Of a DNA stretch of 64,000 bases, positions 1 to 64,000 are shown piece by piece. Under the pieces are notes generated by a model. That model worked only from the letters and a program-made list of their open reading frames with translations. It made no database searches and was not told the origin of the DNA. Numbering within the stretch: position 1 is the first letter of the stretch; each line of letters starts with the position of its first letter. The stretch spans positions 194,748 through 258,747 of the forward strand of contig CAZPAW010000002.1 of the NCBI GenBank assembly GCA_964584895.1, written 5' to 3'. This DNA is from an uncultured Candidatus Saccharibacteria bacterium (GTDB lineage: Bacteria > Patescibacteriota > Saccharimonadia > Saccharimonadales > JAGQNJ01). Both the position numbers and the translations under genes were made by a program.

Positions 1-197
1 GGTAACGCCATGAATGACAAATCCTGATCAATAGTTGGCCACCAATCACTCCAAGCCCCAGCATGATCTATAATCTCGTCGCGGGCTTTGACTGCTAAGT
101 GAGCTGCGCTTAAATCGCCTGTTATATACATTCTAAATGGACCTTTTAATTTATAATCACTCGTCAAAAAATCTGGTCTGTTTGCGCTAGTTATCAT
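1..197 (-). CDS. hypothetical protein, 5' part only (gene continues past window start)
   Basis: Own translation from the ATG at 197..195 gives MITSANRPDFLTSDYKLKGPFRMYITGDLSAAHLAVKARDEIIDHAGAWSDWW... and stays open to base 1. It starts 2 nt after the stop of ORF 199..693. It is absent from the track because it is truncated. No family recognised; the N-terminus is not AtpD-like. Confidence 0.4.
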   Translation of the reverse strand, partial: MITSANRPDFLTSDYKLKGPFRMYITGDLSAAHLAVKARDEIIDHAGAWSDWWPTIDQDLSFMAL

Positions 198-198
198 C

Positions 199-693
199 TC
201 AATTCACTCCAAATTCATCAAAAGTTGGTTGAGGTTGTTCTAGTAACCATGCATTTGCGAGTCTTTCACTATAATCTGGCGCCCAAACTTTTCTCACATA
301 ATTATCAGGGGTGATTCTAACCTCTTCCCCGAAATTATCTTCAATTATAATAACTTTGTCTCTTAAAGGATCGATGCTTCTTTCTAATCCTTTAGCTCTC
401 CAACTTAAGCTCACCAGTGCAGATCTGCCGATTCGCTCAGCAATCGGGTTTGTTTGTTCTTCTATAATTTCAGCTAACTCTTCAGGGAATATGGTAGGCT
501 CAGATTGACCAAGCATTACATAACTCTTGCTAAGGTACGGTGATTCACTAAAAGCAATTAAGCCCACAACCGCCTCACCGTATTTTTCATATTTTCTTCT
601 TAATCGAGGACTCATCTCGGCAGCTGATTTAAGTGCATCGTGTGCCATATCCTCTACTAACTCATAAGCCAATTGTGTACTTTGTGTGCTCAT
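199..693 (-). CDS. hypothetical protein occupying the position where atpD is normally found
   Basis: 164 aa track ORF. Its ATG overlaps the atpG stop (ATGA at 690-693), suggesting translational coupling. No recognisable motif. Confidence 0.5.
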   Translation of the reverse strand: MSTQSTQLAYELVEDMAHDALKSAAEMSPRLRRKYEKYGEAVVGLIAFSESPYLSKSYVMLGQSEPTIFPEELAEIIEEQTNPIAERIGRSALVSLSWRAKGLERSIDPLRDKVIIIEDNFGEEVRITPDNYVRKVWAPDYSERLANAWLLEQPQPTFDEFGVN

Positions 694-1559
694 TTTATAG
701 CCTCCGCTCCACCAGTAATTTCTGCTAATTCTTGAGTGATTCCGGCTTGTCGTGCGGTATTAAATTCTAGCGTAAGATCATCTACTAGATCATTAGCGTT
801 ATCTGTGGCATTTTTCATGGCCATCATTCGCATAGAATGTTCACTGGCTTGTGATTCTAAAAATGCCTGGCTCAGTTGAGCTTCAGCTAATCGTAATGTA
901 ATATTTTCAAGCACGGCTTTCGGAGAAGGTTCAAACTCAGCCATATCCATATCGCCAGTAGTTTGTTCTTTCGAATATGCAACAGGTAGCAATCGATCAT
1001 ATTTTACCTCTTGGACAATACTAGATTTGAAATCAGTGTATAAGATGTCTGCTATATCAATTCTGTTGTCTATATATTTTTCGGTAATCATATTAAGTAT
1101 TGGGCGAATATCGTTGGCGGTAGGGCTCTCGGGGAAATCACGATACACCGCACTGACCTCAACGTCACTAAATCTAGATATAAACCGCGCTGCCTGTTTT
1201 CCGATTACTATAACTTCGCTTTTTACTTTTTGGTCTTTATCTACTTGTAACTCTTTTGCAAGTTGCCTCAATACATTGCTATTGTATGCTCCAGCCAACC
1301 CACGATCACTAGTTATAACTATATGAAGCCGAGTTTTTACGTTATGTCGGATTTTAAAAAGAGGGTGTTTATCGACATCTGTTAATTGGCGCAATCGATT
1401 AAGAATTTCATTAGCTAGATTTCTAAAATCACGGGATTTGGCAGCGTTTTCTTGAGCTTTGCGCATTTTACTGGCCGCCACTAGCTCCATAGCCTTGGTA
1501 ATCTGCTTGGTGTTGGAAACACTTGTAATCCGCCTCTTTAATTGTTGGGTGCTAGCCAT
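690..1559 (-). CDS. atpG: F1 ATP synthase gamma subunit
   Basis: 289 aa. Conserved gamma termini: TKQITKAMELVAASKMRKAQ at the N-terminus and ARQAGITQELAEITGGAEA at the C-terminus. Lies in the ATP synthase operon. Confidence 0.9.
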   Translation of the reverse strand: MASTQQLKRRITSVSNTKQITKAMELVAASKMRKAQENAAKSRDFRNLANEILNRLRQLTDVDKHPLFKIRHNVKTRLHIVITSDRGLAGAYNSNVLRQLAKELQVDKDQKVKSEVIVIGKQAARFISRFSDVEVSAVYRDFPESPTANDIRPILNMITEKYIDNRIDIADILYTDFKSSIVQEVKYDRLLPVAYSKEQTTGDMDMAEFEPSPKAVLENITLRLAEAQLSQAFLESQASEHSMRMMAMKNATDNANDLVDDLTLEFNTARQAGITQELAEITGGAEAIK

Positions 1560-1562
1560 TTG

Positions 1563-1886
1563 CTACTTTTCCTCCTGCAGTGCTTCAGTAGTAAATCGGT
1601 GACCTTGTTTCATGCCACGTAGAACATTTGGCTGGCATAGCAGCCGAAGATCATCGACGACATCAAGATCAGTACAATCAGGCAACATTTCACGAGCTAA
1701 TGTAGATCCGATTCTCAACATGTAATCTTCTGCGCATTGCCAAGCCAGACCTTTTTTAGGGAAAGGATTCTCTTCAGAGACTGAAGGCGGAAAACCAGAT
1801 GTAGTTAGTGTTTCCAGCGCATACCCAAGTTTTGCCATCCCCTCAGGAGAAGCCATTGCACCGCCTTGCTCAATAATAATTGGCAT
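1563..1886 (-). CDS. hypothetical protein inserted between atpA and atpG
   Basis: 107 aa ORF that exactly fills the atpA-atpG gap. Its ATG overlaps the atpA stop (TAATG at 1884-1888), and an AGGAGA Shine-Dalgarno lies upstream. No family recognised. Confidence 0.45.
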   Translation of the reverse strand: MPIIIEQGGAMASPEGMAKLGYALETLTTSGFPPSVSEENPFPKKGLAWQCAEDYMLRIGSTLAREMLPDCTDLDVVDDLRLLCQPNVLRGMKQGHRFTTEALQEEK

Positions 1887-3415
1887 TATTTCTCCTGATA
1901 CTCCTTGGCTATTTCTTTAGCTGTATCTACAATTATTTTCTGCAGTTTTTCATCTGGTTTGTCGCCTTTTTCTAATGTGGTCGTCTCTTTTTTGTGTTGA
2001 GACGAAAGAGCTGATAATAATGCATCCTTTGAATTTTTGATTTTTTCGACCGGAACACCGTCAAATGCTCCTTCGTTAGCAGCCATAAGCAGGGAAGTTT
2101 GTTGCCACACAGATAATGGGCTGTATTGTGGCTGTTTTAACAACTCAGTTAGGCGTTGACCACGTTCAATACGTTGTTTAGTCTCGGCATCCAAGTCAGT
2201 AGAAAATTGCGAAAAAGCGGCAAGCTCGCGGAATTGTGCTAAAGATAGTCGTAAGTTACCAGCAACACTTTTAACCGCCTTTGTCTGAGCGCTACCACCC
2301 ACGCGGGAAACAGACAAACCAACAGAGATAGCTGGTCTAATTCCTTGATAGAATAGATTTGTTTCCATAAAAATCTGACCATCAGTAATCGAGATAACGT
2401 TGGTAGGGATGTAGGCACTAATATCGCCGGCCTGAGTCTCAATAATCGGCAGGGCAGTAAGACTACCACCACCTAATTTATCGCTAAGTTTAGCTGAACG
2501 TTCGAGAAGGCGAGAATGAAGGTAGAAAACATCACCCGGATAGGCCTCTCGTCCTGGTGGACGGCGAAGTAGTAACGACATCTGTCTATAGGCAACCGCG
2601 TGTTTTGATAAATCATCATAAATAATCAAAGCATGTTGAGCATTATCACGGAAGTATTCACCCATGGCGGTTCCAGAGTATGGCGCAAGATATTGCATGC
2701 TGGCAGGATCTGATGCTGAGGTTGCTACAATAATCGACTGATCCATCACACCTTCACGCTTTAGGCGTTCTGCAAGACGAGCAACTTTACTTAGCTTTTG
2801 CCCGACAGCAACGTAAATATTAACAACGCCAGTGCCTTGTTTGTGCTGATTAATCATTGTATCGACAGCAATTGCAGTCTTTCCAGTTTGCCTGTCACCG
2901 ATAATAAGCTCTCGCTGACCACGTCCAATCGGCACCATAGCATCGACCGACATTAGACCAGTCATCAAGGGTTCATGCACACTTTTTCTATCTAACACTC
3001 CTGGCGCTGATCGTTCAACTGGACTCGTACTTTTTGTCTTAACTGGTCCTTTGTTGTCAAGCGGCCTACCAAGAGGGTCGACAATACGGCCAATCAATTC
3101 TGGCCCGACTGGCACTTCCAACACTTTTCCGGACAATCGCACTTTGGCTCCAGCTTTAACATCAACATCCTCACCCAGTAAAACCAATCCAATTTCGTCT
3201 TCCATTAAGTTTAGAGCAAAGGCGGGGACTGCGCCGTTAACACCTTCAATTTCTACCATTTCAGCAAATCCACACTTGTAAAGACCATAAACCCAAGCAA
3301 TGCCGTCACCAACTCGTGTCACGACACCTACATTTTCAACTTCTGGCGTGTTTTTTAAAGCTTCAATCGCTTGTCTAATATCTGAGGATAGTTCTTTTAC
3401 TGATAAATCTTTCAT
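1886..3415 (-). CDS. atpA: F1 ATP synthase alpha subunit
   Basis: 509 aa. Walker A GDRQTGKT and the signature stretch [42 protein letters not shown]. Confidence 0.97.
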
Positions 3416-3523
3416 CCGATTAAACCCCGCTAAACTTTCTTAGATTAGTTTGTGATTCAAATGTTAATCTAGCCTTCATAACTCTCCTTATTATATTCAT
3501 TTCTTGGGGTTTAACGGGATTCA

Positions 3524-3907
3524 CTATACAATCGCTCCTTCTCGTAATTTTGTTAGTCGGTTGCGTACGGTTAGATCCAGCAATTTTTCGCTAGTCTCTA
3601 CCCGAACACCACCGACAACTGATTCATCGATAATATTATTAACAACAAATGAATCAGAGTCTATTAATTTCATAATTTTATTAACTTCATTTTGATCAAG
3701 TTTTTTCCTACTGGTTAGATTAACTTCAACTACACCTGTAGTTTTTTCACGAATACTGCCAATTTCTCTCATAATCGCATCAAGTTCGTTTGAGCGATGA
3801 TTTTCGATCAAATAAGCCGCAAGTAACGTTGCCAGTTGTTTTTTTGAATATTTGTTAGTTAGCTTTAAAGTCGCTGTTGCAATTTGCTTTTTTGTAGGTT
3901 TACTCAT
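3524..3907 (-). CDS. atpH: F1 ATP synthase delta (OSCP) subunit, short form
   Basis: 127 aa between atpF and atpA. The C-terminal VVGGVRVE...LDLTVRNRL resembles the OSCP C-terminal motif. Shorter than the typical delta subunit. Confidence 0.7.
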   Translation of the reverse strand: MSKPTKKQIATATLKLTNKYSKKQLATLLAAYLIENHRSNELDAIMREIGSIREKTTGVVEVNLTSRKKLDQNEVNKIMKLIDSDSFVVNNIIDESVVGGVRVETSEKLLDLTVRNRLTKLREGAIV

Positions 3908-4458
3908 CGTTTATTAGCACCTACTTCATCAAATACTTGCTTGAGTAGTTTTTCGTCAGCTTTCGAATCAAGCTTCGTTCTAATAATAGCTTCAGTTGCT
4001 TCGGCTACTAAGCCACGCATTTCTTTCTCTAAGCCTAATCTAGCTTTTTCGATATCTTCCTCGATTTTTGTGTGCGCATCCGCAAGCATAGTGTCGGCCT
4101 TTCGATTGGCGACATCCTCAGCCTCTTTAATAACTGATCCAGCCTCTTCATGTGACGCTGCGATAATCTTGTCAGACTCTAAGCGTGCCTCTTTTAATGT
4201 AGCTTTTACTTTTTCGTCTAGTTTTTCTTTCTCGGCCTCCATCTCTCTGCCTAATCGAATACCATCGTCTATTGTTTTTCGACGAGCTTCGAGAGAAGTA
4301 ACAATTTTTGTTAAAGCAAACTTTTTAATAATAAAGAACAAAAGGAGGAAAGTGGCCGCTTGAGCCAAAATTGCTAGCGGATCAATACCAAGAGCACCAA
4401 TACCCGACACTTCTTCGGTGCTTGCGAATATTGTTATCAGCACTGTAATATCTACCAC
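3904..4458 (-). CDS. atpF: Fo ATP synthase b subunit
   Basis: 184 aa. One N-terminal TM helix followed by a long charged coiled coil. Operon position fits. Confidence 0.85.
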   Translation of the reverse strand: MVDITVLITIFASTEEVSGIGALGIDPLAILAQAATFLLLFFIIKKFALTKIVTSLEARRKTIDDGIRLGREMEAEKEKLDEKVKATLKEARLESDKIIAASHEEAGSVIKEAEDVANRKADTMLADAHTKIEEDIEKARLGLEKEMRGLVAEATEAIIRTKLDSKADEKLLKQVFDEVGANKR

Positions 4459-4485
4459 TTTTTCTCCTTTATTTTCTTCTTATAA

Positions 4486-4731
4486 TTATGCGAGCAAGAA
4501 TGCGCCCAGTAGAAACGCAAGCAACGCCGTAACCTCGATCATCGCTGCGATAATCACGATCTGGCTGGCTGCTTTTCCAGCTTCTGGGTTGCGTCCTAAG
4601 GCTTTCATGTAGTTTGAGCCTACCCAACCTAACGCGAGAGCAGCTGCACCTAGAGCAATTCCTAACATTATACCTTTTGCCATAATGTCGTTGCTGCCTG
4701 CTTCAGCTGCAAATGTTGTTATTGGAACCAT
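4486..4731 (-). CDS. atpE: Fo ATP synthase c subunit
   Basis: 81 aa two-helix hairpin with a GRNPEA loop and a carboxylate residue in AAMIEVTALLAF. Confidence 0.9.
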   Translation of the reverse strand: MVPITTFAAEAGSNDIMAKGIMLGIALGAAALALGWVGSNYMKALGRNPEAGKAASQIVIIAAMIEVTALLAFLLGAFLLA

Positions 4732-4780
4732 GTTATTTCTCCTTTTACCTTGTTTTTATCCCCTTTTGACGGTTCACTCA

Positions 4781-5638
4781 TCACGAAGCTGTCGACCCAA
4801 TCTCGACCTGTTTTTGGGTCCCTTCCTGATGTTCTTTACCGTGCTCATCATCATGAGCGTGCGAAATCGCTAATCCCAGATACGTTGCTGATAATACTGT
4901 AAATACGTAAGCCTGTATACCCGCAACCAACACTTCAAATAAAATTATTGGTAGCGCGGCTAGCGGAGTACGGCCTCCAGCTAACACTAAGGAAGTAAAA
5001 ACTGCTATTAAAATCTCTCCGACAGCTGTATTCAAAAACAACCTCAAACTCAAACTCAAAATCCTTGTCAACTCACCAAATACTTCTAGTACTCCTATAA
5101 AAAAATTGAGCGGATTCCATGGTTTATTCGTAAAATAGTGCTGTAGATGTTTCTTGCCGCCTTGTTCTTTAATTGATAAGACCTGAACCATCAAAATTGC
5201 AGCAACAGCCATCGCTATAGTCGCATTAAGATCTGCTGTAAATGGACGCAACAAAGGCGTTGCGACGCCTTCATAAGTTATTTCTACAGATGGACCGACA
5301 ACAGGCAAAAGTCCAAGTGTGTTGTTAACAAGAATAAAAATAAAAAAGCTCCCGAAGATTGGAGCAAATTTTATAGCTAACTTGCGACTTCCGAAGACTC
5401 CTTCGAGCATTGACAGAATATAATCCATAATCATCTCTACAAATTGAGCCCAACCTTTTTTTGGTCGAATAGAAATCTTTTTTGCCGCCCAAACCAACAT
5501 CAATATTATAAAAGCCGATGACAAAATACCATAAAGCATCGAATTGGTTACAGTTAGTGGCCCAATCTGTGCAATCGGCTCTGCCTTTAAACTAACGTGT
5601 ATATCGCTAGACGCAAAATGAAGTAGAGAACCTAACAT
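4781..5638 (-). CDS. atpB: Fo ATP synthase a subunit
   Basis: 285 aa polytopic membrane protein. LSLRLFLNTAVGE contains the conserved Arg (RLFxN). First gene of the operon. Confidence 0.9.
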   Translation of the reverse strand: MLGSLLHFASSDIHVSLKAEPIAQIGPLTVTNSMLYGILSSAFIILMLVWAAKKISIRPKKGWAQFVEMIMDYILSMLEGVFGSRKLAIKFAPIFGSFFIFILVNNTLGLLPVVGPSVEITYEGVATPLLRPFTADLNATIAMAVAAILMVQVLSIKEQGGKKHLQHYFTNKPWNPLNFFIGVLEVFGELTRILSLSLRLFLNTAVGEILIAVFTSLVLAGGRTPLAALPIILFEVLVAGIQAYVFTVLSATYLGLAISHAHDDEHGKEHQEGTQKQVEIGSTAS

Positions 5639-5765
5639 TGTTGGTCCTCCTCACTAATCCGATTTGTCGTCGGCAAACTGTCGGCGGCTCTTTTCATTTA
5701 CGTGTGTCTACTATATACAATTTGGCCTCTGTACGCAAGAGGGATGTATCAGACTGAATAATCCT

Positions 5766-6266
5766 CTATTCGGCTGGATTTTGGCTTGCTTCGCAAAATA
5801 CCTCAACAGATTGCTCTACTGCCGTTAAAAGACCTAAAGCCAATCTTTCATCGAAGCCATCACGGATGAGAGCAGGAGAAAACGGTTCAATAATTGGATC
5901 AAGTCTTGGCCTTACTCCAGGTAAATGACCAAACCCATCAGGGAATTCGCCAAAACTATATGTTGCGCGCATATATGGTCCGACAGGATCACTAGATATT
6001 TGAAGATATGTGGCGGGCATAAGTCCTTCTGCAGGCGACACTTCAATAGTATTCGTTGAACGCATAACATCAGTATTTTTCAATGAATCATGTTTATTCG
6101 GGTCATACTGATCTTTTAAGTGTGGCGCGATTTTGACGTTTAATGCATCCCAACGTTCTTGAGGCGTAAGTTCACATTCTTTTTGAGCCAAATCTTCGTA
6201 ATTACGGAGTTCTATGGCTTGTACTTCTAATTTTCTAATTTTTTCGATTCTTGATAATTCCATCAA
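5766..6266 (-). CDS. hypothetical protein
   Basis: 166 aa track ORF with no competing ORF. No family recognised. Confidence 0.5.
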   Translation of the reverse strand: MMELSRIEKIRKLEVQAIELRNYEDLAQKECELTPQERWDALNVKIAPHLKDQYDPNKHDSLKNTDVMRSTNTIEVSPAEGLMPATYLQISSDPVGPYMRATYSFGEFPDGFGHLPGVRPRLDPIIEPFSPALIRDGFDERLALGLLTAVEQSVEVFCEASQNPAE

Positions 6267-6403
6267 AAAATATCCTATACAAAAGTATATTTCAGTGCAA
6301 GCATAACAATTATCATATGCTATAAATAGAATGAGACTTTACAATGTATAGTTACTTTGATAGTATTCTAGTTGGTAACTTAAACAGAAAGGGAAGTAAA
6401 AAA

Positions 6404-6631
6404 ATGATAACAGTATACTCAACCCCAACCTGCGGCTTTTGCCATGCCTTAAAAGCTTATCTCAATGACAAAAAGGTCAAATTTGAAGAAAAAGATCTTA
6501 CGACCGACGAATCCGCCGCAAAGTGGGTCTATAACCACACTGGACAATTAGCTGTACCTGTTACTGATATTAACGGCAAAATTATTATAGGCTTTGATCG
6601 ACCTAGTATCGATGCCGCACTAGCAAGCTAA
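6404..6631 (+). CDS. glutaredoxin-like protein (NrdH/YruB-like)
   Basis: Redox motif CGFC in ITVYSTPTCGFCHALKAYL on a thioredoxin-fold-sized protein. The internal ATG at 6404 (MITVYS) is preferred over the track start at 6344. Confidence 0.8.
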   Translation: MITVYSTPTCGFCHALKAYLNDKKVKFEEKDLTTDESAAKWVYNHTGQLAVPVTDINGKIIIGFDRPSIDAALAS

Positions 6632-6682
6632 ATGTGATAAATATCACAACTCATTTCTATTTTTTCGAATAAAATATCAGGT

Positions 6683-7222
6683 ATGAGCAATGCATATTCA
6701 GAACAAATGCCAATCACACCACCTGATATCGAGGGGCCGTTAGGCGTAGAACAACATTTAGACGGCCCACAAGGGCCGTTATTTATTTATGACACCTTTC
6801 CGCAACCTATCGATTTCGATAAAATCTCTGCTGAACTAACAAAAGTACATGATGGTAAAGAAATTGTCTTTCAATTGCTAAAAAAAGTTGGCGTAATTGT
6901 TCCTCTAGGCAATGATCCAATCGAGATTACTGAAGGCGAAGAGAGAAATGATCCACCAGAAAGCGAAATTCTTAAAAAGTTAAAGATGGCTGAAGATTTT
7001 TATCACGAATATTTCTTTGACGACTTTCATCATGGGCGAAAAGGATTAGATGGTGATGGAATATTAGATTTACATGTTCAAACCGAGGACTACGATAATA
7101 AACCATTTTTGGGATTCTTTGTCAGGCTAACGATAAGAGAAGGCGATCATGAATACGTCCGCGATGCTGAACGTATTGCCAGAATATTAGTCCTAGATGA
7201 AGTTAATTCACTAAATCAATAA
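6683..7222 (+). CDS. hypothetical protein
   Basis: 179 aa track ORF. TAAAAT box lies 7 nt upstream of the ATG. No family recognised. Confidence 0.5.
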   Translation: MSNAYSEQMPITPPDIEGPLGVEQHLDGPQGPLFIYDTFPQPIDFDKISAELTKVHDGKEIVFQLLKKVGVIVPLGNDPIEITEGEERNDPPESEILKKLKMAEDFYHEYFFDDFHHGRKGLDGDGILDLHVQTEDYDNKPFLGFFVRLTIREGDHEYVRDAERIARILVLDEVNSLNQ

Positions 7223-7240
7223 TCATGTAAAATAGACCTA

Positions 7241-7813
7241 ATGGGAACATTCGACGACTTCAAACAAAAAGACTCAGTAGTTATCGTCTATACCGGAGAA
7301 GGCAAGGGAAAAACTAGCGCCAGTATGGGTTTAATGGCCCGTGCGCTAGGTACTGGCTGGTCGGTGGCATTTATCCAATTTATAAAACACTGGGAAGTTG
7401 GCGAGCACAAATTTATCTCCGATATAAAACCACTGTACAAATCAAAATTACTGTTTTATAAAGGCGGAAAAGGTTTTTATAATGCCGGTAAGCTCAGCGC
7501 CAAAGGCATAACAAAAGCCCAACACAAACAAGCCGCCAAAGAAACATTTGATCAGGCTATGCGTGCAGTCAACAGCGGCAAATACCAAGTTGTAATCTGT
7601 GACGAAATCAATAACGCCCTTAATGACGGATTACTAACTAAAACTCAAGTAAAAAAACTAATAAAATCAAAACACAAAAATACCAGCCTATGTTTAACTG
7701 GTCGTAACTTTCCAAGCGACTTATTGCCACTTGTCGACATTGCCACCAACATGACAAAACTAAAACATCACTTTGACGACAAATACCTTGCCAATCCCGG
7801 TATTGATTATTGA
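7241..7813 (+). CDS. cobO: ATP:cob(I)alamin adenosyltransferase, CobO/BtuR type
   Basis: 190 aa. P-loop VIVYTGEGKGKTSASMGLMARALG, plus FIQFIK and VICDEINNAL, typical of the CobA/CobO/BtuR family. Confidence 0.8.
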   Translation: MGTFDDFKQKDSVVIVYTGEGKGKTSASMGLMARALGTGWSVAFIQFIKHWEVGEHKFISDIKPLYKSKLLFYKGGKGFYNAGKLSAKGITKAQHKQAAKETFDQAMRAVNSGKYQVVICDEINNALNDGLLTKTQVKKLIKSKHKNTSLCLTGRNFPSDLLPLVDIATNMTKLKHHFDDKYLANPGIDY

Positions 7814-7817
7814 TTGA

Positions 7818-8219
7818 TTACTGAGGTATCGCGAAATCTTCTGCAGTTAATCGACCGTCTTCGCATGCAGGGTGCTCTGTACTTATTTCGAGGCCAGCGC
7901 CTCCGGACTTACCATCATCCCCTACGAACAGGCTATATCTATCTCCACCATCGCACCACTCAACTAATTGTTGTCTCCAGTAAAACGTGTTTCCACCATT
8001 TGTAATTTCAACGTTTCTGGTCCCATTCCCATAATATTCAATTGAAAAACTTGGACCACTTCCTGCGTTTTCGTTTATAGCCTCTACGTCGTTTGGTGCA
8101 GGAGAAGGTTCAGATTCAGAACTCCCCCCACTGCTTCCGCAAGCAGTTAACGCCGAACCGGCAAGCATTAAAATTAAAGATGTCTGTACCACCCTATTTT
8201 TAAGCACTTCTTTTGTCAT
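7818..8219 (-). CDS. lipoprotein, unknown function
   Basis: Signal peptide with the lipobox LTAC followed by a Gly/Ser-rich linker. The start at MTKEVL (8219) is preferred over the track start at 8255. Confidence 0.65.
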   Translation of the reverse strand: MTKEVLKNRVVQTSLILMLAGSALTACGSSGGSSESEPSPAPNDVEAINENAGSGPSFSIEYYGNGTRNVEITNGGNTFYWRQQLVEWCDGGDRYSLFVGDDGKSGGAGLEISTEHPACEDGRLTAEDFAIPQ

Positions 8220-8296
8220 GAAACTTATATTAGCACTTTTATTACCTTCAATCAACTTTATACTATCGTATCTCGTTATTAAGTTTTAAGGCTTTT

Positions 8297-8329
8297 GAAC
8301 TGGCACTCTTGACATGAGAGTGCCAGTTC
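8297..8329. promoter_or_regulatory. CIRCE-like inverted repeat overlapping a TTGACA(-35)/TACACT(-10) promoter upstream of hsp20
   Basis: GAACTGGCACTCT-tgacatg-AGAGTGCCAGTTC is a perfect 13 bp inverted repeat. Its core GCACTC-N9-GAGTGC matches the CIRCE consensus TTAGCACTC-N9-GAGTGCTAA. TTGACA at 8309-8314 is followed by a 17 nt spacer and TACACT at 8332-8337. Confidence 0.6.
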
Positions 8330-8388
8330 ATTACACTAATAACGGTGGTGCAGTCCACTAAAATTAACGTAATATAAAGGGGGTAAAA

Positions 8389-8814
8389 ATGGCAATAATT
8401 CAATTTGACCCGTTTGATGATTTTCGGGCATTACAAAAACAGTTTTTTGGTGATGACTTTTGGTCGCCATCAACAACAACCGCACAATTACCAACAACAG
8501 ACATCTACTCAGAGGACGACAAATCAATGATTGTTGAGGCTCATTTGCCACATTTTGATCAAAAAGATGTCGATGTTAGCGTAGATCGAGGTGTGCTAAC
8601 AATCAGCGCCGAAAAACATGAAAAAGAAGAAGACAAGAAAAAGAAATATGTAATCCGCGAGAGCTCGTCTAGCTTTTATCGACGCGTAGCGTTGCCAAAG
8701 CATGCTGATGGCGATCATGTATCGGCTCACTTTGACAAAGGCGTACTCAAAGTTACAGTACCATTCAAAGAGCTACCAAAACCTAAGAAAGTCCAAATCA
8801 AAGCCAAAAACTAG
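8389..8814 (+). CDS. small heat-shock protein, Hsp20/alpha-crystallin family
   Basis: 141 aa. Alpha-crystallin domain (TDIYSEDDKSMIVEAHLPHFDQKDVDVSVDRGVLTISAE ... GVLKVTVP). GGGGG-type Shine-Dalgarno upstream. Confidence 0.9.
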   Translation: MAIIQFDPFDDFRALQKQFFGDDFWSPSTTTAQLPTTDIYSEDDKSMIVEAHLPHFDQKDVDVSVDRGVLTISAEKHEKEEDKKKKYVIRESSSSFYRRVALPKHADGDHVSAHFDKGVLKVTVPFKELPKPKKVQIKAKN

Positions 8815-8910
8815 TTATTTTGTACATTCGTTAAAGTTGATAAAAAAGGTAATGACTATTGATGGGTTTTGTCGTGTTAATATTCTAGTTATTAACGATA
8901 AAACAAACAC

Positions 8911-9480
8911 ATGACTAAAAGGCTAGAAAAAAACCTATTTAAAGTAATTATCGGCATCTTGCTGGTTATTGGCTCATTAGTTTACTCAAAATATCAGCCG
9001 GTGGTTCAAGCTCCTATTACACAAGCCGGCTACTACAATGTCTCTAAATTTGATGATGGAGATACTATTGTTGTTGATATGAACGGAATAGATGAAAAAG
9101 TACGGTTTATAGGTGTAGACACGCCAGAAACTCATGATCCCAGAAAGCCGGTACAGTGCTTCGGAAAAGCTGCCGCTAAATTCACAAAGGACCTAATAGG
9201 TAATAATCAGGTTAGATTAGAAGCTGATCCGACAAATACCAACCGAGATAGATACAATAGATTACTTCGTTATGTTTATCTACCTGACGGTACGCTAGTT
9301 AATCTCGAAATTATTAAGCAGGGTTATGGATTTGCATATTTAAGCTTTCCTGTACAAAAAGCAGAAGAATTTAGATTAGCTCAAAAAATTGCTCGAGAAA
9401 ACGAGAAAGGGCTATGGTCGTCCTGCGATCCAGAAAAAAATCAGTACGGCGGGTACACCTCACCTCCAGAAGACAATTAG
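8911..9480 (+). CDS. secreted/membrane-anchored thermonuclease (SNase family)
   Basis: 189 aa. N-terminal TM/signal segment, then GDTIVV...VRFIGVDTPE...CFGKAA..., DRYNRLLRYVYL and the EIIKQGYG pattern of staphylococcal nuclease homologues. Confidence 0.85.
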   Translation: MTKRLEKNLFKVIIGILLVIGSLVYSKYQPVVQAPITQAGYYNVSKFDDGDTIVVDMNGIDEKVRFIGVDTPETHDPRKPVQCFGKAAAKFTKDLIGNNQVRLEADPTNTNRDRYNRLLRYVYLPDGTLVNLEIIKQGYGFAYLSFPVQKAEEFRLAQKIARENEKGLWSSCDPEKNQYGGYTSPPEDN

Positions 9481-9494
9481 TCTATAATTATAAT

Positions 9495-9764
9495 GTGACT
9501 TTTAACCCAGAAAAAAATTTAAAGATACGCGCCGTGCTTTATGTCATCGGTGTGGGTGGATTAATCCATCTATCGACTCTGCTAATTCTAGCTATTTCAA
9601 AGCAAGACCTAGATTATTTCAGCCCACTATACACTGTAGATATCGATCAATTATGGAGCGGGGTAAATAATAATTATTTTATCTATATTAGTGGATGGTT
9701 AATCTTTTTCTCGGCAATTACCATCGTCTACAAACTCTTAGTCAAAGCACATAAAAAACCTTAA
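9495..9764 (+). CDS. small membrane protein
   Basis: Two predicted TM helices. GTG at 9495 is preceded by TATAAT (9483-9488) plus 6 nt. The track start at 9414 would overlap the nuclease gene. Confidence 0.4.
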   Translation: MTFNPEKNLKIRAVLYVIGVGGLIHLSTLLILAISKQDLDYFSPLYTVDIDQLWSGVNNNYFIYISGWLIFFSAITIVYKLLVKAHKKP

Positions 9765-10438
9765 TGCACCGTTTTTGTCTTTAACCACATTCCTGGATAA
9801 TGTGACCAATTTTTGAACCTTCTATTGCAAACTGTTGCTGTTAATTTTTTATCAAAAATAACTGGTATGGAATGCTGATTTAAATGAACGGCCAAATCCA
9901 TATCTTCATGAATATCATTTCTTAGACAAGTAGAATCTTTTACTGCCTCCCATGCATGTTTAGATATATACATATTTGATCCAAATAAAGTTTGATGACC
10001 AAATAACAACCTACTGCTCCAAAAATACACAGCCCTATGGAGCCAAAACGTCAGAATATTTGGTATTTTTCCGCGAAAACTACAAGGCCCAGTAACCGCG
10101 ACCTGTTTGGGCAGATTTATTATTTCATTTTTAATATCTTTTACCCAATTTATTGGCAAAATCGTGTCGGCATCAATCCGAGCAATGACGTCGCTTTTAC
10201 ATTTGTTAAATCCGGTATTACGTGCAAAAACAATGCCTTGTTTTGACTCTTTTACAACTTTTACTAATTTGTATTTCTTGGCTATTCTTACAGTATCATC
10301 AGTGCAATTGTTGTCTACAATAATGACTTCATCTGGAGCAACAGATTGACGACTAATCGAATCAAGACATTTCACAATGTGGTGTTGCTCGTTATATACT
10401 GGAATAACGATAGATAACGTTAATGCTTTTATTTGCAT
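9761..10438 (-). CDS. family 2 glycosyltransferase
   Basis: 225 aa. LSIVIPVYNE, IIVDNNCTDDT and RIDADT (DxD) are GT2 hallmarks. Confidence 0.85.
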   Translation of the reverse strand: MQIKALTLSIVIPVYNEQHHIVKCLDSISRQSVAPDEVIIVDNNCTDDTVRIAKKYKLVKVVKESKQGIVFARNTGFNKCKSDVIARIDADTILPINWVKDIKNEIINLPKQVAVTGPCSFRGKIPNILTFWLHRAVYFWSSRLLFGHQTLFGSNMYISKHAWEAVKDSTCLRNDIHEDMDLAVHLNQHSIPVIFDKKLTATVCNRRFKNWSHYPGMWLKTKTVH

Positions 10439-10458
10439 ACTAATTTGATACTAACAAA

Positions 10459-11694
10459 ATGCCTAAAACTAACAAGAAGAAATCCAGAACCAAGAAAAAA
10501 CAGCATCTTCATCATCGGGCCTATAATCGTACCAAATCAAGCGCTATAAAAGGAATAAAAGTAGTCAAGCCCTATGCTGTAAAAGCAAAACATTGGTATC
10601 AAAGACGCGTTTTTTGGCAAAAAACACTTATATGGATAGCGGTGGTAATATTTTTTATTACATCAATTATGTATGGAATCGCTCAATGGTATATTCACAA
10701 ACATCAGAACGAACCTCTCACAATTGGCGCGACATTCATCCCTAGCTATGCAAAATATTATAATCTTAGCCCAGAAAAGACATTGGATGCCATGATTGAC
10801 GATCTCGGTATTCGACGTTTTCGACTGGTTAGTTATTGGAATGATATTGAAAAGAGTCCTGGCAAATATGATTTTAGTCAACTAGATTGGCAATTCGACA
10901 AAATTGAAAAAGCCGGTGGCACTATTTCGCTTGCTATTGGGCTCCGTCAGCCACGCTGGCCAGAATGCCATTGGCCGCAGTGGGCCCATAAACTCCCGAA
11001 AGCACAGTGGCAAGGCAAACTAAAAGATGTTATGGGCAAGGTAATCGATCGATATAAAAACCGAACGGTGCTAAAAGATTATCAATTAGAAAACGAATAC
11101 TTTTTAGAAGTTTTTGGTGACTGCCCCGACCACAGCAGAGAACGTCTAATTGATGAGTTTAATTTTGTTAAATACAAAGACCCAAGCCGTCCAGTCATCG
11201 TGACGCGTAGTAACAATGCGGTCCCAAGCTGGCCAGTTGGTGAGCCCAGAGCCGATATCAACGGAGCTTCAATCTATAAACGAGTTTGGGACAGGACGAT
11301 TACCAAAAGATATTTTGAATACCCACTGCCACCTTGGTTTTACGCCTTTCTAGCCGGCGGGGCAGAGCTCACTACTGGCAGAAATACATTCATCCACGAG
11401 ATGCAGACAGAAGCCTGGCCCCCAGTACCAATGAAACAAGCTAGCATAGAAGAACAAGACAAATCAATGCCACCTGAAAAGTTAAGAGACCGCATCAAAT
11501 ATGGTATCGACACTGGTATGCGTACAATTGATCTTTGGGGTGTCGAATGGTGGTACTGGCGAAAAGTCGAGCTTAATGATCCTCGGTTATGGGACGAAGG
11601 TAAAAAAGCTATCGAAGAATTCACGACTAGCGATAAACAATGTCCACAGTATTACCGTAATGTACCAAACGGTCGTTCAACAAGCCCTTGTTAA
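10459..11694 (+). CDS. membrane-anchored glycoside hydrolase (clan GH-A-like)
   Basis: 411 aa. Lys-rich tail and one TM helix, then a TIM-barrel-like region with YQLENEYF (NE acid/base motif of GH5/GH42-like families). The exact family cannot be assigned by eye. Confidence 0.55.
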   Translation: MPKTNKKKSRTKKKQHLHHRAYNRTKSSAIKGIKVVKPYAVKAKHWYQRRVFWQKTLIWIAVVIFFITSIMYGIAQWYIHKHQNEPLTIGATFIPSYAKYYNLSPEKTLDAMIDDLGIRRFRLVSYWNDIEKSPGKYDFSQLDWQFDKIEKAGGTISLAIGLRQPRWPECHWPQWAHKLPKAQWQGKLKDVMGKVIDRYKNRTVLKDYQLENEYFLEVFGDCPDHSRERLIDEFNFVKYKDPSRPVIVTRSNNAVPSWPVGEPRADINGASIYKRVWDRTITKRYFEYPLPPWFYAFLAGGAELTTGRNTFIHEMQTEAWPPVPMKQASIEEQDKSMPPEKLRDRIKYGIDTGMRTIDLWGVEWWYWRKVELNDPRLWDEGKKAIEEFTTSDKQCPQYYRNVPNGRSTSPC

Positions 11695-11766
11695 AATATA
11701 CTAGACCATAGTTATACGTATTAGTCTATGTACAATCAAACTGAGGTACGTTATACTTATGTCAAT

Positions 11767-12231
11767 ATGAAAAAAAGAAAAGTAACTCCTGGCCGTATCC
11801 AAAACCGCCGCGCAAAGTTTGATTACCAACTTGGCGATAGTTTTGTCGTGGGCATTGTTTTGTCGGGCAAGGAAGCCAAATCTTTGCGACAAGGACACGC
11901 TCAACTACGTGGATCATACGTAATAATTAAAGACTCTAAAAAAGGTGGGGAGCTATGGTTAATTAATGCGACTATCTCTGATGGCAAAACATTCCAAATC
12001 CCCGAAAACGAACAAACAAGAAACCGTAAACTTCTAGCGCATAGAAAAGAAATCGAAAAGTTGGCTCAGGCTAAAAAACAGGGCAATAGCATCATCCCAA
12101 CCGAATTCTTGACCGCCTCAAAGCATATAAAACTTCGCATCTCAATCGGTAAAGGCAAAAAACGCTACGACAAACGCGAAACCCTCAAACGCAAAGACCA
12201 GGAACGCGATGTCGCCCGCGCATCCCGTTAG
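11767..12231 (+). CDS. smpB: SsrA-binding protein
   Basis: RIQNRRAKFDYQLGDSFVVGIVLSGKEAKSLR and a basic C-terminal tail. ATG at 11767 (MKKRK) is preferred over the track start at 11728. Confidence 0.9.
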   Translation: MKKRKVTPGRIQNRRAKFDYQLGDSFVVGIVLSGKEAKSLRQGHAQLRGSYVIIKDSKKGGELWLINATISDGKTFQIPENEQTRNRKLLAHRKEIEKLAQAKKQGNSIIPTEFLTASKHIKLRISIGKGKKRYDKRETLKRKDQERDVARASR

Positions 12232-12378
12232 GATTGCGAACAAACCCATATTTCGCTATAATTTTCGTCTGTATTCCCTTATGAGTTAAGGGAAAAGAGT
12301 AGCCGGAGCAAAAATCGCACTTTTTGCCCCGCGCGATGAGAAAAACCATAGGTTTGTCTTATAAGCCGAAGGCGCTAA

Positions 12379-12453
12379 TCCCGGGTAGCTCAATGGTGGA
12401 GCAAGAAGCTGTTAACTTCGAGGTTGTCGGTTCGAGTCCGACCCCGGGAGCCA
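12379..12453 (+). tRNA. tRNA-Asn (anticodon GUU), CCA encoded
   Basis: Hand-folded cloverleaf: acceptor TCCCGGG/CCCGGGA, D arm GCTC/GAGC, anticodon loop CTGTTAA, T arm GTCGG-TTCGAGT-CCGAC, discriminator G plus CCA. Confidence 0.9.
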
Positions 12454-12475
12454 GACCCAGCACTAACAGAGGTAG

Positions 12476-12498
12476 ACCAGGTTCCTAGACCTGGTTTT
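12476..12498 (+). terminator. hairpin plus T-run downstream of tRNA-Asn
   Basis: ACCAGG-ttcctaga-CCTGGT followed by TTTT. Confidence 0.45.
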
Positions 12499-12706
12499 CT
12501 TATTTTCGTCAAACCACCTCTTATCTGTTATTTGGTTCGAGTCTGATTCATCTAAACTTATGTAAAGTAGTGTGGTTGTTGGAACCGAAAATAAGACAGA
12601 CGGTACCTGTTATTTCTTCTCTGTTTGGTTCTAAGCCTGACTGATTGTTCTATGACAAACAGGCAGGCTGAAAGCCGACCAGGCTCTGTGACCATCAATT
12701 ATTAGT

Positions 12707-13786
12707 TTAGTACCGACGTATTTGTCGGATTAGGCTATGTAGAACACCTCCGCTTTGCTCAAAGTCGGGTTGGCTGTGAAGATCTTCAATTTTTTCTTGA
12801 ACGCCATCGTCGATTTGCCACCTAGCTCCAACCAGAGCATCTGCTAAATATTCAGGCTTTGTAACGGCTGCAAGCACGACAGTGCTTTCACGAGTTGCAA
12901 GCCACGCAATAGCGGCTTGAGCCAAGTTATGGCTAGTAGTCTCAGCTTCGGAGGCTATTCCTTGCAGTAATCCAACAGTCTCAATCAATTGAACAATTAT
13001 TGGCGCTGGAGGCTGATCTATGGCTTCTGCTTCTTCCACTTCATGGCTTAATGCAGTCATTATCTCAGGAAGCCTTTTATTAGTTAAAACACCTTTTACT
13101 AAAGGACTATGAGCAAGTACAGTTAGTCCTTCATCATGTGCTAGCTCAACTTCGACTAGCTGCGATGGCGATAACATATTCACAAACGGCTGAGTCGCTG
13201 CTGGTCTTCTAAGTCCACGATCATCACATGCTTCCAGAAATGCTTCGAGTTGAGCAACACTATAGTTAGATAGCCCATATTCACGAATTTTCTCAGCTTC
13301 AATCAGTTCACTCATAGTTTCAGCGTGGGCTTCATGAGCAACTCGTTCATCTGGAACATGCAACTGATAAAGATCAATTATGCCCACATCATCACCAAGG
13401 ACAAGCAGACTCCTATCAACCTGATTGCGGATTCTCTCTGGTGTAGTGTCACCTTGATGACCTTCTTCACGCCATCTCATCTGCTGCTCAGCAGTTGTGC
13501 CAAGTCCAGTTTTTGTAGCGATTATTACTTCATTTCTTGGTAGCACTTCAGCGCTCACAGCTCTACCAATTGCCAGCTCAGTTCCGTAATTATCAGAGGT
13601 ATCAAATAATGTTATTCCAGCTTCGTGAGCACGCCTGAATGACTCAATGGTGTCGGCCGCGTCTAGTTTGTCACCCAAGTGGTACGTTCCGTAGCCAATA
13701 TTCGGGGAGGTTACAGGTATATCTCCTATATGAATAGCTTGTTCAGCTTCACTGAAACCTTCTGGTTGAGAATTCGACATACTCAA
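12707..13786 (-). CDS. aldo/keto reductase family oxidoreductase
   Basis: 359 aa. GYGTYHLGD..., ITLFDTSDNYG and IIATKTG fit the AKR pattern. Confidence 0.8.
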   Translation of the reverse strand: MSMSNSQPEGFSEAEQAIHIGDIPVTSPNIGYGTYHLGDKLDAADTIESFRRAHEAGITLFDTSDNYGTELAIGRAVSAEVLPRNEVIIATKTGLGTTAEQQMRWREEGHQGDTTPERIRNQVDRSLLVLGDDVGIIDLYQLHVPDERVAHEAHAETMSELIEAEKIREYGLSNYSVAQLEAFLEACDDRGLRRPAATQPFVNMLSPSQLVEVELAHDEGLTVLAHSPLVKGVLTNKRLPEIMTALSHEVEEAEAIDQPPAPIIVQLIETVGLLQGIASEAETTSHNLAQAAIAWLATRESTVVLAAVTKPEYLADALVGARWQIDDGVQEKIEDLHSQPDFEQSGGVLHSLIRQIRRY

Positions 13787-13853
13787 TAGTATGTTAGAGT
13801 AGTAATATTTCTACAAGCATTAACAGTATTGTCAAATTTATAAGCAGTATAGT

Positions 13854-15143
13854 TTGGAAGCCAACCTGATTAGGCTATGCGATACTATCAGTATGCCGAC
13901 AATTAACGGAACAATTTATCCTGAATCAAAACCGATACTTCATAACTTCAATGAGCTCAACATACTAATACTTGGAGAATTAGGTGACGACGTTGAACAG
14001 TTTGTAGCCAGTCTTGAGGTTCTCAAACGATATCTTATAGATGCAGGTCGTCCTGATATCAGTATCAAGCTTCATTGCACTAGCACTGCAACAGATACAG
14101 TGGCTAATAGATTAAATATTACTAAACATAGTATTAATCCTGTCACTCAAGAACAGCTGATAGAAGCAGTTATTAGCCTAGATATCGATATTGTCTTTGA
14201 TCAAGATGTTCAATTTGACCAAAAGTTCCTTTGGAGTAAATTCTATGAATTCGACGCGGTTAAATCCATCAATAAACTTCGAAGATCAGTAGAAGACTAC
14301 TTGGTTGGCAGCGGTATTGCTTGGACATTTGAAAGTCCAATATGGAACATGCCTCTTTTCATGAAGTATATGGCAGTGCCAGGTATTTGCATGGACTTTT
14401 TCACATTCATGGGCGAATGTGTAGAGAATCGAGGGTACACAGATGATCAAAAAGAAAAGGTTAGATATATAACCAACAAAATCAAACAGGTTGAGTATGC
14501 TCGTGACATTCTGCATTACCATATAAAGCGCATGCGAAAAGCAAGGCGCAATGGCATGTCTGATGATGATTACAACATTCAGCTTAACTATCACCTGAGC
14601 AACTTCTATTTCCTTTTAGCAGGCACATTAGACTCTTTAGCGAGACTAATCAATGATGTTTATAGATTAAAACTTACGAAATACTCTGACTTAGGGGTCG
14701 AAAAGAAGGGGTTCATTAATGCAAACCGCAAAAAACGAACAGGCTTCGTTAGCGTTTTTAATCTCAAGAAGCCCAAAAAATGGATCTCTTTTCTAAAGGA
14801 GCGTCGTAATTTTATAGCTCATGATGGAGATATGAGACAAACACCTATCGTAAAAGAGAAGAAAAAGAAACTAACAGATGAAGAGGTAAACAATATTGTA
14901 GACAGACAAGTTGACTGGGTATTGCTGGCACGTATATTACCTTCAGAAATATATCAGGCTCAGAGAGATCAAGCCGTAGAACTGACTAGAATCAAGAATA
15001 ATTATGAAGTAATTGCAGAAAAGATTATGATGGTGCCAAAAAAAGGAGGGATTAAAATGCACTCTCCACTTATAGATATTGATCATGATTACGAGCAGTT
15101 CGTGGAAATATTATCAAAGGCCTTAGACAGGCTTAAGAAGTAA
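13854..15143 (+). CDS. hypothetical protein with HEPN-like RX4H motif
   Basis: 429 aa (TTG start in the track; the ATG at 13893 is an alternative). ERRNFIAHDG contains R-x4-H inside a predicted helical C-terminal half, as in Abi/HEPN-type proteins. Assignment is tentative. Confidence 0.45.
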   Translation: MEANLIRLCDTISMPTINGTIYPESKPILHNFNELNILILGELGDDVEQFVASLEVLKRYLIDAGRPDISIKLHCTSTATDTVANRLNITKHSINPVTQEQLIEAVISLDIDIVFDQDVQFDQKFLWSKFYEFDAVKSINKLRRSVEDYLVGSGIAWTFESPIWNMPLFMKYMAVPGICMDFFTFMGECVENRGYTDDQKEKVRYITNKIKQVEYARDILHYHIKRMRKARRNGMSDDDYNIQLNYHLSNFYFLLAGTLDSLARLINDVYRLKLTKYSDLGVEKKGFINANRKKRTGFVSVFNLKKPKKWISFLKERRNFIAHDGDMRQTPIVKEKKKKLTDEEVNNIVDRQVDWVLLARILPSEIYQAQRDQAVELTRIKNNYEVIAEKIMMVPKKGGIKMHSPLIDIDHDYEQFVEILSKALDRLKK

Positions 15144-16431
15144 CTCCTTTTATAAATATTTGACCATTTTTAATGCTTAATTTTGAGACAATTCCTTCAG
15201 AAAGTGCTGTTTTCTCAAAATCTGTACCGCTTTGTAAAACGTACCTTGAGTACTCAATCAATGGCTGATCCAGCTTTTGACTAAACTTATAGTGTTTGAA
15301 TATGGCATCAGAAGTGTTTCGATGCTTTTCAGAAGCTGAAACTAGTTTGCTGCTAAACTTCATTTCTTGGTGGTTTGATTCTATAAAATTCTGGAGCAAT
15401 ACACATAAGTCCTTCTCATTTATATACTTTTCTTTGCAATTCGGATCAACTCGGCGTGTACAGTTGTAGTAGACGTGCCGATTGTACTCACCATTCTTTA
15501 GTTTCTTGAATTTCTCTTGAGCCGTGATATCAGCTCCACATCGACCGCACTTTAGTAAGCCACGAAAAGGGAAGCGCTTTGATCCCCAAACCCCTTTATT
15601 TGCTCCTCTCGTTTGCTGTACGTGCTCAAAGAGCTCTTTAGAGATAAGTGGCTTGTGAGCGCCTTTATACCATTTAGCACCCGGTCCTTCTGGGTATTGA
15701 AACTCTCCGTAGTAGAAAGGATTTTTCAGTAGAGCTAAAACTTGGCTTAACGTCACTGGGCCACCAGATCTACTAGTAAAGTTTTGATCGTCCAGCCAGT
15801 TCTTCGTTCTTCGACCACTCCAGCCCTCATAAGCTGTTTTCTTGAACACTTCGACAATAATTTCAGCACGTTCTGGATCAGGAATGATGTCTTTCACGCC
15901 ACCGAACGCTCTGTTGATATATCCAAGTGGGGCAACTCCAGGGCGCCAACCCATCTCACACTTGGTTCGTATGCCTCGTTTCACATTGATACTTTTGTTG
16001 TCATTTTCGAGCTTAGCTTGTGAGCACAGGATCATCAGCAGGAACTTCTCATTCGGGTTATTGCTGAAGGTTTGAGAGAAGGTTTTGATGTGTAGGAGCT
16101 TTCCTTGGTCCATGAGATCGACTATTGCGCCTAAGTCTCCTGCGTTCCTACTGAGCCTATCGGGAGCCCAAGTTAGCACTGCATTGTACTTACCCTCATC
16201 AATTCCTTTTAGCAGTTCATTATAGACTGGACGTTGCCCAGAGTCTTTAGCTGAATGACTTTCTTTTAATTCGCTGACGATATCAAGACTATCGTTTTCT
16301 GCCAGCGACCTCATCTCTTTCAGTTGCGAATCGACGGAGAGTGCTTGCTGTTCATCACCTTCAGATGATTTACGGGCATATAGGCAATATTTTAGTGGTG
16401 ATTGATCCTTATCTACCATGACCAGCAACAA
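15133..16431 (-). CDS. large serine recombinase
   Basis: 432 aa. Resolvase-type catalytic domain (YCLYARKSSEGD with the nucleophile Ser, WAPDRLSRN), a recombinase domain and a zinc ribbon (CGRCG...YYNCTRR). Probable true start is MVDKD at 16419. Paralogue at 32555..33838. Confidence 0.9.
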   Translation of the reverse strand: MLLVMVDKDQSPLKYCLYARKSSEGDEQQALSVDSQLKEMRSLAENDSLDIVSELKESHSAKDSGQRPVYNELLKGIDEGKYNAVLTWAPDRLSRNAGDLGAIVDLMDQGKLLHIKTFSQTFSNNPNEKFLLMILCSQAKLENDNKSINVKRGIRTKCEMGWRPGVAPLGYINRAFGGVKDIIPDPERAEIIVEVFKKTAYEGWSGRRTKNWLDDQNFTSRSGGPVTLSQVLALLKNPFYYGEFQYPEGPGAKWYKGAHKPLISKELFEHVQQTRGANKGVWGSKRFPFRGLLKCGRCGADITAQEKFKKLKNGEYNRHVYYNCTRRVDPNCKEKYINEKDLCVLLQNFIESNHQEMKFSSKLVSASEKHRNTSDAIFKHYKFSQKLDQPLIEYSRYVLQSGTDFEKTALSEGIVSKLSIKNGQIFIKGVTS

Positions 16432-16478
16432 GGTACCGCAATGGTTTTAGAAGTCCAGCGATATTGTAAAATTTAACT

Positions 16479-17129
16479 ATGACAAAAGTATTTGACGTAT
16501 TACCTGAAATTGAAAAGAAATTGATTAATTCATTAGCTGATTTTCTTAAAGCAGATGATGGCAAGTTTCACATGTGGGAAATTGCAGTATTTGTGCCGGC
16601 TGTAAATCAGTTTATCCACTATTTAAGTGGTCTCAATGCCTCTTTAGAGAAGAAGAATTACATTACGGCAATGAGCAGTTTGAGAGGAATGATAGAATCG
16701 CTGGCTGTTGTTATATATGATGGTACTGAAAAATTAACTGAGGAAGCCTACAAAGAATTTATGTCGAAAGGCAGGCTCCCAATATGGAACGACAAAAAGA
16801 AGAAATGGCGCAAGGTAACCAATAAGGAGCTCGTAAAAGGACTTGAAGATAAGCTCAAGATTAATGTTGTAGAGATATATGATCATACGAATGATTTGCT
16901 GCACTTTTCAGCTACGCACATGTCATTTTTAGGAGGTGCAAACCCACAGGAAGACAACGAAGAGAGAATAGCCAAAATACACGTAGGATCAGAAGATGAA
17001 ATACCCCCAGAAAAAGTAAAGGAAATTATTGAATATAGTGTCGAGCTAGCAGCACGATTAGGGGGCTGCATTGAATCAGGAATTGAAGAGAAGGAGCGAC
17101 GATCTATGCGCTCAAATCAAAAAAACTGA
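16479..17129 (+). CDS. hypothetical protein
   Basis: 216 aa. TAAAAT box lies exactly 6 nt before the ATG. No family recognised. Confidence 0.5.
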   Translation: MTKVFDVLPEIEKKLINSLADFLKADDGKFHMWEIAVFVPAVNQFIHYLSGLNASLEKKNYITAMSSLRGMIESLAVVIYDGTEKLTEEAYKEFMSKGRLPIWNDKKKKWRKVTNKELVKGLEDKLKINVVEIYDHTNDLLHFSATHMSFLGGANPQEDNEERIAKIHVGSEDEIPPEKVKEIIEYSVELAARLGGCIESGIEEKERRSMRSNQKN

Positions 17130-17141
17130 TCTAGACCGTAA

Positions 17142-18215
17142 CTAGATAACGAATTCACTAACTGCTTCGACTATCTTTTCTGCATTCTTCTCAACATATT
17201 CTGCTGGGATGTTTCCGAAAACTTTTAGCTCTGCATCTTCTACGTCAGTAACACCTTCTACATTAATATATTTCTTTAGCGTGTCGTGCAGACGTTTACG
17301 CTCAGCTTTATCAGGCATCCAAGCATAGCTGACTGTGATCGAGCCATCGGTATAGACAGATATGAAGGCATTCGGAGAGATCTCGTTGAACGTTGGGTTA
17401 AATGATCCTCTTTTTGTCCCTGAGCCCCAACGGACAATATCAGCATGCTTTAGCGACCAGTCATATAGCTTTCTGAGCGCAGCTACCTGTGACGGTGGAA
17501 GATTTTGTTCAACTTCTTGCCAATAAGACTGTTCATCCCATTTTCTTCGACCACCAGATTTCTTAGTACTACCCATGTCTTTCTTAACTTCCGTGCCGTA
17601 GATTTTTGGGATCATTATTTCGTACGTGTCGTGTTTGTAGTATTCAAGCTCTACTGCATAAACATCAAACTGACTGTTACGGTTAATGAACAGAATCAGG
17701 TCTTTCAACTGGCGATGCAGACTATCCATCAGTACAACGAACTTGAAGATGCCGTTGTTTAAGTTGTTCTGAATACTGTCTAGTAGCGTATCCGTAGCTT
17801 CCTGATCGATGCTAAAAAATTCTTGTAACTGCTCGTGCAGGCTTTTATCAAACTGTTTTTGAACATGTTTCTCTAGCTGGGAAGTGAAGTCAGTGAAATC
17901 GATCGAGCTAGTCCATAACGACGCACCGTAGTCTAGAACTTGAGCCACAACTGTCCGTTTGTCCGGATTTTTGTACAGTTTAGTCTCTATTAGGTATATG
18001 TTGCCATTCTGATCAACGCCTAAGGCGTCAATTGGACCACTGTCAGTAGGGAATTCACGCGCAAGTACGAGTAGTCGAATATCCTCGTCAATTTCATAAA
18101 CTGGAATCGCATCAGGATTGTTATAAATGTATTGCTGTAGGTAATCTTCTTGTTCGAAGCTGCTTTTGCTGACTCTACGAGCACCTTTGCCGTTTTCTGA
18201 AACTATTATCGCCAC
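17142..18215 (-). CDS. PD-(D/E)xK (NucS/DUF91-like) nuclease-domain protein
   Basis: 357 aa. N-terminal IDALGVDQNGNIYLIETKLYKNPDKRTVVAQVLDY fits the D...ExK...Q..Y pattern of NucS-type endonuclease domains. The C-terminal 250 aa are unassigned. Confidence 0.55.
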   Translation of the reverse strand: MAIIVSENGKGARRVSKSSFEQEDYLQQYIYNNPDAIPVYEIDEDIRLLVLAREFPTDSGPIDALGVDQNGNIYLIETKLYKNPDKRTVVAQVLDYGASLWTSSIDFTDFTSQLEKHVQKQFDKSLHEQLQEFFSIDQEATDTLLDSIQNNLNNGIFKFVVLMDSLHRQLKDLILFINRNSQFDVYAVELEYYKHDTYEIMIPKIYGTEVKKDMGSTKKSGGRRKWDEQSYWQEVEQNLPPSQVAALRKLYDWSLKHADIVRWGSGTKRGSFNPTFNEISPNAFISVYTDGSITVSYAWMPDKAERKRLHDTLKKYINVEGVTDVEDAELKVFGNIPAEYVEKNAEKIVEAVSEFVI

Positions 18216-18258
18216 TGGACCTCCTGGTTAGTTTGATCCTTCGTGGCTCACATAAAAG

Positions 18259-18355
18259 GACAGCCACGCTGGATGTTGAGATCCCAAGCAAGCAGATTAT
18301 GCCTACTCTTTTATGCGTAGCTGCCCATTTGTTGGCATAATCTACGCATACAAGC
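18259..18355. other. conserved structured non-coding block (copy A)
   Basis: GACAGCCACGCTGGA and ATGCCTACTCTTTT are shared with 35441-35536. The hairpin ATGCGTAG(18313-18320)/CTACGCAT(18342-18349) is replaced in copy B by GTACGT/ACGTAC, with two compensatory pair changes. Confidence 0.5.
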
Positions 18356-18427
18356 AATGCGCTCTGCATACTTGGAATCTCAACGCTAACATTGTACCGC
18401 TAACAGATGTAGATTGCTAGTTAATAG

Positions 18428-19882
18428 TTAAATGCGATAGTTCGGACCAAAGAGGTCAGACCGCTTGCCGAAACGTATCGTACCGACGTTTGATTGTTCA
18501 TTGTTGTGTTCCAGCACAGCTAGTGTCAGCGCGTCGACAAGGTCATCGTGTTTTTCTACTCCAAACCCAACTAATTGCGTAATCAGCTCGTCAACTCCGC
18601 GTTCAGGAAACAGTATTATTCCTCGGTTTATTTTGTCGGCAATCATGTTGAGCCGTGCACGTTTTTCCGCCTTTGGTACTGAGCCAGTTACGTCGAGTCC
18701 ATCTGCCATCAGCACCTGTACAACTGCTGCTTGGTAGCCAACTTGTTCAACGTACAGTTTTGGCTGATCTTCAGAAGTGCTTAGTTGTTTAAGCTGGTCA
18801 ATAGTGGCGCTAAACGATAGTCGTTTATTGACTGGATTTGGTCTTACATACATACGCATGTTTTCACCACTTCCGATCACGTCGATTGCAAGTATCGCAG
18901 TAAAGTCAGCCTTGTCGTGTTCTGAGATAGCCAAGTCCACTCCAACAATGACCCGTGAGTACTGATCCCGAACCGGATCGGGTACCCGCTTATAGTGATG
19001 GATCATTTTATGCGTAATTATCTGTTCATCATCTGGAACTAGATGCAACATATACTCACGCTCCCAAGCAATCCTATTAGCAACTGAACGCTCTAGCTTC
19101 TTCAATGCCTGCTGATCAGGGTACTTGTCTGGCCAGTTACTCTTGCCATCCGTCATGATTGGACATTGAACAAACTTGCCATCAAGTTCATCTCGCTCGA
19201 TTCGCTCTTTTAGGCGCATCAGCAGTGAATCTTCATGCAGTAAGTTCCCGACTACAATCTTTTTAGTACCAGTATCACCAGCCGGGATTATTTCACTTGT
19301 GTACCAGTCAAAGGTTTTGCTCCGGCCTTCTTTTGTTTTGACTGAACTAATATCCTCGACATCATCGGCAATGATGAGATCTGGACGGTGAGCACCATGT
19401 CTAATCCCTCGTACGCTCTGTTCAGTCGAGATTGCTGCGATTCGGGCATTAAACTTCGGAATGAACAGAGAAGTCGAACCCCATTCTTCACGCTGTTCAA
19501 CAAATGGTCCAAGATCATTTGTTAGCAGTTCATTGCTTTCAAGTTCACGCTTTATGTTTTTTAGGTGAACCCCTGCCTGGTAGGTGGTTTGACTAGCAAT
19601 CAGTACGAACTTCTTTTGCTGAACACCAAGCACTGCCCAGATTGGGTATGACATAGTCATGATTGTCGACTTAGCAGAGCCGCGGAAAGCCATTACAACG
19701 GCCAAACTTAAGTCCTCATCTTCCGACAAAGCAAACAGTTCTTTGTGAATGTCAGCTATGCCGTGAGTGATGTAAGCCGAGAAGTACATGGCAAAGAACC
19801 ATTGATGGCTTTTAGTTGTAATTTCAGAACGTAATTTTTGATTGTTAAACATTTGTTTGGTTAATTCGTTAGTTGTCATCAT
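18428..19882 (-). CDS. terL: phage terminase large subunit-like protein
   Basis: 484 aa. Walker A-like AFRGSAKST, Walker B DLIIADDVED, and C-terminal RNase H-like nuclease residues (VGVDLAISE, KHDDLVDALT). Confidence 0.85.
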   Translation of the reverse strand: MMTTNELTKQMFNNQKLRSEITTKSHQWFFAMYFSAYITHGIADIHKELFALSEDEDLSLAVVMAFRGSAKSTIMTMSYPIWAVLGVQQKKFVLIASQTTYQAGVHLKNIKRELESNELLTNDLGPFVEQREEWGSTSLFIPKFNARIAAISTEQSVRGIRHGAHRPDLIIADDVEDISSVKTKEGRSKTFDWYTSEIIPAGDTGTKKIVVGNLLHEDSLLMRLKERIERDELDGKFVQCPIMTDGKSNWPDKYPDQQALKKLERSVANRIAWEREYMLHLVPDDEQIITHKMIHHYKRVPDPVRDQYSRVIVGVDLAISEHDKADFTAILAIDVIGSGENMRMYVRPNPVNKRLSFSATIDQLKQLSTSEDQPKLYVEQVGYQAAVVQVLMADGLDVTGSVPKAEKRARLNMIADKINRGIILFPERGVDELITQLVGFGVEKHDDLVDALTLAVLEHNNEQSNVGTIRFGKRSDLFGPNYRI

Positions 19883-20315
19883 TTTCCTCCTTAGTGGTTA
19901 GTAGTCCGGCCATTTGCAAAGCACCTGACACCATTTCGGCTTGCTCAGGCGATAGTTCTTGCTGTTTGGCTTGAACAGTTGCATCAACCTGCACTCGTGT
20001 CGCATATGCACGGTGATGATGTTTCAGCCAAAAGATTATGGCTGTCATATTCTTTTCTTTTATCCCCGAGATTAATTGCGATTCAGCCATGTCATTGATT
20101 AGTCCCGCGCTCTGTTCAAGCGCATCGTCACAAGCATCAGCAAAGACCTCGTCAGCTTTTCTCCACCGATAGTAAGTACTGCGGGGGACGCCTGCTTGTT
20201 TACAGGCGACCTCCACAACTGGCGTTTTGCTTAATTTTTCTACTAGCTTTTGTTTGTCTTTTTCTTGGTTACGACTCATAGCTTCTTCCTTTTCTGGCCT
20301 GTTAACTTCTCCCAA
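19869..20315 (-). CDS. HTH protein, small-terminase-like
   Basis: 148 aa. HTH at VACKQAGVPRSTYYRWRK. It overlaps terL downstream and the ParB-methylase gene upstream. The role is inferred from position and size. Confidence 0.55.
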   Translation of the reverse strand: MGEVNRPEKEEAMSRNQEKDKQKLVEKLSKTPVVEVACKQAGVPRSTYYRWRKADEVFADACDDALEQSAGLINDMAESQLISGIKEKNMTAIIFWLKHHHRAYATRVQVDATVQAKQQELSPEQAEMVSGALQMAGLLTTKEENDDN

Positions 20316-21598
20316 CGCTTCATGATCACTTCTGCGTAAACAGGTGACTTCTCCATTAAGTTACAGCGACGTTTGAGCTTTTCGGCAGCAATAAGTGTTG
20401 ATCCTGACCCTCCGAACGGCTCAATTACTAGATCACCTCGTTTTGTCAGTACTTTCATGTAGGGAATTAGGATTGGTACAGGTTTAGTACCAAATATGAC
20501 TCCCTGACCGCTGTGTTTCTCATCTTCAGCTGAATGTTCGATGAAATCAGTCGGCACATACTTTTTGCCCTTACTGTGCTTCTCCCAATGCGGTTTACCC
20601 GCAATGGCAAAAAGGGCAGTTTCGTATTCTTCCTGTAGTGGCCCGGTTTCATCGTCGTAGTTGTATTCAACGCTACCGCTAGCGCCGAGCATTGCTATGT
20701 CATATTTCGAGAAAAACTTGTGCTGTGCAGCGAAGTTCTGGTGTCTATTGGCAAGGTGCCAGACGATCATATTACGCACCTGCCAATGTTTCTCCATTTC
20801 TGACCAAATAACGCGGAGATTTTTCCAATTTTCATACACCATAATGCTGAAGTCTGGTTTAGCGACTTTGGCAACGTTAGTCATCCAAAGTTCTGTGAAG
20901 TTTGGCGGTAACTCGTCGGTTTCTAAATACCTGCGATTCCGTTTGGCGCCAAAGCCTGTCGTTGCTTTGCCGTGACGCTTGCCTTGGAGGTAATTTAACA
21001 GATACGGAGGGTCCGTTTGGCAAAACGATGCTTGCTCGTTATTCATGAGTTTTAGAACGTCTGCTTCAATGGTCGAATCACCTACCATTACTCGATGCTC
21101 ACCAAGCTGATATACATCACCCTTCTTGGCTGAAACCTTTTTGATGTCTAGCTTCTTTAGTTCTTTTTGCAGATCGAAGTTTTCTGGTTCATCCAGGTCG
21201 ATGTCGAAGATGTCATCGAGTTCTTCACTCGTGAAACCAACGTCATCGAGTAACTTTTCATCGAACTCTGCTAGCAAGGAATAGTCCCACTCTCCCTGGT
21301 TCCTGTTCAAACGGAGGTTAAGTTCCTTTTCTTTTGCTTCGTCCGGAATGTCGACGTAGACAACTGGTACATCTTTAATACCAAGGTCTTTAGCGACCTT
21401 TAGTCTAAAGTGACCGCCGATAACGACGTTTTTGCGATCCTCAGCGCCGTTAACCAGAATAGGGTCGACTAGACCGAATCGCTTGATACTTTCTGTTAAA
21501 CCAGCAATGGCTTCATCTGACCAAGTACGTGGGTTGTACGTAGCAGCCTTAAGCTGACTGACCTTAATGTGTTTAATATTTAATTGTTCCTGAGACAT
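20276..21598 (-). CDS. ParB-like nuclease domain / DNA methyltransferase fusion
   Basis: 440 aa. ParB N-terminal domain (ATYNPRTWS, GGHFRLKVAK), then a methylase with TDPPY and EPFGGSGSTLIAAEKLKR. Confidence 0.85.
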   Translation of the reverse strand: MSQEQLNIKHIKVSQLKAATYNPRTWSDEAIAGLTESIKRFGLVDPILVNGAEDRKNVVIGGHFRLKVAKDLGIKDVPVVYVDIPDEAKEKELNLRLNRNQGEWDYSLLAEFDEKLLDDVGFTSEELDDIFDIDLDEPENFDLQKELKKLDIKKVSAKKGDVYQLGEHRVMVGDSTIEADVLKLMNNEQASFCQTDPPYLLNYLQGKRHGKATTGFGAKRNRRYLETDELPPNFTELWMTNVAKVAKPDFSIMVYENWKNLRVIWSEMEKHWQVRNMIVWHLANRHQNFAAQHKFFSKYDIAMLGASGSVEYNYDDETGPLQEEYETALFAIAGKPHWEKHSKGKKYVPTDFIEHSAEDEKHSGQGVIFGTKPVPILIPYMKVLTKRGDLVIEPFGGSGSTLIAAEKLKRRCNLMEKSPVYAEVIMKRWEKLTGQKRKKL

Positions 21599-21600
21599 AG

Positions 21601-21649
21601 AAAACTCCTTTCTGTCTCGCGGTTTACCTCACGAGCAGTCAGGAGTTTT
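21601..21649 (-). promoter_or_regulatory. 5'-UTR hairpin able to sequester the Shine-Dalgarno of the ParB-methylase gene
   Basis: AAAACTCCT (21601-21609) and AGGAGTTTT (21641-21649) are perfect 9 nt complements. On the minus-strand mRNA the 3' arm contains the AAGGAG Shine-Dalgarno just upstream of the ATG at 21598. Confidence 0.4.
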
Positions 21650-21889
21650 GTTGTTACAAACAAAAAAACAACCACTAGAAATAAACCATTTAGATTTATT
21701 TCCTCGAGCTGTTTTTTATCAAACTTGTTTAATCTCTTGGAAACGTGTTTTTAATAAAGTTCGAGCTAATGCTCAAAGAAAGTTTAGCAAAGAAAAACTT
21801 ACCACGCAACATCACAAACTCTTGTAAAGTCTTGCAAAACTACTGTATTTTTTATGCTCTTGGGGAAAATGTAAGCTATACTACTGTAA

Positions 21890-22735
21890 ATGAGTAAAGC
21901 AAAACCTTTTCTAAAATGGGCCGGTGGTAAATCTAGAATCGCGAACAAAATAGTCCAGTTCTTTCCCAAAGATTTCGACAAGTACTATGAACCTTTTCTT
22001 GGAAGTGGAGCAATATATTTTACAATTTCACCGCAAAAAGGTGTCTTAAATGATCTAAACAAGTACCTAATTGGAGTATACGAGACTATTCGCGACAATC
22101 CTCATGGGCTAATTAAAGCCCTTAGTAAAATAGATAAAGAATATCACTCTCTTCCAAATCTTGATAAGAAAGCCGAGTACTACTACGAGACACGAAAACG
22201 ATATAACAAAATGAATACGGCAGACACAAAAAAAGCCGCTTTATTCATATTCTTGAATAAAGCAGGATACAACGGAATGTACAGAGAAAATCGAAATGGT
22301 GATTATAATATCCCATTCGGGAAGCGAGAAAAGTGCCTGATCTGCGATAAGGACAATATATTAACAGTTTCGGAAGATCTATCAGATATAAAATTAAGTT
22401 CAGGGGATTACGCGAAGGCGCTGACATCTGCGAAAAAAAACGATTTAGTATATTTAGATCCACCATACATACCAGTAAGTAAAACTTCGAACTTCACCCA
22501 GTACCAGAAGGAAGGGTTTGGACGGGAAGAACAAATTAAGCTAAAAAAAATTGCTTTAGATTTACACAATAAAGGTTGCAAGGTTGTAATTAGTAACTCG
22601 TATTGTGAAGAAAGCATGAATCTCTACAGCGACAAAGCATTTACTATCAATAAAATTAGTGTAACGAGACAAATTCACTCAGCTAAAAAAATTGTTCCAG
22701 AGATAGTAGTTACCAACTTTAAAGCACAAGGATGA
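21890..22735 (+). CDS. Dam-type (D12 class) N6-adenine DNA methyltransferase
   Basis: 281 aa. KPFLKWAGGKSR, EPFLGSGA and YLDPPY appear in the Dam-family order. Confidence 0.9.
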   Translation: MSKAKPFLKWAGGKSRIANKIVQFFPKDFDKYYEPFLGSGAIYFTISPQKGVLNDLNKYLIGVYETIRDNPHGLIKALSKIDKEYHSLPNLDKKAEYYYETRKRYNKMNTADTKKAALFIFLNKAGYNGMYRENRNGDYNIPFGKREKCLICDKDNILTVSEDLSDIKLSSGDYAKALTSAKKNDLVYLDPPYIPVSKTSNFTQYQKEGFGREEQIKLKKIALDLHNKGCKVVISNSYCEESMNLYSDKAFTINKISVTRQIHSAKKIVPEIVVTNFKAQG

Positions 22736-22739
22736 ATTA

Positions 22740-24878
22740 ATGGATCTCTCGAAACTGCGACTGAAAGACTCATACTCTAGTGATACAGATGACATAGTAA
22801 ACCAGTTTTACAATCCTGTTCTATCGTGTGCTGTCTCTTATGATCGAATCACTGGTTATTTTTCACCAAGTATCCTATCAATAGTTTCAAGGGGTTTTGC
22901 AGGGATAATTCATAACAAAGGTAGAATACGTATTCTAACTAGCATTGAAGTCAATAAAGAATTATTTGAGGCAATTGATAGCGATAATTCACAAAAATTT
23001 GATGAAAAACTATTCAAGGAAATAGAGTTTGACATCGAATCCCTAAAGACCGAACTAGAAAAAGACTACCTTCGAGTATTCATGCACCTATATAAAACCG
23101 GAGCAATAGAGCTCAAAGTTGCAGTCCTGCAAGACAAGAGAGGAATTTTACATCAGAAAGTTGGTGTAGTTAAGGATTCTTTGAATAATGCAATTTCATT
23201 TAGTGGATCAAATAATGAAACTCCCGGAGGAGTGCTGAATAATATAGAGGAGTTTAAGGTTTTCAAAAATTGGATAATTTCCAGTTCGCCTTATTTTGCA
23301 AACGATCAGTCGAAATTTGATAAATATTGGAATAATGAAGTTAAGGGTATAAATGTAGTGGGGATTGACAATGCGGTAAAGGAAAAACTAGTAAACTTAA
23401 TCGACTCGAACGATGACTTAGAGAAAATTATTTCCAGAATAAAAACCAAAGAACAGAATAGCGCTGCCGACTATAATAGTGTTGAAACTCCACAGAGATC
23501 CCTGAGAGACTATCAGCAAGAAGCTATTAACCATTGGGTTAAAAATGGCTACAAATCTATGTTTGAAATGGCAACAGGCACTGGCAAAACTTTCACAGCA
23601 ATCAATGCCTTAAAAAAGTTTCACGATGATAAAAAATACTTAAGATCCGTCGTTGTCGTTCCTTTAACCACTTTAACCATTCAGTGGCAGGACGATGTAA
23701 AAGAATTATTTCCGAATATAACAATCATTAACACTTCAACAAACCATAAATGGAAAGACGAAGTAAACAACCTAATATTTTCCAGCGAACTCGGGCGAAA
23801 CAAAGATTACATTTTAATTACTACGTATTCCATGTTTACCAAGAAAGATTTTAATGAGAGGGTTAATAAACTAGGCGATGACATTGTTCTGCTAGCTGAC
23901 GAAATGCACAATTTAGTTAATAAAAATAGAATTAAATCTTTGAGTCATCCAAGTTATTTATACAAACTAGGGTTAAGCGCCACTCCTACAAGGTTATGGC
24001 AACAAGATGAAAGTTTAATTGTTCGTAAACATTTCGGTGACAATAGCTTTCAATATTCACTCGAGGACGCTATTAAAAACGGATTTCTGGTGCCATACAA
24101 CTATCACCCACTTCCAATAAATTTAACGATAGACGAGTTTGAAAGGTATCTAGAACTAAGTCGGCAAATCTCTCGTATTTCGAACTTCAAGTCTGAAACG
24201 AATAATGAAAATACAACCCTACATATGAAATTAATTGAAAGAGCCAGGATTAAGAAGAATGCTGAAAACAAGCTGTTTATGCTAGAGAGCTCCTTAAGAA
24301 AACTACAGATTGAAGGTCCGCTACAGAACACGTTAATCTATGTTGATAACGAAGACTTTCTTAAAGACCTACAAATAATGTTGTCCAATAACAACATCAG
24401 AACAACCAAATTCACAGGAGACAACACTTTGGCTGAACGCATATCAGCAATAGACAGCCTTAGGAGTCACTCGATCAATGCAATTGTTGCGATAAAGTGT
24501 TTAGACGAAGGAGTTGATATTCCATCGGCCAAGTTAGCATTTTTCTTATCAAATAACACTGATCCCAGAGAATATGTCCAAAGGCTCGGGAGGGTATTGC
24601 GTTTAGATAAAAAAAGCAATAAGACCATTTCTGAGATTTACGACTACATTGTTTTCCCGCCCACTGAAGTACAATTTGACAATGAAAAAGACAGAAAAAT
24701 CACCAGAAATATGGTTAAAAATGAACTAATCAGGGCTCACTTTTTCAATCAATTGTCGTCAAACTCTAGTTCTGCACAAGATATTATCGATGATGCAGTT
24801 GACAAATACGGTTTTTATTTTGAGGAAAATGAGTTAACCTATAATCAGGGAGAAGAAGATGAATTTGCTGACAGATGA
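22740..24878 (+). CDS. PLD-nuclease domain / SF2 helicase fusion protein
   Basis: 712 aa. N-terminal HxK(x4)D motif LHQKVGVVKD, then helicase Walker A MATGTGKTF, DEAH-like ADEMHN and motif VI QRLGRVLR. Confidence 0.85.
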   Translation: MDLSKLRLKDSYSSDTDDIVNQFYNPVLSCAVSYDRITGYFSPSILSIVSRGFAGIIHNKGRIRILTSIEVNKELFEAIDSDNSQKFDEKLFKEIEFDIESLKTELEKDYLRVFMHLYKTGAIELKVAVLQDKRGILHQKVGVVKDSLNNAISFSGSNNETPGGVLNNIEEFKVFKNWIISSSPYFANDQSKFDKYWNNEVKGINVVGIDNAVKEKLVNLIDSNDDLEKIISRIKTKEQNSAADYNSVETPQRSLRDYQQEAINHWVKNGYKSMFEMATGTGKTFTAINALKKFHDDKKYLRSVVVVPLTTLTIQWQDDVKELFPNITIINTSTNHKWKDEVNNLIFSSELGRNKDYILITTYSMFTKKDFNERVNKLGDDIVLLADEMHNLVNKNRIKSLSHPSYLYKLGLSATPTRLWQQDESLIVRKHFGDNSFQYSLEDAIKNGFLVPYNYHPLPINLTIDEFERYLELSRQISRISNFKSETNNENTTLHMKLIERARIKKNAENKLFMLESSLRKLQIEGPLQNTLIYVDNEDFLKDLQIMLSNNNIRTTKFTGDNTLAERISAIDSLRSHSINAIVAIKCLDEGVDIPSAKLAFFLSNNTDPREYVQRLGRVLRLDKKSNKTISEIYDYIVFPPTEVQFDNEKDRKITRNMVKNELIRAHFFNQLSSNSSSAQDIIDDAVDKYGFYFEENELTYNQGEEDEFADR

Positions 24879-25047
24879 TATGTCCTCAGCTATTGATAAT
24901 GCAAAATTATCCAGTGGTGACAAGGGCAAACTTAAAAAAATACTTTACCAAGAGCGCCAAAACAAGGAGCGTGTTTGGGACAAAGACGCAGAAAAATTCA
25001 TATCAAAACTGATTGATGAAGATACAAAGGAGCAGTCAGAGAAATGA
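24859..25047 (+). CDS. small hypothetical protein
   Basis: 62 aa. It overlaps both neighbouring genes (20 nt and 4 nt) inside a tightly packed operon. No other support. Confidence 0.3.
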   Translation: MNLLTDDMSSAIDNAKLSSGDKGKLKKILYQERQNKERVWDKDAEKFISKLIDEDTKEQSEK

Positions 25048-26960
25048 TTGTTTTTCATCATATAAAAATTAAACAGTTTAGAGCTTATGAAGATGTGTCG
25101 GTTAGCCTTGATGCAAACAAAGGCGTCATTCTCATGCATGGGGACAATGGATCTGGTAAATCCACTCTATTAAATGCAATCAACTGGTGCTTGTACGGAG
25201 ACACTCCGTTTTACACAACCACCAAAGTAACCGCTGTTTTAAATCGACATGCACCAAAAGGGTCGACTGCAGAGGTCGAAATCATTGCTAGTATCGAGGA
25301 TAAGAAGTATAGATTCTACCGTAAAACCGATTCAGATGCTGCGCCGGGTGGAATGCTTGAAGTGTCTTACGAAACTAACGGAGACTGGACTGTTCTAGAT
25401 GGAGCTGCAGGCAACGACGCAGTGAGAAGAATTCTGCCAAAAGACATTAGACATCTATTCTTTTTTAACGGAGAGAGGTTAAAGGACATCTTTTCTCACA
25501 ATAGCGATCATGACTTAAAGTCTAGTGTATATAAAGTTGCTGAGCTGAACGTCATTGATAACGCAGTCAAACACCTAAAATCTGTTGAAGATTCGTACTT
25601 AAAACAGATTAGTAAGGTCAGTAAAAATTCAAGAAAAATTGAAGAGCTTAAAGATGCGAAAGAAACATTTGAACGTGCAATTAATGGTCATGACGAGGTC
25701 TTGGAAGAACAAAGACAAGAAAAGAGAAAACTGAAAGCTCAAATAGCAGAGCTGGACAAGCTTATAAAAGATACTGCATTAGCCAGGGAGTACCTATCTC
25801 AACGTGACGTAGCCAAAGAACGATTGGCGGAAGCTGAAGAAAGATTGCAAACTGCCAAATTAAATCAAACTGATTTGTTCCAAAAAAATTATCATAAATT
25901 GCTGTTGTCTGACCAAATTGCTGATTACAAAAAGGCTCTGGAGTCAGCAAAAGACGCGGGCGCAATACCTCCACCAGTAAATCCTAAAGTCACAAGCGAA
26001 ATACTTAAAAGCAAGGTATGTATTTGCGGTAGGCACATTACTAAATCTGAAACTGAATTTATCGAAAAACAACATGCAGATTATAGAGCTAAAGACCAGC
26101 TTAGATTCTTGACTGACGGAATCTTCACATTTGCCGATCTTGGTACAAAAATACAGGATATTAGGTACGAATTTTTAGATACAACAGATGTAATTGATGA
26201 ATCTACCCAGAAAAAACAAGAATTACAGGAAACTCTATCGAAAATTAACGAAAGTCTTTCGGAAATAGATCAAAGCAAGATGCATGATAATCCTGAAGCA
26301 CGACGTACAAAACTAGAAAATAAGATGAGTAATTTAGACATGCTCATCGGCGGAGCGGCGAATGAAAAGGTAAAAATTGAAGATAAGCTAAAAGAGACCG
26401 AGCGTGAATTAAGAAAAAGCATATCTGAAGACAAATCTACGTCTGAGTTGGAAGATAAACGAGAAACAGCAGAACGCCTTTATAAGAAACTCCAAGAGAT
26501 AAAAGTTAACATGGAGACAGCAATAAGAACCAAGCTGCAGTCTAGCGTTTGGCAGACTTTTTCTAAGATATTGCCAGATACTAACTTTAATCGCATAGAG
26601 ATAGACGAAAATTATGACATTTCATTAATCGCCAATGACGGCACTACATATACAACCAACATTCTTTCCGTAGGACAAACAAAAGCTTTGGGTCTATCAC
26701 TGGCATATGGATTATCTAAGGATCTTGGGTACCAGGAGATTCCACTATTAATAGACAACTTATACGGTGACCTAAGCGAAGCACATTTTGCTGATGTTAC
26801 AAACATGATTAGTTCTTTGGCCGCAGACAAACAGGTTATTATTATGGATCTAAATGTCGAGAAGACCAGTAAAATGTTTGATAGTGGAATTATTTCACAG
26901 AAGTTCTTAATTAAGAGATCTGCAGACGACAATCAGACTATTATTGAGGAGATCAAGTAA
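25044..26960 (+). CDS. SMC-like ATPase, DndD/SbcC-like
   Basis: 638 aa. P-loop GDNGSGKSTLLNAINWCLYG, a long Lys/Glu coiled coil with a central CICGRH, C-terminal LSVGQTKAL and the Walker-B-like PLLIDNLYGDLS (compare the DndD-type IDTPLGRLD pattern). Confidence 0.8.
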   Translation: MIVFHHIKIKQFRAYEDVSVSLDANKGVILMHGDNGSGKSTLLNAINWCLYGDTPFYTTTKVTAVLNRHAPKGSTAEVEIIASIEDKKYRFYRKTDSDAAPGGMLEVSYETNGDWTVLDGAAGNDAVRRILPKDIRHLFFFNGERLKDIFSHNSDHDLKSSVYKVAELNVIDNAVKHLKSVEDSYLKQISKVSKNSRKIEELKDAKETFERAINGHDEVLEEQRQEKRKLKAQIAELDKLIKDTALAREYLSQRDVAKERLAEAEERLQTAKLNQTDLFQKNYHKLLLSDQIADYKKALESAKDAGAIPPPVNPKVTSEILKSKVCICGRHITKSETEFIEKQHADYRAKDQLRFLTDGIFTFADLGTKIQDIRYEFLDTTDVIDESTQKKQELQETLSKINESLSEIDQSKMHDNPEARRTKLENKMSNLDMLIGGAANEKVKIEDKLKETERELRKSISEDKSTSELEDKRETAERLYKKLQEIKVNMETAIRTKLQSSVWQTFSKILPDTNFNRIEIDENYDISLIANDGTTYTTNILSVGQTKALGLSLAYGLSKDLGYQEIPLLIDNLYGDLSEAHFADVTNMISSLAADKQVIIMDLNVEKTSKMFDSGIISQKFLIKRSADDNQTIIEEIK

Positions 26961-27397
26961 TGAGCGATATTAAATGGCCAGGTATTTCGATAACCGAAGA
27001 CGACAGTGAACTTGCAACAAGAATCATTAAACAAGATGGAATACTGCGAAATATTGATCAAAAAGATTTACTAATGTTAGCAGCAGCGCTTGCCATAAAG
27101 ACCAATGCACCAGATGTAATCGCAAAATCTACCAAAAGAAAGGATGTTACCCACCAAAGTTTGATTAATGGAGAAAACTACAGCGAATATCGCCAATATA
27201 TTTCGATGATATATTACCAAACGGAAGGCAAAAAAGATCTTAAAAGCATGGCCGATCCTAAAGCAATGGTAGATAACTTCGTTAATTATGCACGGCGAGG
27301 TTTGCACTTGTTGAGAGCCGAGTATCTGGAGTCTAAGGATTCCGACGAAGCATTACTCAAAGACTTTGTAGAACTTCTTAAAAAAACTTCAAGATAG
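26960..27397 (+). CDS. hypothetical protein, possibly DndE-like
   Basis: 145 aa. Its start overlaps the stop of the ATPase gene. Size, position directly after a DndD-like gene, and segments LLMLAAALAIKTN and YARRGLHLL recall DndE. Weak, from memory only. Confidence 0.35.
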   Translation: MSDIKWPGISITEDDSELATRIIKQDGILRNIDQKDLLMLAAALAIKTNAPDVIAKSTKRKDVTHQSLINGENYSEYRQYISMIYYQTEGKKDLKSMADPKAMVDNFVNYARRGLHLLRAEYLESKDSDEALLKDFVELLKKTSR

Positions 27398-27403
27398 CCT
27401 CAA

Positions 27404-27931
27404 TTACTCATTGCTCTCAGTCTCGAGTATCTCTAATAGATTAGGGTTATCTTTCCGCAAAGTCATATTCGGTCCATTCGGAATTGACCTAGCTTTAATT
27501 TTGCCTTGCCTGATTAACTTTCGAATGGTCTGTATATGTAGCCCTGAACGATAAGACAGGCTAGTATCCGGAATGGACTTCTCGTGTTTGTAATCTCCGC
27601 ATAATGATCCTGGGATCTTCTTTCTGTTTACTGCATCTTGGCAGTTCATACACTTAAAACCCCATTTGTCGTACCAGCCGTCTGTCTCATAGACACTTAT
27701 GCCACACAGTGAGCAATTACGACCCTTACCGGGCATGGAAAAGCCCTTAGGTTCATCTTTGAGTCTGGCTTTACGTTCTCGCTCCTCCATGTCCATTTGA
27801 ACCAGAAGATCGATAAAATTAACAAGGTTATCGGCAGACTGTCGCATTTCCAAGTCTGATTTGTATTTAACACCTTCTTTTTCGCTTAGTTTTCTAAACT
27901 CTTCGTGATCCTTGTCTTTTAATGTGACCAT
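27404..27931 (-). CDS. zinc-ribbon plus HTH protein (possible excisionase-like DNA binder)
   Basis: 175 aa. CSLCG...CMNC zinc ribbon and a C-terminal HTH-like LHIQTIRKLIRQGKIKA. AAAGGAG Shine-Dalgarno upstream. Lies at the right end of element A. Confidence 0.45.
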   Translation of the reverse strand: MVTLKDKDHEEFRKLSEKEGVKYKSDLEMRQSADNLVNFIDLLVQMDMEERERKARLKDEPKGFSMPGKGRNCSLCGISVYETDGWYDKWGFKCMNCQDAVNRKKIPGSLCGDYKHEKSIPDTSLSYRSGLHIQTIRKLIRQGKIKARSIPNGPNMTLRKDNPNLLEILETESNE

Positions 27932-27932
27932 A

Positions 27933-28076
27933 TCATTTCTCCTTTTTGGTTGATGATTGTTTCGATTTGTAGTCTTTGTATATATCTAGGATCAGCTGGG
28001 CAAGCTTCATTGCTTCTTTTTTGATCTCCTCGCTAGTAGGTGATTGGGTTTGTTTGTTTCTTGATACGTATGCCAT
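27933..28076 (-). CDS. small hypothetical protein
   Basis: The ATG at 28076 is preceded by AAGGAGG. The 47 aa form is preferred over the 68 aa track ORF. Confidence 0.35.
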   Translation of the reverse strand: MAYVSRNKQTQSPTSEEIKKEAMKLAQLILDIYKDYKSKQSSTKKEK

Positions 28077-28154
28077 AAAAACCTCCTTAATGTAGTGGCA
28101 GATGAGACTACCTTTTATAGGGTGTCCTAATTGTCTCATTTACCTCTGTTAAGG

Positions 28155-28179
28155 GGTTCAAGACCCGCATGGGGAGCCA
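28155..28179 (+). repeat. degenerate copy of the tRNA-Asn 3' end (att-like junction between elements A and B)
   Basis: GGTTCAAGACCCGCATGGGGAGCCA compared with the tRNA 12429-12453 GGTTCGAGTCCGACCCCGGGAGCCA. There is no 5' tRNA half. The next 250 bp share blocks with 12454-12706 (AGCA, GTAGACC..GTTCCTAGACCT, TGTTGGAACCG). Confidence 0.7.
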
Positions 28180-28406
28180 GACCAAGCAGAGAAAAACGTA
28201 GACCTAGTTCCTAGACCTACATTAACTTCTCTCTTTGGTCAGAGAAATACTAATTTACAGTTCGTAAGTTACAAATGTTGGAACCGTCAGAAATGGCGGC
28301 TCTTTCATTTTACCCCTGTAATTTAGTTCGAACCCAGCCTCTCCTGTCCTGAAGGAGCAAGCACCCCAAAAGCTGACCCGTTCCCTAGACCTGTCCCTTT
28401 ACATAG

Positions 28407-28421
28407 TACCCCCTAGGGGTA
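28407..28421. promoter_or_regulatory. CsoR-type operator overlapping the csoR/copB promoter
   Basis: TACCCC-cta-GGGGTA is a GC-rich pseudo-palindrome of the kind bound by CsoR. It abuts the TATACT -10 box (28422-28427), which lies 6 nt before the ATG at 28434. Confidence 0.55.
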
Positions 28422-28433
28422 TATACTTTAGAT

Positions 28434-28718
28434 ATGAGAGAAGATATTAAAAAGCGTGCCAGTCACCGTACCAAAATTATTGAAGGCCAGATAAAAGGCT
28501 TACAAAAGATGATAGACAATGAGCAATACTGCATGGATATTCTCACCCAGAGTTTAGCAATTCAAAAGTCTTTAGCCTCCCTAAATAAGCTGATTGTAGA
28601 AAACCATTTAACGACGCATATTACTGAAATGCTTAGCTCTGGTGAAGAAAAGGAACAGACCAAAGCTATAGAAGAACTACTGAACCTGTACGAGCTCAAC
28701 AACGTCAGGAGTAAGTAA
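28434..28718 (+). CDS. csoR: CsoR/RcnR-family metal-sensing repressor
   Basis: 94 aa. RIEGQIKGLQKMI-like segment (KIIEGQIKGLQKMIDNEQYCMDILTQ) with conserved Cys and His positions (C...H...). Confidence 0.85.
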   Translation: MREDIKKRASHRTKIIEGQIKGLQKMIDNEQYCMDILTQSLAIQKSLASLNKLIVENHLTTHITEMLSSGEEKEQTKAIEELLNLYELNNVRSK

Positions 28719-30730
28719 TGGATCATTCCATGCACGAAGGTCATCATGAATCTCATGACCACGATAAGCACGCGGGTCATAATCCAGACATGTTCAAGAA
28801 AAAATTTTGGCTAAGCTTTGTTTTAACTATCCCTGTCCTTATTTTCTCTGAAACAATTCAGGAACTCTTTAACTACACAGCACCTACATTTCCAGGAAGC
28901 GAATGGGTTCCAGCTATTTTGGGCACAATCATCTTTTTCTACGGTGGACTCGTATTCCTAAAGAGCGCAAAAGCTGAGCTATCTGCTAGACAGCCCGGCA
29001 TGATGACCCTAATTTCGCTAGCCATTACTGTTGCATTCGGCTATAGCATTGCGGTGTCGTTTGGGCTACAAGGCATGGATTTCTGGTGGGAACTTGCAAC
29101 GTTAGTAACCATCATGCTCTTGGGGCACTGGTTAGAGATGGCTTCCGTGCAAAGTGCACAAGGTGCATTAAAAGAACTCGCAAAACTATTGCCTGATGAA
29201 GCTGAACTAGTGACAAAAAACGGTACTAAAATAGTTACGGTCACTAGCTTGAAAGTCGGCGATCTTGTATTGGTTCGCCCTGGCTCGACCATCCCAACAG
29301 ACGGCGTTGTCATGAACGGTGAATCTAAAGTTAATGAATCAATGCTTACGGGTGAATCAAAACCAGTAAATAAGCTCGTTAAATCACTCGTTATTGGTGG
29401 TGCAATAAATGGAAGTGGTGCACTGACTATTAAAGTTACAAAGGTTGGAGAAGATACTGCTCTCGCAGGAATCATGAAATTGGTTGCAGATGCACAGAAT
29501 AGTAAATCAAAAACACAGATTGTCGCTGACCGAGCTGCCTTCTACTTAACCTTTGTAGCTTTAGGTGCGGCAGTACTCACCGCAATAGGCTGGACGTTCT
29601 TTAGCGACCAGTCTGCTTCATTTATTCTTGAACGTGTCGTAACGGTGCTAGTAATCGCATGTCCTCATGCACTCGGGCTTGCAGTACCACTTGTAACCGC
29701 AATCTCTACCACCCTCGCTGCTAAAAATGGACTACTCGTTCGCGAACGCATGGCTCTCGAATCAGCAAGAAACATTGACGTCGTATTATTCGATAAAACA
29801 GGAACCCTTACCAGGGGAGAGCAAGGCGTCGTCGATATAATCACTGATGATGCAAAAGTTAAGGATGTACTTGCTATAGCTGCTTCGGTTGAACTTGAAT
29901 CTGAGCACCCTATTGCTAGGGCTATAGTCACATTTGCAAAGAGCAAGAAGCTTCATACTGTAGTTGCGAAGAAGTTCTCAGCAATGTCTGGTCGTGGTGC
30001 AAAAGCTTTAATCGGCGCAGACACAGTCTACGTAGGCGGACCAAGACTCCTAGAAGAGTTATCGCTAAAGTTAACTCAAGAGTTAAAAAGTGCAACCACG
30101 AGCGCGAGTAATGATGGCAAGACAGTAGTTTATGTCATCAAGTCAAAAAAGGTTATAGGAGCAATTATGCTAGCCGATGTAATTCGACCAGAATCAAAAC
30201 AAGCTGTTCAAGCATTGCAAAAAGCTGGGAAGCGCGTAGCTATGCTAACTGGTGATGCTAAAGGAGTTGCGGCTTGGGTGTCGAAAGAACTCGGCATAAC
30301 CGAGTTCTTTGCTGAAGTGTTGCCTGAGCATAAAGCCGATGTTGTTAAAAAGCTTCAATCTGATGGGAGCAAAGTTGCTATGGTTGGTGATGGTGTAAAC
30401 GACGCTCCCGCACTTACCCAAGCTGACGTTGGTATAGCGATTGGAGCTGGTACAGACGTCGCCATTGAATCTGCTGGAATTGTACTGGCTAGCAGTGATC
30501 CACGTGGTGTTGCAAAGATCGTAATTCTTTCAAAAGCTACTTACAGAAAAATGATTCAGAATTTGGCTTGGGCAACAGGATACAACGCCATTGCAATACC
30601 TCTAGCTGCAGGCGTGACAGTTGGACTCGGTTTTGTATTGTCTCCAGCTATAGGTGCAGTGCTCATGTCGCTTTCTACTATCGTAGTAGCAGTTAATGCT
30701 CAATTCTTACGGAAGTTGGACTTAGGGTAA
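28718..30730 (+). CDS. copB: copper-translocating P1B-type ATPase (CopB-like)
   Basis: 670 aa. His-rich N-terminus MDHSMHEGHHESHDHDKHAGH, TGES, CPH in ACPHALGLAVP, DKTGTLT and GDGVNDAP. Confidence 0.93.
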   Translation: MDHSMHEGHHESHDHDKHAGHNPDMFKKKFWLSFVLTIPVLIFSETIQELFNYTAPTFPGSEWVPAILGTIIFFYGGLVFLKSAKAELSARQPGMMTLISLAITVAFGYSIAVSFGLQGMDFWWELATLVTIMLLGHWLEMASVQSAQGALKELAKLLPDEAELVTKNGTKIVTVTSLKVGDLVLVRPGSTIPTDGVVMNGESKVNESMLTGESKPVNKLVKSLVIGGAINGSGALTIKVTKVGEDTALAGIMKLVADAQNSKSKTQIVADRAAFYLTFVALGAAVLTAIGWTFFSDQSASFILERVVTVLVIACPHALGLAVPLVTAISTTLAAKNGLLVRERMALESARNIDVVLFDKTGTLTRGEQGVVDIITDDAKVKDVLAIAASVELESEHPIARAIVTFAKSKKLHTVVAKKFSAMSGRGAKALIGADTVYVGGPRLLEELSLKLTQELKSATTSASNDGKTVVYVIKSKKVIGAIMLADVIRPESKQAVQALQKAGKRVAMLTGDAKGVAAWVSKELGITEFFAEVLPEHKADVVKKLQSDGSKVAMVGDGVNDAPALTQADVGIAIGAGTDVAIESAGIVLASSDPRGVAKIVILSKATYRKMIQNLAWATGYNAIAIPLAAGVTVGLGFVLSPAIGAVLMSLSTIVVAVNAQFLRKLDLG

Positions 30731-30739
30731 AATATAAGT

Positions 30740-31099
30740 ATGAAGAAGCTATTTACCAGCATCATTACAGTCTTTACCATCCTACTGTTAAACACATTTG
30801 GTTCGGCTCTACATGCTTCAGCGATGCCAATGACCGCTCATAAATTGGGTAGCATGAATCATGAGACTAGCAGTTCAGCTTCCTGTGCAACACTATGCCG
30901 TACGGCTGTTATTAATAAAGATGAGTTTCTTAACTTAGAACTTGATGAAGAGAACGATGAGCCAACAATACCGTTTTACGCTCAGGGTGAAGTTTTTAAG
31001 TTCAGCGAGATTCATGTAAATCAGAGGATCTATGCTGATTCTGTTAAGCCACCACCAAAAATACCGATATATATTCTGTACGGTGTATTTAGAGTCTAG
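30740..31099 (+). CDS. secreted hypothetical protein
   Basis: 119 aa with an N-terminal signal-like helix. Lies in the copper module. Confidence 0.45.
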   Translation: MKKLFTSIITVFTILLLNTFGSALHASAMPMTAHKLGSMNHETSSSASCATLCRTAVINKDEFLNLELDEENDEPTIPFYAQGEVFKFSEIHVNQRIYADSVKPPPKIPIYILYGVFRV

Positions 31100-31148
31100 G
31101 ATTTGTTTGTTAGTTCAAGCAATACCTTTAATTTAACGTGGAGAATAT

Positions 31149-31835
31149 ATGAAGAAGAAAACCAATAAGAACAACATCGTTATAGTGGCAACTGTCGCAA
31201 TCGTGGCTATTGCAGGAGTCAGTGTCTACGCAATTAGTAACAATGACGATGGGATGATGGGTAAAAACAATATGATGGGTAAAAACTCGTCACAGCAAGT
31301 AAGTTCAAGCAGTCTAGTAGACAAGAACTCGGCTGATTACAAAATGTACAGCGAACTTACTGGTGACGACTATGACCGTATGTTTATCGCCAATATGATT
31401 GAGCACCACAAGGGTGCGGTTGATATGGCAAAGTTAGCAAAGACTAACGCAAAGCACCAAGAACTAAAAGACATGGCTGATGATATAATTTCAGCTCAAA
31501 CCAAAGAAATTACTGATATGGAAAGCTGGCAAACAGCTTGGAGTTACCCGTCAAGTAGTGGAGAAATGATGATGGATCACTCTGCAATGGGTATGATGGC
31601 CGATATGGGGCAAATGACAGAGGAGCTTAAAGCACTAAACGGTGATGCATTTGATAAGGCATTTCTGTCTTCGATGATAGAACATCACCAATCGGCAATA
31701 AATATGGCCTATCCTGGTCAGACAAACGCTAAGCATGATGAAGTAAAAACATTAACTAAAGCTATCGTAGCTGCTCAGAGCAGTGAAATCGCCCAGATGA
31801 AACAATGGCAAAAAGACTGGGGCTATACAAACTAG
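31149..31835 (+). CDS. DUF305 family protein (copper-resistance associated)
   Basis: 228 aa. Two repeats of the MIxHHxxAxxMA motif (MIEHHKGAVDMA, MIEHHQSAINMA). N-terminal TM anchor and a Met-rich linker. Confidence 0.8.
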   Translation: MKKKTNKNNIVIVATVAIVAIAGVSVYAISNNDDGMMGKNNMMGKNSSQQVSSSSLVDKNSADYKMYSELTGDDYDRMFIANMIEHHKGAVDMAKLAKTNAKHQELKDMADDIISAQTKEITDMESWQTAWSYPSSSGEMMMDHSAMGMMADMGQMTEELKALNGDAFDKAFLSSMIEHHQSAINMAYPGQTNAKHDEVKTLTKAIVAAQSSEIAQMKQWQKDWGYTN

Positions 31836-31900
31836 TACGCGGATACTAGAAGTGTATAAATCCTAGAAACATTAAATAGTAATAAACACTCGGAGAGTAT

Positions 31901-32524
31901 ATGAAAACCCCAGAGCTTAGAAGACCGAATAAAGCCGTAATAGGCATTACGGGCGTATTGATTGGTATGTTGTTAATATTGGGCATAAGATTTGTGTCGT
32001 ATCAACCGCCAAAAGATGTACATTATCATGCTAACTTTGCAGTCTATGTTGATGGTAAGCAAGAACAGTTTAGTAACCCGCTGCTTTATGAAGAAATTTC
32101 TGAATGTAGCATAAGTACTGAAGAGAAGCCTGGCGAACGCGCACATTTGCATGAAAATATAAAAGATGCAGTGCACGTCGAAGATAGTGCCGTCACATGG
32201 GGCAATTTTTTCCAGAACATAAATTGGAATGTCAGTGACAAGTATTTAGATACTTCTGACGTACTGTTAGTTAACACCGACACAAAAAAAGTGACCTATA
32301 TATTAAACGGTGAAGAGGTCAGCAATATAACTAACAAAGTAATTGGGGATAAAGACAGATTGCTAGTAAGTTACGGTACATCAACAAAAGACGAGCTAAG
32401 TAAACAGTTTGATACTGTTGCTAAGACTGCAGAAAAGTACAATATTACAAAAGACCCAGCATCATGCAGCGGTGGTCATAGCGAAGACAGCATAAAAGAT
32501 AGGCTGAAGCATTTGTTTAAATAA
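31901..32524 (+). CDS. membrane-anchored hypothetical protein, His-rich motifs
   Basis: 207 aa. One N-terminal TM helix, plus VHYHANF and HLHENIKDAVHVED. Last gene of the copper module. Confidence 0.45.
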   Translation: MKTPELRRPNKAVIGITGVLIGMLLILGIRFVSYQPPKDVHYHANFAVYVDGKQEQFSNPLLYEEISECSISTEEKPGERAHLHENIKDAVHVEDSAVTWGNFFQNINWNVSDKYLDTSDVLLVNTDTKKVTYILNGEEVSNITNKVIGDKDRLLVSYGTSTKDELSKQFDTVAKTAEKYNITKDPASCSGGHSEDSIKDRLKHLFK

Positions 32525-32554
32525 TATATAGATTTAAAGAAGTAATCCAAGAGT

Positions 32555-33838
32555 CTAACCATAGAACTCAAGTTCGCCATCCTTTATTTGAAGCATAGGA
32601 CCCATATTTGATGCTAAGAATGTTCTCTCACTATCCGTACCATCAGCAAGTACGTATCGAGCATACTCAATGAATGGATTATCTAGTTTTTGATCGATTT
32701 TGTAGTGAGTAAGTATCGTTTTAGTTGTATAGAAGTGTTTGTCGACCCTTGCTCTAAGTTTTTCCGTTATTTTTATGTCCTCGTGTTGTTTCTCAATAAA
32801 ACCCTGCATCAATTCACAAAGTCTTTCTTCATTCACATATTTCTCGGCACAGCTTGGGTCTTTACGCCTTGTGCAGTTGTAGTAGACGAATCTTTTTACG
32901 TCACCATTTTTTAGCGTCTTGAATTTGTCTTGTGCTGTGATATCTGCAGTACACCGTCCACACTTCAATAGTCCTCGGAAGGCGAATGTCTTTGATCCCC
33001 ACACACCCTTATTAACGCCTCTTGTTTCTTGCACGAGATCGAACAATTCTTTAGATATGAGTGGTTTATGAGCACCTGTATACCATGGTGCATCAGGAGC
33101 TTCGGGATATTGAAATTTACCGTAGTAAAAGGACGTGCTGAGAATCACCAGTATTTGGCTCACACTAATTGGTTTGCCAGAACGGTTAGTGAAGCCTTGC
33201 TCATCAAGCCATGCTTTTATCCTGCGACCACTCCAACGTTCATACCCAGCTTTTTGAAAGGCTTCGATAATTAGTTCTGATCTATCAGGATCAAGGATAA
33301 TGTCGTTAACACCTGCAAATGCTCGATTCATGTATCCAAGTGGCGCAACGCCTGGTCGCCAGCCCATCTCGCATTTATTTCTGATACCTCGTTTGACGTT
33401 GATACTTTTGTTATCGTTCTCAAGTTTGGCTTGCGAACACAAAATCATGAGCAAGAACTTTTCGTTCGGATTATTCGTGAATGTCTGCGAGTAAGTACGG
33501 ATATGTAGCAGCTTACCCTGATCCATTAGGTCGACAACTGACCCTAGATCACCAGCATTTCTACTTAGTCGATCTGGTGCCCACGTAAGTACTGCATTGT
33601 ATTCTTCGTTCGCCAAGCCTTTTAGAAGCTTGTTATATACGGGTCGTTTGCCTGAGTCTTTGGCTGAGTGACTCTCTTGAAGTTCACAAACAATATGTAA
33701 TCCTTCATTTTCAGCCAATGCTCGCATCTCGTTAAGTTGCGAATCAATCGACATTGCCTGACGCTCATCACTCTCGGAAGATTTGCGAGCATACAGGCAA
33801 TATTTTAGTGTCGATTGATTGTCCAGCATGGCAAGCAC
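32555..33838 (-). CDS. large serine recombinase (paralogue of 15133..16431)
   Basis: 427 aa. Long runs identical to the element A enzyme (NAVLTWAPDRLSRNAGDLG, NNPNEKFLLMILCSQAKLENDNKSINVKRGIR). Probable start MLDNQ at 33829. Confidence 0.9.
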   Translation of the reverse strand: MLAMLDNQSTLKYCLYARKSSESDERQAMSIDSQLNEMRALAENEGLHIVCELQESHSAKDSGKRPVYNKLLKGLANEEYNAVLTWAPDRLSRNAGDLGSVVDLMDQGKLLHIRTYSQTFTNNPNEKFLLMILCSQAKLENDNKSINVKRGIRNKCEMGWRPGVAPLGYMNRAFAGVNDIILDPDRSELIIEAFQKAGYERWSGRRIKAWLDEQGFTNRSGKPISVSQILVILSTSFYYGKFQYPEAPDAPWYTGAHKPLISKELFDLVQETRGVNKGVWGSKTFAFRGLLKCGRCTADITAQDKFKTLKNGDVKRFVYYNCTRRKDPSCAEKYVNEERLCELMQGFIEKQHEDIKITEKLRARVDKHFYTTKTILTHYKIDQKLDNPFIEYARYVLADGTDSERTFLASNMGPMLQIKDGELEFYG

Positions 33839-33894
33839 AACAGTACCGCTGGGTCTTGAGTAAGTCCAGCCTGTAATTGGGGTATAATCAGGGT

Positions 33895-34719
33895 ATGTCT
33901 AGTGCCCAACCACGCCTCATTCAAACATATCTGCCCGATGGAACTCTTGAGGGCACACGCATTATTGAACTTAGTGACAGCAACATCAAAGCATATGTCA
34001 TCCCACGTCTCCAATTAAACTCGGTTAAAGGCCGAGAGGATTTATTGCACCCGTCACTATACTTTTTAGTTAGCAGTAGTGAGTCACTAGGGTATATAGG
34101 TGAAAGTGAAAACTTTTTTCATAGAATAAAAAATCATGATCAAAACAAACAGTTTTGGGACGTTGCAATTGCGATTGTTTCGACAACTAATTCGCTTGAA
34201 AAAAGTGACGTGAAGTACCTAGAATCTCTTGCCGTAGAGCGAGCACAAGCTGGAAGTATGAAGATAGAAAATAAAACTGTGCCAGCAAAAAATAACATTC
34301 ACGAATTCAAATTACACACCATGCAGAAAATACTTGATGACACACAGCTCATTCTGACTTCACTTGGATATGACATTCTTTCCAGCCCTCAAAAACAAGA
34401 GCAGACATGGTATTGCACCGCAAAAAAGACCAACGCTAAAGCACAATTTAGAGGTGTTCAGTTTGTACTTCTTGCAGGATCAATAATCGATAAGAGCTAT
34501 GCACCAAGCTGGGGTCAGAAATGGCATAAGTCACTTGTTGAACGTGAAGATATTTTTGCAAAATCGGGACGCGATTTAGGCGATACAGTAGAGCTTGTAG
34601 AAAATGTTGCGTTCAAGAGCCCCAACCATGCAGGTGGTTTTGCAACTGGACATAATATAAATGCTTGGGTTACATGGAAAGATGAAGAGGGTCGAACCAT
34701 GGACGAGGTAATGCGCTAG
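33895..34719 (+). CDS. GIY-YIG nuclease-like protein with DUF4357-like C-terminus
   Basis: LYFLV...LGYIGESENFFHRIKNH (GIY-YIG-like) and a C-terminal FKSPNHAGGFATGHNINAWVTWKDEEGRTMDEV. ATG at 33895 is preceded by TATAAT plus 6 nt. Confidence 0.6.
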   Translation: MSSAQPRLIQTYLPDGTLEGTRIIELSDSNIKAYVIPRLQLNSVKGREDLLHPSLYFLVSSSESLGYIGESENFFHRIKNHDQNKQFWDVAIAIVSTTNSLEKSDVKYLESLAVERAQAGSMKIENKTVPAKNNIHEFKLHTMQKILDDTQLILTSLGYDILSSPQKQEQTWYCTAKKTNAKAQFRGVQFVLLAGSIIDKSYAPSWGQKWHKSLVEREDIFAKSGRDLGDTVELVENVAFKSPNHAGGFATGHNINAWVTWKDEEGRTMDEVMR

Positions 34720-35396
34720 TTATTGATATCTAGTACAAGTGGCACATGATCACTGTGCATTAACCAGTCTTCATGTGCTCCAATCTCAAGCTTTGCGTTC
34801 TGTATTAATGTCTCGGATCCAAACACATAATCGATGTGATATCCACGCTCGGGCTGACGATACCAAAATAGCGTCGATACAGATTCCAGTCCGTGTTCTT
34901 CACCCTTAGTTTTGTGCCACACGCTGTGTTTATCGAGTTTTCTAAGCACTTCGATATACGTAGCCCATTGCCATTCTTTTTTGGTTTTGTGATCCCAACG
35001 AACGTTATTATTCATGTCGCCAATAAATAGGCCAGTATCCTTACGTAGCAGGGAGTCATAGTGAACTAGTGCATTTAGCAGTCCTTCAACATATGTCTGT
35101 CCAGCGTCTTTGTGTGCCCACATTGCAAGTACATCTACGGTGTCAGATTCAATTGGGATAGCCCAATGAATAGTATCGTTATAATTATCGGCTACGCGGA
35201 AGTTGTGATCACTGAAGCCTAGTGCTCCCAAACCTTTATGAGGATTATGACCAACCCAATGTTTGAAAACGGCTTGTGAATTTTCTATATCAGCTTTTGA
35301 ACATTCTTGAAGAATCAATAAATCAGGCTTGTGCTTGAGGATTGCATCGCTTTTGTTTCGGAACGCCATGTTGCAGTTCCATGAAATAATACGCAC
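34716..35396 (-). CDS. endonuclease/exonuclease/phosphatase (EEP) family protein
   Basis: 226 aa. MRIISWNCN at the N-terminus and a C-terminal SDHVPLVLDI, typical EEP termini. Confidence 0.75.
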   Translation of the reverse strand: MRIISWNCNMAFRNKSDAILKHKPDLLILQECSKADIENSQAVFKHWVGHNPHKGLGALGFSDHNFRVADNYNDTIHWAIPIESDTVDVLAMWAHKDAGQTYVEGLLNALVHYDSLLRKDTGLFIGDMNNNVRWDHKTKKEWQWATYIEVLRKLDKHSVWHKTKGEEHGLESVSTLFWYRQPERGYHIDYVFGSETLIQNAKLEIGAHEDWLMHSDHVPLVLDINN

Positions 35397-35440
35397 TTTT
35401 GGTCTGACAGCCTTTCCCCAGAGACTGTCATAAAAAAAGT

Positions 35441-35536
35441 GACAGCCACGCTGGACTGTCTAGGACCCAAATAAGCATTATTCATGCCTACTCTTTTGTA
35501 CGTAGCTGCCACTTTCTTGGCATGAAACGTACGCAA
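35441..35536. other. conserved structured non-coding block (copy B)
   Basis: See 18259..18355. GACAGCCACGCTGGA at 35441-35455; hairpin GTACGT(35498-35503)/ACGTAC(35527-35532). Confidence 0.5.
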
Positions 35537-35607
35537 GATAAATCCTACGGTTAATACTTATTTAGATCCTAGACAAGTACCATTATACCGCTGTCAGATG
35601 ATGAAAC

Positions 35608-35931
35608 CTAGGACATGAGCCTACTAATATGTTCTGAAATTTGTTTTTTGATCCATTCGTAGGAATTTATATTTTTACCACCCACATGCCACTCACATAT
35701 TTGCTCATGCTCAAGTCCTGATGCACCGAGATAAGCCTTGCCGTCTTTGTAGTTATAAATGGTTGCGATGCCGTAGGGAGTTTTAATTATCCACTCAACA
35801 TCAATTTTGTAATCATCGCCGAGAGTTGACGGGTCTCCAAAGACAGCAATCAAATCTTTATAGTTCGTTAGCACATAACCCTTGAAGCTCGTGCCATTTC
35901 GCTGGTTCTGTAATTCCTTATACTTTTTCAT
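35608..35931 (-). CDS. hypothetical protein
   Basis: 107 aa from MKKYKELQ. AAAGGA Shine-Dalgarno lies 7 nt upstream. The track start at 35958 is judged less likely. Confidence 0.45.
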   Translation of the reverse strand: MKKYKELQNQRNGTSFKGYVLTNYKDLIAVFGDPSTLGDDYKIDVEWIIKTPYGIATIYNYKDGKAYLGASGLEHEQICEWHVGGKNINSYEWIKKQISEHISRLMS

Positions 35932-35988
35932 AATTGATCCTTTCTTTTCAGGGTACAAAGGTAACGCCGAAGTGTATTAATAGCTAGC

Positions 35989-37446
35989 TCATAACCACCG
36001 AATACTCGGCTCTCTATGAGCGGATAATTCAACCAACTTAGTTATCACTATTGTTATAGCGTCTACTAGGTCATCATGCTTTTCTTTACCGAACCCTGTA
36101 AGTTGCATAATCAGCTCATTGCAACCAGTTTTGGGGAACAATATTCTTTCTTCTTCAAACATGTAACTAATCAAAGTTAGCCGCCCTCGTTTGTCGAGTG
36201 ATCCTACGGGCACACCCTCTGCATCGATACCCTCGGACTGTAATTGTTGGACAGCTGAATACTGATAGCCGACATTCTCTATGAAAATCTTTAGATGTAA
36301 GCCCTTACTTCGCATCTTTGCGTACGCATGACGCGAAGTTTCCATAGTAACCATGTGCGACTGCCGTGCGTTAACAGGGTTTGGGTGTATATAGATTTTC
36401 ATATCATTGCCACGACCATGAACCTCAGCTGTGACCATAGCAGTACAATCGGCAGATCTTCGCTCAGATATTGCAAGGTCAACACCCATAGCAACTCTTA
36501 GTGGCTTGGTGCTTGGTAACTCATCATAGTAATGAATCATTGCTGGGGTAATTACTTGTCCGTGTTCAGGCACAATCCTGAGCATGAATTCACGTTCAAA
36601 CGCCAGCTCATCGCCAATACTCCGTTTTACCTTGGCTATGTCTTTGTCGGTGGGATATTTCCCGACCCATAATGATTTGCCGTTACGAACCAGCGGGTAT
36701 GATTTGAACATGCCATCAATTTCACCTCGTTCTATGCGTTCTTTGAGCCTCATAAGTAGCGAATCACTATGAAGCAAGTTACCTATGACAATTTTCTGTG
36801 TGTACAAATCTCCTCCAGGCAAAACTTCGCTTGCAAGCCAGTTGAAAACTTTATTACGCCCCTCAATTGTTTTTACAGAATCAAGATCCTCGACATCGTC
36901 CACGATCAGTAAATCTGGTCGGCGTGAACCGTGTCGAAGACCTCTAATACTTTGCTCAGTTGAAGCTGCAATTACTTGTACATTAAACTCTGGAACAAAT
37001 AATGCTGATCGCCCCCATGTGTCACTATTTTCTTCAAGAGCACCAAAGTCAGCCCGAAGTAACTCATTACCCTCAATTTCACGCTTCAAACTAGCAAGGT
37101 GAGCTTTTGCCTGTGGTTGGGTACGACTAATGATGAGAATGAATCGCTTTTCAGGTACACCAATAATTGCCCACAGTGGGTAAAAGGTGGTTACGATAGA
37201 AGACTTACCTGAACCTCGAAAGGCAACAAACGCTAACAAACCTTGCTGGTTATCCTGTAACATTTGGTACATTTCCTTTTGAAAGTCAGCCGTGGGATGC
37301 GTAATGTATTGGCTAAAGTAGATGTGGGCAAACCAGTAGAAGCTTTGTCTGGCGAGCATAAGCCGCGTCGCCCGATCTAAACGAATATGCCTCCAAAGCT
37401 CAGCACTAACATCATCTGGGCTATCAGGAATCTTTAGCGATCTCAT
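35989..37446 (-). CDS. terL: phage terminase large subunit-like protein (paralogue of 18428..19882)
   Basis: 485 aa. AFRGSGKSS, DLLIVDDVED, MGVDLAISE and KHDDLVDAIT. Confidence 0.85.
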   Translation of the reverse strand: MRSLKIPDSPDDVSAELWRHIRLDRATRLMLARQSFYWFAHIYFSQYITHPTADFQKEMYQMLQDNQQGLLAFVAFRGSGKSSIVTTFYPLWAIIGVPEKRFILIISRTQPQAKAHLASLKREIEGNELLRADFGALEENSDTWGRSALFVPEFNVQVIAASTEQSIRGLRHGSRRPDLLIVDDVEDLDSVKTIEGRNKVFNWLASEVLPGGDLYTQKIVIGNLLHSDSLLMRLKERIERGEIDGMFKSYPLVRNGKSLWVGKYPTDKDIAKVKRSIGDELAFEREFMLRIVPEHGQVITPAMIHYYDELPSTKPLRVAMGVDLAISERRSADCTAMVTAEVHGRGNDMKIYIHPNPVNARQSHMVTMETSRHAYAKMRSKGLHLKIFIENVGYQYSAVQQLQSEGIDAEGVPVGSLDKRGRLTLISYMFEEERILFPKTGCNELIMQLTGFGKEKHDDLVDAITIVITKLVELSAHREPSIRWL

Positions 37447-37843
37447 CCTGAGCCTCGTTCGAAATTAGCCCCGCAAAATTAAGTGACTTTTGTACAAGCA
37501 ACATTTGCTCAGGCGTTAATTCCTGTTGTACGGCTTGAATACGAGCATCGATCTCTAGCTTGTTGCGGTATTTGCCGTGGTGGTGCTTCAGCCAAAAAGT
37601 AATTGCGGTTATGTTCTGATTTTTAATAGCATTGATCAATTGAGACTCAGCAAGGTCGTTAATCCGCCCGATACTTAGTTCGATTGTTTCATCGCACAAT
37701 TCAGCAAATGCTTCATCATCTTTACGCCACCTATAGTATGTGGACCGAGGCAAGCCCATTTGTTTGCAAGCTGCCTCCACAATTGGGGTCTTTGCAAGCC
37801 GTGCCAAAAGTAGTTTTTTATCCGCATCTTGGTTTCTACTCAT
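37424..37843 (-). CDS. HTH protein, small-terminase-like (paralogue of 19869..20315)
   Basis: 139 aa. ACKQMGLPRSTYYRWRK. Same overlap pattern with its neighbouring genes. Confidence 0.55.
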   Translation of the reverse strand: MSRNQDADKKLLLARLAKTPIVEAACKQMGLPRSTYYRWRKDDEAFAELCDETIELSIGRINDLAESQLINAIKNQNITAITFWLKHHHGKYRNKLEIDARIQAVQQELTPEQMLLVQKSLNFAGLISNEAQDEIAKDS

Positions 37844-39159
37844 AGTTTGACTCGCTTCAGACCTGTTAGGTTTTCCCAGCGCTTCATAGCTACCTCAGCA
37901 TAGGTTGGTGACTTTTCCATGATGTAACACCTGCGCTTTAACTTTGTGCTGGCTATAAGTGTTGAGCCACTGCCACAGAAGGGCTCGACTACAAGGTCAC
38001 CTCGCTTTGTGAGCACCTTTATGTACGGGATAAGAATTTCTATTGGCTTGGTTCCAAAAATAACGCCTTGGCCAGAACTTTTTTCATCACTAGCTATGTA
38101 GTCGATAAAGTCTGTAGGCTGGTATTTCTTACCACCCTCATAACCCTCCCAATGTGGTTTGCCGGATATTGCATATAGAGCTGTTTCGAATTCTTCTTGC
38201 AAGCCATCAGGCTCCTCACCATGGTTATATTCAACAACTCCGCTAGCACCGACCATGGCAATATCGTGCTTACTAAAGAATTTGTACTTGGAAGCAAAGC
38301 CTTGATGACGGTTAGACAGATGCCAAACAATCATGTTTTTAATCTTCCAGTGCTCAGCCATTGCTTCCCATATAACAGGGATGTTCTTCCAGTTTTCGTA
38401 GCAGATAATGCTGAAGTTGGGGTTGGCATGCTTTGCGACATTAGCCATCCATAGCTCCGAGAAGTTGTCTGGCAGCACATCAGTTTCAAGGTACCTGCGG
38501 TTGCGTTTTGCACCAAATCCTGTAACTGGTTTACCGCCACGTTTGGCGTGTAAGTAATCCAATATGTATGGTGGGTCGGTCATGCACATGTTTGCTTGCT
38601 CGCCATTCATGAGCTTATCGAAATCAGCCTCAATGGTTGAATCTCCACACATGAGTCGTGAATCGCCCAGCTGGTATACATCGCCTTTTTGTACTTCGAC
38701 ACTTTTGATATCTAGTTTTGCTAGTTCTTTTTCCAAATCAAACGTTTCGGGTTCATCAACGGATAGATCAAATATTTCATCAAGCTCCTCGCTCTCAAAG
38801 CCAATATCTGCCAGCAGGGACTCATCAAATTCAGCTAACATCTCATAGTCCCAGTCGCCCAAGTTTTTATTTAATCGAATGTTTAATTCTTTTTCTTTTG
38901 CTTCATCAGCGATATCTATATAGACAACGGGTACTTCTTTTATGCCAAGGTCTTTAGCAACTTTTAAGCGAAAATGGCCACCGATTACAATGTTATGCCT
39001 ATTCTCATTGCTGTTAACCAGCACTGGGTCTACTAGTCCAAAACGTTTTATACTCTCAGTGAGCTGTTCCGCTGCAGACTCGCTCCATTTACGTGGATTG
39101 TAGGTGGCTGGCTTTAGCTCAGATACCTTTATTTGCTGTATTTTTAAGTTATTATTCAC
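37840..39159 (-). CDS. ParB-like nuclease domain / DNA methyltransferase fusion (paralogue of 20276..21598)
   Basis: 439 aa with a GTG start and AAGGAG Shine-Dalgarno. GGHFRLKVAK, TDPPY and EPFCGSGSTLIA. Confidence 0.85.
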   Translation of the reverse strand: MNNNLKIQQIKVSELKPATYNPRKWSESAAEQLTESIKRFGLVDPVLVNSNENRHNIVIGGHFRLKVAKDLGIKEVPVVYIDIADEAKEKELNIRLNKNLGDWDYEMLAEFDESLLADIGFESEELDEIFDLSVDEPETFDLEKELAKLDIKSVEVQKGDVYQLGDSRLMCGDSTIEADFDKLMNGEQANMCMTDPPYILDYLHAKRGGKPVTGFGAKRNRRYLETDVLPDNFSELWMANVAKHANPNFSIICYENWKNIPVIWEAMAEHWKIKNMIVWHLSNRHQGFASKYKFFSKHDIAMVGASGVVEYNHGEEPDGLQEEFETALYAISGKPHWEGYEGGKKYQPTDFIDYIASDEKSSGQGVIFGTKPIEILIPYIKVLTKRGDLVVEPFCGSGSTLIASTKLKRRCYIMEKSPTYAEVAMKRWENLTGLKRVKL

Positions 39160-39319
39160 CTTATTACTCCTTATTATTTAGCTTATTGCTACCCCTTAAA
39201 CGAGAAAAACAGCATCCGCCTCATTAATAAGGCATTTGCTGTTCTTTTCGTAATTCAATAGTAGTACTTTAAAAAGGTTACGTCAACAAAATACACGCAG
39301 TAGAGATATGTGTGCATTC

Positions 39320-39346
39320 AAAAACAATTGACTTTCAATTGTTTTT
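39320..39346. promoter_or_regulatory. 12 bp-arm inverted repeat over the -35 of the Type I R-M promoter
   Basis: AAAAACAATTGA-ctt-TCAATTGTTTTT. TTGACT (39328-39333), 17 nt spacer, TATTCT (39351-39356), 6 nt, then ATG at 39363. Confidence 0.45.
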
Positions 39347-39362
39347 CAAGTATTCTCGGGGT

Positions 39363-39938
39363 ATGAGTAAGACTTTACGACTAGGCGAAATAGCGACAAT
39401 CCAATCAGGATATAGTTTTCGCGCTAAAGTCGTAAGTGTAGATGGCGGTAGCCTAGGTGTGGTTCAAGCAAAAGATATTAACGGTCTTTATGTTGCTGAA
39501 GATAGTATCGCTAAAATAAATCAGCCGTATGCCGAGAGTCGCATACTAAGAACTGGAGATGTCCTACTTACCTCGCGCGGATCATTTCGTGCTGGTGTTA
39601 GTAAGTTTATTAAGCCGACCATTGCTTCATCGTCGTTGTTTACAATACGACTTACCTCAGGAGATGTATTGCCAGAGTATCTTGCAATATACCTTAACTC
39701 TGACCAAGCCCAGTATTATTTTTCACTAAACGCTAAAGGCGCAACAATTCAGAGCCTTGCCATACCTGATTTACAGAACCTAAATGTACCTATAGTACCG
39801 CTATCGTCACAGAGAATAATCATTGATCTGCAACAGAATGTTGAATCGCAAAGAAATATATTGAGTCGTAAACAAGACATTATTAACCAATTACTGAAAA
39901 GTAGTGTAGCCAAGACACTAGAAGGAGCAACAAAATGA
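39363..39938 (+). CDS. hsdS: Type I R-M specificity subunit, single-TRD (half-size) form
   Basis: 191 aa from MSKTLRLGEIATIQSGYSF. One target-recognition domain plus one conserved helical region. The stop overlaps the hsdM ATG. Confidence 0.7.
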   Translation: MSKTLRLGEIATIQSGYSFRAKVVSVDGGSLGVVQAKDINGLYVAEDSIAKINQPYAESRILRTGDVLLTSRGSFRAGVSKFIKPTIASSSLFTIRLTSGDVLPEYLAIYLNSDQAQYYFSLNAKGATIQSLAIPDLQNLNVPIVPLSSQRIIIDLQQNVESQRNILSRKQDIINQLLKSSVAKTLEGATK

Positions 39939-41446
39939 CAGTAAAAAAATACACCCAGGAGCAACTTAACGATATTCTTTGGGCAGCCGCCGATTCGAGC
40001 CGAGTTGGTGTAGACGGCGGAGTATATAAAGACTACGCACTAACAATGTTGTTTGTGAAGTATCTAAGTGACCTATCCAAAAAACAACACGCAAAATATG
40101 TTGAACGTTTTGGCAATGATGAAGAGCGAATTGCTGCAAAAATGAAGCAGGATCGCTTCTACCTCCCACCTAATACCAACTTCGATTACATTTACTCGAA
40201 GAAAGAAGAAGACAATATTGGTGAAGAAATTAACAAGGTCATGCACCGAATCGAAGATACTAACAAATCTAAGCTCGAAGGTGTATTTAGTGTAGATTTT
40301 AACTCTGAAGCTATTTTAGGTAAGCAGGCGCAACGTAATAAGATGCTTCGTCACCTAATTGATGATTTTTACAAAATTGATCTTAGCGAGGCAGATGAAG
40401 ATATTATTGGTAACTCCTACATGTACCTGATAGAGCGCTTCGGTGCAGATGCAGGTAAAAAGGCTGGTGAATTCTTTACCGTAAAATCTGTCGCCAAGTT
40501 AGTAGCTATGCTGGCACAGCCTAAGCCTGGCGATCGAATCGCTGACCCAGCCATGGGAAGTGGTGGTTTGCTATTACTTGCGGGTGAAGAAGTCGAAAAG
40601 CAAGGGTCTAATAACTATGCATTGTACGGCCAAGAGTCAACCGGAAGTACCTTCCAACTTGCTCGAATGAACATGTTCTTACACGGAAAAGATTCGGCAT
40701 ATCTTGAATGGGGCGATACGCTTAACAACCCGCAACTTGTTGAGAACGATAAGCTAATGAAGTTTGATGTTTGCGTAGCCAATCCTCCGTTCTCTCTTAA
40801 AAAATGGGGTGCTGAGAATGCTGACAGCGACAAATACAATCGCTTTTGGCGCGGTGTACCACCAAAGGACAAAGGCGACTATGCGTTTATTACACATATG
40901 ATTGAAACAGCAAAGCCGAAAAGTGGCCGAGTGTCGGTTATTGTGCCTCACGGCGTACTGTTTCGCAGTGGCGCAGAAGGTAAGATTCGTGAAGCTCTCC
41001 TCAAAGAAAATATAGTAGATGCAGTAATTGGCCTGCCTGCTGGCTTATTCCAAACTACTGGCATACCTGTAGCAATTCTTATATTAGACCGTTCTCGTGA
41101 AGAAGGTGGTAAGAACGCCAATAAGAAAGACGTACTATTTATTGAGGCATCAAAAGAGTTTAAGCCCGGAAAGGCTCAAAACAGCCTGACAGAGGAAAAT
41201 ATCGGCAAAATCTACAATGCATATGTTGAACGTAAAGATGTAGATAAATTTGCGCACGTTGCCGGCTTCGATGAGATCAAGGAAAACGACTTCAATCTAA
41301 ACATCACGCGTTATGTTGATACTTTTGAGGAAGAGGCTGAAATCGATATTGCAGCCAACTTGGACGAGCTGGAAAAGCTTAATCCTGAGCTAGATAGGCT
41401 TGAAGCACAGATGAATGACTACCTTAAGCAGTTGGGGATTAAATAG
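39935..41446 (+). CDS. hsdM: Type I R-M DNA methyltransferase subunit
   Basis: 503 aa. DPAMGSGGLL AdoMet loop, catalytic NPPF in VANPPFSLKKW. GAAGGAG Shine-Dalgarno upstream. Confidence 0.95.
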   Translation: MTVKKYTQEQLNDILWAAADSSRVGVDGGVYKDYALTMLFVKYLSDLSKKQHAKYVERFGNDEERIAAKMKQDRFYLPPNTNFDYIYSKKEEDNIGEEINKVMHRIEDTNKSKLEGVFSVDFNSEAILGKQAQRNKMLRHLIDDFYKIDLSEADEDIIGNSYMYLIERFGADAGKKAGEFFTVKSVAKLVAMLAQPKPGDRIADPAMGSGGLLLLAGEEVEKQGSNNYALYGQESTGSTFQLARMNMFLHGKDSAYLEWGDTLNNPQLVENDKLMKFDVCVANPPFSLKKWGAENADSDKYNRFWRGVPPKDKGDYAFITHMIETAKPKSGRVSVIVPHGVLFRSGAEGKIREALLKENIVDAVIGLPAGLFQTTGIPVAILILDRSREEGGKNANKKDVLFIEASKEFKPGKAQNSLTEENIGKIYNAYVERKDVDKFAHVAGFDEIKENDFNLNITRYVDTFEEEAEIDIAANLDELEKLNPELDRLEAQMNDYLKQLGIK

Positions 41447-41447
41447 T

Positions 41448-42416
41448 ATGCGTTTAGGGAAAGTTCGAAATACAGTTACCGAAGTTACAAACTCCTCTGG
41501 CCAAATGGTGATTGAGGCAGATGCTGTTTATGGGGGCCAAGCATACACAGTTAAAAAATTCGATAAGCTATCAGCTGCTCTGACAGTTGTTTCAGATCAA
41601 AAATGGAATGACTTAGATTTCTCACCAGTTAAGACAGTTCTCGATGCGTACGATAAATCTGCGACACAAACAATAACCAATACTGAATATGACCAAATTA
41701 ACTCCTACATAGCATCTGTAAACCAAAAGTTGCCGATTTTTATTGGCCTAATTCAAACTATGGTTGAAGACCAAGACGAACAAACTATAAACGTCAAACT
41801 TCCAGCGAAAGCGACTAGTCTAAAAGACCTTAATGCCTTAAACACTAAACTCGATAAACTCTTCACGAAATTCAATATAGACGGTAAGCCAATAGATTTT
41901 AAGGGCTTTGATACAGGAACCGACTGGTATGTATTCGCAGTTGGCGGCGTTATAACGTATCGATTTATTATTGGTTGTATAAAGATTGCCCATGATTACT
42001 TCGATATGCGAAAAAAGTACTTTGACTCAAAGCGTTCAAAATTGGACTACGAAGCGTCTTTAAAGGCTAGCGAGAAATTTGATGACAAGGCATTTAAAGA
42101 ATTCCAACAGCGACGGCTAGATCTAGAAGTCGCTACAAGTATTGATGAGCTCGTTAAGCACATAAATGAAAAAAACGGTCATGAAGTCGCAGAGCTTAAT
42201 AACAAATTGATTATCGCAACAAAAGATTTAATTGAAGTTTTAGATGAAGGCGCAGAGTTTCATCTTTCACTTAATCCACCTAAGTATGTCGAAGAAGATT
42301 CTAGTGGCTTACTAACAATAAATTATTCACAGATGCCAAAACTAGAGACAAAAAAAGAAGTTAAAACTATAGAGTCTGGTAAAACTAAAGCGACCGAGGA
42401 CGTAGTTAATGAGTAG
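41448..42416 (+). CDS. single-pass membrane / coiled-coil protein of unknown function embedded in the R-M operon
   Basis: 322 aa from MRLGKV (an alternative ATG at 41415 lies inside hsdM). One central hydrophobic helix WYVFAVGGVITYRFIIGCIKIA, then a charged helical C-terminal half. The stop overlaps the hsdS ATG. Confidence 0.55.
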   Translation: MRLGKVRNTVTEVTNSSGQMVIEADAVYGGQAYTVKKFDKLSAALTVVSDQKWNDLDFSPVKTVLDAYDKSATQTITNTEYDQINSYIASVNQKLPIFIGLIQTMVEDQDEQTINVKLPAKATSLKDLNALNTKLDKLFTKFNIDGKPIDFKGFDTGTDWYVFAVGGVITYRFIIGCIKIAHDYFDMRKKYFDSKRSKLDYEASLKASEKFDDKAFKEFQQRRLDLEVATSIDELVKHINEKNGHEVAELNNKLIIATKDLIEVLDEGAEFHLSLNPPKYVEEDSSGLLTINYSQMPKLETKKEVKTIESGKTKATEDVVNE

Positions 42417-43608
42417 TACAGGATTTCCGTCTGGGTGGGATGAATTAACTATAAAAAAGGCGACCATACTACTGAAGGATGGTTCACATGGGACTCACAA
42501 AGACGTTGATGGGGGTATTCCTTTGCTAAGCGCAAAAGACATTCGACATGGTCGTGTCTGGTTTGAAAATGATCCAAGGCACATCTCTAGCGATGACTTT
42601 AATCAAATTCATAAGAACTACAAATTATGTAATGGTGACGTATTACTAACAATTGTCGGTACGCTTGGTCGTATAGCTAGGGTTCAAAATTACAGTAATA
42701 GCTATACTCTACAAAGAAGCGTCGCTGTTTTAAGATTCGATAATAGTTTAGTTGACAGCGAGTACGCATATTACTTACTAACAGCACCTAGGTTTCAGGC
42801 GGACTTAAAGAGACGAGAAAATAGAGGGGCTCAGGGCGGAGTTTATCTAGGTGAAATAGCAAAGATTAAAGTATTGATTCCGGGCCTTCCAATGCAGAGA
42901 AATATAGTTCAAATTCTAAATACGTGGGATAAGTGTCTTGCAAATTTGGACAAGAAAATTGCTGCCAAAAAGCATATAAAGAAAGGGCTGATGCAGCGAT
43001 TGCTGTCTGGCAAGGTGCGGCTACCAGGCTTTAACGAAAGATGGACGCCAAGAACATTAGGTGCTGTTAGTAATATAAAAACTGGCAAGAAGGACAACAA
43101 AGACAAAGTAGAGTCTGGTGAATACCCTTTCTTTGTGCGCTCTCCAAATATTGAAAGAATAAATTCCTATTCATTTGATGGTGAAGCGATACTCATACCA
43201 GGCGAAGGTAATATAGGAAAAATATTTCATTACATAAATGGTAAGTTTGATTTTCATCAAAGAGTCTACAAAATAAGTAATTTTGATAAAGACACAAATG
43301 GTAAATTTATTTACTATCTGCTGTCTAAAGACTTCGCAAATCACACAAAGCGTCATTCAGTAAAAGCTACTGTTGATTCATTAAGATTACCAACTTTTAA
43401 AATGTTCGAGTATCTAGCGCCTAACCGAAAAGAACAAGATGCCATTGCCGATGTTCTTAGTGCGGCAGATGAAGAGATTGAACTGCTTTCGAAGGAACGT
43501 GGATACATTGCTGAGCAAAGGAAGTTTTTGCTCAACGGTTTAATTAACGGTAAGATTCGCGTCCCAGAGTCTGTACGAGAAAAACAATTGGAGGTTGCTA
43601 ATGCTTGA
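42409..43608 (+). CDS. hsdS: Type I R-M specificity subunit, two TRDs
   Basis: 399 aa. Two TRDs separated by conserved helices (LLSGKVRLPGF ... LINGKIRVPE). Confidence 0.9.
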   Translation: MSSTGFPSGWDELTIKKATILLKDGSHGTHKDVDGGIPLLSAKDIRHGRVWFENDPRHISSDDFNQIHKNYKLCNGDVLLTIVGTLGRIARVQNYSNSYTLQRSVAVLRFDNSLVDSEYAYYLLTAPRFQADLKRRENRGAQGGVYLGEIAKIKVLIPGLPMQRNIVQILNTWDKCLANLDKKIAAKKHIKKGLMQRLLSGKVRLPGFNERWTPRTLGAVSNIKTGKKDNKDKVESGEYPFFVRSPNIERINSYSFDGEAILIPGEGNIGKIFHYINGKFDFHQRVYKISNFDKDTNGKFIYYLLSKDFANHTKRHSVKATVDSLRLPTFKMFEYLAPNRKEQDAIADVLSAADEEIELLSKERGYIAEQRKFLLNGLINGKIRVPESVREKQLEVANA

Positions 43609-46600
43609 AAACATAAACTTTGACGAAGCTCGTCAGTCACAACTTCCTTTTGTAGAAATGCTTATTAATATGGGCTATAAGTATCTACCGACCGCTGAGC
43701 TGATGCGCCAGCGTAGTGACGACACATCATACTATCTGTTAAAAGAAATTGCTGCAGATTCTTTAATGCGGATAAACGACTACGAACATCATGGTCAAAC
43801 TTTGAAGTTCACCGAAAAAGACGTAGCCGAAGCCATTGACGAGCTAGAAAATCTCCAGTACGAAGGTCTGATTGATACATCTAAAACTGTATATAACACC
43901 ATTATGCCGTTGAAGGGCGGTAAAACTATACGTGTATTTCATGATGGCAAATACGAATCTAAAAGCTTCCGATTTATCGACTTTGAACATCCAGAAAACA
44001 ATGTATTCCATGTAGCGGTAGAAGTTGAAGTCAGTGCTAAGAACGGTACTCGCCGTCCAGATATAGTCTGTTACATTAACGGCATCCCGTTTGTAGTTAT
44101 AGAAAATAAGAAGTCGAGTGTTGATGTTAGCGATGCTATCAACCAAATGATCCGCAACCAAGGCCCCGATTACAGCCCTCGGTTCTTTATTTACCCTCAA
44201 CTGCTAATTGCGAGTAACGGTAAAGATGTGCGCTACGGAACTACTGGTACACCAGCCGAGTTCTATGTAAATTGGCGAGAAAAAGACCACACAGCTGAAG
44301 AAATTGATGAAAAAGTACGCGAATTTATCTCTACTAAAATTGATGACGAGCTGTACGCACAGCTACTAACTGATTTAAATGGCTTCACGCATAACCACAC
44401 CCAGCGCCTTGAGCGCAAACCTACCGAACAAGATCGTTCCATCGTTGCCCTACTAGATAAAAAGCGACTGTTAGATATTACCAAGAACTATATTCTTTAT
44501 GACGGTGCTGAGAAGAAGGTTATGCGTTATCAGCAGTACTTTGCAATCCACCATGCGCTAAAGCGAATCGAAGAGAAAGAACCAACCAGTCACGGCGAAC
44601 GTCGCAAGGGCGGTATCATTTGGCATACTCAAGGCTCCGGCAAGTCATTGACGATGGTAATGTTTGTGCGAGCTTTAATTGAAGACCCTCGAATCATTAA
44701 CCCACGTATATTAATTGTTACTGATCGAAAAGATTTAGACCGACAGATTCTTGGCACCTTCCAAAACGCTGGACTCAAAAAGAAGGTCAAGCAAGCGCGC
44801 AGCGGCGAACACCTGCTGGAGCTCATAAAGTCCAAAGACACTAGCGTTGTTACGACGCTAATTCATAAGTTCCAATCGGCTTCGAGGCGACGTGCAGATT
44901 TTGTAGATAATGATCAAAACATATTTGTACTAATCGACGAAGCCCATCGCTCACAACAAGGTGAAGCAAATATTGAAATGAATCGCACTATTTCGAGTGC
45001 TTGCTACATAGCCTTTACGGGCACACCGCTACTTAAACGCGAGCAGTCACAAAACAAGTTTGGTAGTTTTATAGACAAATACACAATTGATGATGCGTTG
45101 GACGACAATATTGTTTTGCCCCTAATCTACGAGGGTCGCTACGTTGACTTGCACCAGGACAAGAACGAAATAGACCGACTGGTTGAACGCTTAACTGCCG
45201 ACCTAAGCGACGAGCAGAAAAAGCAACTACAGAAGAATATCGAAAACAAACTCATAAAAGATAATCCAAAACGTATTGCTGAAATCGCTTACGACATAGA
45301 AAGACACTACTCCGGTCGATTCCAGGGTTACGGCCTTAAGGCACAAATCGTTGCCCCATCGAAGTTTTCAGCCATGTTGTTCCAAAAGTACTTCAAAGAT
45401 AGCGGCAAGCTAAATACCGCCCTCGTCATATCCGACGAGAACGGCATCATCGATGATAAAGACGAGCACAAAAAAGAAGTTGAAGGTTACTTAAAAGAAA
45501 TTAAGGACAAGTACCAGAGTCTGCTAAGCTACGAAAAAGAAGTCATTGATAGCTTCAAGTACAACGACGAAGGCGTAGAAATTATTATTGTGGTCGACAA
45601 GCTTCTCACTGGTTTCGACGCGCCTCGCAATACAGTCCTGTACCTTGCTAAGGAGCTAAAAGATCATAACTTACTGCAGGCAATCGCCCGCGTCAATCGT
45701 TTGTATGATAACCCAGCCCTACCAAAAACAGCTGGATTCATTATTGACTACTCAGAAAATGCACAGAACATTCACACTGCTATGCAATTGTTTGGCAACT
45801 ACGACGAGAATGATGTCAAGGGCGCGCTGATTGATGTTAATGAAAAGATTCAAGATCTTGAAGCCAGCTACGGCGCATTGCATGACATATTCAACGGCAT
45901 TGCGAGCGATGACGAAGCCTACCTACAGCACCTGGGCGACGATCCAACTCGTAAAGAATTCTATGCCGCACTAAATAAGTTCATGCAGGAATTTAGTGAG
46001 TGTATGGTCTTACAGGACTTTGCACACGAATTCGAGGATCTTGATACCTACCGCCGCGAACTAAAGAAATTCATGGAGCTACGCAAAACGGCCACATTAA
46101 TGAATGAAGAACGTGTCGATTTTTCTAAGTACAAGAACGCACTAGTAAAAATCATGGACGAAAACATCAAGGCCGATGAAGCTGAGTTGTTAACCGAAGA
46201 GATCAATATTACCGACAAGGAATTGTTTGATAAAGCCATCGAAGAAATCGGTTCGGATAAATCCAAGGCCGAAGCAATCGCTGCTCAAACCAAACGTACA
46301 ATAACCGAGAAGTTCGATACTGATCCAGAATTCTACGGCAAGTTTTCAAAGAAAATTAGCGAAATCCTGGAAGCCATGCGAGCCAAGAAGCTAGCCGATA
46401 TCGAAGCACTCAAGCAACTTAAGCTAATAACCGATGAAGTTTTGCATAAAAAAGACGATTCACTGCCGTCAGTTATCGCTGAAACACCGGGTGTTGATAT
46501 CTTGTACCGCAACCTGCGCGGTGATCTTGATTTGGAAGAAGTTACATATATCAAAACCGTACTTGATATATACCAGGTACTAAGCAAAAATGCTCGAGTA

Positions 46601-46774
46601 GATTGGTGGAAGAATCACGAAATGAAGCGAATTATGCGAACCAGTATCGACGATTACCTATACGACGAAGTGAAAGTTAAGCTGGGCGTTGATCTTACCG
46701 CCGATCAAATTGACTCAATTGTAGACGACGTCATGAAGCTGGCAGAAAATAACTACGAGATATTCGTTAAATGA
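43601..46774 (+). CDS. hsdR: Type I R-M restriction/helicase subunit
   Basis: PD-(D/E)xK region RPDIVCYINGIPFVVIENKK, then SF2 motifs TQGSGKSLT, LIDEAHRSQ and QAIARVNR. The ATG at 43601 has a GGAGG Shine-Dalgarno 6 nt upstream (track start 43595 is TTG). Confidence 0.95.
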   Translation: MLENINFDEARQSQLPFVEMLINMGYKYLPTAELMRQRSDDTSYYLLKEIAADSLMRINDYEHHGQTLKFTEKDVAEAIDELENLQYEGLIDTSKTVYNTIMPLKGGKTIRVFHDGKYESKSFRFIDFEHPENNVFHVAVEVEVSAKNGTRRPDIVCYINGIPFVVIENKKSSVDVSDAINQMIRNQGPDYSPRFFIYPQLLIASNGKDVRYGTTGTPAEFYVNWREKDHTAEEIDEKVREFISTKIDDELYAQLLTDLNGFTHNHTQRLERKPTEQDRSIVALLDKKRLLDITKNYILYDGAEKKVMRYQQYFAIHHALKRIEEKEPTSHGERRKGGIIWHTQGSGKSLTMVMFVRALIEDPRIINPRILIVTDRKDLDRQILGTFQNAGLKKKVKQARSGEHLLELIKSKDTSVVTTLIHKFQSASRRRADFVDNDQNIFVLIDEAHRSQQGEANIEMNRTISSACYIAFTGTPLLKREQSQNKFGSFIDKYTIDDALDDNIVLPLIYEGRYVDLHQDKNEIDRLVERLTADLSDEQKKQLQKNIENKLIKDNPKRIAEIAYDIERHYSGRFQGYGLKAQIVAPSKFSAMLFQKYFKDSGKLNTALVISDENGIIDDKDEHKKEVEGYLKEIKDKYQSLLSYEKEVIDSFKYNDEGVEIIIVVDKLLTGFDAPRNTVLYLAKELKDHNLLQAIARVNRLYDNPALPKTAGFIIDYSENAQNIHTAMQLFGNYDENDVKGALIDVNEKIQDLEASYGALHDIFNGIASDDEAYLQHLGDDPTRKEFYAALNKFMQEFSECMVLQDFAHEFEDLDTYRRELKKFMELRKTATLMNEERVDFSKYKNALVKIMDENIKADEAELLTEEINITDKELFDKAIEEIGSDKSKAEAIAAQTKRTITEKFDTDPEFYGKFSKKISEILEAMRAKKLADIEALKQLKLITDEVLHKKDDSLPSVIAETPGVDILYRNLRGDLDLEEVTYIKTVLDIYQVLSKNARVDWWKNHEMKRIMRTSIDDYLYDEVKVKLGVDLTADQIDSIVDDVMKLAENNYEIFVK

Positions 46775-47472
46775 TGACACGGACTTTTGAATATGGCACA
46801 CATCGCTACATTTACGGGTTGATACGTCAGGACAGAAAAACGCTAAGTCTCACAGTTGAGCCTTGTCTAGATATTATCTTGAAAGTTCCGGAAGATGCCG
46901 ACGACGAACGAATCGAAAAGTTCCTACGTAAAAAATGGATGTGGCTCAACAAGCAAATAACCTTTTTCGAAAAATACCGTCGGAAGTATTACCAAAAAGA
47001 GTACGTTTCTGGTGAGAGTTTTTACTATCTTGGTCGTCAGTACAAACTAGTCGTAGTTAATGGCAATAAAAACTCAGTTGCTCTCAGTAAAGGTAAACTT
47101 ACTATTACGACCACTAAGAAAACGACGGATGGTAAATCTAATCGAGCTTTGCTCGAACGATGGTACAAAAACCGCAGGCACGTTGTTTTCGCGGAACGCT
47201 ACGCAGAAGTACTAAAGAACTTTGATTACAAATTCACTCCCGAACTGACTGTACGCGTAATGGCAAGGCGTTGGGGCAGCTACATCAAGGGTGAGCGGAT
47301 TATTTTGAATCCACTGCTGATCCAAGCTACCAAAGAAGCAATAGACTATGTTATTACCCACGAACTATGCCATATGAAGTACAAGAACCATGATGCTAAT
47401 TTCTATATGTTACTTGAAACCAAGTTTCCCAATTGGAGCAAAACAAAGGAAAAACTGGAGTTACTCATATGA
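46771..47472 (+). CDS. YgjP/DUF45 (M48-like) zinc metallohydrolase
   Basis: 233 aa. HExxH in ITHELCHMKYKNH. ATGA overlap with hsdR. This family commonly follows hsdR. Confidence 0.8.
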   Translation: MMTRTFEYGTHRYIYGLIRQDRKTLSLTVEPCLDIILKVPEDADDERIEKFLRKKWMWLNKQITFFEKYRRKYYQKEYVSGESFYYLGRQYKLVVVNGNKNSVALSKGKLTITTTKKTTDGKSNRALLERWYKNRRHVVFAERYAEVLKNFDYKFTPELTVRVMARRWGSYIKGERIILNPLLIQATKEAIDYVITHELCHMKYKNHDANFYMLLETKFPNWSKTKEKLELLI

Positions 47473-48821
47473 TAATTTCTAAATCTGAATACATGATGTT
47501 TTTGAAGCAACCAGCATGGCTGTGGCTAAAAAAGAACGATCCAAAAAAGTTGCCTCCAGTTGATGAAAACACACAGGCATTATTCGACGCTGGTCATCAA
47601 TTTGAACCTTATGCTGAATCATTATTCCCTGAAGGCGCAACACTTGGTTTCTCTGACTATAGTGAATACCTATCGTTGCCTGAGCGAACGCAGGATGCAA
47701 TCAAAAACGGTCATCAAGTATTATTCCAACCAAGATTTGAATGGCAGGACTTTACCTGTATTTGTGACATTGTCAGTTTTGTCGATGATAATGAAGTTGA
47801 TCTTTATGAAATCAAGGCAAGCACTACTGCCAAGGTCGAACATGAATTTGATCTCGCATTCCAGACTGCTGTACTTGAAGGTACTGGCTTGAAGGTGCGG
47901 AGCATTTTCGTAATCCACGTAAATAATCAGTATGTGAGACGTGGTGCGATCGAAGCAGAAAAAATAACGCACGTAGAGGACATTACCGAAAAAGTTCGTA
48001 AAAGAAGTGAAGCAACTGCGAAATATATGCCTATAGCAGTAGCTACAGCCCAAAAAAAGAATATGCCCGATCCGTCACCTAATCTTGCCAAACTTGGCTC
48101 AAAGAAAGATTGGCTAAAAGTTTACGAAGCAATTATTCCGCAGACACCAAAACAATACCCAGCCGATATTGCACCTACGATCCAGCGAGATGAGATAAAA
48201 AACTTCTTGAACAATCTGAAGTACCCATTGTATTTCTTAGATTACGAAACGCTGATGAGCCTCGTACCATATTTCGATGGTCATCGTCCGTATCAACAAG
48301 TGCCATTCCAATATTCACTTCACATTCTTAAGTCGCCAGATGCTGATCTCGAATGGCGTGAGTATCTACACAAAGACAATTCCGACCCGGCTCGCCCATT
48401 GACAGAACAACTGATAAAAGATATTGGCGATTCTGGAGCGGTACTCGTATGGTATGAAGGATTTGAAAAAGCCCGTAATAGTGAGCTTGGTGACATGTTA
48501 CCTGAATATAAAAAAGCGATGGAAGCCATAAATAACAGAATTATAGATCTTATGCTTCCGTTCAAGAATAAATGGTATGATGATCCGCGATTTGAAGGCA
48601 GCGCAAGCATTAAACAAGTACTTCCCGTGCTTTGTCCTGAGCTGTCCTACAAAGACCTTGGGATACAGGAAGGTGGCTCTGCGCAAAGGCTATGGATGGA
48701 AGCCGTGCTGGACAACAAACGAGCTGATCAAAAAGATCAGATTCTTGCCGACCTAATCGAATACTGCAAACTCGATACTCTCGCTATGGTTGAAATATTT
48801 AGAAGGTTGCGAGACCTATGA
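47469..48821 (+). CDS. DUF2779-like protein (PD-(D/E)xK plus DEDD-like exonuclease halves)
   Basis: The MIISKSEYMMFLKQPAWLW N-terminus, CDIV...DLYEIKAS (D..ExK), and later YFLDYET and YCKLDTLAMVEI acidic motifs. ATGA overlap with the DUF45 gene. Confidence 0.6.
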   Translation: MIISKSEYMMFLKQPAWLWLKKNDPKKLPPVDENTQALFDAGHQFEPYAESLFPEGATLGFSDYSEYLSLPERTQDAIKNGHQVLFQPRFEWQDFTCICDIVSFVDDNEVDLYEIKASTTAKVEHEFDLAFQTAVLEGTGLKVRSIFVIHVNNQYVRRGAIEAEKITHVEDITEKVRKRSEATAKYMPIAVATAQKKNMPDPSPNLAKLGSKKDWLKVYEAIIPQTPKQYPADIAPTIQRDEIKNFLNNLKYPLYFLDYETLMSLVPYFDGHRPYQQVPFQYSLHILKSPDADLEWREYLHKDNSDPARPLTEQLIKDIGDSGAVLVWYEGFEKARNSELGDMLPEYKKAMEAINNRIIDLMLPFKNKWYDDPRFEGSASIKQVLPVLCPELSYKDLGIQEGGSAQRLWMEAVLDNKRADQKDQILADLIEYCKLDTLAMVEIFRRLRDL

Positions 48822-49243
48822 CGAATATCTACTTAGACATTGACGGAGTGTTATTGGCAAACGACCTAAACCCAGCTAACCACGCACCCGAATTTCTGAA
48901 ATACGTTTTAGAAAAGTTTCCTGATTCAACATATTGGTTAACATCTCATTGTCAGGGAGATGCTAATGTTCCGATACAGCATATAGGGCATTTGTTCAAC
49001 ACCGAGACAGTCGAGCTAATGAAAAAGATAAAGCCAACCAGTTGGGATCTAGCAAAAACTCATGCAATTGATTTCTCTCGACCATTTCTATGGTTTGATG
49101 ATGATTTATTCTTCGAAGAAAAGCAGTCGCTAATTGAACACAATTCATTAGATAATTGGATAGAAGTAGATTTATCTAAGAACCCCGATCAGCTACTAAA
49201 TTTTATTAACAGCTTTCCTATACCTGCAGGGATGGAAAATTAA
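48818..49243 (+). CDS. small HAD-like hydrolase-fold protein
   Basis: 141 aa. N-terminal YLDIDGVLL (DxDx motif of the HAD superfamily). Weak assignment. Confidence 0.4.
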   Translation: MTNIYLDIDGVLLANDLNPANHAPEFLKYVLEKFPDSTYWLTSHCQGDANVPIQHIGHLFNTETVELMKKIKPTSWDLAKTHAIDFSRPFLWFDDDLFFEEKQSLIEHNSLDNWIEVDLSKNPDQLLNFINSFPIPAGMEN

Positions 49244-49257
49244 AGGAGCAACGACAT

Positions 49258-50712
49258 ATGGACGAAGAGCAATTTCGTAAACTATTCGAAGAAGGCCTAA
49301 TAACCGATAGACCTCCCGAAATGTGGATGCCGATGAATACCAAAGATCGCAAATGGCAGAACTATTACACGGGTCGTGGTGGTGTCACTATGCACTTAGG
49401 CGGTGGCTGGATGATGAATGTCGACACCAACGAATTAGCACAAATAGCCAGTAGCTCAGATGTTGATGAGCAACTTATTAAATCAGTACAGGCAGTATTT
49501 GATGATCTCGGATATGAATATGAAACAGTAAGCGATAAGTTTGGACATGCAATAATTGTGCGTCATCAATTTAGTGTTTTGGGAAGCAAAGCACCATTAA
49601 CTCTAAAATTTAGTGAGTATGGTTTTGACCCTAAGAAAACAATGAATGATGAATTTGAGAATGAACTACATTCCGTCACACCAGATCACATAAAGGTTAG
49701 TGTTAATAATGTACCTGAGTATGACGATGAAGGCGAAGAACTAGGTACCTTCGGAGAAACGGGCTTAGAGTTCACTACTGAAATAGACCAGCCAATAGCG
49801 GCTGATTCTTTTCCGAGTTTTGTTGAAGCAAGGCGTAAAGAAATCGATAAGATACTCAATAAACTGGGTAACTATAGATTTAGCGATGAACCACACAAAG
49901 TTGATCAAGTGTTTTATGATCTGCAAGATGCGCTTGATTCTAAAGAATATAAAAACGCCAAAGGTTCGTTATTGTTCCCAGTAGGAAAGGACGAGTCTGG
50001 AAAGTTTGTTATAGCTGACCTGCATAAATTGCCGCATATTTTGGCCGGTGGGCAAACAGGATCGGGTAAATCAAACTTTACAGAAGGAACACTGATCCTG
50101 AGTCTTTTACATCGCTATTCGTCTGATGAACTTAAGCTTCTGCTGGTCGATCCTAAGATGGTACAGTTCACGCAGTATAATGGCATCCCTCATTTGATCA
50201 AACCAGTTATTACAACTCCAGATGATTCAAAAAATGCTATGGATTGGCTACTGAACGAGACGGAAGATCGGTTCGATACTCTTGCAGACAGTAAATCTAA
50301 GAATATAGAACAATATAACTCATCAGGCAAAGGTCATATGCCATTTGTAGTACTAATCATCGATGAAGTTGCAGACTTGATGATGGTTGACGGTAAGTAC
50401 TATGAGAAATCGTTTATAAAACTGCTACAAAAATCTGCAGCGGTCGGTATTCATATCTACATAGGTACGAGTAGACCAAGTGTGGATGTCCTGCCTGACC
50501 TACTTAGAGCAAACTTCGTTACTAAAATAGCTTTTAAGACGGCTTCTAAAGTTGATAGCGAAGCATTGATTGATGTAGCTGGTGCAGAAAACCTACAAGG
50601 CAGAGGTGACTTACTATTCAGCTCGCTTGATAGCTCTCTCCCAATCCATCTGCAAGCCCCATATGTTTCGGATGAATATATGGCTAAGTACGTGGAGGAC
50701 TTGAAGGCATAG
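49258..50712 (+). CDS. FtsK/SpoIIIE-family DNA translocase ATPase, no membrane domain
   Basis: 484 aa. Walker A GGQTGSGKSN, LLLVDPKMV, Walker B VLIIDEVADLMM. AAAGGAG Shine-Dalgarno upstream. Confidence 0.8.
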   Translation: MDEEQFRKLFEEGLITDRPPEMWMPMNTKDRKWQNYYTGRGGVTMHLGGGWMMNVDTNELAQIASSSDVDEQLIKSVQAVFDDLGYEYETVSDKFGHAIIVRHQFSVLGSKAPLTLKFSEYGFDPKKTMNDEFENELHSVTPDHIKVSVNNVPEYDDEGEELGTFGETGLEFTTEIDQPIAADSFPSFVEARRKEIDKILNKLGNYRFSDEPHKVDQVFYDLQDALDSKEYKNAKGSLLFPVGKDESGKFVIADLHKLPHILAGGQTGSGKSNFTEGTLILSLLHRYSSDELKLLLVDPKMVQFTQYNGIPHLIKPVITTPDDSKNAMDWLLNETEDRFDTLADSKSKNIEQYNSSGKGHMPFVVLIIDEVADLMMVDGKYYEKSFIKLLQKSAAVGIHIYIGTSRPSVDVLPDLLRANFVTKIAFKTASKVDSEALIDVAGAENLQGRGDLLFSSLDSSLPIHLQAPYVSDEYMAKYVEDLKA

Positions 50713-50714
50713 AG

Positions 50715-52235
50715 ATGAGCACTTCGCATGTTTGCCGATTCTGCCTCCGACACAAGCCGCTTACTGTAGCTGGTGTTTGCGATCAGTGTACCAATGATCT
50801 TTTTGCAAATGATGGGAAAGCTTCGATTCAAGGCGTTTCAAAGCTACTAAAGCTAAGTACAGCAACACTCCGAAGGCTCGAATCAACCGGTCAATTAACA
50901 GTCGACAGAAATGAAGCGGGATCACGGCGATATAGCAAGGCGACTATCGAATCGTATATCCTCAAAAGCAGTGATCAGCTAGCTGCTCGACTCACAAAAG
51001 GCAAAGTACAAGAAGTTACAATGGATGAGGTTGAGCAACTATCTGCGCCGTTTTCATCACTGTGTCCACTCTGTAATGACAATGATGTTTTTGATAAGGG
51101 CTACTGCATTGATTGCCTCTCTGACCTTATCAGCAAAGTGGATGCTACTAAGATTCTTGGGATTAGCTTGCCAAGACTAGAACGATTGCTCGAAGAATAC
51201 CCCGACCTTATTCACACCTACCCGTACATGACGCAAGTACGCATGAGTAAACGCGAAGTAGAAAGTTTCTTGGCAAACCAACCCGCTAAAGAAGTTTCGC
51301 GAGGAGCAAGATGGTCAAACCATTTCAGGCAGTGTCGCATATGCAAGACAACCGACAATGAGCATTATGGCGGTGGATATTGTATTGAATGTTACCCAAA
51401 AACAAATGAAGCCAAACTATTAAAAGGCTACCTTGGTGGTGAAAATCTTTCTGAAATAGGAGTGCGTCTAGGCTTTAGTCGAGAACGAGCTAGACAACTA
51501 TTTAACAAAGCAGTTGCAATCGATATTGAGAGACTTGGTGATGTAACTGAATATCGTAAGCAAGAAATACGTGACCAAATTGAACTTACCTATAAACAAA
51601 ATCGTGCAGCACGTGAATTCAAACATATTATCGAAGAAAATTATCAAGAAATAGTCAACAAGTTATCGAGTGAAATAATTATAAGTGAGTCCGGTATTGT
51701 TAAGGCGATCGGTTTACCGCCTAGTGCATCCTACCTAATCGATGAAGAATATCCTGAGTTTTTAGAAATTATAGCCAACAATAAGAATCGTTGGTCGTGG
51801 AAGTATGATGTATGTAGGATGTGCGGTAAGACTGAAGCAAAACACAAAAGATGGGGTTACTGCGAAAACTGTTATACAAGATCTGATGAATGGAAGAAAC
51901 AACAGTACGAATATCGAACTAACAACTACGAAAAGTTTCGTGAACACCAAAAAGCTTATGAGGCGGAGTACCATAAGCGACCCGAAGTTAAAGAGCGCAT
52001 GATTCAAAAAAGTTACAAACGACGTTATGACGGTAAACGTGAGGCAACTATCGAGGCTGATAACTATAAATGTCGTGACTGTGGAATAAATAGAGATGAT
52101 CACAAGGCAAAATATGGCCAAGATCTAGGTGTATTCCATATAGATGGCAATTTAGATAATAATAATCCGTCAAACCTAGTTACATTATGTAAGAGCTGTA
52201 TGGCTAGACGTGGAACGAGCGCAGCCGATGAGTAG
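50715..52235 (+). CDS. multi-zinc-ribbon / HTH / HNH endonuclease protein
   Basis: 506 aa. Four CxxC-x(n)-CxxC units interleaved with HTH-like segments (LSEIGVRLGFSRERARQLFNKA). C-terminal HNH (CRDCG...HIDGN...NLVTLCKSC). Confidence 0.6.
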   Translation: MSTSHVCRFCLRHKPLTVAGVCDQCTNDLFANDGKASIQGVSKLLKLSTATLRRLESTGQLTVDRNEAGSRRYSKATIESYILKSSDQLAARLTKGKVQEVTMDEVEQLSAPFSSLCPLCNDNDVFDKGYCIDCLSDLISKVDATKILGISLPRLERLLEEYPDLIHTYPYMTQVRMSKREVESFLANQPAKEVSRGARWSNHFRQCRICKTTDNEHYGGGYCIECYPKTNEAKLLKGYLGGENLSEIGVRLGFSRERARQLFNKAVAIDIERLGDVTEYRKQEIRDQIELTYKQNRAAREFKHIIEENYQEIVNKLSSEIIISESGIVKAIGLPPSASYLIDEEYPEFLEIIANNKNRWSWKYDVCRMCGKTEAKHKRWGYCENCYTRSDEWKKQQYEYRTNNYEKFREHQKAYEAEYHKRPEVKERMIQKSYKRRYDGKREATIEADNYKCRDCGINRDDHKAKYGQDLGVFHIDGNLDNNNPSNLVTLCKSCMARRGTSAADE

Positions 52236-53682
52236 CTTCACTCATCTTCAGGACCGTTCATATTACGAAGATCGCTACGATGATGGCACTGTAGCAAAAT
52301 GTCGTTCGGGTGAGCGGATTGTTAACGATACTTTCAAGATCATGGAAAAGAAGCTCACAAAAAAAGAGCTGACAGAAAGATTGCCGGGCTGGTATCTCCA
52401 ATATAGTTTGTACTATTTTTGGTTTGTTGAAACGGCAGCTGCTGAACGAGCAGAAAATCGGGAGATTACCATTACGAAGTGGATGGAAGAAGATGAAAAG
52501 AAAGATGACCGCTTAGCCAAAGCTCACATTTCAGGAGGAACTTACTGTCGAACTTGCGGAAAGGACATGGGTGTTATCAGCAAGGACTATATGCGCCGAG
52601 ATAATCGCAAAGACGATGATATCCTCATCATGTTTGAATGCGTAGAATGCAATAAGCGTATGGCACTTTGGGAAGACGGCACAGAATGGGAGGGTGCGAA
52701 GCATGAATGCGAGAAATGTGGCGGTAATACTGTCTCAAAAATCACCAAAAAGTTTGATGTTATTACATGGACTGAGACGTGTGAGAAATGCAAGCATATT
52801 AAAACTGACACAATTGATCTAACGGATACAAAAAGTGAACCAGAACCAGTCGATAAATACCTAGAATTAGACCGTAAACGTTTCGTATTCGACAAAGATA
52901 TGATGTTCAGATACGAGCAAAAGCTCAACCATTTGGTTCGTAGAGCAAAGTTACACGCAACCGAACAAGATAAAGTCGAGCATGTTGATGTATATGATGG
53001 TATCAAGCAAGTTAAGAAGCTCAAGATCGCCCAACTCAAGGAACTACTAGAGCCAATATTCACAAAAGAAGGTTATAGTGACTTCAAACTCGGTGATCCG
53101 CAGATTGGTCGTGAAGTATCGCTTGAATTCAGCTGTCTAGATACTAAAGATGACCGTGAAGAGTACCAAAGCAAGAAAACGCTTCACAAGGCAATTGAGA
53201 AGGCTCTGGAGGAAACTAACTGGCGGTTAATGAGTGCTGGTGTGAGTTACAGGCTCGGATTTTTGACAGGAAGTCTAAGGGCGTACGAAAGTGAAGAAGA
53301 TTTAAAGAAATTAGTCGAGCAATGCATGAAGAAGGGCTACGTTCCGAAAGCAGAGCCTAAAGAACCAGCAGAAACTGACAGTAAGCCAAAAGACGAGTTC
53401 TATAACCGCGATATGCGTGAATCGGTCCTCGTCTATTTCGATAAGTTGACGCTAGGCAGCGTACCAGCTGAGATTACACTCAAAAGCGGAATCGTAAAGC
53501 CGACTAGTCTACCAGTATTGTATGGAGAAATGAACCCACTGTTACGAGTATTTATTCCTATGCGAGATGACGATAATTCGGTGCCAAAGTTTGTTCGAAA
53601 CTACGATTTTAAGTTTGGTGATGACAAGAAAATGGCAAAAGTCCGCAAGGATAGTCGAGGACGCAAGATACGCCTCGTTTAG
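52228..53682 (+). CDS. zinc-ribbon protein, unknown function
   Basis: CRTCGKDM...CVECNKRM and CEKCGG...CEKCKH ribbons. ATG at 52228 overlaps the upstream stop (track GTG start at 52210). Confidence 0.45.
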   Translation: MSSFTHLQDRSYYEDRYDDGTVAKCRSGERIVNDTFKIMEKKLTKKELTERLPGWYLQYSLYYFWFVETAAAERAENREITITKWMEEDEKKDDRLAKAHISGGTYCRTCGKDMGVISKDYMRRDNRKDDDILIMFECVECNKRMALWEDGTEWEGAKHECEKCGGNTVSKITKKFDVITWTETCEKCKHIKTDTIDLTDTKSEPEPVDKYLELDRKRFVFDKDMMFRYEQKLNHLVRRAKLHATEQDKVEHVDVYDGIKQVKKLKIAQLKELLEPIFTKEGYSDFKLGDPQIGREVSLEFSCLDTKDDREEYQSKKTLHKAIEKALEETNWRLMSAGVSYRLGFLTGSLRAYESEEDLKKLVEQCMKKGYVPKAEPKEPAETDSKPKDEFYNRDMRESVLVYFDKLTLGSVPAEITLKSGIVKPTSLPVLYGEMNPLLRVFIPMRDDDNSVPKFVRNYDFKFGDDKKMAKVRKDSRGRKIRLV

Positions 53683-53803
53683 GTGAGCAAAGTGCGGGTT
53701 ATGTTCGTAAAAACTTACTAAATTCGACTAAAAATGAGACATTTCAAATATATGCGTTTCGTGTCTCATTTGTCTCGTTTTGTGTCCTCTGATCCCTGTA
53801 AAA

Positions 53804-53828
53804 GTTCCGTGACCACTATGGGGAGCCA
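53804..53828 (+). repeat. tRNA-3'-end-like att copy (right end of element B)
   Basis: GTTCCGTGACCACTATGGGGAGCCA. It shares ATGGGGAGCCA with 28169-28179. Extended by three bases on the left (53801-53828), it matches 23 of 28 positions of 57130-57157. Confidence 0.65.
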
Positions 53829-54007
53829 TGAGTCTGGCAATAATCTTTAGATTATGGCTAGGCTCATTGTTTTCGGGTCAGACTCAATCAAGACAACACA
53901 TACAAGCTTTAGCTTGTGTGAATGTTGTCGGTACGGTCGGCAAGCCCACGCGCAGAAGCTTGCTTCGAGCATGGGCGCAGTCGTGCAATGCCCCGGCCCC
54001 GGGGGCC

Positions 54008-54052
54008 ATAGACCTGTGAGTAGTTTTCGTTGCTGACAGGTCTATTGTTTTT
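54008..54052 (+). terminator. strong hairpin plus T-run closing a GC-rich non-coding segment
   Basis: ATAGACCTGT(54008-54017)...ACAGGTCTAT(54036-54045) followed by TGTTTTT. Confidence 0.55.
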
Positions 54053-54066
54053 CAGGGGGAGGTAAT

Positions 54067-54696
54067 TTAGTGCGGACCAGTAACTACATCGATTAGCCCG
54101 GTTACTGCAGCCCGAAAATCAACGCCCAAACTCTCTGCGCTTTGATTAGCATCAATATTCAGCACTGTGGCATGCTGACTTAGCTCATCAAGCGCCCGCA
54201 TAGTAGTGTCTGTATCTTGCAGATACCTAGTTTCGGCAAATTCTCGTAGGTTATCGTCATCTGTCATTTCGCCACTTCTTACGCCACGCGCGAGGATACG
54301 AGTTATACTTTCTTCAAGAGAAACCTGTAGCACAAGGACACCGAGAAAATTATGTTTTCCAGAGTCCACAGCATCCATAAATACCTCAACAGCACTGGGG
54401 TGCCGCGGATAGCCATCAATAAGGGCAAGTGTTTGCGCCACCGAATCGTCATCTGGCTGAATTAGCTCAAAAATCGCCTCATTAACAATATCATCAGGTA
54501 GAGGTGATGGCGCTTCTGGATCATTTATAAAATCTTCGACACTCGAGTCACTGCGCCCAGTTCTAATATCTCTCATACGATCTCCTACAGATATGTGCCT
54601 GACCTGATATTTGTATAAGCCTTCTCGTTGGACCAGCTCACATTGTGTTGACTTCCCGGACCCAGGATTTCCGTGTACTACAATTATTTCTGCCAT
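54067..54696 (-). CDS. adenylate/nucleoside-monophosphate kinase-like protein
   Basis: 209 aa. P-loop GNPGSGKSTQ and LIDGYPR (Adk-family motif). TATCTT box lies 6 nt before the ATG. Confidence 0.65.
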   Translation of the reverse strand: MAEIIVVHGNPGSGKSTQCELVQREGLYKYQVRHISVGDRMRDIRTGRSDSSVEDFINDPEAPSPLPDDIVNEAIFELIQPDDDSVAQTLALIDGYPRHPSAVEVFMDAVDSGKHNFLGVLVLQVSLEESITRILARGVRSGEMTDDDNLREFAETRYLQDTDTTMRALDELSQHATVLNIDANQSAESLGVDFRAAVTGLIDVVTGPH

Positions 54697-54752
54697 ACAT
54701 TAAAGATACCAGATATTGCTAAATTATCTATTATAGTATAATATATATTACT

Positions 54753-55181
54753 ATGAATTCATTGGTAAAGGATAGAAAAGTCGTTTTACTGGCTTTTACT
54801 GACGAGCAAGGACTCATCATGTTCAACCGTCGTGCAGATGCTAGTTCTGAGGTGTGGGAGTTAATTGGAGGAAGTGCGAAACAAGGAGAAACTCCCCTAG
54901 AAGCAATCACCCGTGAAATACGAGAAGAGGTCGGATATCAACTTCGTACCAAAAAAGATCAGCTTAGACTTACGAAAGAATTTTTGTATGAATGCAACAA
55001 ATTCAGCGCGACAGTTTACTGTTTTACGGCAATCTTCCCCGGGATAAAGCACTTTAGGGACAGTGATGAGGTATTCGTTAAAGACTTAAAGATGTTTTCT
55101 ATAAAAGATGCTCGCAACTTGATTCTTTTGCCCATGACGAAAATTTTTCTTCAATCTCAAGAAAACCATGTCCGTACTTAG
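54753..55181 (+). CDS. NUDIX hydrolase
   Basis: 142 aa. Nudix box GGSAKQGETPLEAITREIREEVGY. Confidence 0.85.
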   Translation: MNSLVKDRKVVLLAFTDEQGLIMFNRRADASSEVWELIGGSAKQGETPLEAITREIREEVGYQLRTKKDQLRLTKEFLYECNKFSATVYCFTAIFPGIKHFRDSDEVFVKDLKMFSIKDARNLILLPMTKIFLQSQENHVRT

Positions 55182-55872
55182 ATCCGAAAGCGGCGCGAGC
55201 CATCGGGACCTGGATCTCTCTCTTGCGTCTAGCGTCAAAAATTGCTTAATGCCGAACAATGGTGATTTCCTAGTATTAACAGGTAGTTACTCGATTGAAG
55301 CAGTTACGAATGCCCCGAGTATTAGCCATAATGATATAGACATGAACGTGTTCACTGATAACGTTGATAACTCGCAAGCGAGCGCGATCCAAAAAATAAA
55401 CGGGCTGGGGCTTTCTCCAATAAATCAGTCTCAAAGCCGTCTGGAATATGAGCGGGGTGGTTCGCTTGTTGAGCTAGAGTTTGTCCTTTATCATGAAATA
55501 AGCCAAGGAGAAGAAGGGCCAACCTTCAAATTACCGAATGAAAATGGCCATGAAGTGTTTGTTCCCACAACTCAAGCAACGCTTTTAGACACTAACGGAG
55601 GTTCTCACGACTTCTATGTCAAAACTCTGTCCTTTGCGTTAGCGACATGGGCCTTGAGGATATCCGGAGTAGTTGAAGCCCAAAAACGTGCTGTTAGGCA
55701 GTCGGACGAAGACCATTTTAAAGTATTACTGCAAGCCCCTCATGACCGTAGGCTTGTGCTTGAAGCAATCACCCAACACCCACAAATGCCAGCTAATTTT
55801 GCGTGCAGCGCAGATACAGTTTTAGATATGGCGCTACGAGCAATAAAGCCAAATAGGAGCAATAATGATTAG
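55168..55872 (+). CDS. putative minimal nucleotidyltransferase-fold protein
   Basis: 234 aa. LVLTGSYSIEAV...SHNDIDMNVF fits the hG[GS]-x(9-13)-DhD pattern. The start is uncertain (55168 or 55249). Confidence 0.4.
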   Translation: MSVLRSESGASHRDLDLSLASSVKNCLMPNNGDFLVLTGSYSIEAVTNAPSISHNDIDMNVFTDNVDNSQASAIQKINGLGLSPINQSQSRLEYERGGSLVELEFVLYHEISQGEEGPTFKLPNENGHEVFVPTTQATLLDTNGGSHDFYVKTLSFALATWALRISGVVEAQKRAVRQSDEDHFKVLLQAPHDRRLVLEAITQHPQMPANFACSADTVLDMALRAIKPNRSNND

Positions 55873-57052
55873 CGAGAGAACTCTCGTCGGGGTCCCTTTT
55901 TTCGAAAAAGAAGGACAGGATTGTTTGGACGTAACCCTTCAGAACATAAATAGATGTCTTGCGACACTTGCCATCGATGCCGTTGTAGTCGTACAAGTAA
56001 ATGGTCCTGAAACGGCTAGTGGTCATAGTGTTTCACTCACAGCGAATACGAGTCAACTTAATGCTGAAGTCGAGATATTGGAAAGCGATAGAGTCGGTCA
56101 AGCACACGCAGTTGACGATCTTATAGAAATCGCCAAATCAAGAGGAATACAACGTGCATTTTTGACAGACGCCGATATATATCGCTTCCCGGACTCAATG
56201 CGAAACATGTGGGATTCTCAAAGTTGTGCTGTGGTTGGAGCAAGTTACCGGCCATACCCAATTGAAGTAGTTGAGGCACAGTTCGGTAGGCTAAACCTAG
56301 AAGAGAGACTACTTTATCAGATATTTGACGGTGATCAATCTCCGACCATACGTAGATCGATGGGTGAATATGGAATTCATAAACAAAATCGAGTAAAAGC
56401 ATCATTGATGCTTGTTGATGTGGACGAAACTACTGGCATGCATGACGGGCAAGACATCACGACTGACAGTGTAATGAATAGAATGCTGGGTCAAACTAAG
56501 ACTTCAGTAGCTACCGATGCTTTCTTTATGCACATGGGGCGTGTTGACATGACTGATCATATACAAGCGCGGCTTCGTCATTTTATGGCAGCTGCTGCAA
56601 GGGAAGAGCTGAACACCTTTCTTGACCAAGAGTTCCAGCTTCCGAAGGTGGATCTAATGGATGCCATCGCACAAAACGTAAGAGACCATGAACCCGATGG
56701 TGATTTTATAGCAATGCTATACCTCTCAAGGTGTGCTGTACGTGAAAAAGTTAATAGCATTTGTCTTGATATCGCATCTGGGGAATGGGACCAATCAAAG
56801 CTAGGCGAGGTTGACCCTATTAGCATGCAAGACATAAAAAACTATGCGGATGCTTGTCGCGCGATATCTCGTTTCTTCGTAGACATTGATTGGGGTTTAA
56901 TTGAAGGCTTAAAGGATGGCCCACCCCCAGTAACTCAAGAACGATTACGTCAGCCTTTTGATGTGGAAAAAATTATGTCGGATCATAATCTATTACAAAT
57001 TGCGTTAGATAGTTTTGGCTTTGTTTCGGGAGCATCATTAAGTCTTTCTTGA
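55865..57052 (+). CDS. putative GT-A-fold glycosyltransferase-like protein
   Basis: 395 aa. LVGVPFFEKEG at the N-terminus and a FLTDADIYRF DxD-like motif. GGAG Shine-Dalgarno upstream. Weak assignment. Confidence 0.4.
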   Translation: MISERTLVGVPFFEKEGQDCLDVTLQNINRCLATLAIDAVVVVQVNGPETASGHSVSLTANTSQLNAEVEILESDRVGQAHAVDDLIEIAKSRGIQRAFLTDADIYRFPDSMRNMWDSQSCAVVGASYRPYPIEVVEAQFGRLNLEERLLYQIFDGDQSPTIRRSMGEYGIHKQNRVKASLMLVDVDETTGMHDGQDITTDSVMNRMLGQTKTSVATDAFFMHMGRVDMTDHIQARLRHFMAAAAREELNTFLDQEFQLPKVDLMDAIAQNVRDHEPDGDFIAMLYLSRCAVREKVNSICLDIASGEWDQSKLGEVDPISMQDIKNYADACRAISRFFVDIDWGLIEGLKDGPPPVTQERLRQPFDVEKIMSDHNLLQIALDSFGFVSGASLSLS

Positions 57053-57132
57053 TTTCATCCCTAGCGGATGACAAGACACTTCTCACTATAGGCATTTTGA
57101 GTCTCATTTGTACCATTTTACCCCCGATAAAA

Positions 57133-57157
57133 GGTCCGTGACCTGTATGTTGAGCCA
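57133..57157 (+). repeat. tRNA-3'-end-like att copy
   Basis: GGTCCGTGACCTGTATGTTGAGCCA followed by AGCATAAGC. Confidence 0.6.
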
Positions 57158-57212
57158 AGCATAAGCGTTTTGAGGAAGATGCTAATCAGCCTCTTTTTGT
57201 TATCATAGACTT

Positions 57213-57953
57213 ATGAAGTTTCTACAGTGGAATATTTGGTATAAAGAAAAAGCAGACAACATTGTCGAACTAATCAAGAAGCTCAACCCCGATGTAGTCT
57301 GCCTCCAAGAACTAGCTATCGGCCCGCACGTTAACCCGGGCATTCCTGATGTTGCTCAGTACATAGCCGAAAAGACGGGTCTACATTATTATTTTGAGGA
57401 AGCTCAGCGATGGGCGGGCGATGATGAGATGGATGCTATCGGTAATGGGATATTCACTAAGCGCCCGATTACTCGACGCTTCGCAAAACATGTGCAAGCA
57501 CCAACTGAAGACTTCACTGATTACGCTCATGAGGGACGCATTTATGTTGAATGTGATATCGAGATAAATGGAAAGACTATTACAATTGGTACAGCCCATC
57601 TCTCTTACACGCACCGATTTGAGATTACAGAAGAAAAGAAAGCAGAAGTAGATAACCTATTAGCTATTGTTGGCACGCATAAGCAAAACTTCATCTTCTC
57701 TGGCGACCTCAACTCCGAGCCAACATCGTACACTATCCAAAAATTATCGAAACTCCTTCAAAGCTGTGGCCCAAATTTTTCACAAAATACCTGGACAACC
57801 AAACCATTCGAGCACCAAGGCTTTAAAGCTAGCACCCTCGACTGGCGGCTCGATTACGTTTTCGCTTCTGAAGATATCAAATGTAGTTCAGCTGAAATTA
57901 TTAGTACGGATTACTCAGACCATCTCCCGATACTAGTGAATGTTGAACTGTAA
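57213..57953 (+). CDS. endonuclease/exonuclease/phosphatase (EEP) family protein
   Basis: 246 aa. MKFLQWNIW, VVCLQE and a C-terminal SDHLPILVNV. TATCAT box lies 6 nt before the ATG. Confidence 0.8.
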   Translation: MKFLQWNIWYKEKADNIVELIKKLNPDVVCLQELAIGPHVNPGIPDVAQYIAEKTGLHYYFEEAQRWAGDDEMDAIGNGIFTKRPITRRFAKHVQAPTEDFTDYAHEGRIYVECDIEINGKTITIGTAHLSYTHRFEITEEKKAEVDNLLAIVGTHKQNFIFSGDLNSEPTSYTIQKLSKLLQSCGPNFSQNTWTTKPFEHQGFKASTLDWRLDYVFASEDIKCSSAEIISTDYSDHLPILVNVEL

Positions 57954-57958
57954 ATACA

Positions 57959-57987
57959 GTTCAAACTTCCGTCACTACCGAGAGCCA
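57959..57987 (+). repeat. tRNA-3'-end-like att copy
   Basis: GTTCAAACTTCCGTCACTACCGAGAGCCA. A second, degenerate copy (GTTCTGACTTTTTGCATACCCAGAGTAG) lies 35 nt downstream at 58023-58050. Confidence 0.6.
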
Positions 57988-58127
57988 AGGTTAGAAAGTA
58001 AAAAGCCTGAACCGTTAATTCAGTTCTGACTTTTTGCATACCCAGAGTAGAGTTGAAACCGTGTTTGTAAATGCTTATGCTTCGATATTAACCCAGCGTA
58101 AAGTAAAATTACTTCAAGGAGAAAAAC

Positions 58128-59300
58128 ATGAATTTTAGTGTAGGAGAAACAATTACAATACCGAGTCCAATAGACGTACACGCTCATTTGCGTGAACCAG
58201 GCGGAGAAACCAAAGAGACAATCGAAAGCGGAACGCATGCTGCTTTAATGGGTGGTTATCAAGCAGTGTTTGATATGCCTAACAACCCTAATGGTATGCA
58301 GACTTGGAGTGAGGAGCGAATTGACCAGAAAGTTGACATCGCCAAAAGTGACGCACATACACACATTGGTTTTTATGCAGGAGTTAATCTTGAAGAACCT
58401 GCACTGGAAGAATTTTCTGGAATGGTCACAAAAGCAGCAGGTCTTAAAATATACATGGGTCACACTACGGGCAATGTGAAAGAGCACGACCTTGAAGTTG
58501 CACGACCCTCTATTGACGCTTGGATTAAAGCAACTAGAGCTTCTGGTCAGGACGCAAATCCTCCAATCCTCCTTCATGCAAGAGAGGGTGTTGGAGAAGA
58601 GACGGCTGAATATATTGCAAGCCAAGGTTATCCTGTGCATTGGTGTCACCTATCAACCAATACGGAGGCACAAAGTGCTGGTAAATTGACAAGTCTTTAC
58701 CCTGAGTTTTTCACGGCTGGCGTTACTCCACATCACTTAACAATGACCGATAGAGACGCTGATTTTAAGTATGGTTGGAATGGTGCCAGAATGATGCCAC
58801 CACTTGGTAAAGAAGTAGATGGAGACGCCCTTTTGAGTGCTTTTAATAAGGGTCAGATTCAGATTCTAGAAACAGACCACGCACCACATACAGCAGAAGA
58901 CAAACAACGAGCCGAGGAAGAAAACCCCGAAGGACACGATAGAGTTGACTGCACAACGTGCTTTGGGGTTAGTGGCATAGAATTTGTGCTGCCGGTTATG
59001 ATGAGTCTAGTTCAAAGAAATAAGCTCTCAATGGATCGACTAGTAGAGGGTTTGTACAACGAACCAGCAAGAATGCTCGGTATTGTTGCGACTGGGCGTG
59101 CTAGTACAGAAATTGTTATCAGACCTTATGAGATTGGCGGTGATGATAGACAAGGAATGAGTCGCAATAATCCGTATGTTGGTTGGACTGCATGGGGCAG
59201 AGTTAGTAAAGTTACGATTGACGGAAACGTCAAACAAGACAACGGTAGGTATGCCCAAAAAGGGGGCAATAGAATTTTAAGGGCGGGAGCGGAGGTTTAA
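58128..59300 (+). CDS. pyrC: dihydroorotase-like amidohydrolase
   Basis: 390 aa. IDVHAHLREPG (HxH), FDMPN and ETDHAPH. AAGGAGAAAAAC Shine-Dalgarno region upstream. Confidence 0.8.
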   Translation: MNFSVGETITIPSPIDVHAHLREPGGETKETIESGTHAALMGGYQAVFDMPNNPNGMQTWSEERIDQKVDIAKSDAHTHIGFYAGVNLEEPALEEFSGMVTKAAGLKIYMGHTTGNVKEHDLEVARPSIDAWIKATRASGQDANPPILLHAREGVGEETAEYIASQGYPVHWCHLSTNTEAQSAGKLTSLYPEFFTAGVTPHHLTMTDRDADFKYGWNGARMMPPLGKEVDGDALLSAFNKGQIQILETDHAPHTAEDKQRAEEENPEGHDRVDCTTCFGVSGIEFVLPVMMSLVQRNKLSMDRLVEGLYNEPARMLGIVATGRASTEIVIRPYEIGGDDRQGMSRNNPYVGWTAWGRVSKVTIDGNVKQDNGRYAQKGGNRILRAGAEV

Positions 59301-59302
59301 TT

Positions 59303-60283
59303 ATGGCAAATGCAGAATATGCTGTTGCAGGAGTAGAGCTAGAAGCACCATTACTCAATGCAGCAGGTTCTATAAATGGTCCTAACGCAGAGGGTCTACT
59401 TCGCGAAGTTGATTTACTAGCGAATACAGGTATTGGGGCTATCACTGTGGGTTCATTCACCATTCCACGACAAGAGGGAAACGAGGCAAAGTACGGAAGT
59501 CCTACTTATTACCATGATTCTACCGAGGGTAAAACATATAACTCAATGGGTTTGCCAAATATCGGTATAGAGGAGGCACTAGCTTTAGCTCCTGCTGTGC
59601 TTAGTCGCTCCCATGACAAAGGGAAGCCAGTAGTATTTAGTGGATCACCGACCGTCTCTCCTGAAAGCGGTAGTTCTGTAGAGCAAGCACGCAATTTAGT
59701 TTATGAATTCCTGCAAACGGGAGCTGACTTAGTAGAACTGAACGTCTCATGTCCTAATGTGGTTACAGAGGGTGGTGGCAGAAAACCAATAATGGGTTAC
59801 GACTTAGAAAGTATGGCTGAGCTTGTTGACGTTCTAGCGTCAGAAGTTGGTGAAGGACAACGAATTGGCGTTAAGCTACCACCTTATGTTTCCGATGAAG
59901 AAAAGCTGTTAATTCCTGATGTGGCTAAGATTTTACGAGCTAAGAATGTATTCAGTTTCTTAGTGACAGCCAATACAATTCCAAACCAGATTGCTCGAAA
60001 CGCAGACGGCGATCCTATTCTAACCGTTCCAAATGGTGCAGGTGGTATGAGTGGTCCAGCCACAAAAGAGGTTGGTCGTGAGCAATTGAAAATGTGGTAC
60101 GAACAAATGGGTGATAGGTTGGATATTGTCAGTGCATTGGGTGTTGATAGCGGGCAAGAAGTACAAGTAAGACGCTCACTTGGTGCTGTTGCGGCAAAGG
60201 GCGTCACATTCTTATGGGAGAGTGATAATTGGGCTTCCAAAGTTTCTAGCGTGTTGTACGAATACGCTGGCGCAATAGAGTAA
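59303..60283 (+). CDS. pyrD: dihydroorotate dehydrogenase, class 1-like
   Basis: 326 aa. LLNAAGS, ELNVSCPN (Cys active-site loop) and GGMSGPA. GGAGG Shine-Dalgarno upstream. Confidence 0.8.
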   Translation: MANAEYAVAGVELEAPLLNAAGSINGPNAEGLLREVDLLANTGIGAITVGSFTIPRQEGNEAKYGSPTYYHDSTEGKTYNSMGLPNIGIEEALALAPAVLSRSHDKGKPVVFSGSPTVSPESGSSVEQARNLVYEFLQTGADLVELNVSCPNVVTEGGGRKPIMGYDLESMAELVDVLASEVGEGQRIGVKLPPYVSDEEKLLIPDVAKILRAKNVFSFLVTANTIPNQIARNADGDPILTVPNGAGGMSGPATKEVGREQLKMWYEQMGDRLDIVSALGVDSGQEVQVRRSLGAVAAKGVTFLWESDNWASKVSSVLYEYAGAIE

Positions 60284-60352
60284 TGCAATAACCAGTCAAT
60301 TTAAACTGATCGACACCTAATTGTAAGCTAAATCTTTCTTAATTGCAGTTAT

Positions 60353-60376
60353 AACTTCCTCTATGGTTGTGAGCCA
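60353..60376 (+). repeat. tRNA-3'-end-like att copy
   Basis: AACTTCCTCTATGGTTGTGAGCCA followed by AGTATAAGC. Confidence 0.55.
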
Positions 60377-60432
60377 AGTATAAGCTTTATTAGCAAAGAG
60401 GTAGAAATACCGCTATTTGCTATCATAAGTTC

Positions 60433-60921
60433 ATGGCTAAGAAAAACTATCTTGTTGAAGGCGTATCGGGGACTGGCAAAACCTCTGTTGCTGAAGATCT
60501 AACCAGGCGTGGCTATAAAGTTGTCCATGGTGACCGGGAGTTAGCTTATGTCGGTGATCCTCAAACAGGCGAACCGATAGAGAACGGGGAGCATGAAAAC
60601 TGGCTTTGGGATGTTAAAAAGGTCAAAAAGCTAGTCGAGGACAAGGATGACAAAGTATTATTCTTTTGTGGTGGCTCAAGAAACTTCAAGCAATTTATTC
60701 ATCTCTTTGACAACGTATTTATACTAGACGTCGACAATGAGACCTTACGTAAACGATTAGAAGCTCGCCCTGATGACGAGTGGGGTAATGAGAACGAAAC
60801 AGAGCTAGCTTTGCGACATAACCAAACTAAAGAAAGTATCCCGAGTGACGGTGTTATCATCGACGCCACCAAGCCACTCGCCATGGTTGTAGATGAAATC
60901 ATAAGTTTATCTGAAAAATAG
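60433..60921 (+). CDS. P-loop kinase-like protein (AAA/NMP-kinase fold)
   Basis: 162 aa. Walker A GVSGTGKTSV. TATCAT box lies 6 nt before the ATG. Confidence 0.55.
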   Translation: MAKKNYLVEGVSGTGKTSVAEDLTRRGYKVVHGDRELAYVGDPQTGEPIENGEHENWLWDVKKVKKLVEDKDDKVLFFCGGSRNFKQFIHLFDNVFILDVDNETLRKRLEARPDDEWGNENETELALRHNQTKESIPSDGVIIDATKPLAMVVDEIISLSEK

Positions 60922-60949
60922 TTCTGACTTCCGCAAACACCGAGAGCTA
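60921..60949 (+). repeat. tRNA-3'-end-like att copy
   Basis: GTTCTGACTTCCGCAAACACCGAGAGCTA followed by AGCATAAGC, then the hairpin GACCT-gcaa-AGGTC plus T5 (60966-60984). Confidence 0.6.
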
Positions 60950-61006
60950 AGCATAAGCGGTATGTGACCTGCAAAGGTCTTTTTCCTTATGAGGTATACT
61001 TAGGTA

Positions 61007-61360
61007 ATGTCAGAATCGCTGAAGCTTGCAAAAGATTACATTGGTAAAAATGTACGCGTTGAGGTTGATAGACCGCTAGGAAGCAAGCATCCAGAATATG
61101 ATTATGAGTATTTAGTGAACTATGGCTTTGTGCCAGGTACTAAAGCACCTGATGGTGAAGAATTAGACGCATATATACTTGGTATTGGTAAGCCACTACA
61201 GTCGTTTGAAGGTAAATGTATAGCAGTAGTTCACAGGAAAGATGATGACGACGACAAGTTAGTCGTTGTAGCCGAGGACAGCGAAGGCATCACTGACGAA
61301 GCGATTATAGGGCAGGTTCACTTTCAAGAATCATGGTTTAATTCTGTAATCGTAAGATAG
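61007..61360 (+). CDS. short inorganic-pyrophosphatase-like protein
   Basis: 117 aa. VDRPLGSKHP, NYGFVPGT and DGEELDAYILG resemble family I PPase core motifs (DGDPLD). TATACT box lies 6 nt before the ATG. Confidence 0.5.
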   Translation: MSESLKLAKDYIGKNVRVEVDRPLGSKHPEYDYEYLVNYGFVPGTKAPDGEELDAYILGIGKPLQSFEGKCIAVVHRKDDDDDKLVVVAEDSEGITDEAIIGQVHFQESWFNSVIVR

Positions 61361-61388
61361 TCCGAACTTCCAACACTACCGAGAGCCA
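61360..61388 (+). repeat. tRNA-3'-end-like att copy
   Basis: GTCCGAACTTCCAACACTACCGAGAGCCA followed by AGCATAAGC, then the hairpin GAGACC-tcatgag-GGTCTC plus T4. Confidence 0.6.
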
Positions 61389-61452
61389 AGCATAAGCAAT
61401 TTGAGACCTCATGAGGGTCTCTTTTAATTCTTCATGAGGTATACTTATTGGT

Positions 61453-61800
61453 ATGATTAACCAAACTTTTCAAGATGCAATCGATGCCACAAGACAATCT
61501 ATTACTCGCTTTCAAAAAATCGAAGGAAAACCGTGGGGTGTAGAAGGGGCAATTATAGAGCTTGCAAAACAAGTTGGCGATCTTGCAGCTTTAGTAATGA
61601 ACGAAGAGGGTTATTATTTCGCCAATAGGAATGAGCAAAGTGAGAAGTATGCATCATCGAAAGACAGTATTGCTGATGAGCTTGCTGACATCATGTTTGC
61701 CGTTGTGAGAATTGCAGACCACTACGGAATTGACCTGGTAGCAACGAATATAAAAACACGAAAAAAGGAAGATAAGTTTTTAAAAACAAAAGGCGTTTAA
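61453..61800 (+). CDS. MazG-like nucleotide pyrophosphohydrolase
   Basis: 115 aa, all-alpha. EGAIIELAKQVGDLA and ADELADIMFAVVRIADHYGIDL. Confidence 0.7.
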   Translation: MINQTFQDAIDATRQSITRFQKIEGKPWGVEGAIIELAKQVGDLAALVMNEEGYYFANRNEQSEKYASSKDSIADELADIMFAVVRIADHYGIDLVATNIKTRKKEDKFLKTKGV

Positions 61801-61803
61801 GAT

Positions 61804-62184
61804 ATGCTTACATACAAAGGAGTCCTCATTAGTCAGTCCGTAGTAAACCCTGAAAACATCCTCAAACTAGTCAACGTAATTTCTTCTCGTGATACAACCC
61901 TAGAAGGTGAGTCATTTCGTGGTAAGGTAAAGTTCCATAATCTTGAGGTTTCCGAAGATAATCTCTGGCCAGTACTTGAGCGTGTTGCCGATTCCATAAA
62001 ATCACCAGGTTGGTATTTTCACTTGGTAAACGAGGAGCGTCTCTATATCGTTATGTCCCAAGCTATTCTATTTGCTAGTGAAGATAATAAGGAGCTGCAA
62101 GCAATTGTTGATTACGCAGCTAGCCATGGCATACATCCCGACCAGCTAAATCTAAAACAATTGTTTGCAAACCCCTACGCATAG
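61804..62184 (+). CDS. hypothetical protein
   Basis: 126 aa. Starts 3 nt after the MazG-like stop. No family recognised. Confidence 0.45.
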   Translation: MLTYKGVLISQSVVNPENILKLVNVISSRDTTLEGESFRGKVKFHNLEVSEDNLWPVLERVADSIKSPGWYFHLVNEERLYIVMSQAILFASEDNKELQAIVDYAASHGIHPDQLNLKQLFANPYA

Positions 62185-62186
62185 AA

Positions 62187-62213
62187 GTTCGAATTTCCGC
62201 CCACCGAGAGCCA
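62187..62213 (+). repeat. tRNA-3'-end-like att copy (closest to a real T-loop)
   Basis: GTTCGAATTTCCGCCCACCGAGAGCCA, compared with the tRNA-Asn GTTCGAGTCCGACCCCGGGAGCCA. Confidence 0.6.
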
Positions 62214-62307
62214 AGCATTATCACTTCAGCTATTTAAAGGGTATCTTTTTGTTACAATAATGATTTCAAGTATTGTTTATTATACTTTTTTATGATATAA
62301 TTATACT

Positions 62308-62982
62308 ATGATTAAGACAGTTGCTAGTCGACGGCAAGCACATAAAGGGCCGACCACAAGCAGATGTGCAGATGCCCTTGTTGCGCGTTACGGGTTCGAA
62401 TCACTTGATGATATGGCAGCGAGTATCCCCGAAGAAGCTCACGTTCTTGATGTGGGTGCTGGCCTTTCTGACCTGGGTAACGAAGTTGCCAGTCGTAGGC
62501 CTGATATTCATTGGTTAAATCTTGACGCTTACTACAATTCTATTGGTCATGAATCAAATATGGGTTGGCGTTTTGATAGACTTACCACTACTGCACCTGA
62601 AAATGTTGAATATCTAAGTGGCTCTATACTCGACCTTGATGACTCTTTTAAGCATAGATGCTTTGCTCGAATTTTCAGTTACTATGTACTCCCGTATATC
62701 GCCCGAGGTAACCGTGGGAATGCTTTGATTGCCATGCATAACATGCGAGCAATTAGCTTACCCGGGGGAATTATAAGCATAGGCCCAATACCAGACGATT
62801 ACGACCCGGCAATTTCATTCATAGTCCCTCACGATGACCAACCATTCGATATCACTCCATTAACGCAAGCTGTTTGGTATCAGCAAGGCGAGCTAGATTA
62901 CGAGGGGGGTCTTACTTCAGATGCAGCTACAGCATTAATAGAAGATTATGGGGGCGGTGGAAAGCTCGTAGTTACAACCTAG
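62308..62982 (+). CDS. class I SAM-dependent methyltransferase
   Basis: 224 aa. Motif I VLDVGAGLSDLG. TATAAT box lies 6 nt before the ATG. Confidence 0.65.
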   Translation: MIKTVASRRQAHKGPTTSRCADALVARYGFESLDDMAASIPEEAHVLDVGAGLSDLGNEVASRRPDIHWLNLDAYYNSIGHESNMGWRFDRLTTTAPENVEYLSGSILDLDDSFKHRCFARIFSYYVLPYIARGNRGNALIAMHNMRAISLPGGIISIGPIPDDYDPAISFIVPHDDQPFDITPLTQAVWYQQGELDYEGGLTSDAATALIEDYGGGGKLVVTT

Positions 62983-63010
62983 TTCAGACATCAATCACCA
63001 CCAAGAGACA
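62982..63010 (+). repeat. degenerate tRNA-3'-end-like att copy
   Basis: GTTCAGACATCAATCACCACCAAGAGACA followed by AGTATAC. Confidence 0.45.
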
Positions 63011-63098
63011 AGTATACACACAGCCAGATAACTAAATGGTTTTGATTGGAATACAGTACAAATATTGATATATTTAATTTAGTAAAGTAAAAATAAAA

Positions 63099-64000
63099 AT
63101 GACAGAAATATTAGATACAAAAGAATTAGAAGCTCAAAGATCGCCTCGTCCACCACAGCAAGAAAAACCAGTAGAAAAATTTATAGATAGTCGAGGAATT
63201 GAGCGTCGTAGTGACTATCCGATTGTTCTTCTAGATCGAGAAGCAGAGCAAGCAATCGATGACTACTACAAAGAACATGACCAGTTAGCAGATACTACCG
63301 AAGCTACTATTGACGAGGCCAAGCAGCTTGAGACCGTAGATGTCTCAGAGGATAGATTCCTAAAAGCTATTACACTTGATTTATCGCCCACTACTAGCCC
63401 CCAAGAAGAAGGTAGCCAAAAAGATACATCAACCGAAGAAGACGGCACTGAACATCTCTCAGAAAATCAGAGTCTTCTTAAAGAACTCACTGATGACGTT
63501 GAAGCTATTGACTCTGAGATAAGAGATATTGCGGTCTTCCCGCCAGATGCCTCTTTTAAAGATTTAAAAGCATTCTACGAAGGTTTACCAGAAAAAGTAC
63601 GTGTATTTATCGACCAAGACGGCGGACCACCAGAATTCGGTCTTGGCGTCCGTTTTAGCGGAGGTAAAAAAAGCTCATTGAGAGTAAAGATTATCTTAGG
63701 ACTAGACCGTTATGAATCTGACCTAAAAGAACGTAGACGATTAGGGAGCAAGAAATTAGCTGAAGAATTAGCCGATCAATTGGCCGATGGTTTGGGCGAA
63801 GCTGCAGCAGAACTTGGAATCACAGTGCCTGAAACATGTCAGTTTTCAGAGTATGAATCTCCTGAAAGCCAAGAAAAAGTGCAGCAAGGCAAGACTCCGA
63901 CTGAAAATATAGCCTTACTAGATAAAAATCTGGCAAGAATGCGCGATATTGAACAGATAGACGGTCAGATTGAGGCAGCATCAGAAGTAATTGCCGCAGC
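63099..64000 (+). CDS. acidic hypothetical protein, 5' part (open to the window end)
   Basis: Own translation from the ATG at 63099 gives MTEILDTKELEAQRSPRPPQQEKPVEKFIDSRGIERRSDYPIVLLDREAEQ... with no stop through base 64000. Absent from the track because it is truncated. Confidence 0.5.
   Translation, partial: MTEILDTKELEAQRSPRPPQQEKPVEKFIDSRGIERRSDYPIVLLDREAEQAIDDYYKEHDQLADTTEATIDEAKQLETVDVSEDRFLKAITLDLSPTTSPQEEGSQKDTSTEEDGTEHLSENQSLLKELTDDVEAIDSEIRDIAVFPPDASFKDLKAFYEGLPEKVRVFIDQDGGPPEFGLGVRFSGGKKSSLRVKIILGLDRYESDLKERRRLGSKKLAEELADQLADGLGEAAAELGITVPETCQFSEYESPESQEKVQQGKTPTENIALLDKNLARMRDIEQIDGQIEAASEVIAA

Follow-up and report, generated by a model that had tools for sequence, protein, structure and literature searches.

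A tRNA-Asn-anchored array of putatively mobile, recombinase-less gene cassettes in a Saccharibacteria genome

The window, a 64,000-nucleotide stretch of a Saccharibacteria (Saccharimonadales) genome, carries at 53.8-63 kb the distal portion of an insertion region built on the 3′ end of a tRNA-Asn gene. We consider it likely that this portion is a site-specific, tRNA-Asn-anchored array of mobile cassettes, which have no recombinase of their own and would be mobilised in trans; neither recombinase activity nor a circular junction has been shown. The array is integron-like in its looks and, judged by analogy, probably works like an SCC or tycheposon island. A preliminary description of this DNA had offered serial insertion at one tRNA site and an integron-like, trans-mobilised system as alternatives; both find support in our comparison with related sequences, as complementary aspects of a single system. 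Literature searches yielded no description of such a system, in line with the claim that none is known. The features of the region are as follows.

11728-12231: smpB, directly 5′ of tRNA-Asn (SmpB Pfam match)
12379..12453, + strand: tRNA-Asn(GTT), ending ..CCGGGAGCCA (ARAGORN, Rfam)
12454..28179, + strand: prophage-like element 1 with a large serine recombinase (LSR), between tRNA-Asn and the array (Pfam, PHROGs, sequence); left end directly after GAGCCA, a GACCCAGCACTAAC..GTAGACCAGGTTCCTAGACCTGG hairpin; also helicase/SMC-like genes
15133-16431, − strand: LSR of element 1 (Pfam)
18428-19882: TerL-like gene of element 1
20276-21598: ParB-methylase of element 1
28155-28179: right end of element 1, the 25-nt site GGTTCAAGACCCGCATGGGGAGCCA
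28180..53828, + strand: prophage-like LSR element 2, between tRNA-Asn and the array; left end GACCAAGCAGAGAAAAACGTAGACCTAGTTCCTAGACC; right end the site at 53804-53828; also P-type ATPase cargo, a ParB-methylase and a type I restriction-modification system
32555-33838, − strand: LSR of element 2
35989-37446: TerL-like gene of element 2
49258-50712: FtsK-like gene of element 2
53829..57157, + strand: cassette 1, with an adenylate-kinase-like gene (− strand), a NUDIX gene and unknowns of 234 and 395 aa (Pfam); terminal site of the 25-nt class at 57133-57157, + strand (repeats, nhmmer)
57158..57987, + strand: cassette 2, with AGCATAAGC and terminator hairpin, TATCAT −10 box and leaderless Exo_endo_phos gene (sequence, Pfam); 29-nt terminal site at 57959-57987, + strand (nhmmer)
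57988..60376, + strand: cassette 3, with genes for a dihydroorotase-like amidohydrolase and a dihydroorotate dehydrogenase, including the hairpin arm 58023-58050; terminal site of the GTTATAACTTCC.. subtype at 60348-60376, + strand (nhmmer)
60377..60949, + strand: cassette 4, with a 162-aa P-loop nucleoside/nucleotide kinase; terminal site 60921-60949
60950..61388, + strand: cassette 5, with a 117-aa pyrophosphatase-like gene; terminator 60966-60979; terminal site 61360-61388
61389..62213, + strand: cassette 6, with a MazG-like 115-aa gene and an unknown 126-aa gene; terminator 61403-61421; terminal site 62187-62213
62214..63010, + strand: cassette 7, with a 224-aa protein that has no Pfam match; decayed terminal site 62982-63010
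63011..64000, + strand: first part of the next unit, with a 675-aa ORF that runs past the window end

The tRNA-Asn gene anchors the whole insertion region and serves as its primary attachment site. Wherever the upstream end of an array can be seen, as in the window and in 10 metagenome loci, it opens with a tRNA-Asn(GTT) gene on the same strand whose end is GGAGCCA; when LSR elements are counted as well as arrays, such a tRNA stands at the head in 10 metagenome and 5 genome loci. The proposed tRNA mimicry of the sites held in part. Their terminal 6 to 8 nt (G[A/G]GAGCCA) agree with the tRNA-Asn acceptor end, including its discriminator and CCA, and their GTTCRAA corresponds to the T-loop. The likeness is limited, however: the 29-nt sites exceed the true tRNA 3′ end by 4 to 5 nt, no conserved RNA fold was found in the sites (consensus of −0.79 kcal/mol and 0 covarying pairs for 27 diverse sites), and the true tRNA was the sole Rfam match.

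Of the nine sites that had been listed in the window, seven are solid. The copy at 62982 is decayed, and the one at 58023 is a hairpin arm. Inspection of the sequence and a repeat finder recovered the copies at 53804-53828, 57133-57157, 57959-57987, 60921-60949, 61360-61388 and 62187-62213 as quoted. The copy given as 60353-60376 is also present, but its true 5′ edge lies 5 nt further out, at 60348 (GTTATAACTTCCTCTATGGTTGTGAGCCA); at 62982-63010 there is a match, but only a weak and decayed one (E ~0.004-0.006). The supposed empty slot at 58023-58050 proved to be no site but the 3′ arm of a hairpin (..CCTGAACCGTTAATTCAGTTCTGACTTTTT), which other arrays also show at the 5′ ends of their cassettes, in the form AAGTCAGAAC-loop-GGTTCTGA. 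When 3 mismatches are allowed, 1.7 occurrences of GAGCCAAGCATAAGC are expected and 7 are present, a count reached by 0 of 100 shuffles. In the window, the site profile (nhmmer) has matches on the + strand alone and only between 53.8 and 63.0 kb, with zero in 1-53.7 kb. The scatter through ordinary intergenic DNA that had been named beforehand as refuting the idea is not seen, and the motif is missing from the core intergenic regions at 1-12 kb, as first described. Both 25-nt and 29-nt site classes occur together in this array.

Each cassette is laid out as AGCATAAGC with a terminator hairpin, a −10 box, one or more leaderless genes and a site ending in GAGCCA. The AGCATAAGC or AGTATAAGC motif directly after sites, the short terminators (a hairpin and then a T-run at 61403-61421 and 60966-60979) and the −10 box 6-7 nt ahead of the ATG can all be read in the sequence, as first described. 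Since this promoter lies so close to the ATG, the layout implies that the mRNA of the 1-4 cassette genes is leaderless. In our model, the conserved AGCATAAGC(AC) and its variants at the 5′ end lead into an intrinsic-terminator hairpin, which would shield the cassette from upstream transcription; the cassette's own −10 box would serve its 1-4 genes; and a 25- to 30-nt site with a final GAGCCA, which mimics tRNA-Asn in its T-loop and acceptor end, closes the 3′ side. The cargo is inferred to consist of diverse accessory genes, in the window mostly of nucleotide metabolism, and at least the kinase cargo is inferred to resemble actinobacterial genes, Actinobacteria being known to host Saccharibacteria as episymbionts. 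Homologues of the cassette 4 kinase with 74-77% identity occur among other neighbours in arrays L069 and L066, and the site subtype of cassette 3 is found also in L031, L034, L039, L048 and L022. On the near-identical contig L001 the array goes on, with sites at L001 15014-15056 and 16162-16196; a SWEET gene and a Peptidase_S51 gene lie among these two sites, followed by a core class Ib tRNA synthetase gene.

Same-strand arrays of these sites were found in a Candidatus Saccharibacteria MAG (L009, 9-10 sites within 8 kb) and on 37 metagenome contigs. The latter were retrieved with a 20.5-base pattern, for which ~2 chance matches were estimated under an assumed collection size. Mixed-strand sites occur in none of the 40 site-bearing loci. 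The intervals between sites have a median of 819 nt, units of only 178-400 nt with complete ends are common, and the end of GAGCCA lies a median of 43 nt beyond the stop codon; 87 of 103 ORFs are co-oriented. In 48 of ~100 sites, from many habitats, AGCATAAGCAC stands directly 3′ of GAGCCA. The array cargo is very diverse, with 54 Pfam families in 59 proteins, and includes toxin-antitoxin genes; no recombinase was detected with Pfam in the array loci. Array L069 contains a genuine tRNA-Asn 3′ fragment.

It had been set beforehand that single cassettes should vary in order and presence between relatives, with breakpoints at GAGCCA, and that an invariant order would refute mobility. Related contigs do show this polymorphism, and related strains differ in cassette order. 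L043 carries contiguously, as X+Y+Z, cassettes whose order in L009 is Y..Z..X; L029 is without three of L009's cassettes; and one cassette is common to L045 and L058, with unrelated flanks. The internal homology breakpoints number 9, and every one is at a site: GAGCCA is no more than 25 nt away for 8 of them (p ~1e-12), and the site is degenerate for the remaining one. The sequence shared at shuffled junctions is merely 7-17 nt. At one breakpoint (L009 414 / L029) the change lies in the left part of the site, as homologous recombination between site copies predicts. L001 carries different DNA from the window 5′ of 53828, and the divergence ends exactly at the boundary between GAGCCA and TGAGTCTGG. 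The comparisons show that cassettes are joined and separated by recombination inside GAGCCA (± 1-2 nt), which keeps the tRNA intact and the junctions uniform and allows cassettes to be lost, gained and reordered. All 6 near-identical contigs of the window's own strain have one cassette order, so the mobility of the window's cassettes is inferred from relatives.

As previously claimed, the cassettes lack a recombinase of their own (Pfam on cassette proteins), and apart from the LSRs of elements 1 and 2 no recombinase was found in the window. No tyrosine recombinase was seen there, in the array loci or up to 10 kb from the LSR in 5 genomes. The two elements share a homologous backbone, and each starts right behind GAGCCA and closes in a site. 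The right-end site in L061 is identical to that of element 2, and the left end of element 1 lies behind tRNA-Asn also in L072, L073, L075, L076 and L077. Five other Saccharimonadales genomes were examined, and all 5 have an LSR homologue 0.6-8.5 kb 3′ of smpB-tRNA-Asn on the opposite strand, with the same conserved left end directly behind the tRNA; in L075 and L077 the LSR element is followed by small cassettes with the 25-nt site class. LSR elements share with the cassettes the GAGCCA junction and the type of right-end site. We tentatively regard their conserved LSR as the leading candidate for the trans-acting recombinase; its action on the sites is inferred and unproven. The nearest solved structure to this LSR is the SPbeta-type integrase YokA. 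Incoming DNA is inferred to insert at the tRNA and to displace older units outward, and entry at the tRNA would account for the two large elements, presumably the newest insertions, beside it and the small cassettes beyond, with the recombinase presumably supplied in trans.

Large serine integrases of the canonical kind join attP to attB and no other pair of sites. In an array like this one the internal junctions would be attP-like hybrids, so shuffling of cassettes would require a relaxed enzyme or a different one; SCC recombinases are reportedly relaxed. No clear dyad symmetry was seen in the composite sites, what stands to the right of GAGCCA differs widely from one cassette class to another, and many arrays lie directly behind tRNA-Asn with no LSR within 10-13 kb (L031, L034, L052). 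It is possible, though we rate it the lesser prospect, that the same cassette system is served by a non-LSR enzyme encoded elsewhere, for instance a Xer-like or other tyrosine recombinase, all junctions being equivalent simple sites and the LSR elements simply targeting the same tRNA end. The uniform junctions expected of simple-site recombination, the arrays without a nearby LSR, the bar that canonical LSR rules set on internal junctions and the 29-30-nt site classes, as against 25 nt at LSR-element ends, would fit such an enzyme. It is countered by the lack of a tyrosine recombinase in the regions searched, by both site classes standing side by side in the window's array and by the CCACTAnGGGGAGCCA that cassette sites and LSR-element ends have in common. 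We think it unlikely that the units are dead remnants of successive LSR elements, each eroded to its right-end genes, with sites as fossil attR halves and reordering through RecA-type homologous recombination, possibly after natural transformation. Several observations do suit decay: the final ~70 nt of cassette 1 (unit 53829-57157; repeats D5, D6) are homologous to the LSR-element right end, sites of the 25-nt class equal LSR-element ends, one of the breakpoints is in the left portion of its site, a true tRNA fragment sits within L069, some sites are decayed (62982; L009 414), and tycheposon islands show the same remnants and partial tRNAs (10.1101/2020.12.28.424599). However, cassettes have precise, conserved 5′ ends, marked by AGCATAAGCAC, in addition to their 3′ ends, which random deletion would not produce, and very small units with complete ends are common. 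Both the permutation between L043 and L009 and the cassette shared by L045 and L058 require that cassettes be excised and inserted again, at junctions that share no more than 7-17 nt.

That the sites are RNA or transcription signals instead of recombination sites, such as tRNA-like 3′-UTR elements through which each cassette's mRNA is terminated or is processed by RNase P, RNase Z or the CCA-adding enzyme, appears very improbable, although such a role could exist as a secondary one. Their coding-strand position shortly past stop codons and ahead of a terminator hairpin and their tRNA-like GCCA ending are compatible with such a role, but the Rfam result, the missing consensus fold and the excess length of the 29-nt sites are not, and it leaves unexplained both the homology breakpoints at GAGCCA and the array start at tRNA-Asn. 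A classical integron or CALIN (an attC cluster lacking the integron integrase), or a generic REP/MITE-type intergenic repeat, can practically be dismissed. Short co-oriented cassettes, 3′ sites and diverse cargo with toxin-antitoxin genes would suit this reading. It was rejected since there is no IntI-type tyrosine recombinase in the regions searched and no attC-like imperfect palindrome in the sites, since the cassettes have their own promoters, and since the motif is lacking in the remaining 53.7 kb of the window and never stands in mixed orientation.

The tRNA-Asn-anchored cassette array shares with integrons long co-oriented arrays of one- to few-gene cassettes without a recombinase, a site at each 3′ end, a fixed crossover point in a short conserved core whose next bases are those of the following cassette, a single fixed primary site heading the array, and very diverse cargo including toxin-antitoxin genes. 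It differs in that there is no IntI, the candidate enzyme being a serine recombinase on a prophage-like element; its sites are sequence-conserved tRNA-Asn 3′-end mimics, whereas integron sites are folded imperfect palindromes; its head site is a tRNA gene end instead of attI; and each cassette has its own terminator and promoter in place of a shared promoter (Pc). Integrase-less units bounded by recombination sites, with the enzyme coming from elsewhere, are also known from CIME/ICE accretion-mobilisation in Streptococcus and from pdif modules on Acinetobacter plasmids. However, CIMEs are large and occur in small numbers, the plasmid-borne pdif modules use inverted XerC/D sites, and neither is known to make long co-oriented tRNA-anchored arrays.

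Staphylococcal and enterococcal SCC/psi-SCC composite islands are built by the large serine recombinases CcrAB/CcrC at the 3′ end of rlmH, and contain recombinase-less units, thought to move in trans, beside LSR-bearing ones (10.1101/336396; PMC6222049). Tandem accretion at the 3′ end of a housekeeping gene that is kept intact, and a short direct repeat of the gene end bounding every unit, are common to both systems. Here, in contrast, the target is tRNA-Asn, the units are far more numerous and much smaller (median ~0.8 kb versus 3-60 kb), the sites have a consensus of their own conserved across habitats, and the LSR is closest to YokA among solved structures (no comparison with Ccr was made). 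Tycheposons of Prochlorococcus integrate at tRNA genes, where repeated integration drives older elements deeper into the island; scattered partial tRNAs and cargo remnants are left there, some tycheposons carry large serine recombinases, and within a streamlined genome the cargo works in the manner of plug-in cassettes (10.1101/2020.12.28.424599). All of these traits have counterparts in the region described here. Unlike tycheposons, which are 5-15 kb units with their own integrase and replication modules, most units here are single genes with neither; they have precise conserved ends on both sides, and their repeats form a distinct mimic family instead of exact tRNA fragments.

A family of sites occupies the + strand between 53.5 and 64 kb, where sequence reading and alignment placed each copy just 3′ of a stop codon, with GAGCCA as its end. 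The preliminary description was right about this family, and seven of its copies proved solid; the copy at 62982 is decayed, the one placed at 60353 starts at 60348, and 58023-58050 is no site. The latter had been taken for an "empty slot", an idea that was dropped, as the stretch forms the 3′ arm of a kind of hairpin also seen at cassette 5′ ends in other arrays. When up to 3 mismatches were allowed, GAGCCAAGCATAAGC occurred 7 times in the window versus 1.7 expected, and the matches of an nhmmer site profile to the window were confined to 53.8-63 kb, all on the + strand. The features needed below are as follows.

1-12.2 kb: core genome, with ATP synthase, glycosyltransferase and smpB genes
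12379-12453: tRNA-Asn(GTT), after the core genome
12454-28179: element 1, with a large serine recombinase (LSR) gene at 15133-16431, − strand
28180-53828: element 2, with an LSR gene at 32555-33838, − strand
Starts at 53804, 57133, 57959, 60348, 60921, 61360 and 62187, + strand: solid site copies (sequence reading and alignment)

At the 3′ side of most sites, AGCATAAGC (or AGTATAAGC) is followed by a hairpin with a T-run and then by a −10 box lying 6-7 nt before the ATG, a spacing that implies leaderless mRNAs. Each window cassette is thus predicted, in the absence of expression data, to have its own promoter and 5′ terminator. A generic promoter and terminator scan gave no enrichment over shuffled sequences; two post-site terminators were nonetheless picked up. 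The cassettes code for an adenylate-kinase-like protein, a NUDIX protein, two unknowns, an Exo_endo_phos protein, a dihydroorotase-like amidohydrolase, a dihydroorotate dehydrogenase, a P-loop kinase, pyrophosphatase-like and MazG-like proteins, a further unknown and a protein of 224 aa with no Pfam match, and Pfam identified no recombinase among these genes. In the near-identical contig L001, the array runs on past the window end with two more sites flanking SWEET and Peptidase_S51 genes, after which core genes begin. One window cassette, at 58128-60283, holds two genes, encoding the dihydroorotase-like enzyme and the dihydroorotate dehydrogenase; a Shine-Dalgarno sequence (AAGGAGAAAAACATG) precedes its first gene, in contrast to the other cassettes. 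The lineage is commonly described as lacking de novo nucleotide synthesis.

Between the tRNA gene and the array, 12454-53828 consists of two tandem prophage-like elements with a common backbone of LSR, large terminase (phrog_38 in each) and ParB-methylase, in which no primase or polymerase was seen. The window LSR carries the domains Resolvase, Recombinase and Zn_ribbon_recom. In both elements, the left end, GACC(C/A)AGCA..GTAGACCnGGTTCCTAGACC, lies directly after GAGCCA, and the right end is a 25-nt tRNA-end mimic, at 28155-28179 (GGTTCAAGACCCGCATGGGGAGCCA) and 53804-53828, respectively. Since 53804-53828 closes element 2, what had been described as the first site of the array is the right end of that element. 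The DNA upstream of 53828 differs in L001, and the divergence ends exactly at GAGCCA/TGAGTCTGG, the slash marking the junction. No recombinase was found in 1-12 kb of the window, and the gene beside the tRNA (12707-13786) was ruled out as an integrase, being an aldo-keto reductase.

No capsid or tail genes were recognized in either of these related, prophage- or satellite-like elements. Their defense and resistance cargo includes an HEPN protein, a PLD-helicase, an SMC-like ATPase, an FtsK-like translocase, a P-type ATPase and type I restriction-modification. The FtsK-like gene is adjoined, close to where element 2 ends on the right, by 50715-52235, which encodes a 506-aa protein with N-terminal MerR/HTH and sigma-70 region 4-like motifs and an HNH-endonuclease-like C terminus; searches with the neighboring 490-aa protein gave no hits. 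Degenerate tRNA-end-like pieces (GGTTCGAGTCTGATTC, GGTTCTAAGCCTGAC, TTACCCCTGTAATTTAGTTCGAACCCAGCC..GGAGCAAGCAC) lie ~80-200 nt inside the left ends (12530-12650 and 28305-28370), and could represent remnants of earlier junctions or additional binding sites.

Such arrays are not peculiar to the window. A strict-pattern scan of a genome collection found 9-10 same-strand sites in an 8-kb stretch of L009, a Candidatus Saccharibacteria MAG contig, and a metagenome scan with ACTANNGRGAGCCAAGCATAAGC matched 37 contigs, whose habitats include soil and groundwater, against ~2 chance hits estimated under an assumed collection size. Profile search showed arrays in most of these 37 contigs, while site scans of viral contigs yielded none or chance-like single hits. 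Among 40 loci with sites, none was of mixed strand, 87 of 103 ORFs inside arrays shared the site orientation, the 60 inter-site intervals ran from 178 nt up to 10.8 kb (median, 819 nt), and the median distance from stop codon to the end of GAGCCA was 43 nt. The cargo is diverse: 54 Pfam families, RelE, Fic, HD, HAD, methyltransferases and Peptidase_S51 among them, are represented in 59 array proteins. The sites fall into the following classes.

Site class: GTTGCGAAGTACGTCCACTAGGGGGAGCCA
Site class: GTTCTAACTTCCATCACTACGGAGAGCCA
Site class: GTTATAACTTCCTCTATCGTTGTGAGCCA
25-nt site class: GGTTCAWGACCnnnATGnnGAGCCA

Directly 3′ of about half of the sites lies AGCATAAGCAC, leading into the terminator hairpin, whose stems differ among copies (CACTTTGT/ACAAAGTG, CACTATG/CATAGTG) with pairing maintained.

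The window array and those of 10 metagenome loci have at their upstream end a co-oriented tRNA-Asn(GTT), always ending in GGAGCCA, and smpB lies upstream of this tRNA wherever visible. In two Saccharimonadales genomes (L073, flipped, ~1700-2700; L075, flipped, ~2470-3050), a long anticodon-loop insertion interrupts the smpB-adjacent tRNA-Asn, which ARAGORN missed; the L073 insert may contain an ORF, which remains unchecked. Group I introns have been reported in tRNA-Asn of Patescibacteria (PMC13011429), and the two insertions fit such introns. The insertion point in these genomes is the intron-bearing tRNA-Asn all the same.

What, then, are the sites? Rfam found only the true tRNA in the whole window, and a tRNA-like RNA element was discarded because 27 diverse sites showed neither a consensus fold nor covariation in RNAalifold. 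The 29-nt classes exceed the tRNA 3′ end by 4-5 nt; reading this surplus as serine-integrase attP versus attB half-site geometry was not adopted, since the LSR-element ends have the 25-nt, tRNA-like spacing. There was no attC-like palindrome or inverted repeat within the sites, and a search of reconstructed composite sites, of LSR elements and of cassettes, revealed no clear dyad axis, the best complementarity (0.38 to 0.41 versus 0.25 by chance) being uninformative. Without fold, covariation or palindrome, and with the 29-nt classes too long for a tRNA 3′ end, the sites are conserved as DNA sequence. They are most simply explained as protein-binding recombination sites.

Comparison of related arrays revealed exchange of individual cassettes. 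In L043, which is 98% identical to L009, the L009 segments 6932-7603, 1903-2435 and 4761-4943 are contiguous, whereas in L009 itself they occur in another order, kilobases apart; a further contig, L029, fuses L009 positions 414-940 straight to 2419-2803, such that three cassettes are missing. At base level, the switch points fall within GAGCCA(AG): the site stays with the upstream cassette, while AGCATAAGC and the hairpin accompany the downstream one. When all oriented loci were compared with one another, 8 of the 9 ends of homology blocks that were internal lay within 25 nt of a GAGCCA end, a zone comprising only 2.4% of the sequence (binomial p ~1e-12). The window's own cassettes kept an identical order in six near-identical contigs.

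Cassettes are also shared between otherwise unrelated surroundings. One cassette (89% identity) is common to L045 and L058, whose flanks are unrelated, and homologues of the kinase cassette (74-77% identity) reside in other arrays beside different neighbors (acetyltransferase, Peptidase_S51), the homology beginning at the −10 box and ending at the 3′ site. More distant homologues of this kinase (60433-60921), at 60-65% identity, are the closest ones outside a few Saccharibacteria-type contigs; by annotation, they belong mostly to Actinobacteria (Nocardioides, Terrabacter, Cellulomonas, Spirillospora) and in part to Alphaproteobacteria. This similarity hints that the gene may have been captured from the lineage of the episymbiont's host. 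In the L069 array, at 1560-1640, an 18-nt genuine tRNA-Asn 3′ fragment (ATCCAGTCCCCGGAGCCA) stands just before the kinase cassette, which shows that some insertions duplicated real tRNA sequence, not a mimic.

Homologous recombination between site copies would account for the ninth homology-block end, which lies at a degenerate site with the switch in its left part, as expected from such a process. Three points are inferred: that exchange is mainly site-specific and not homologous, that new units come in at the tRNA, and that the enzyme is the LSR. The arrays themselves offer no enzyme: their 59 proteins include no recombinase, the sole find being one IS-type rve fragment, and none is encoded by the large ORFs adjoining arrays in L024, L032, L033, L034 and L037. 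When all metagenome-locus ORFs were searched by phmmer with the window LSR, the sole homologue to emerge was a distant one, located in an unrelated insertion of L039. This different LSR of 500 aa (30% identity to the window LSR) sits inside a ~5-kb insertion (oriented positions 1106-6414) that separates the homologues of window genes 8389-8814 and 8911-9480 and is a second insertion hotspot, unrelated to tRNA-Asn.

The LSR is the best candidate, presumably acting in trans, because of its links to the locus: its position at tRNA-Asn, the shared left end, the shared site sequence and the cassettes behind the element. Cluster representatives with ≥69% identity to the window LSR number more than 120, several of them named Saccharimonadales or Saccharibacteria, and among solved structures the SPbeta integrase YokA comes closest to it. 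Each of the five genomes inspected (L072, L073, L075, L076 and L077) has an LSR homologue on the strand opposite to smpB-tRNA-Asn, 0.6-8.5 kb downstream, and the tRNA's GGAGCCA is followed by the window-type conserved left end. This left junction recurs in two IMG/VR contigs (L059 and L061), where the site preceding it is identical to 53804-53828. In L075 and L077, small cassettes follow the right end of the LSR element (RibD_C, Gly-zipper protein, MazG-like; HD), each ending in the 25-nt class, and CCACTAnGGGGAGCCA is common to cassette sites and element ends. Neither activity nor excision has been shown, however, and several points speak against the LSR. Canonical serine integrases recombine attP with attB only, no dyad symmetry was found, the right-hand sequences are variable, and many arrays have no LSR nearby. 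Another recombinase, or partly homologous recombination, cannot be excluded.

Taken together, the observed anatomy of the arrays, their anchoring at tRNA-Asn, their wide distribution and the cassette-level exchange with breakpoints at GAGCCA support the earlier proposal of serial insertion or an integron-like system. We tentatively suggest, while leaning slightly toward doubt, that a lineage-wide platform for gene capture, comparable to the integron but independently evolved, exists in Saccharibacteria and perhaps in other CPR. The 3′ end of tRNA-Asn would be its fixed entry site; the captured unit would be a self-contained single-gene cassette consisting of terminator, promoter, leaderless gene and tRNA-end-mimic site; and a serine recombinase from resident prophage-like elements would excise, capture and reshuffle cassettes in trans. 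Saccharibacteria have ~1-Mb genomes and depend on host bacteria, and their gene acquisition is poorly understood. If true, the model would mean that these ultra-small episymbionts can sample accessory genes, those of actinobacterial hosts included, by a dedicated route, and that the conserved, tRNA-anchored plug-in array makes up a large share of their flexible genome. Because the window cargo comprises dihydroorotase, dihydroorotate dehydrogenase, kinases, NUDIX, MazG and pyrophosphatase, it suggests that nucleotide metabolism is tuned through cassette exchange. The defined 45-bp site and the candidate recombinase could become tools for CPR genetics, and a testable question is raised: does a prophage-borne serine integrase mobilize integrase-less mini-cassettes?

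We found no description of such arrays in the literature on Saccharibacteria and Patescibacteria, although coverage was incomplete and prior description elsewhere is possible. Integrons are distinguished by an adjacent IntI-type tyrosine recombinase, attC sites that, as single strands, fold as imperfect inverted repeats (R''-L''..L'-R') with a GTTRRRY core, and mostly promoterless cassettes under Pc. The arrays likewise consist of recombinase-less, co-oriented cassettes exchanged at sites, and their architecture is integron-like, yet they failed the defining tests. No IntI-type enzyme lies by the arrays (window ORFs, 59 array proteins and five genome-locus gene tables were scanned); the sites have GAGCCA as their core and show no attC inverted repeat, consensus structure or clear dyad axis; and the window cassettes, as inferred from sequence, are not promoterless, each having a −10 box and a 5′ terminator. 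If the platform model holds, the system would be a second, independently evolved answer to the integron's problem.

By our analysis, the mechanism likely resembles that of SCC composite islands and tycheposon islands. In the former, units with and without a serine recombinase pile up at the 3′ end of a housekeeping gene that stays intact (10.1101/336396; PMC6222049). Here, too, an LSR resides on an element integrated at a conserved gene's 3′ end (the GAGCCA of tRNA-Asn, in the window and 5/5 genomes), and direct repeats of the target end bound every array unit, recombinase-less ones included; SCC uses Ccr and rlmH, whereas here the target is tRNA-Asn and the best solved LSR relative is YokA, no Ccr phylogeny having been made. 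Tycheposons integrate serially at tRNAs, leaving partial tRNAs and cargo (10.1101/2020.12.28.424599), and the arrays, too, have units integrated at a tRNA gene, older ones inferred to have been displaced in series, and a leftover partial tRNA (L069); tycheposons have their own integrase and replication module, whereas the small array cassettes have neither. In contrast to both kinds of island, the array units are single genes with a precise, conserved structure (5′ terminator, promoter and 3′ mimic site), and their mimic is conserved across habitats.
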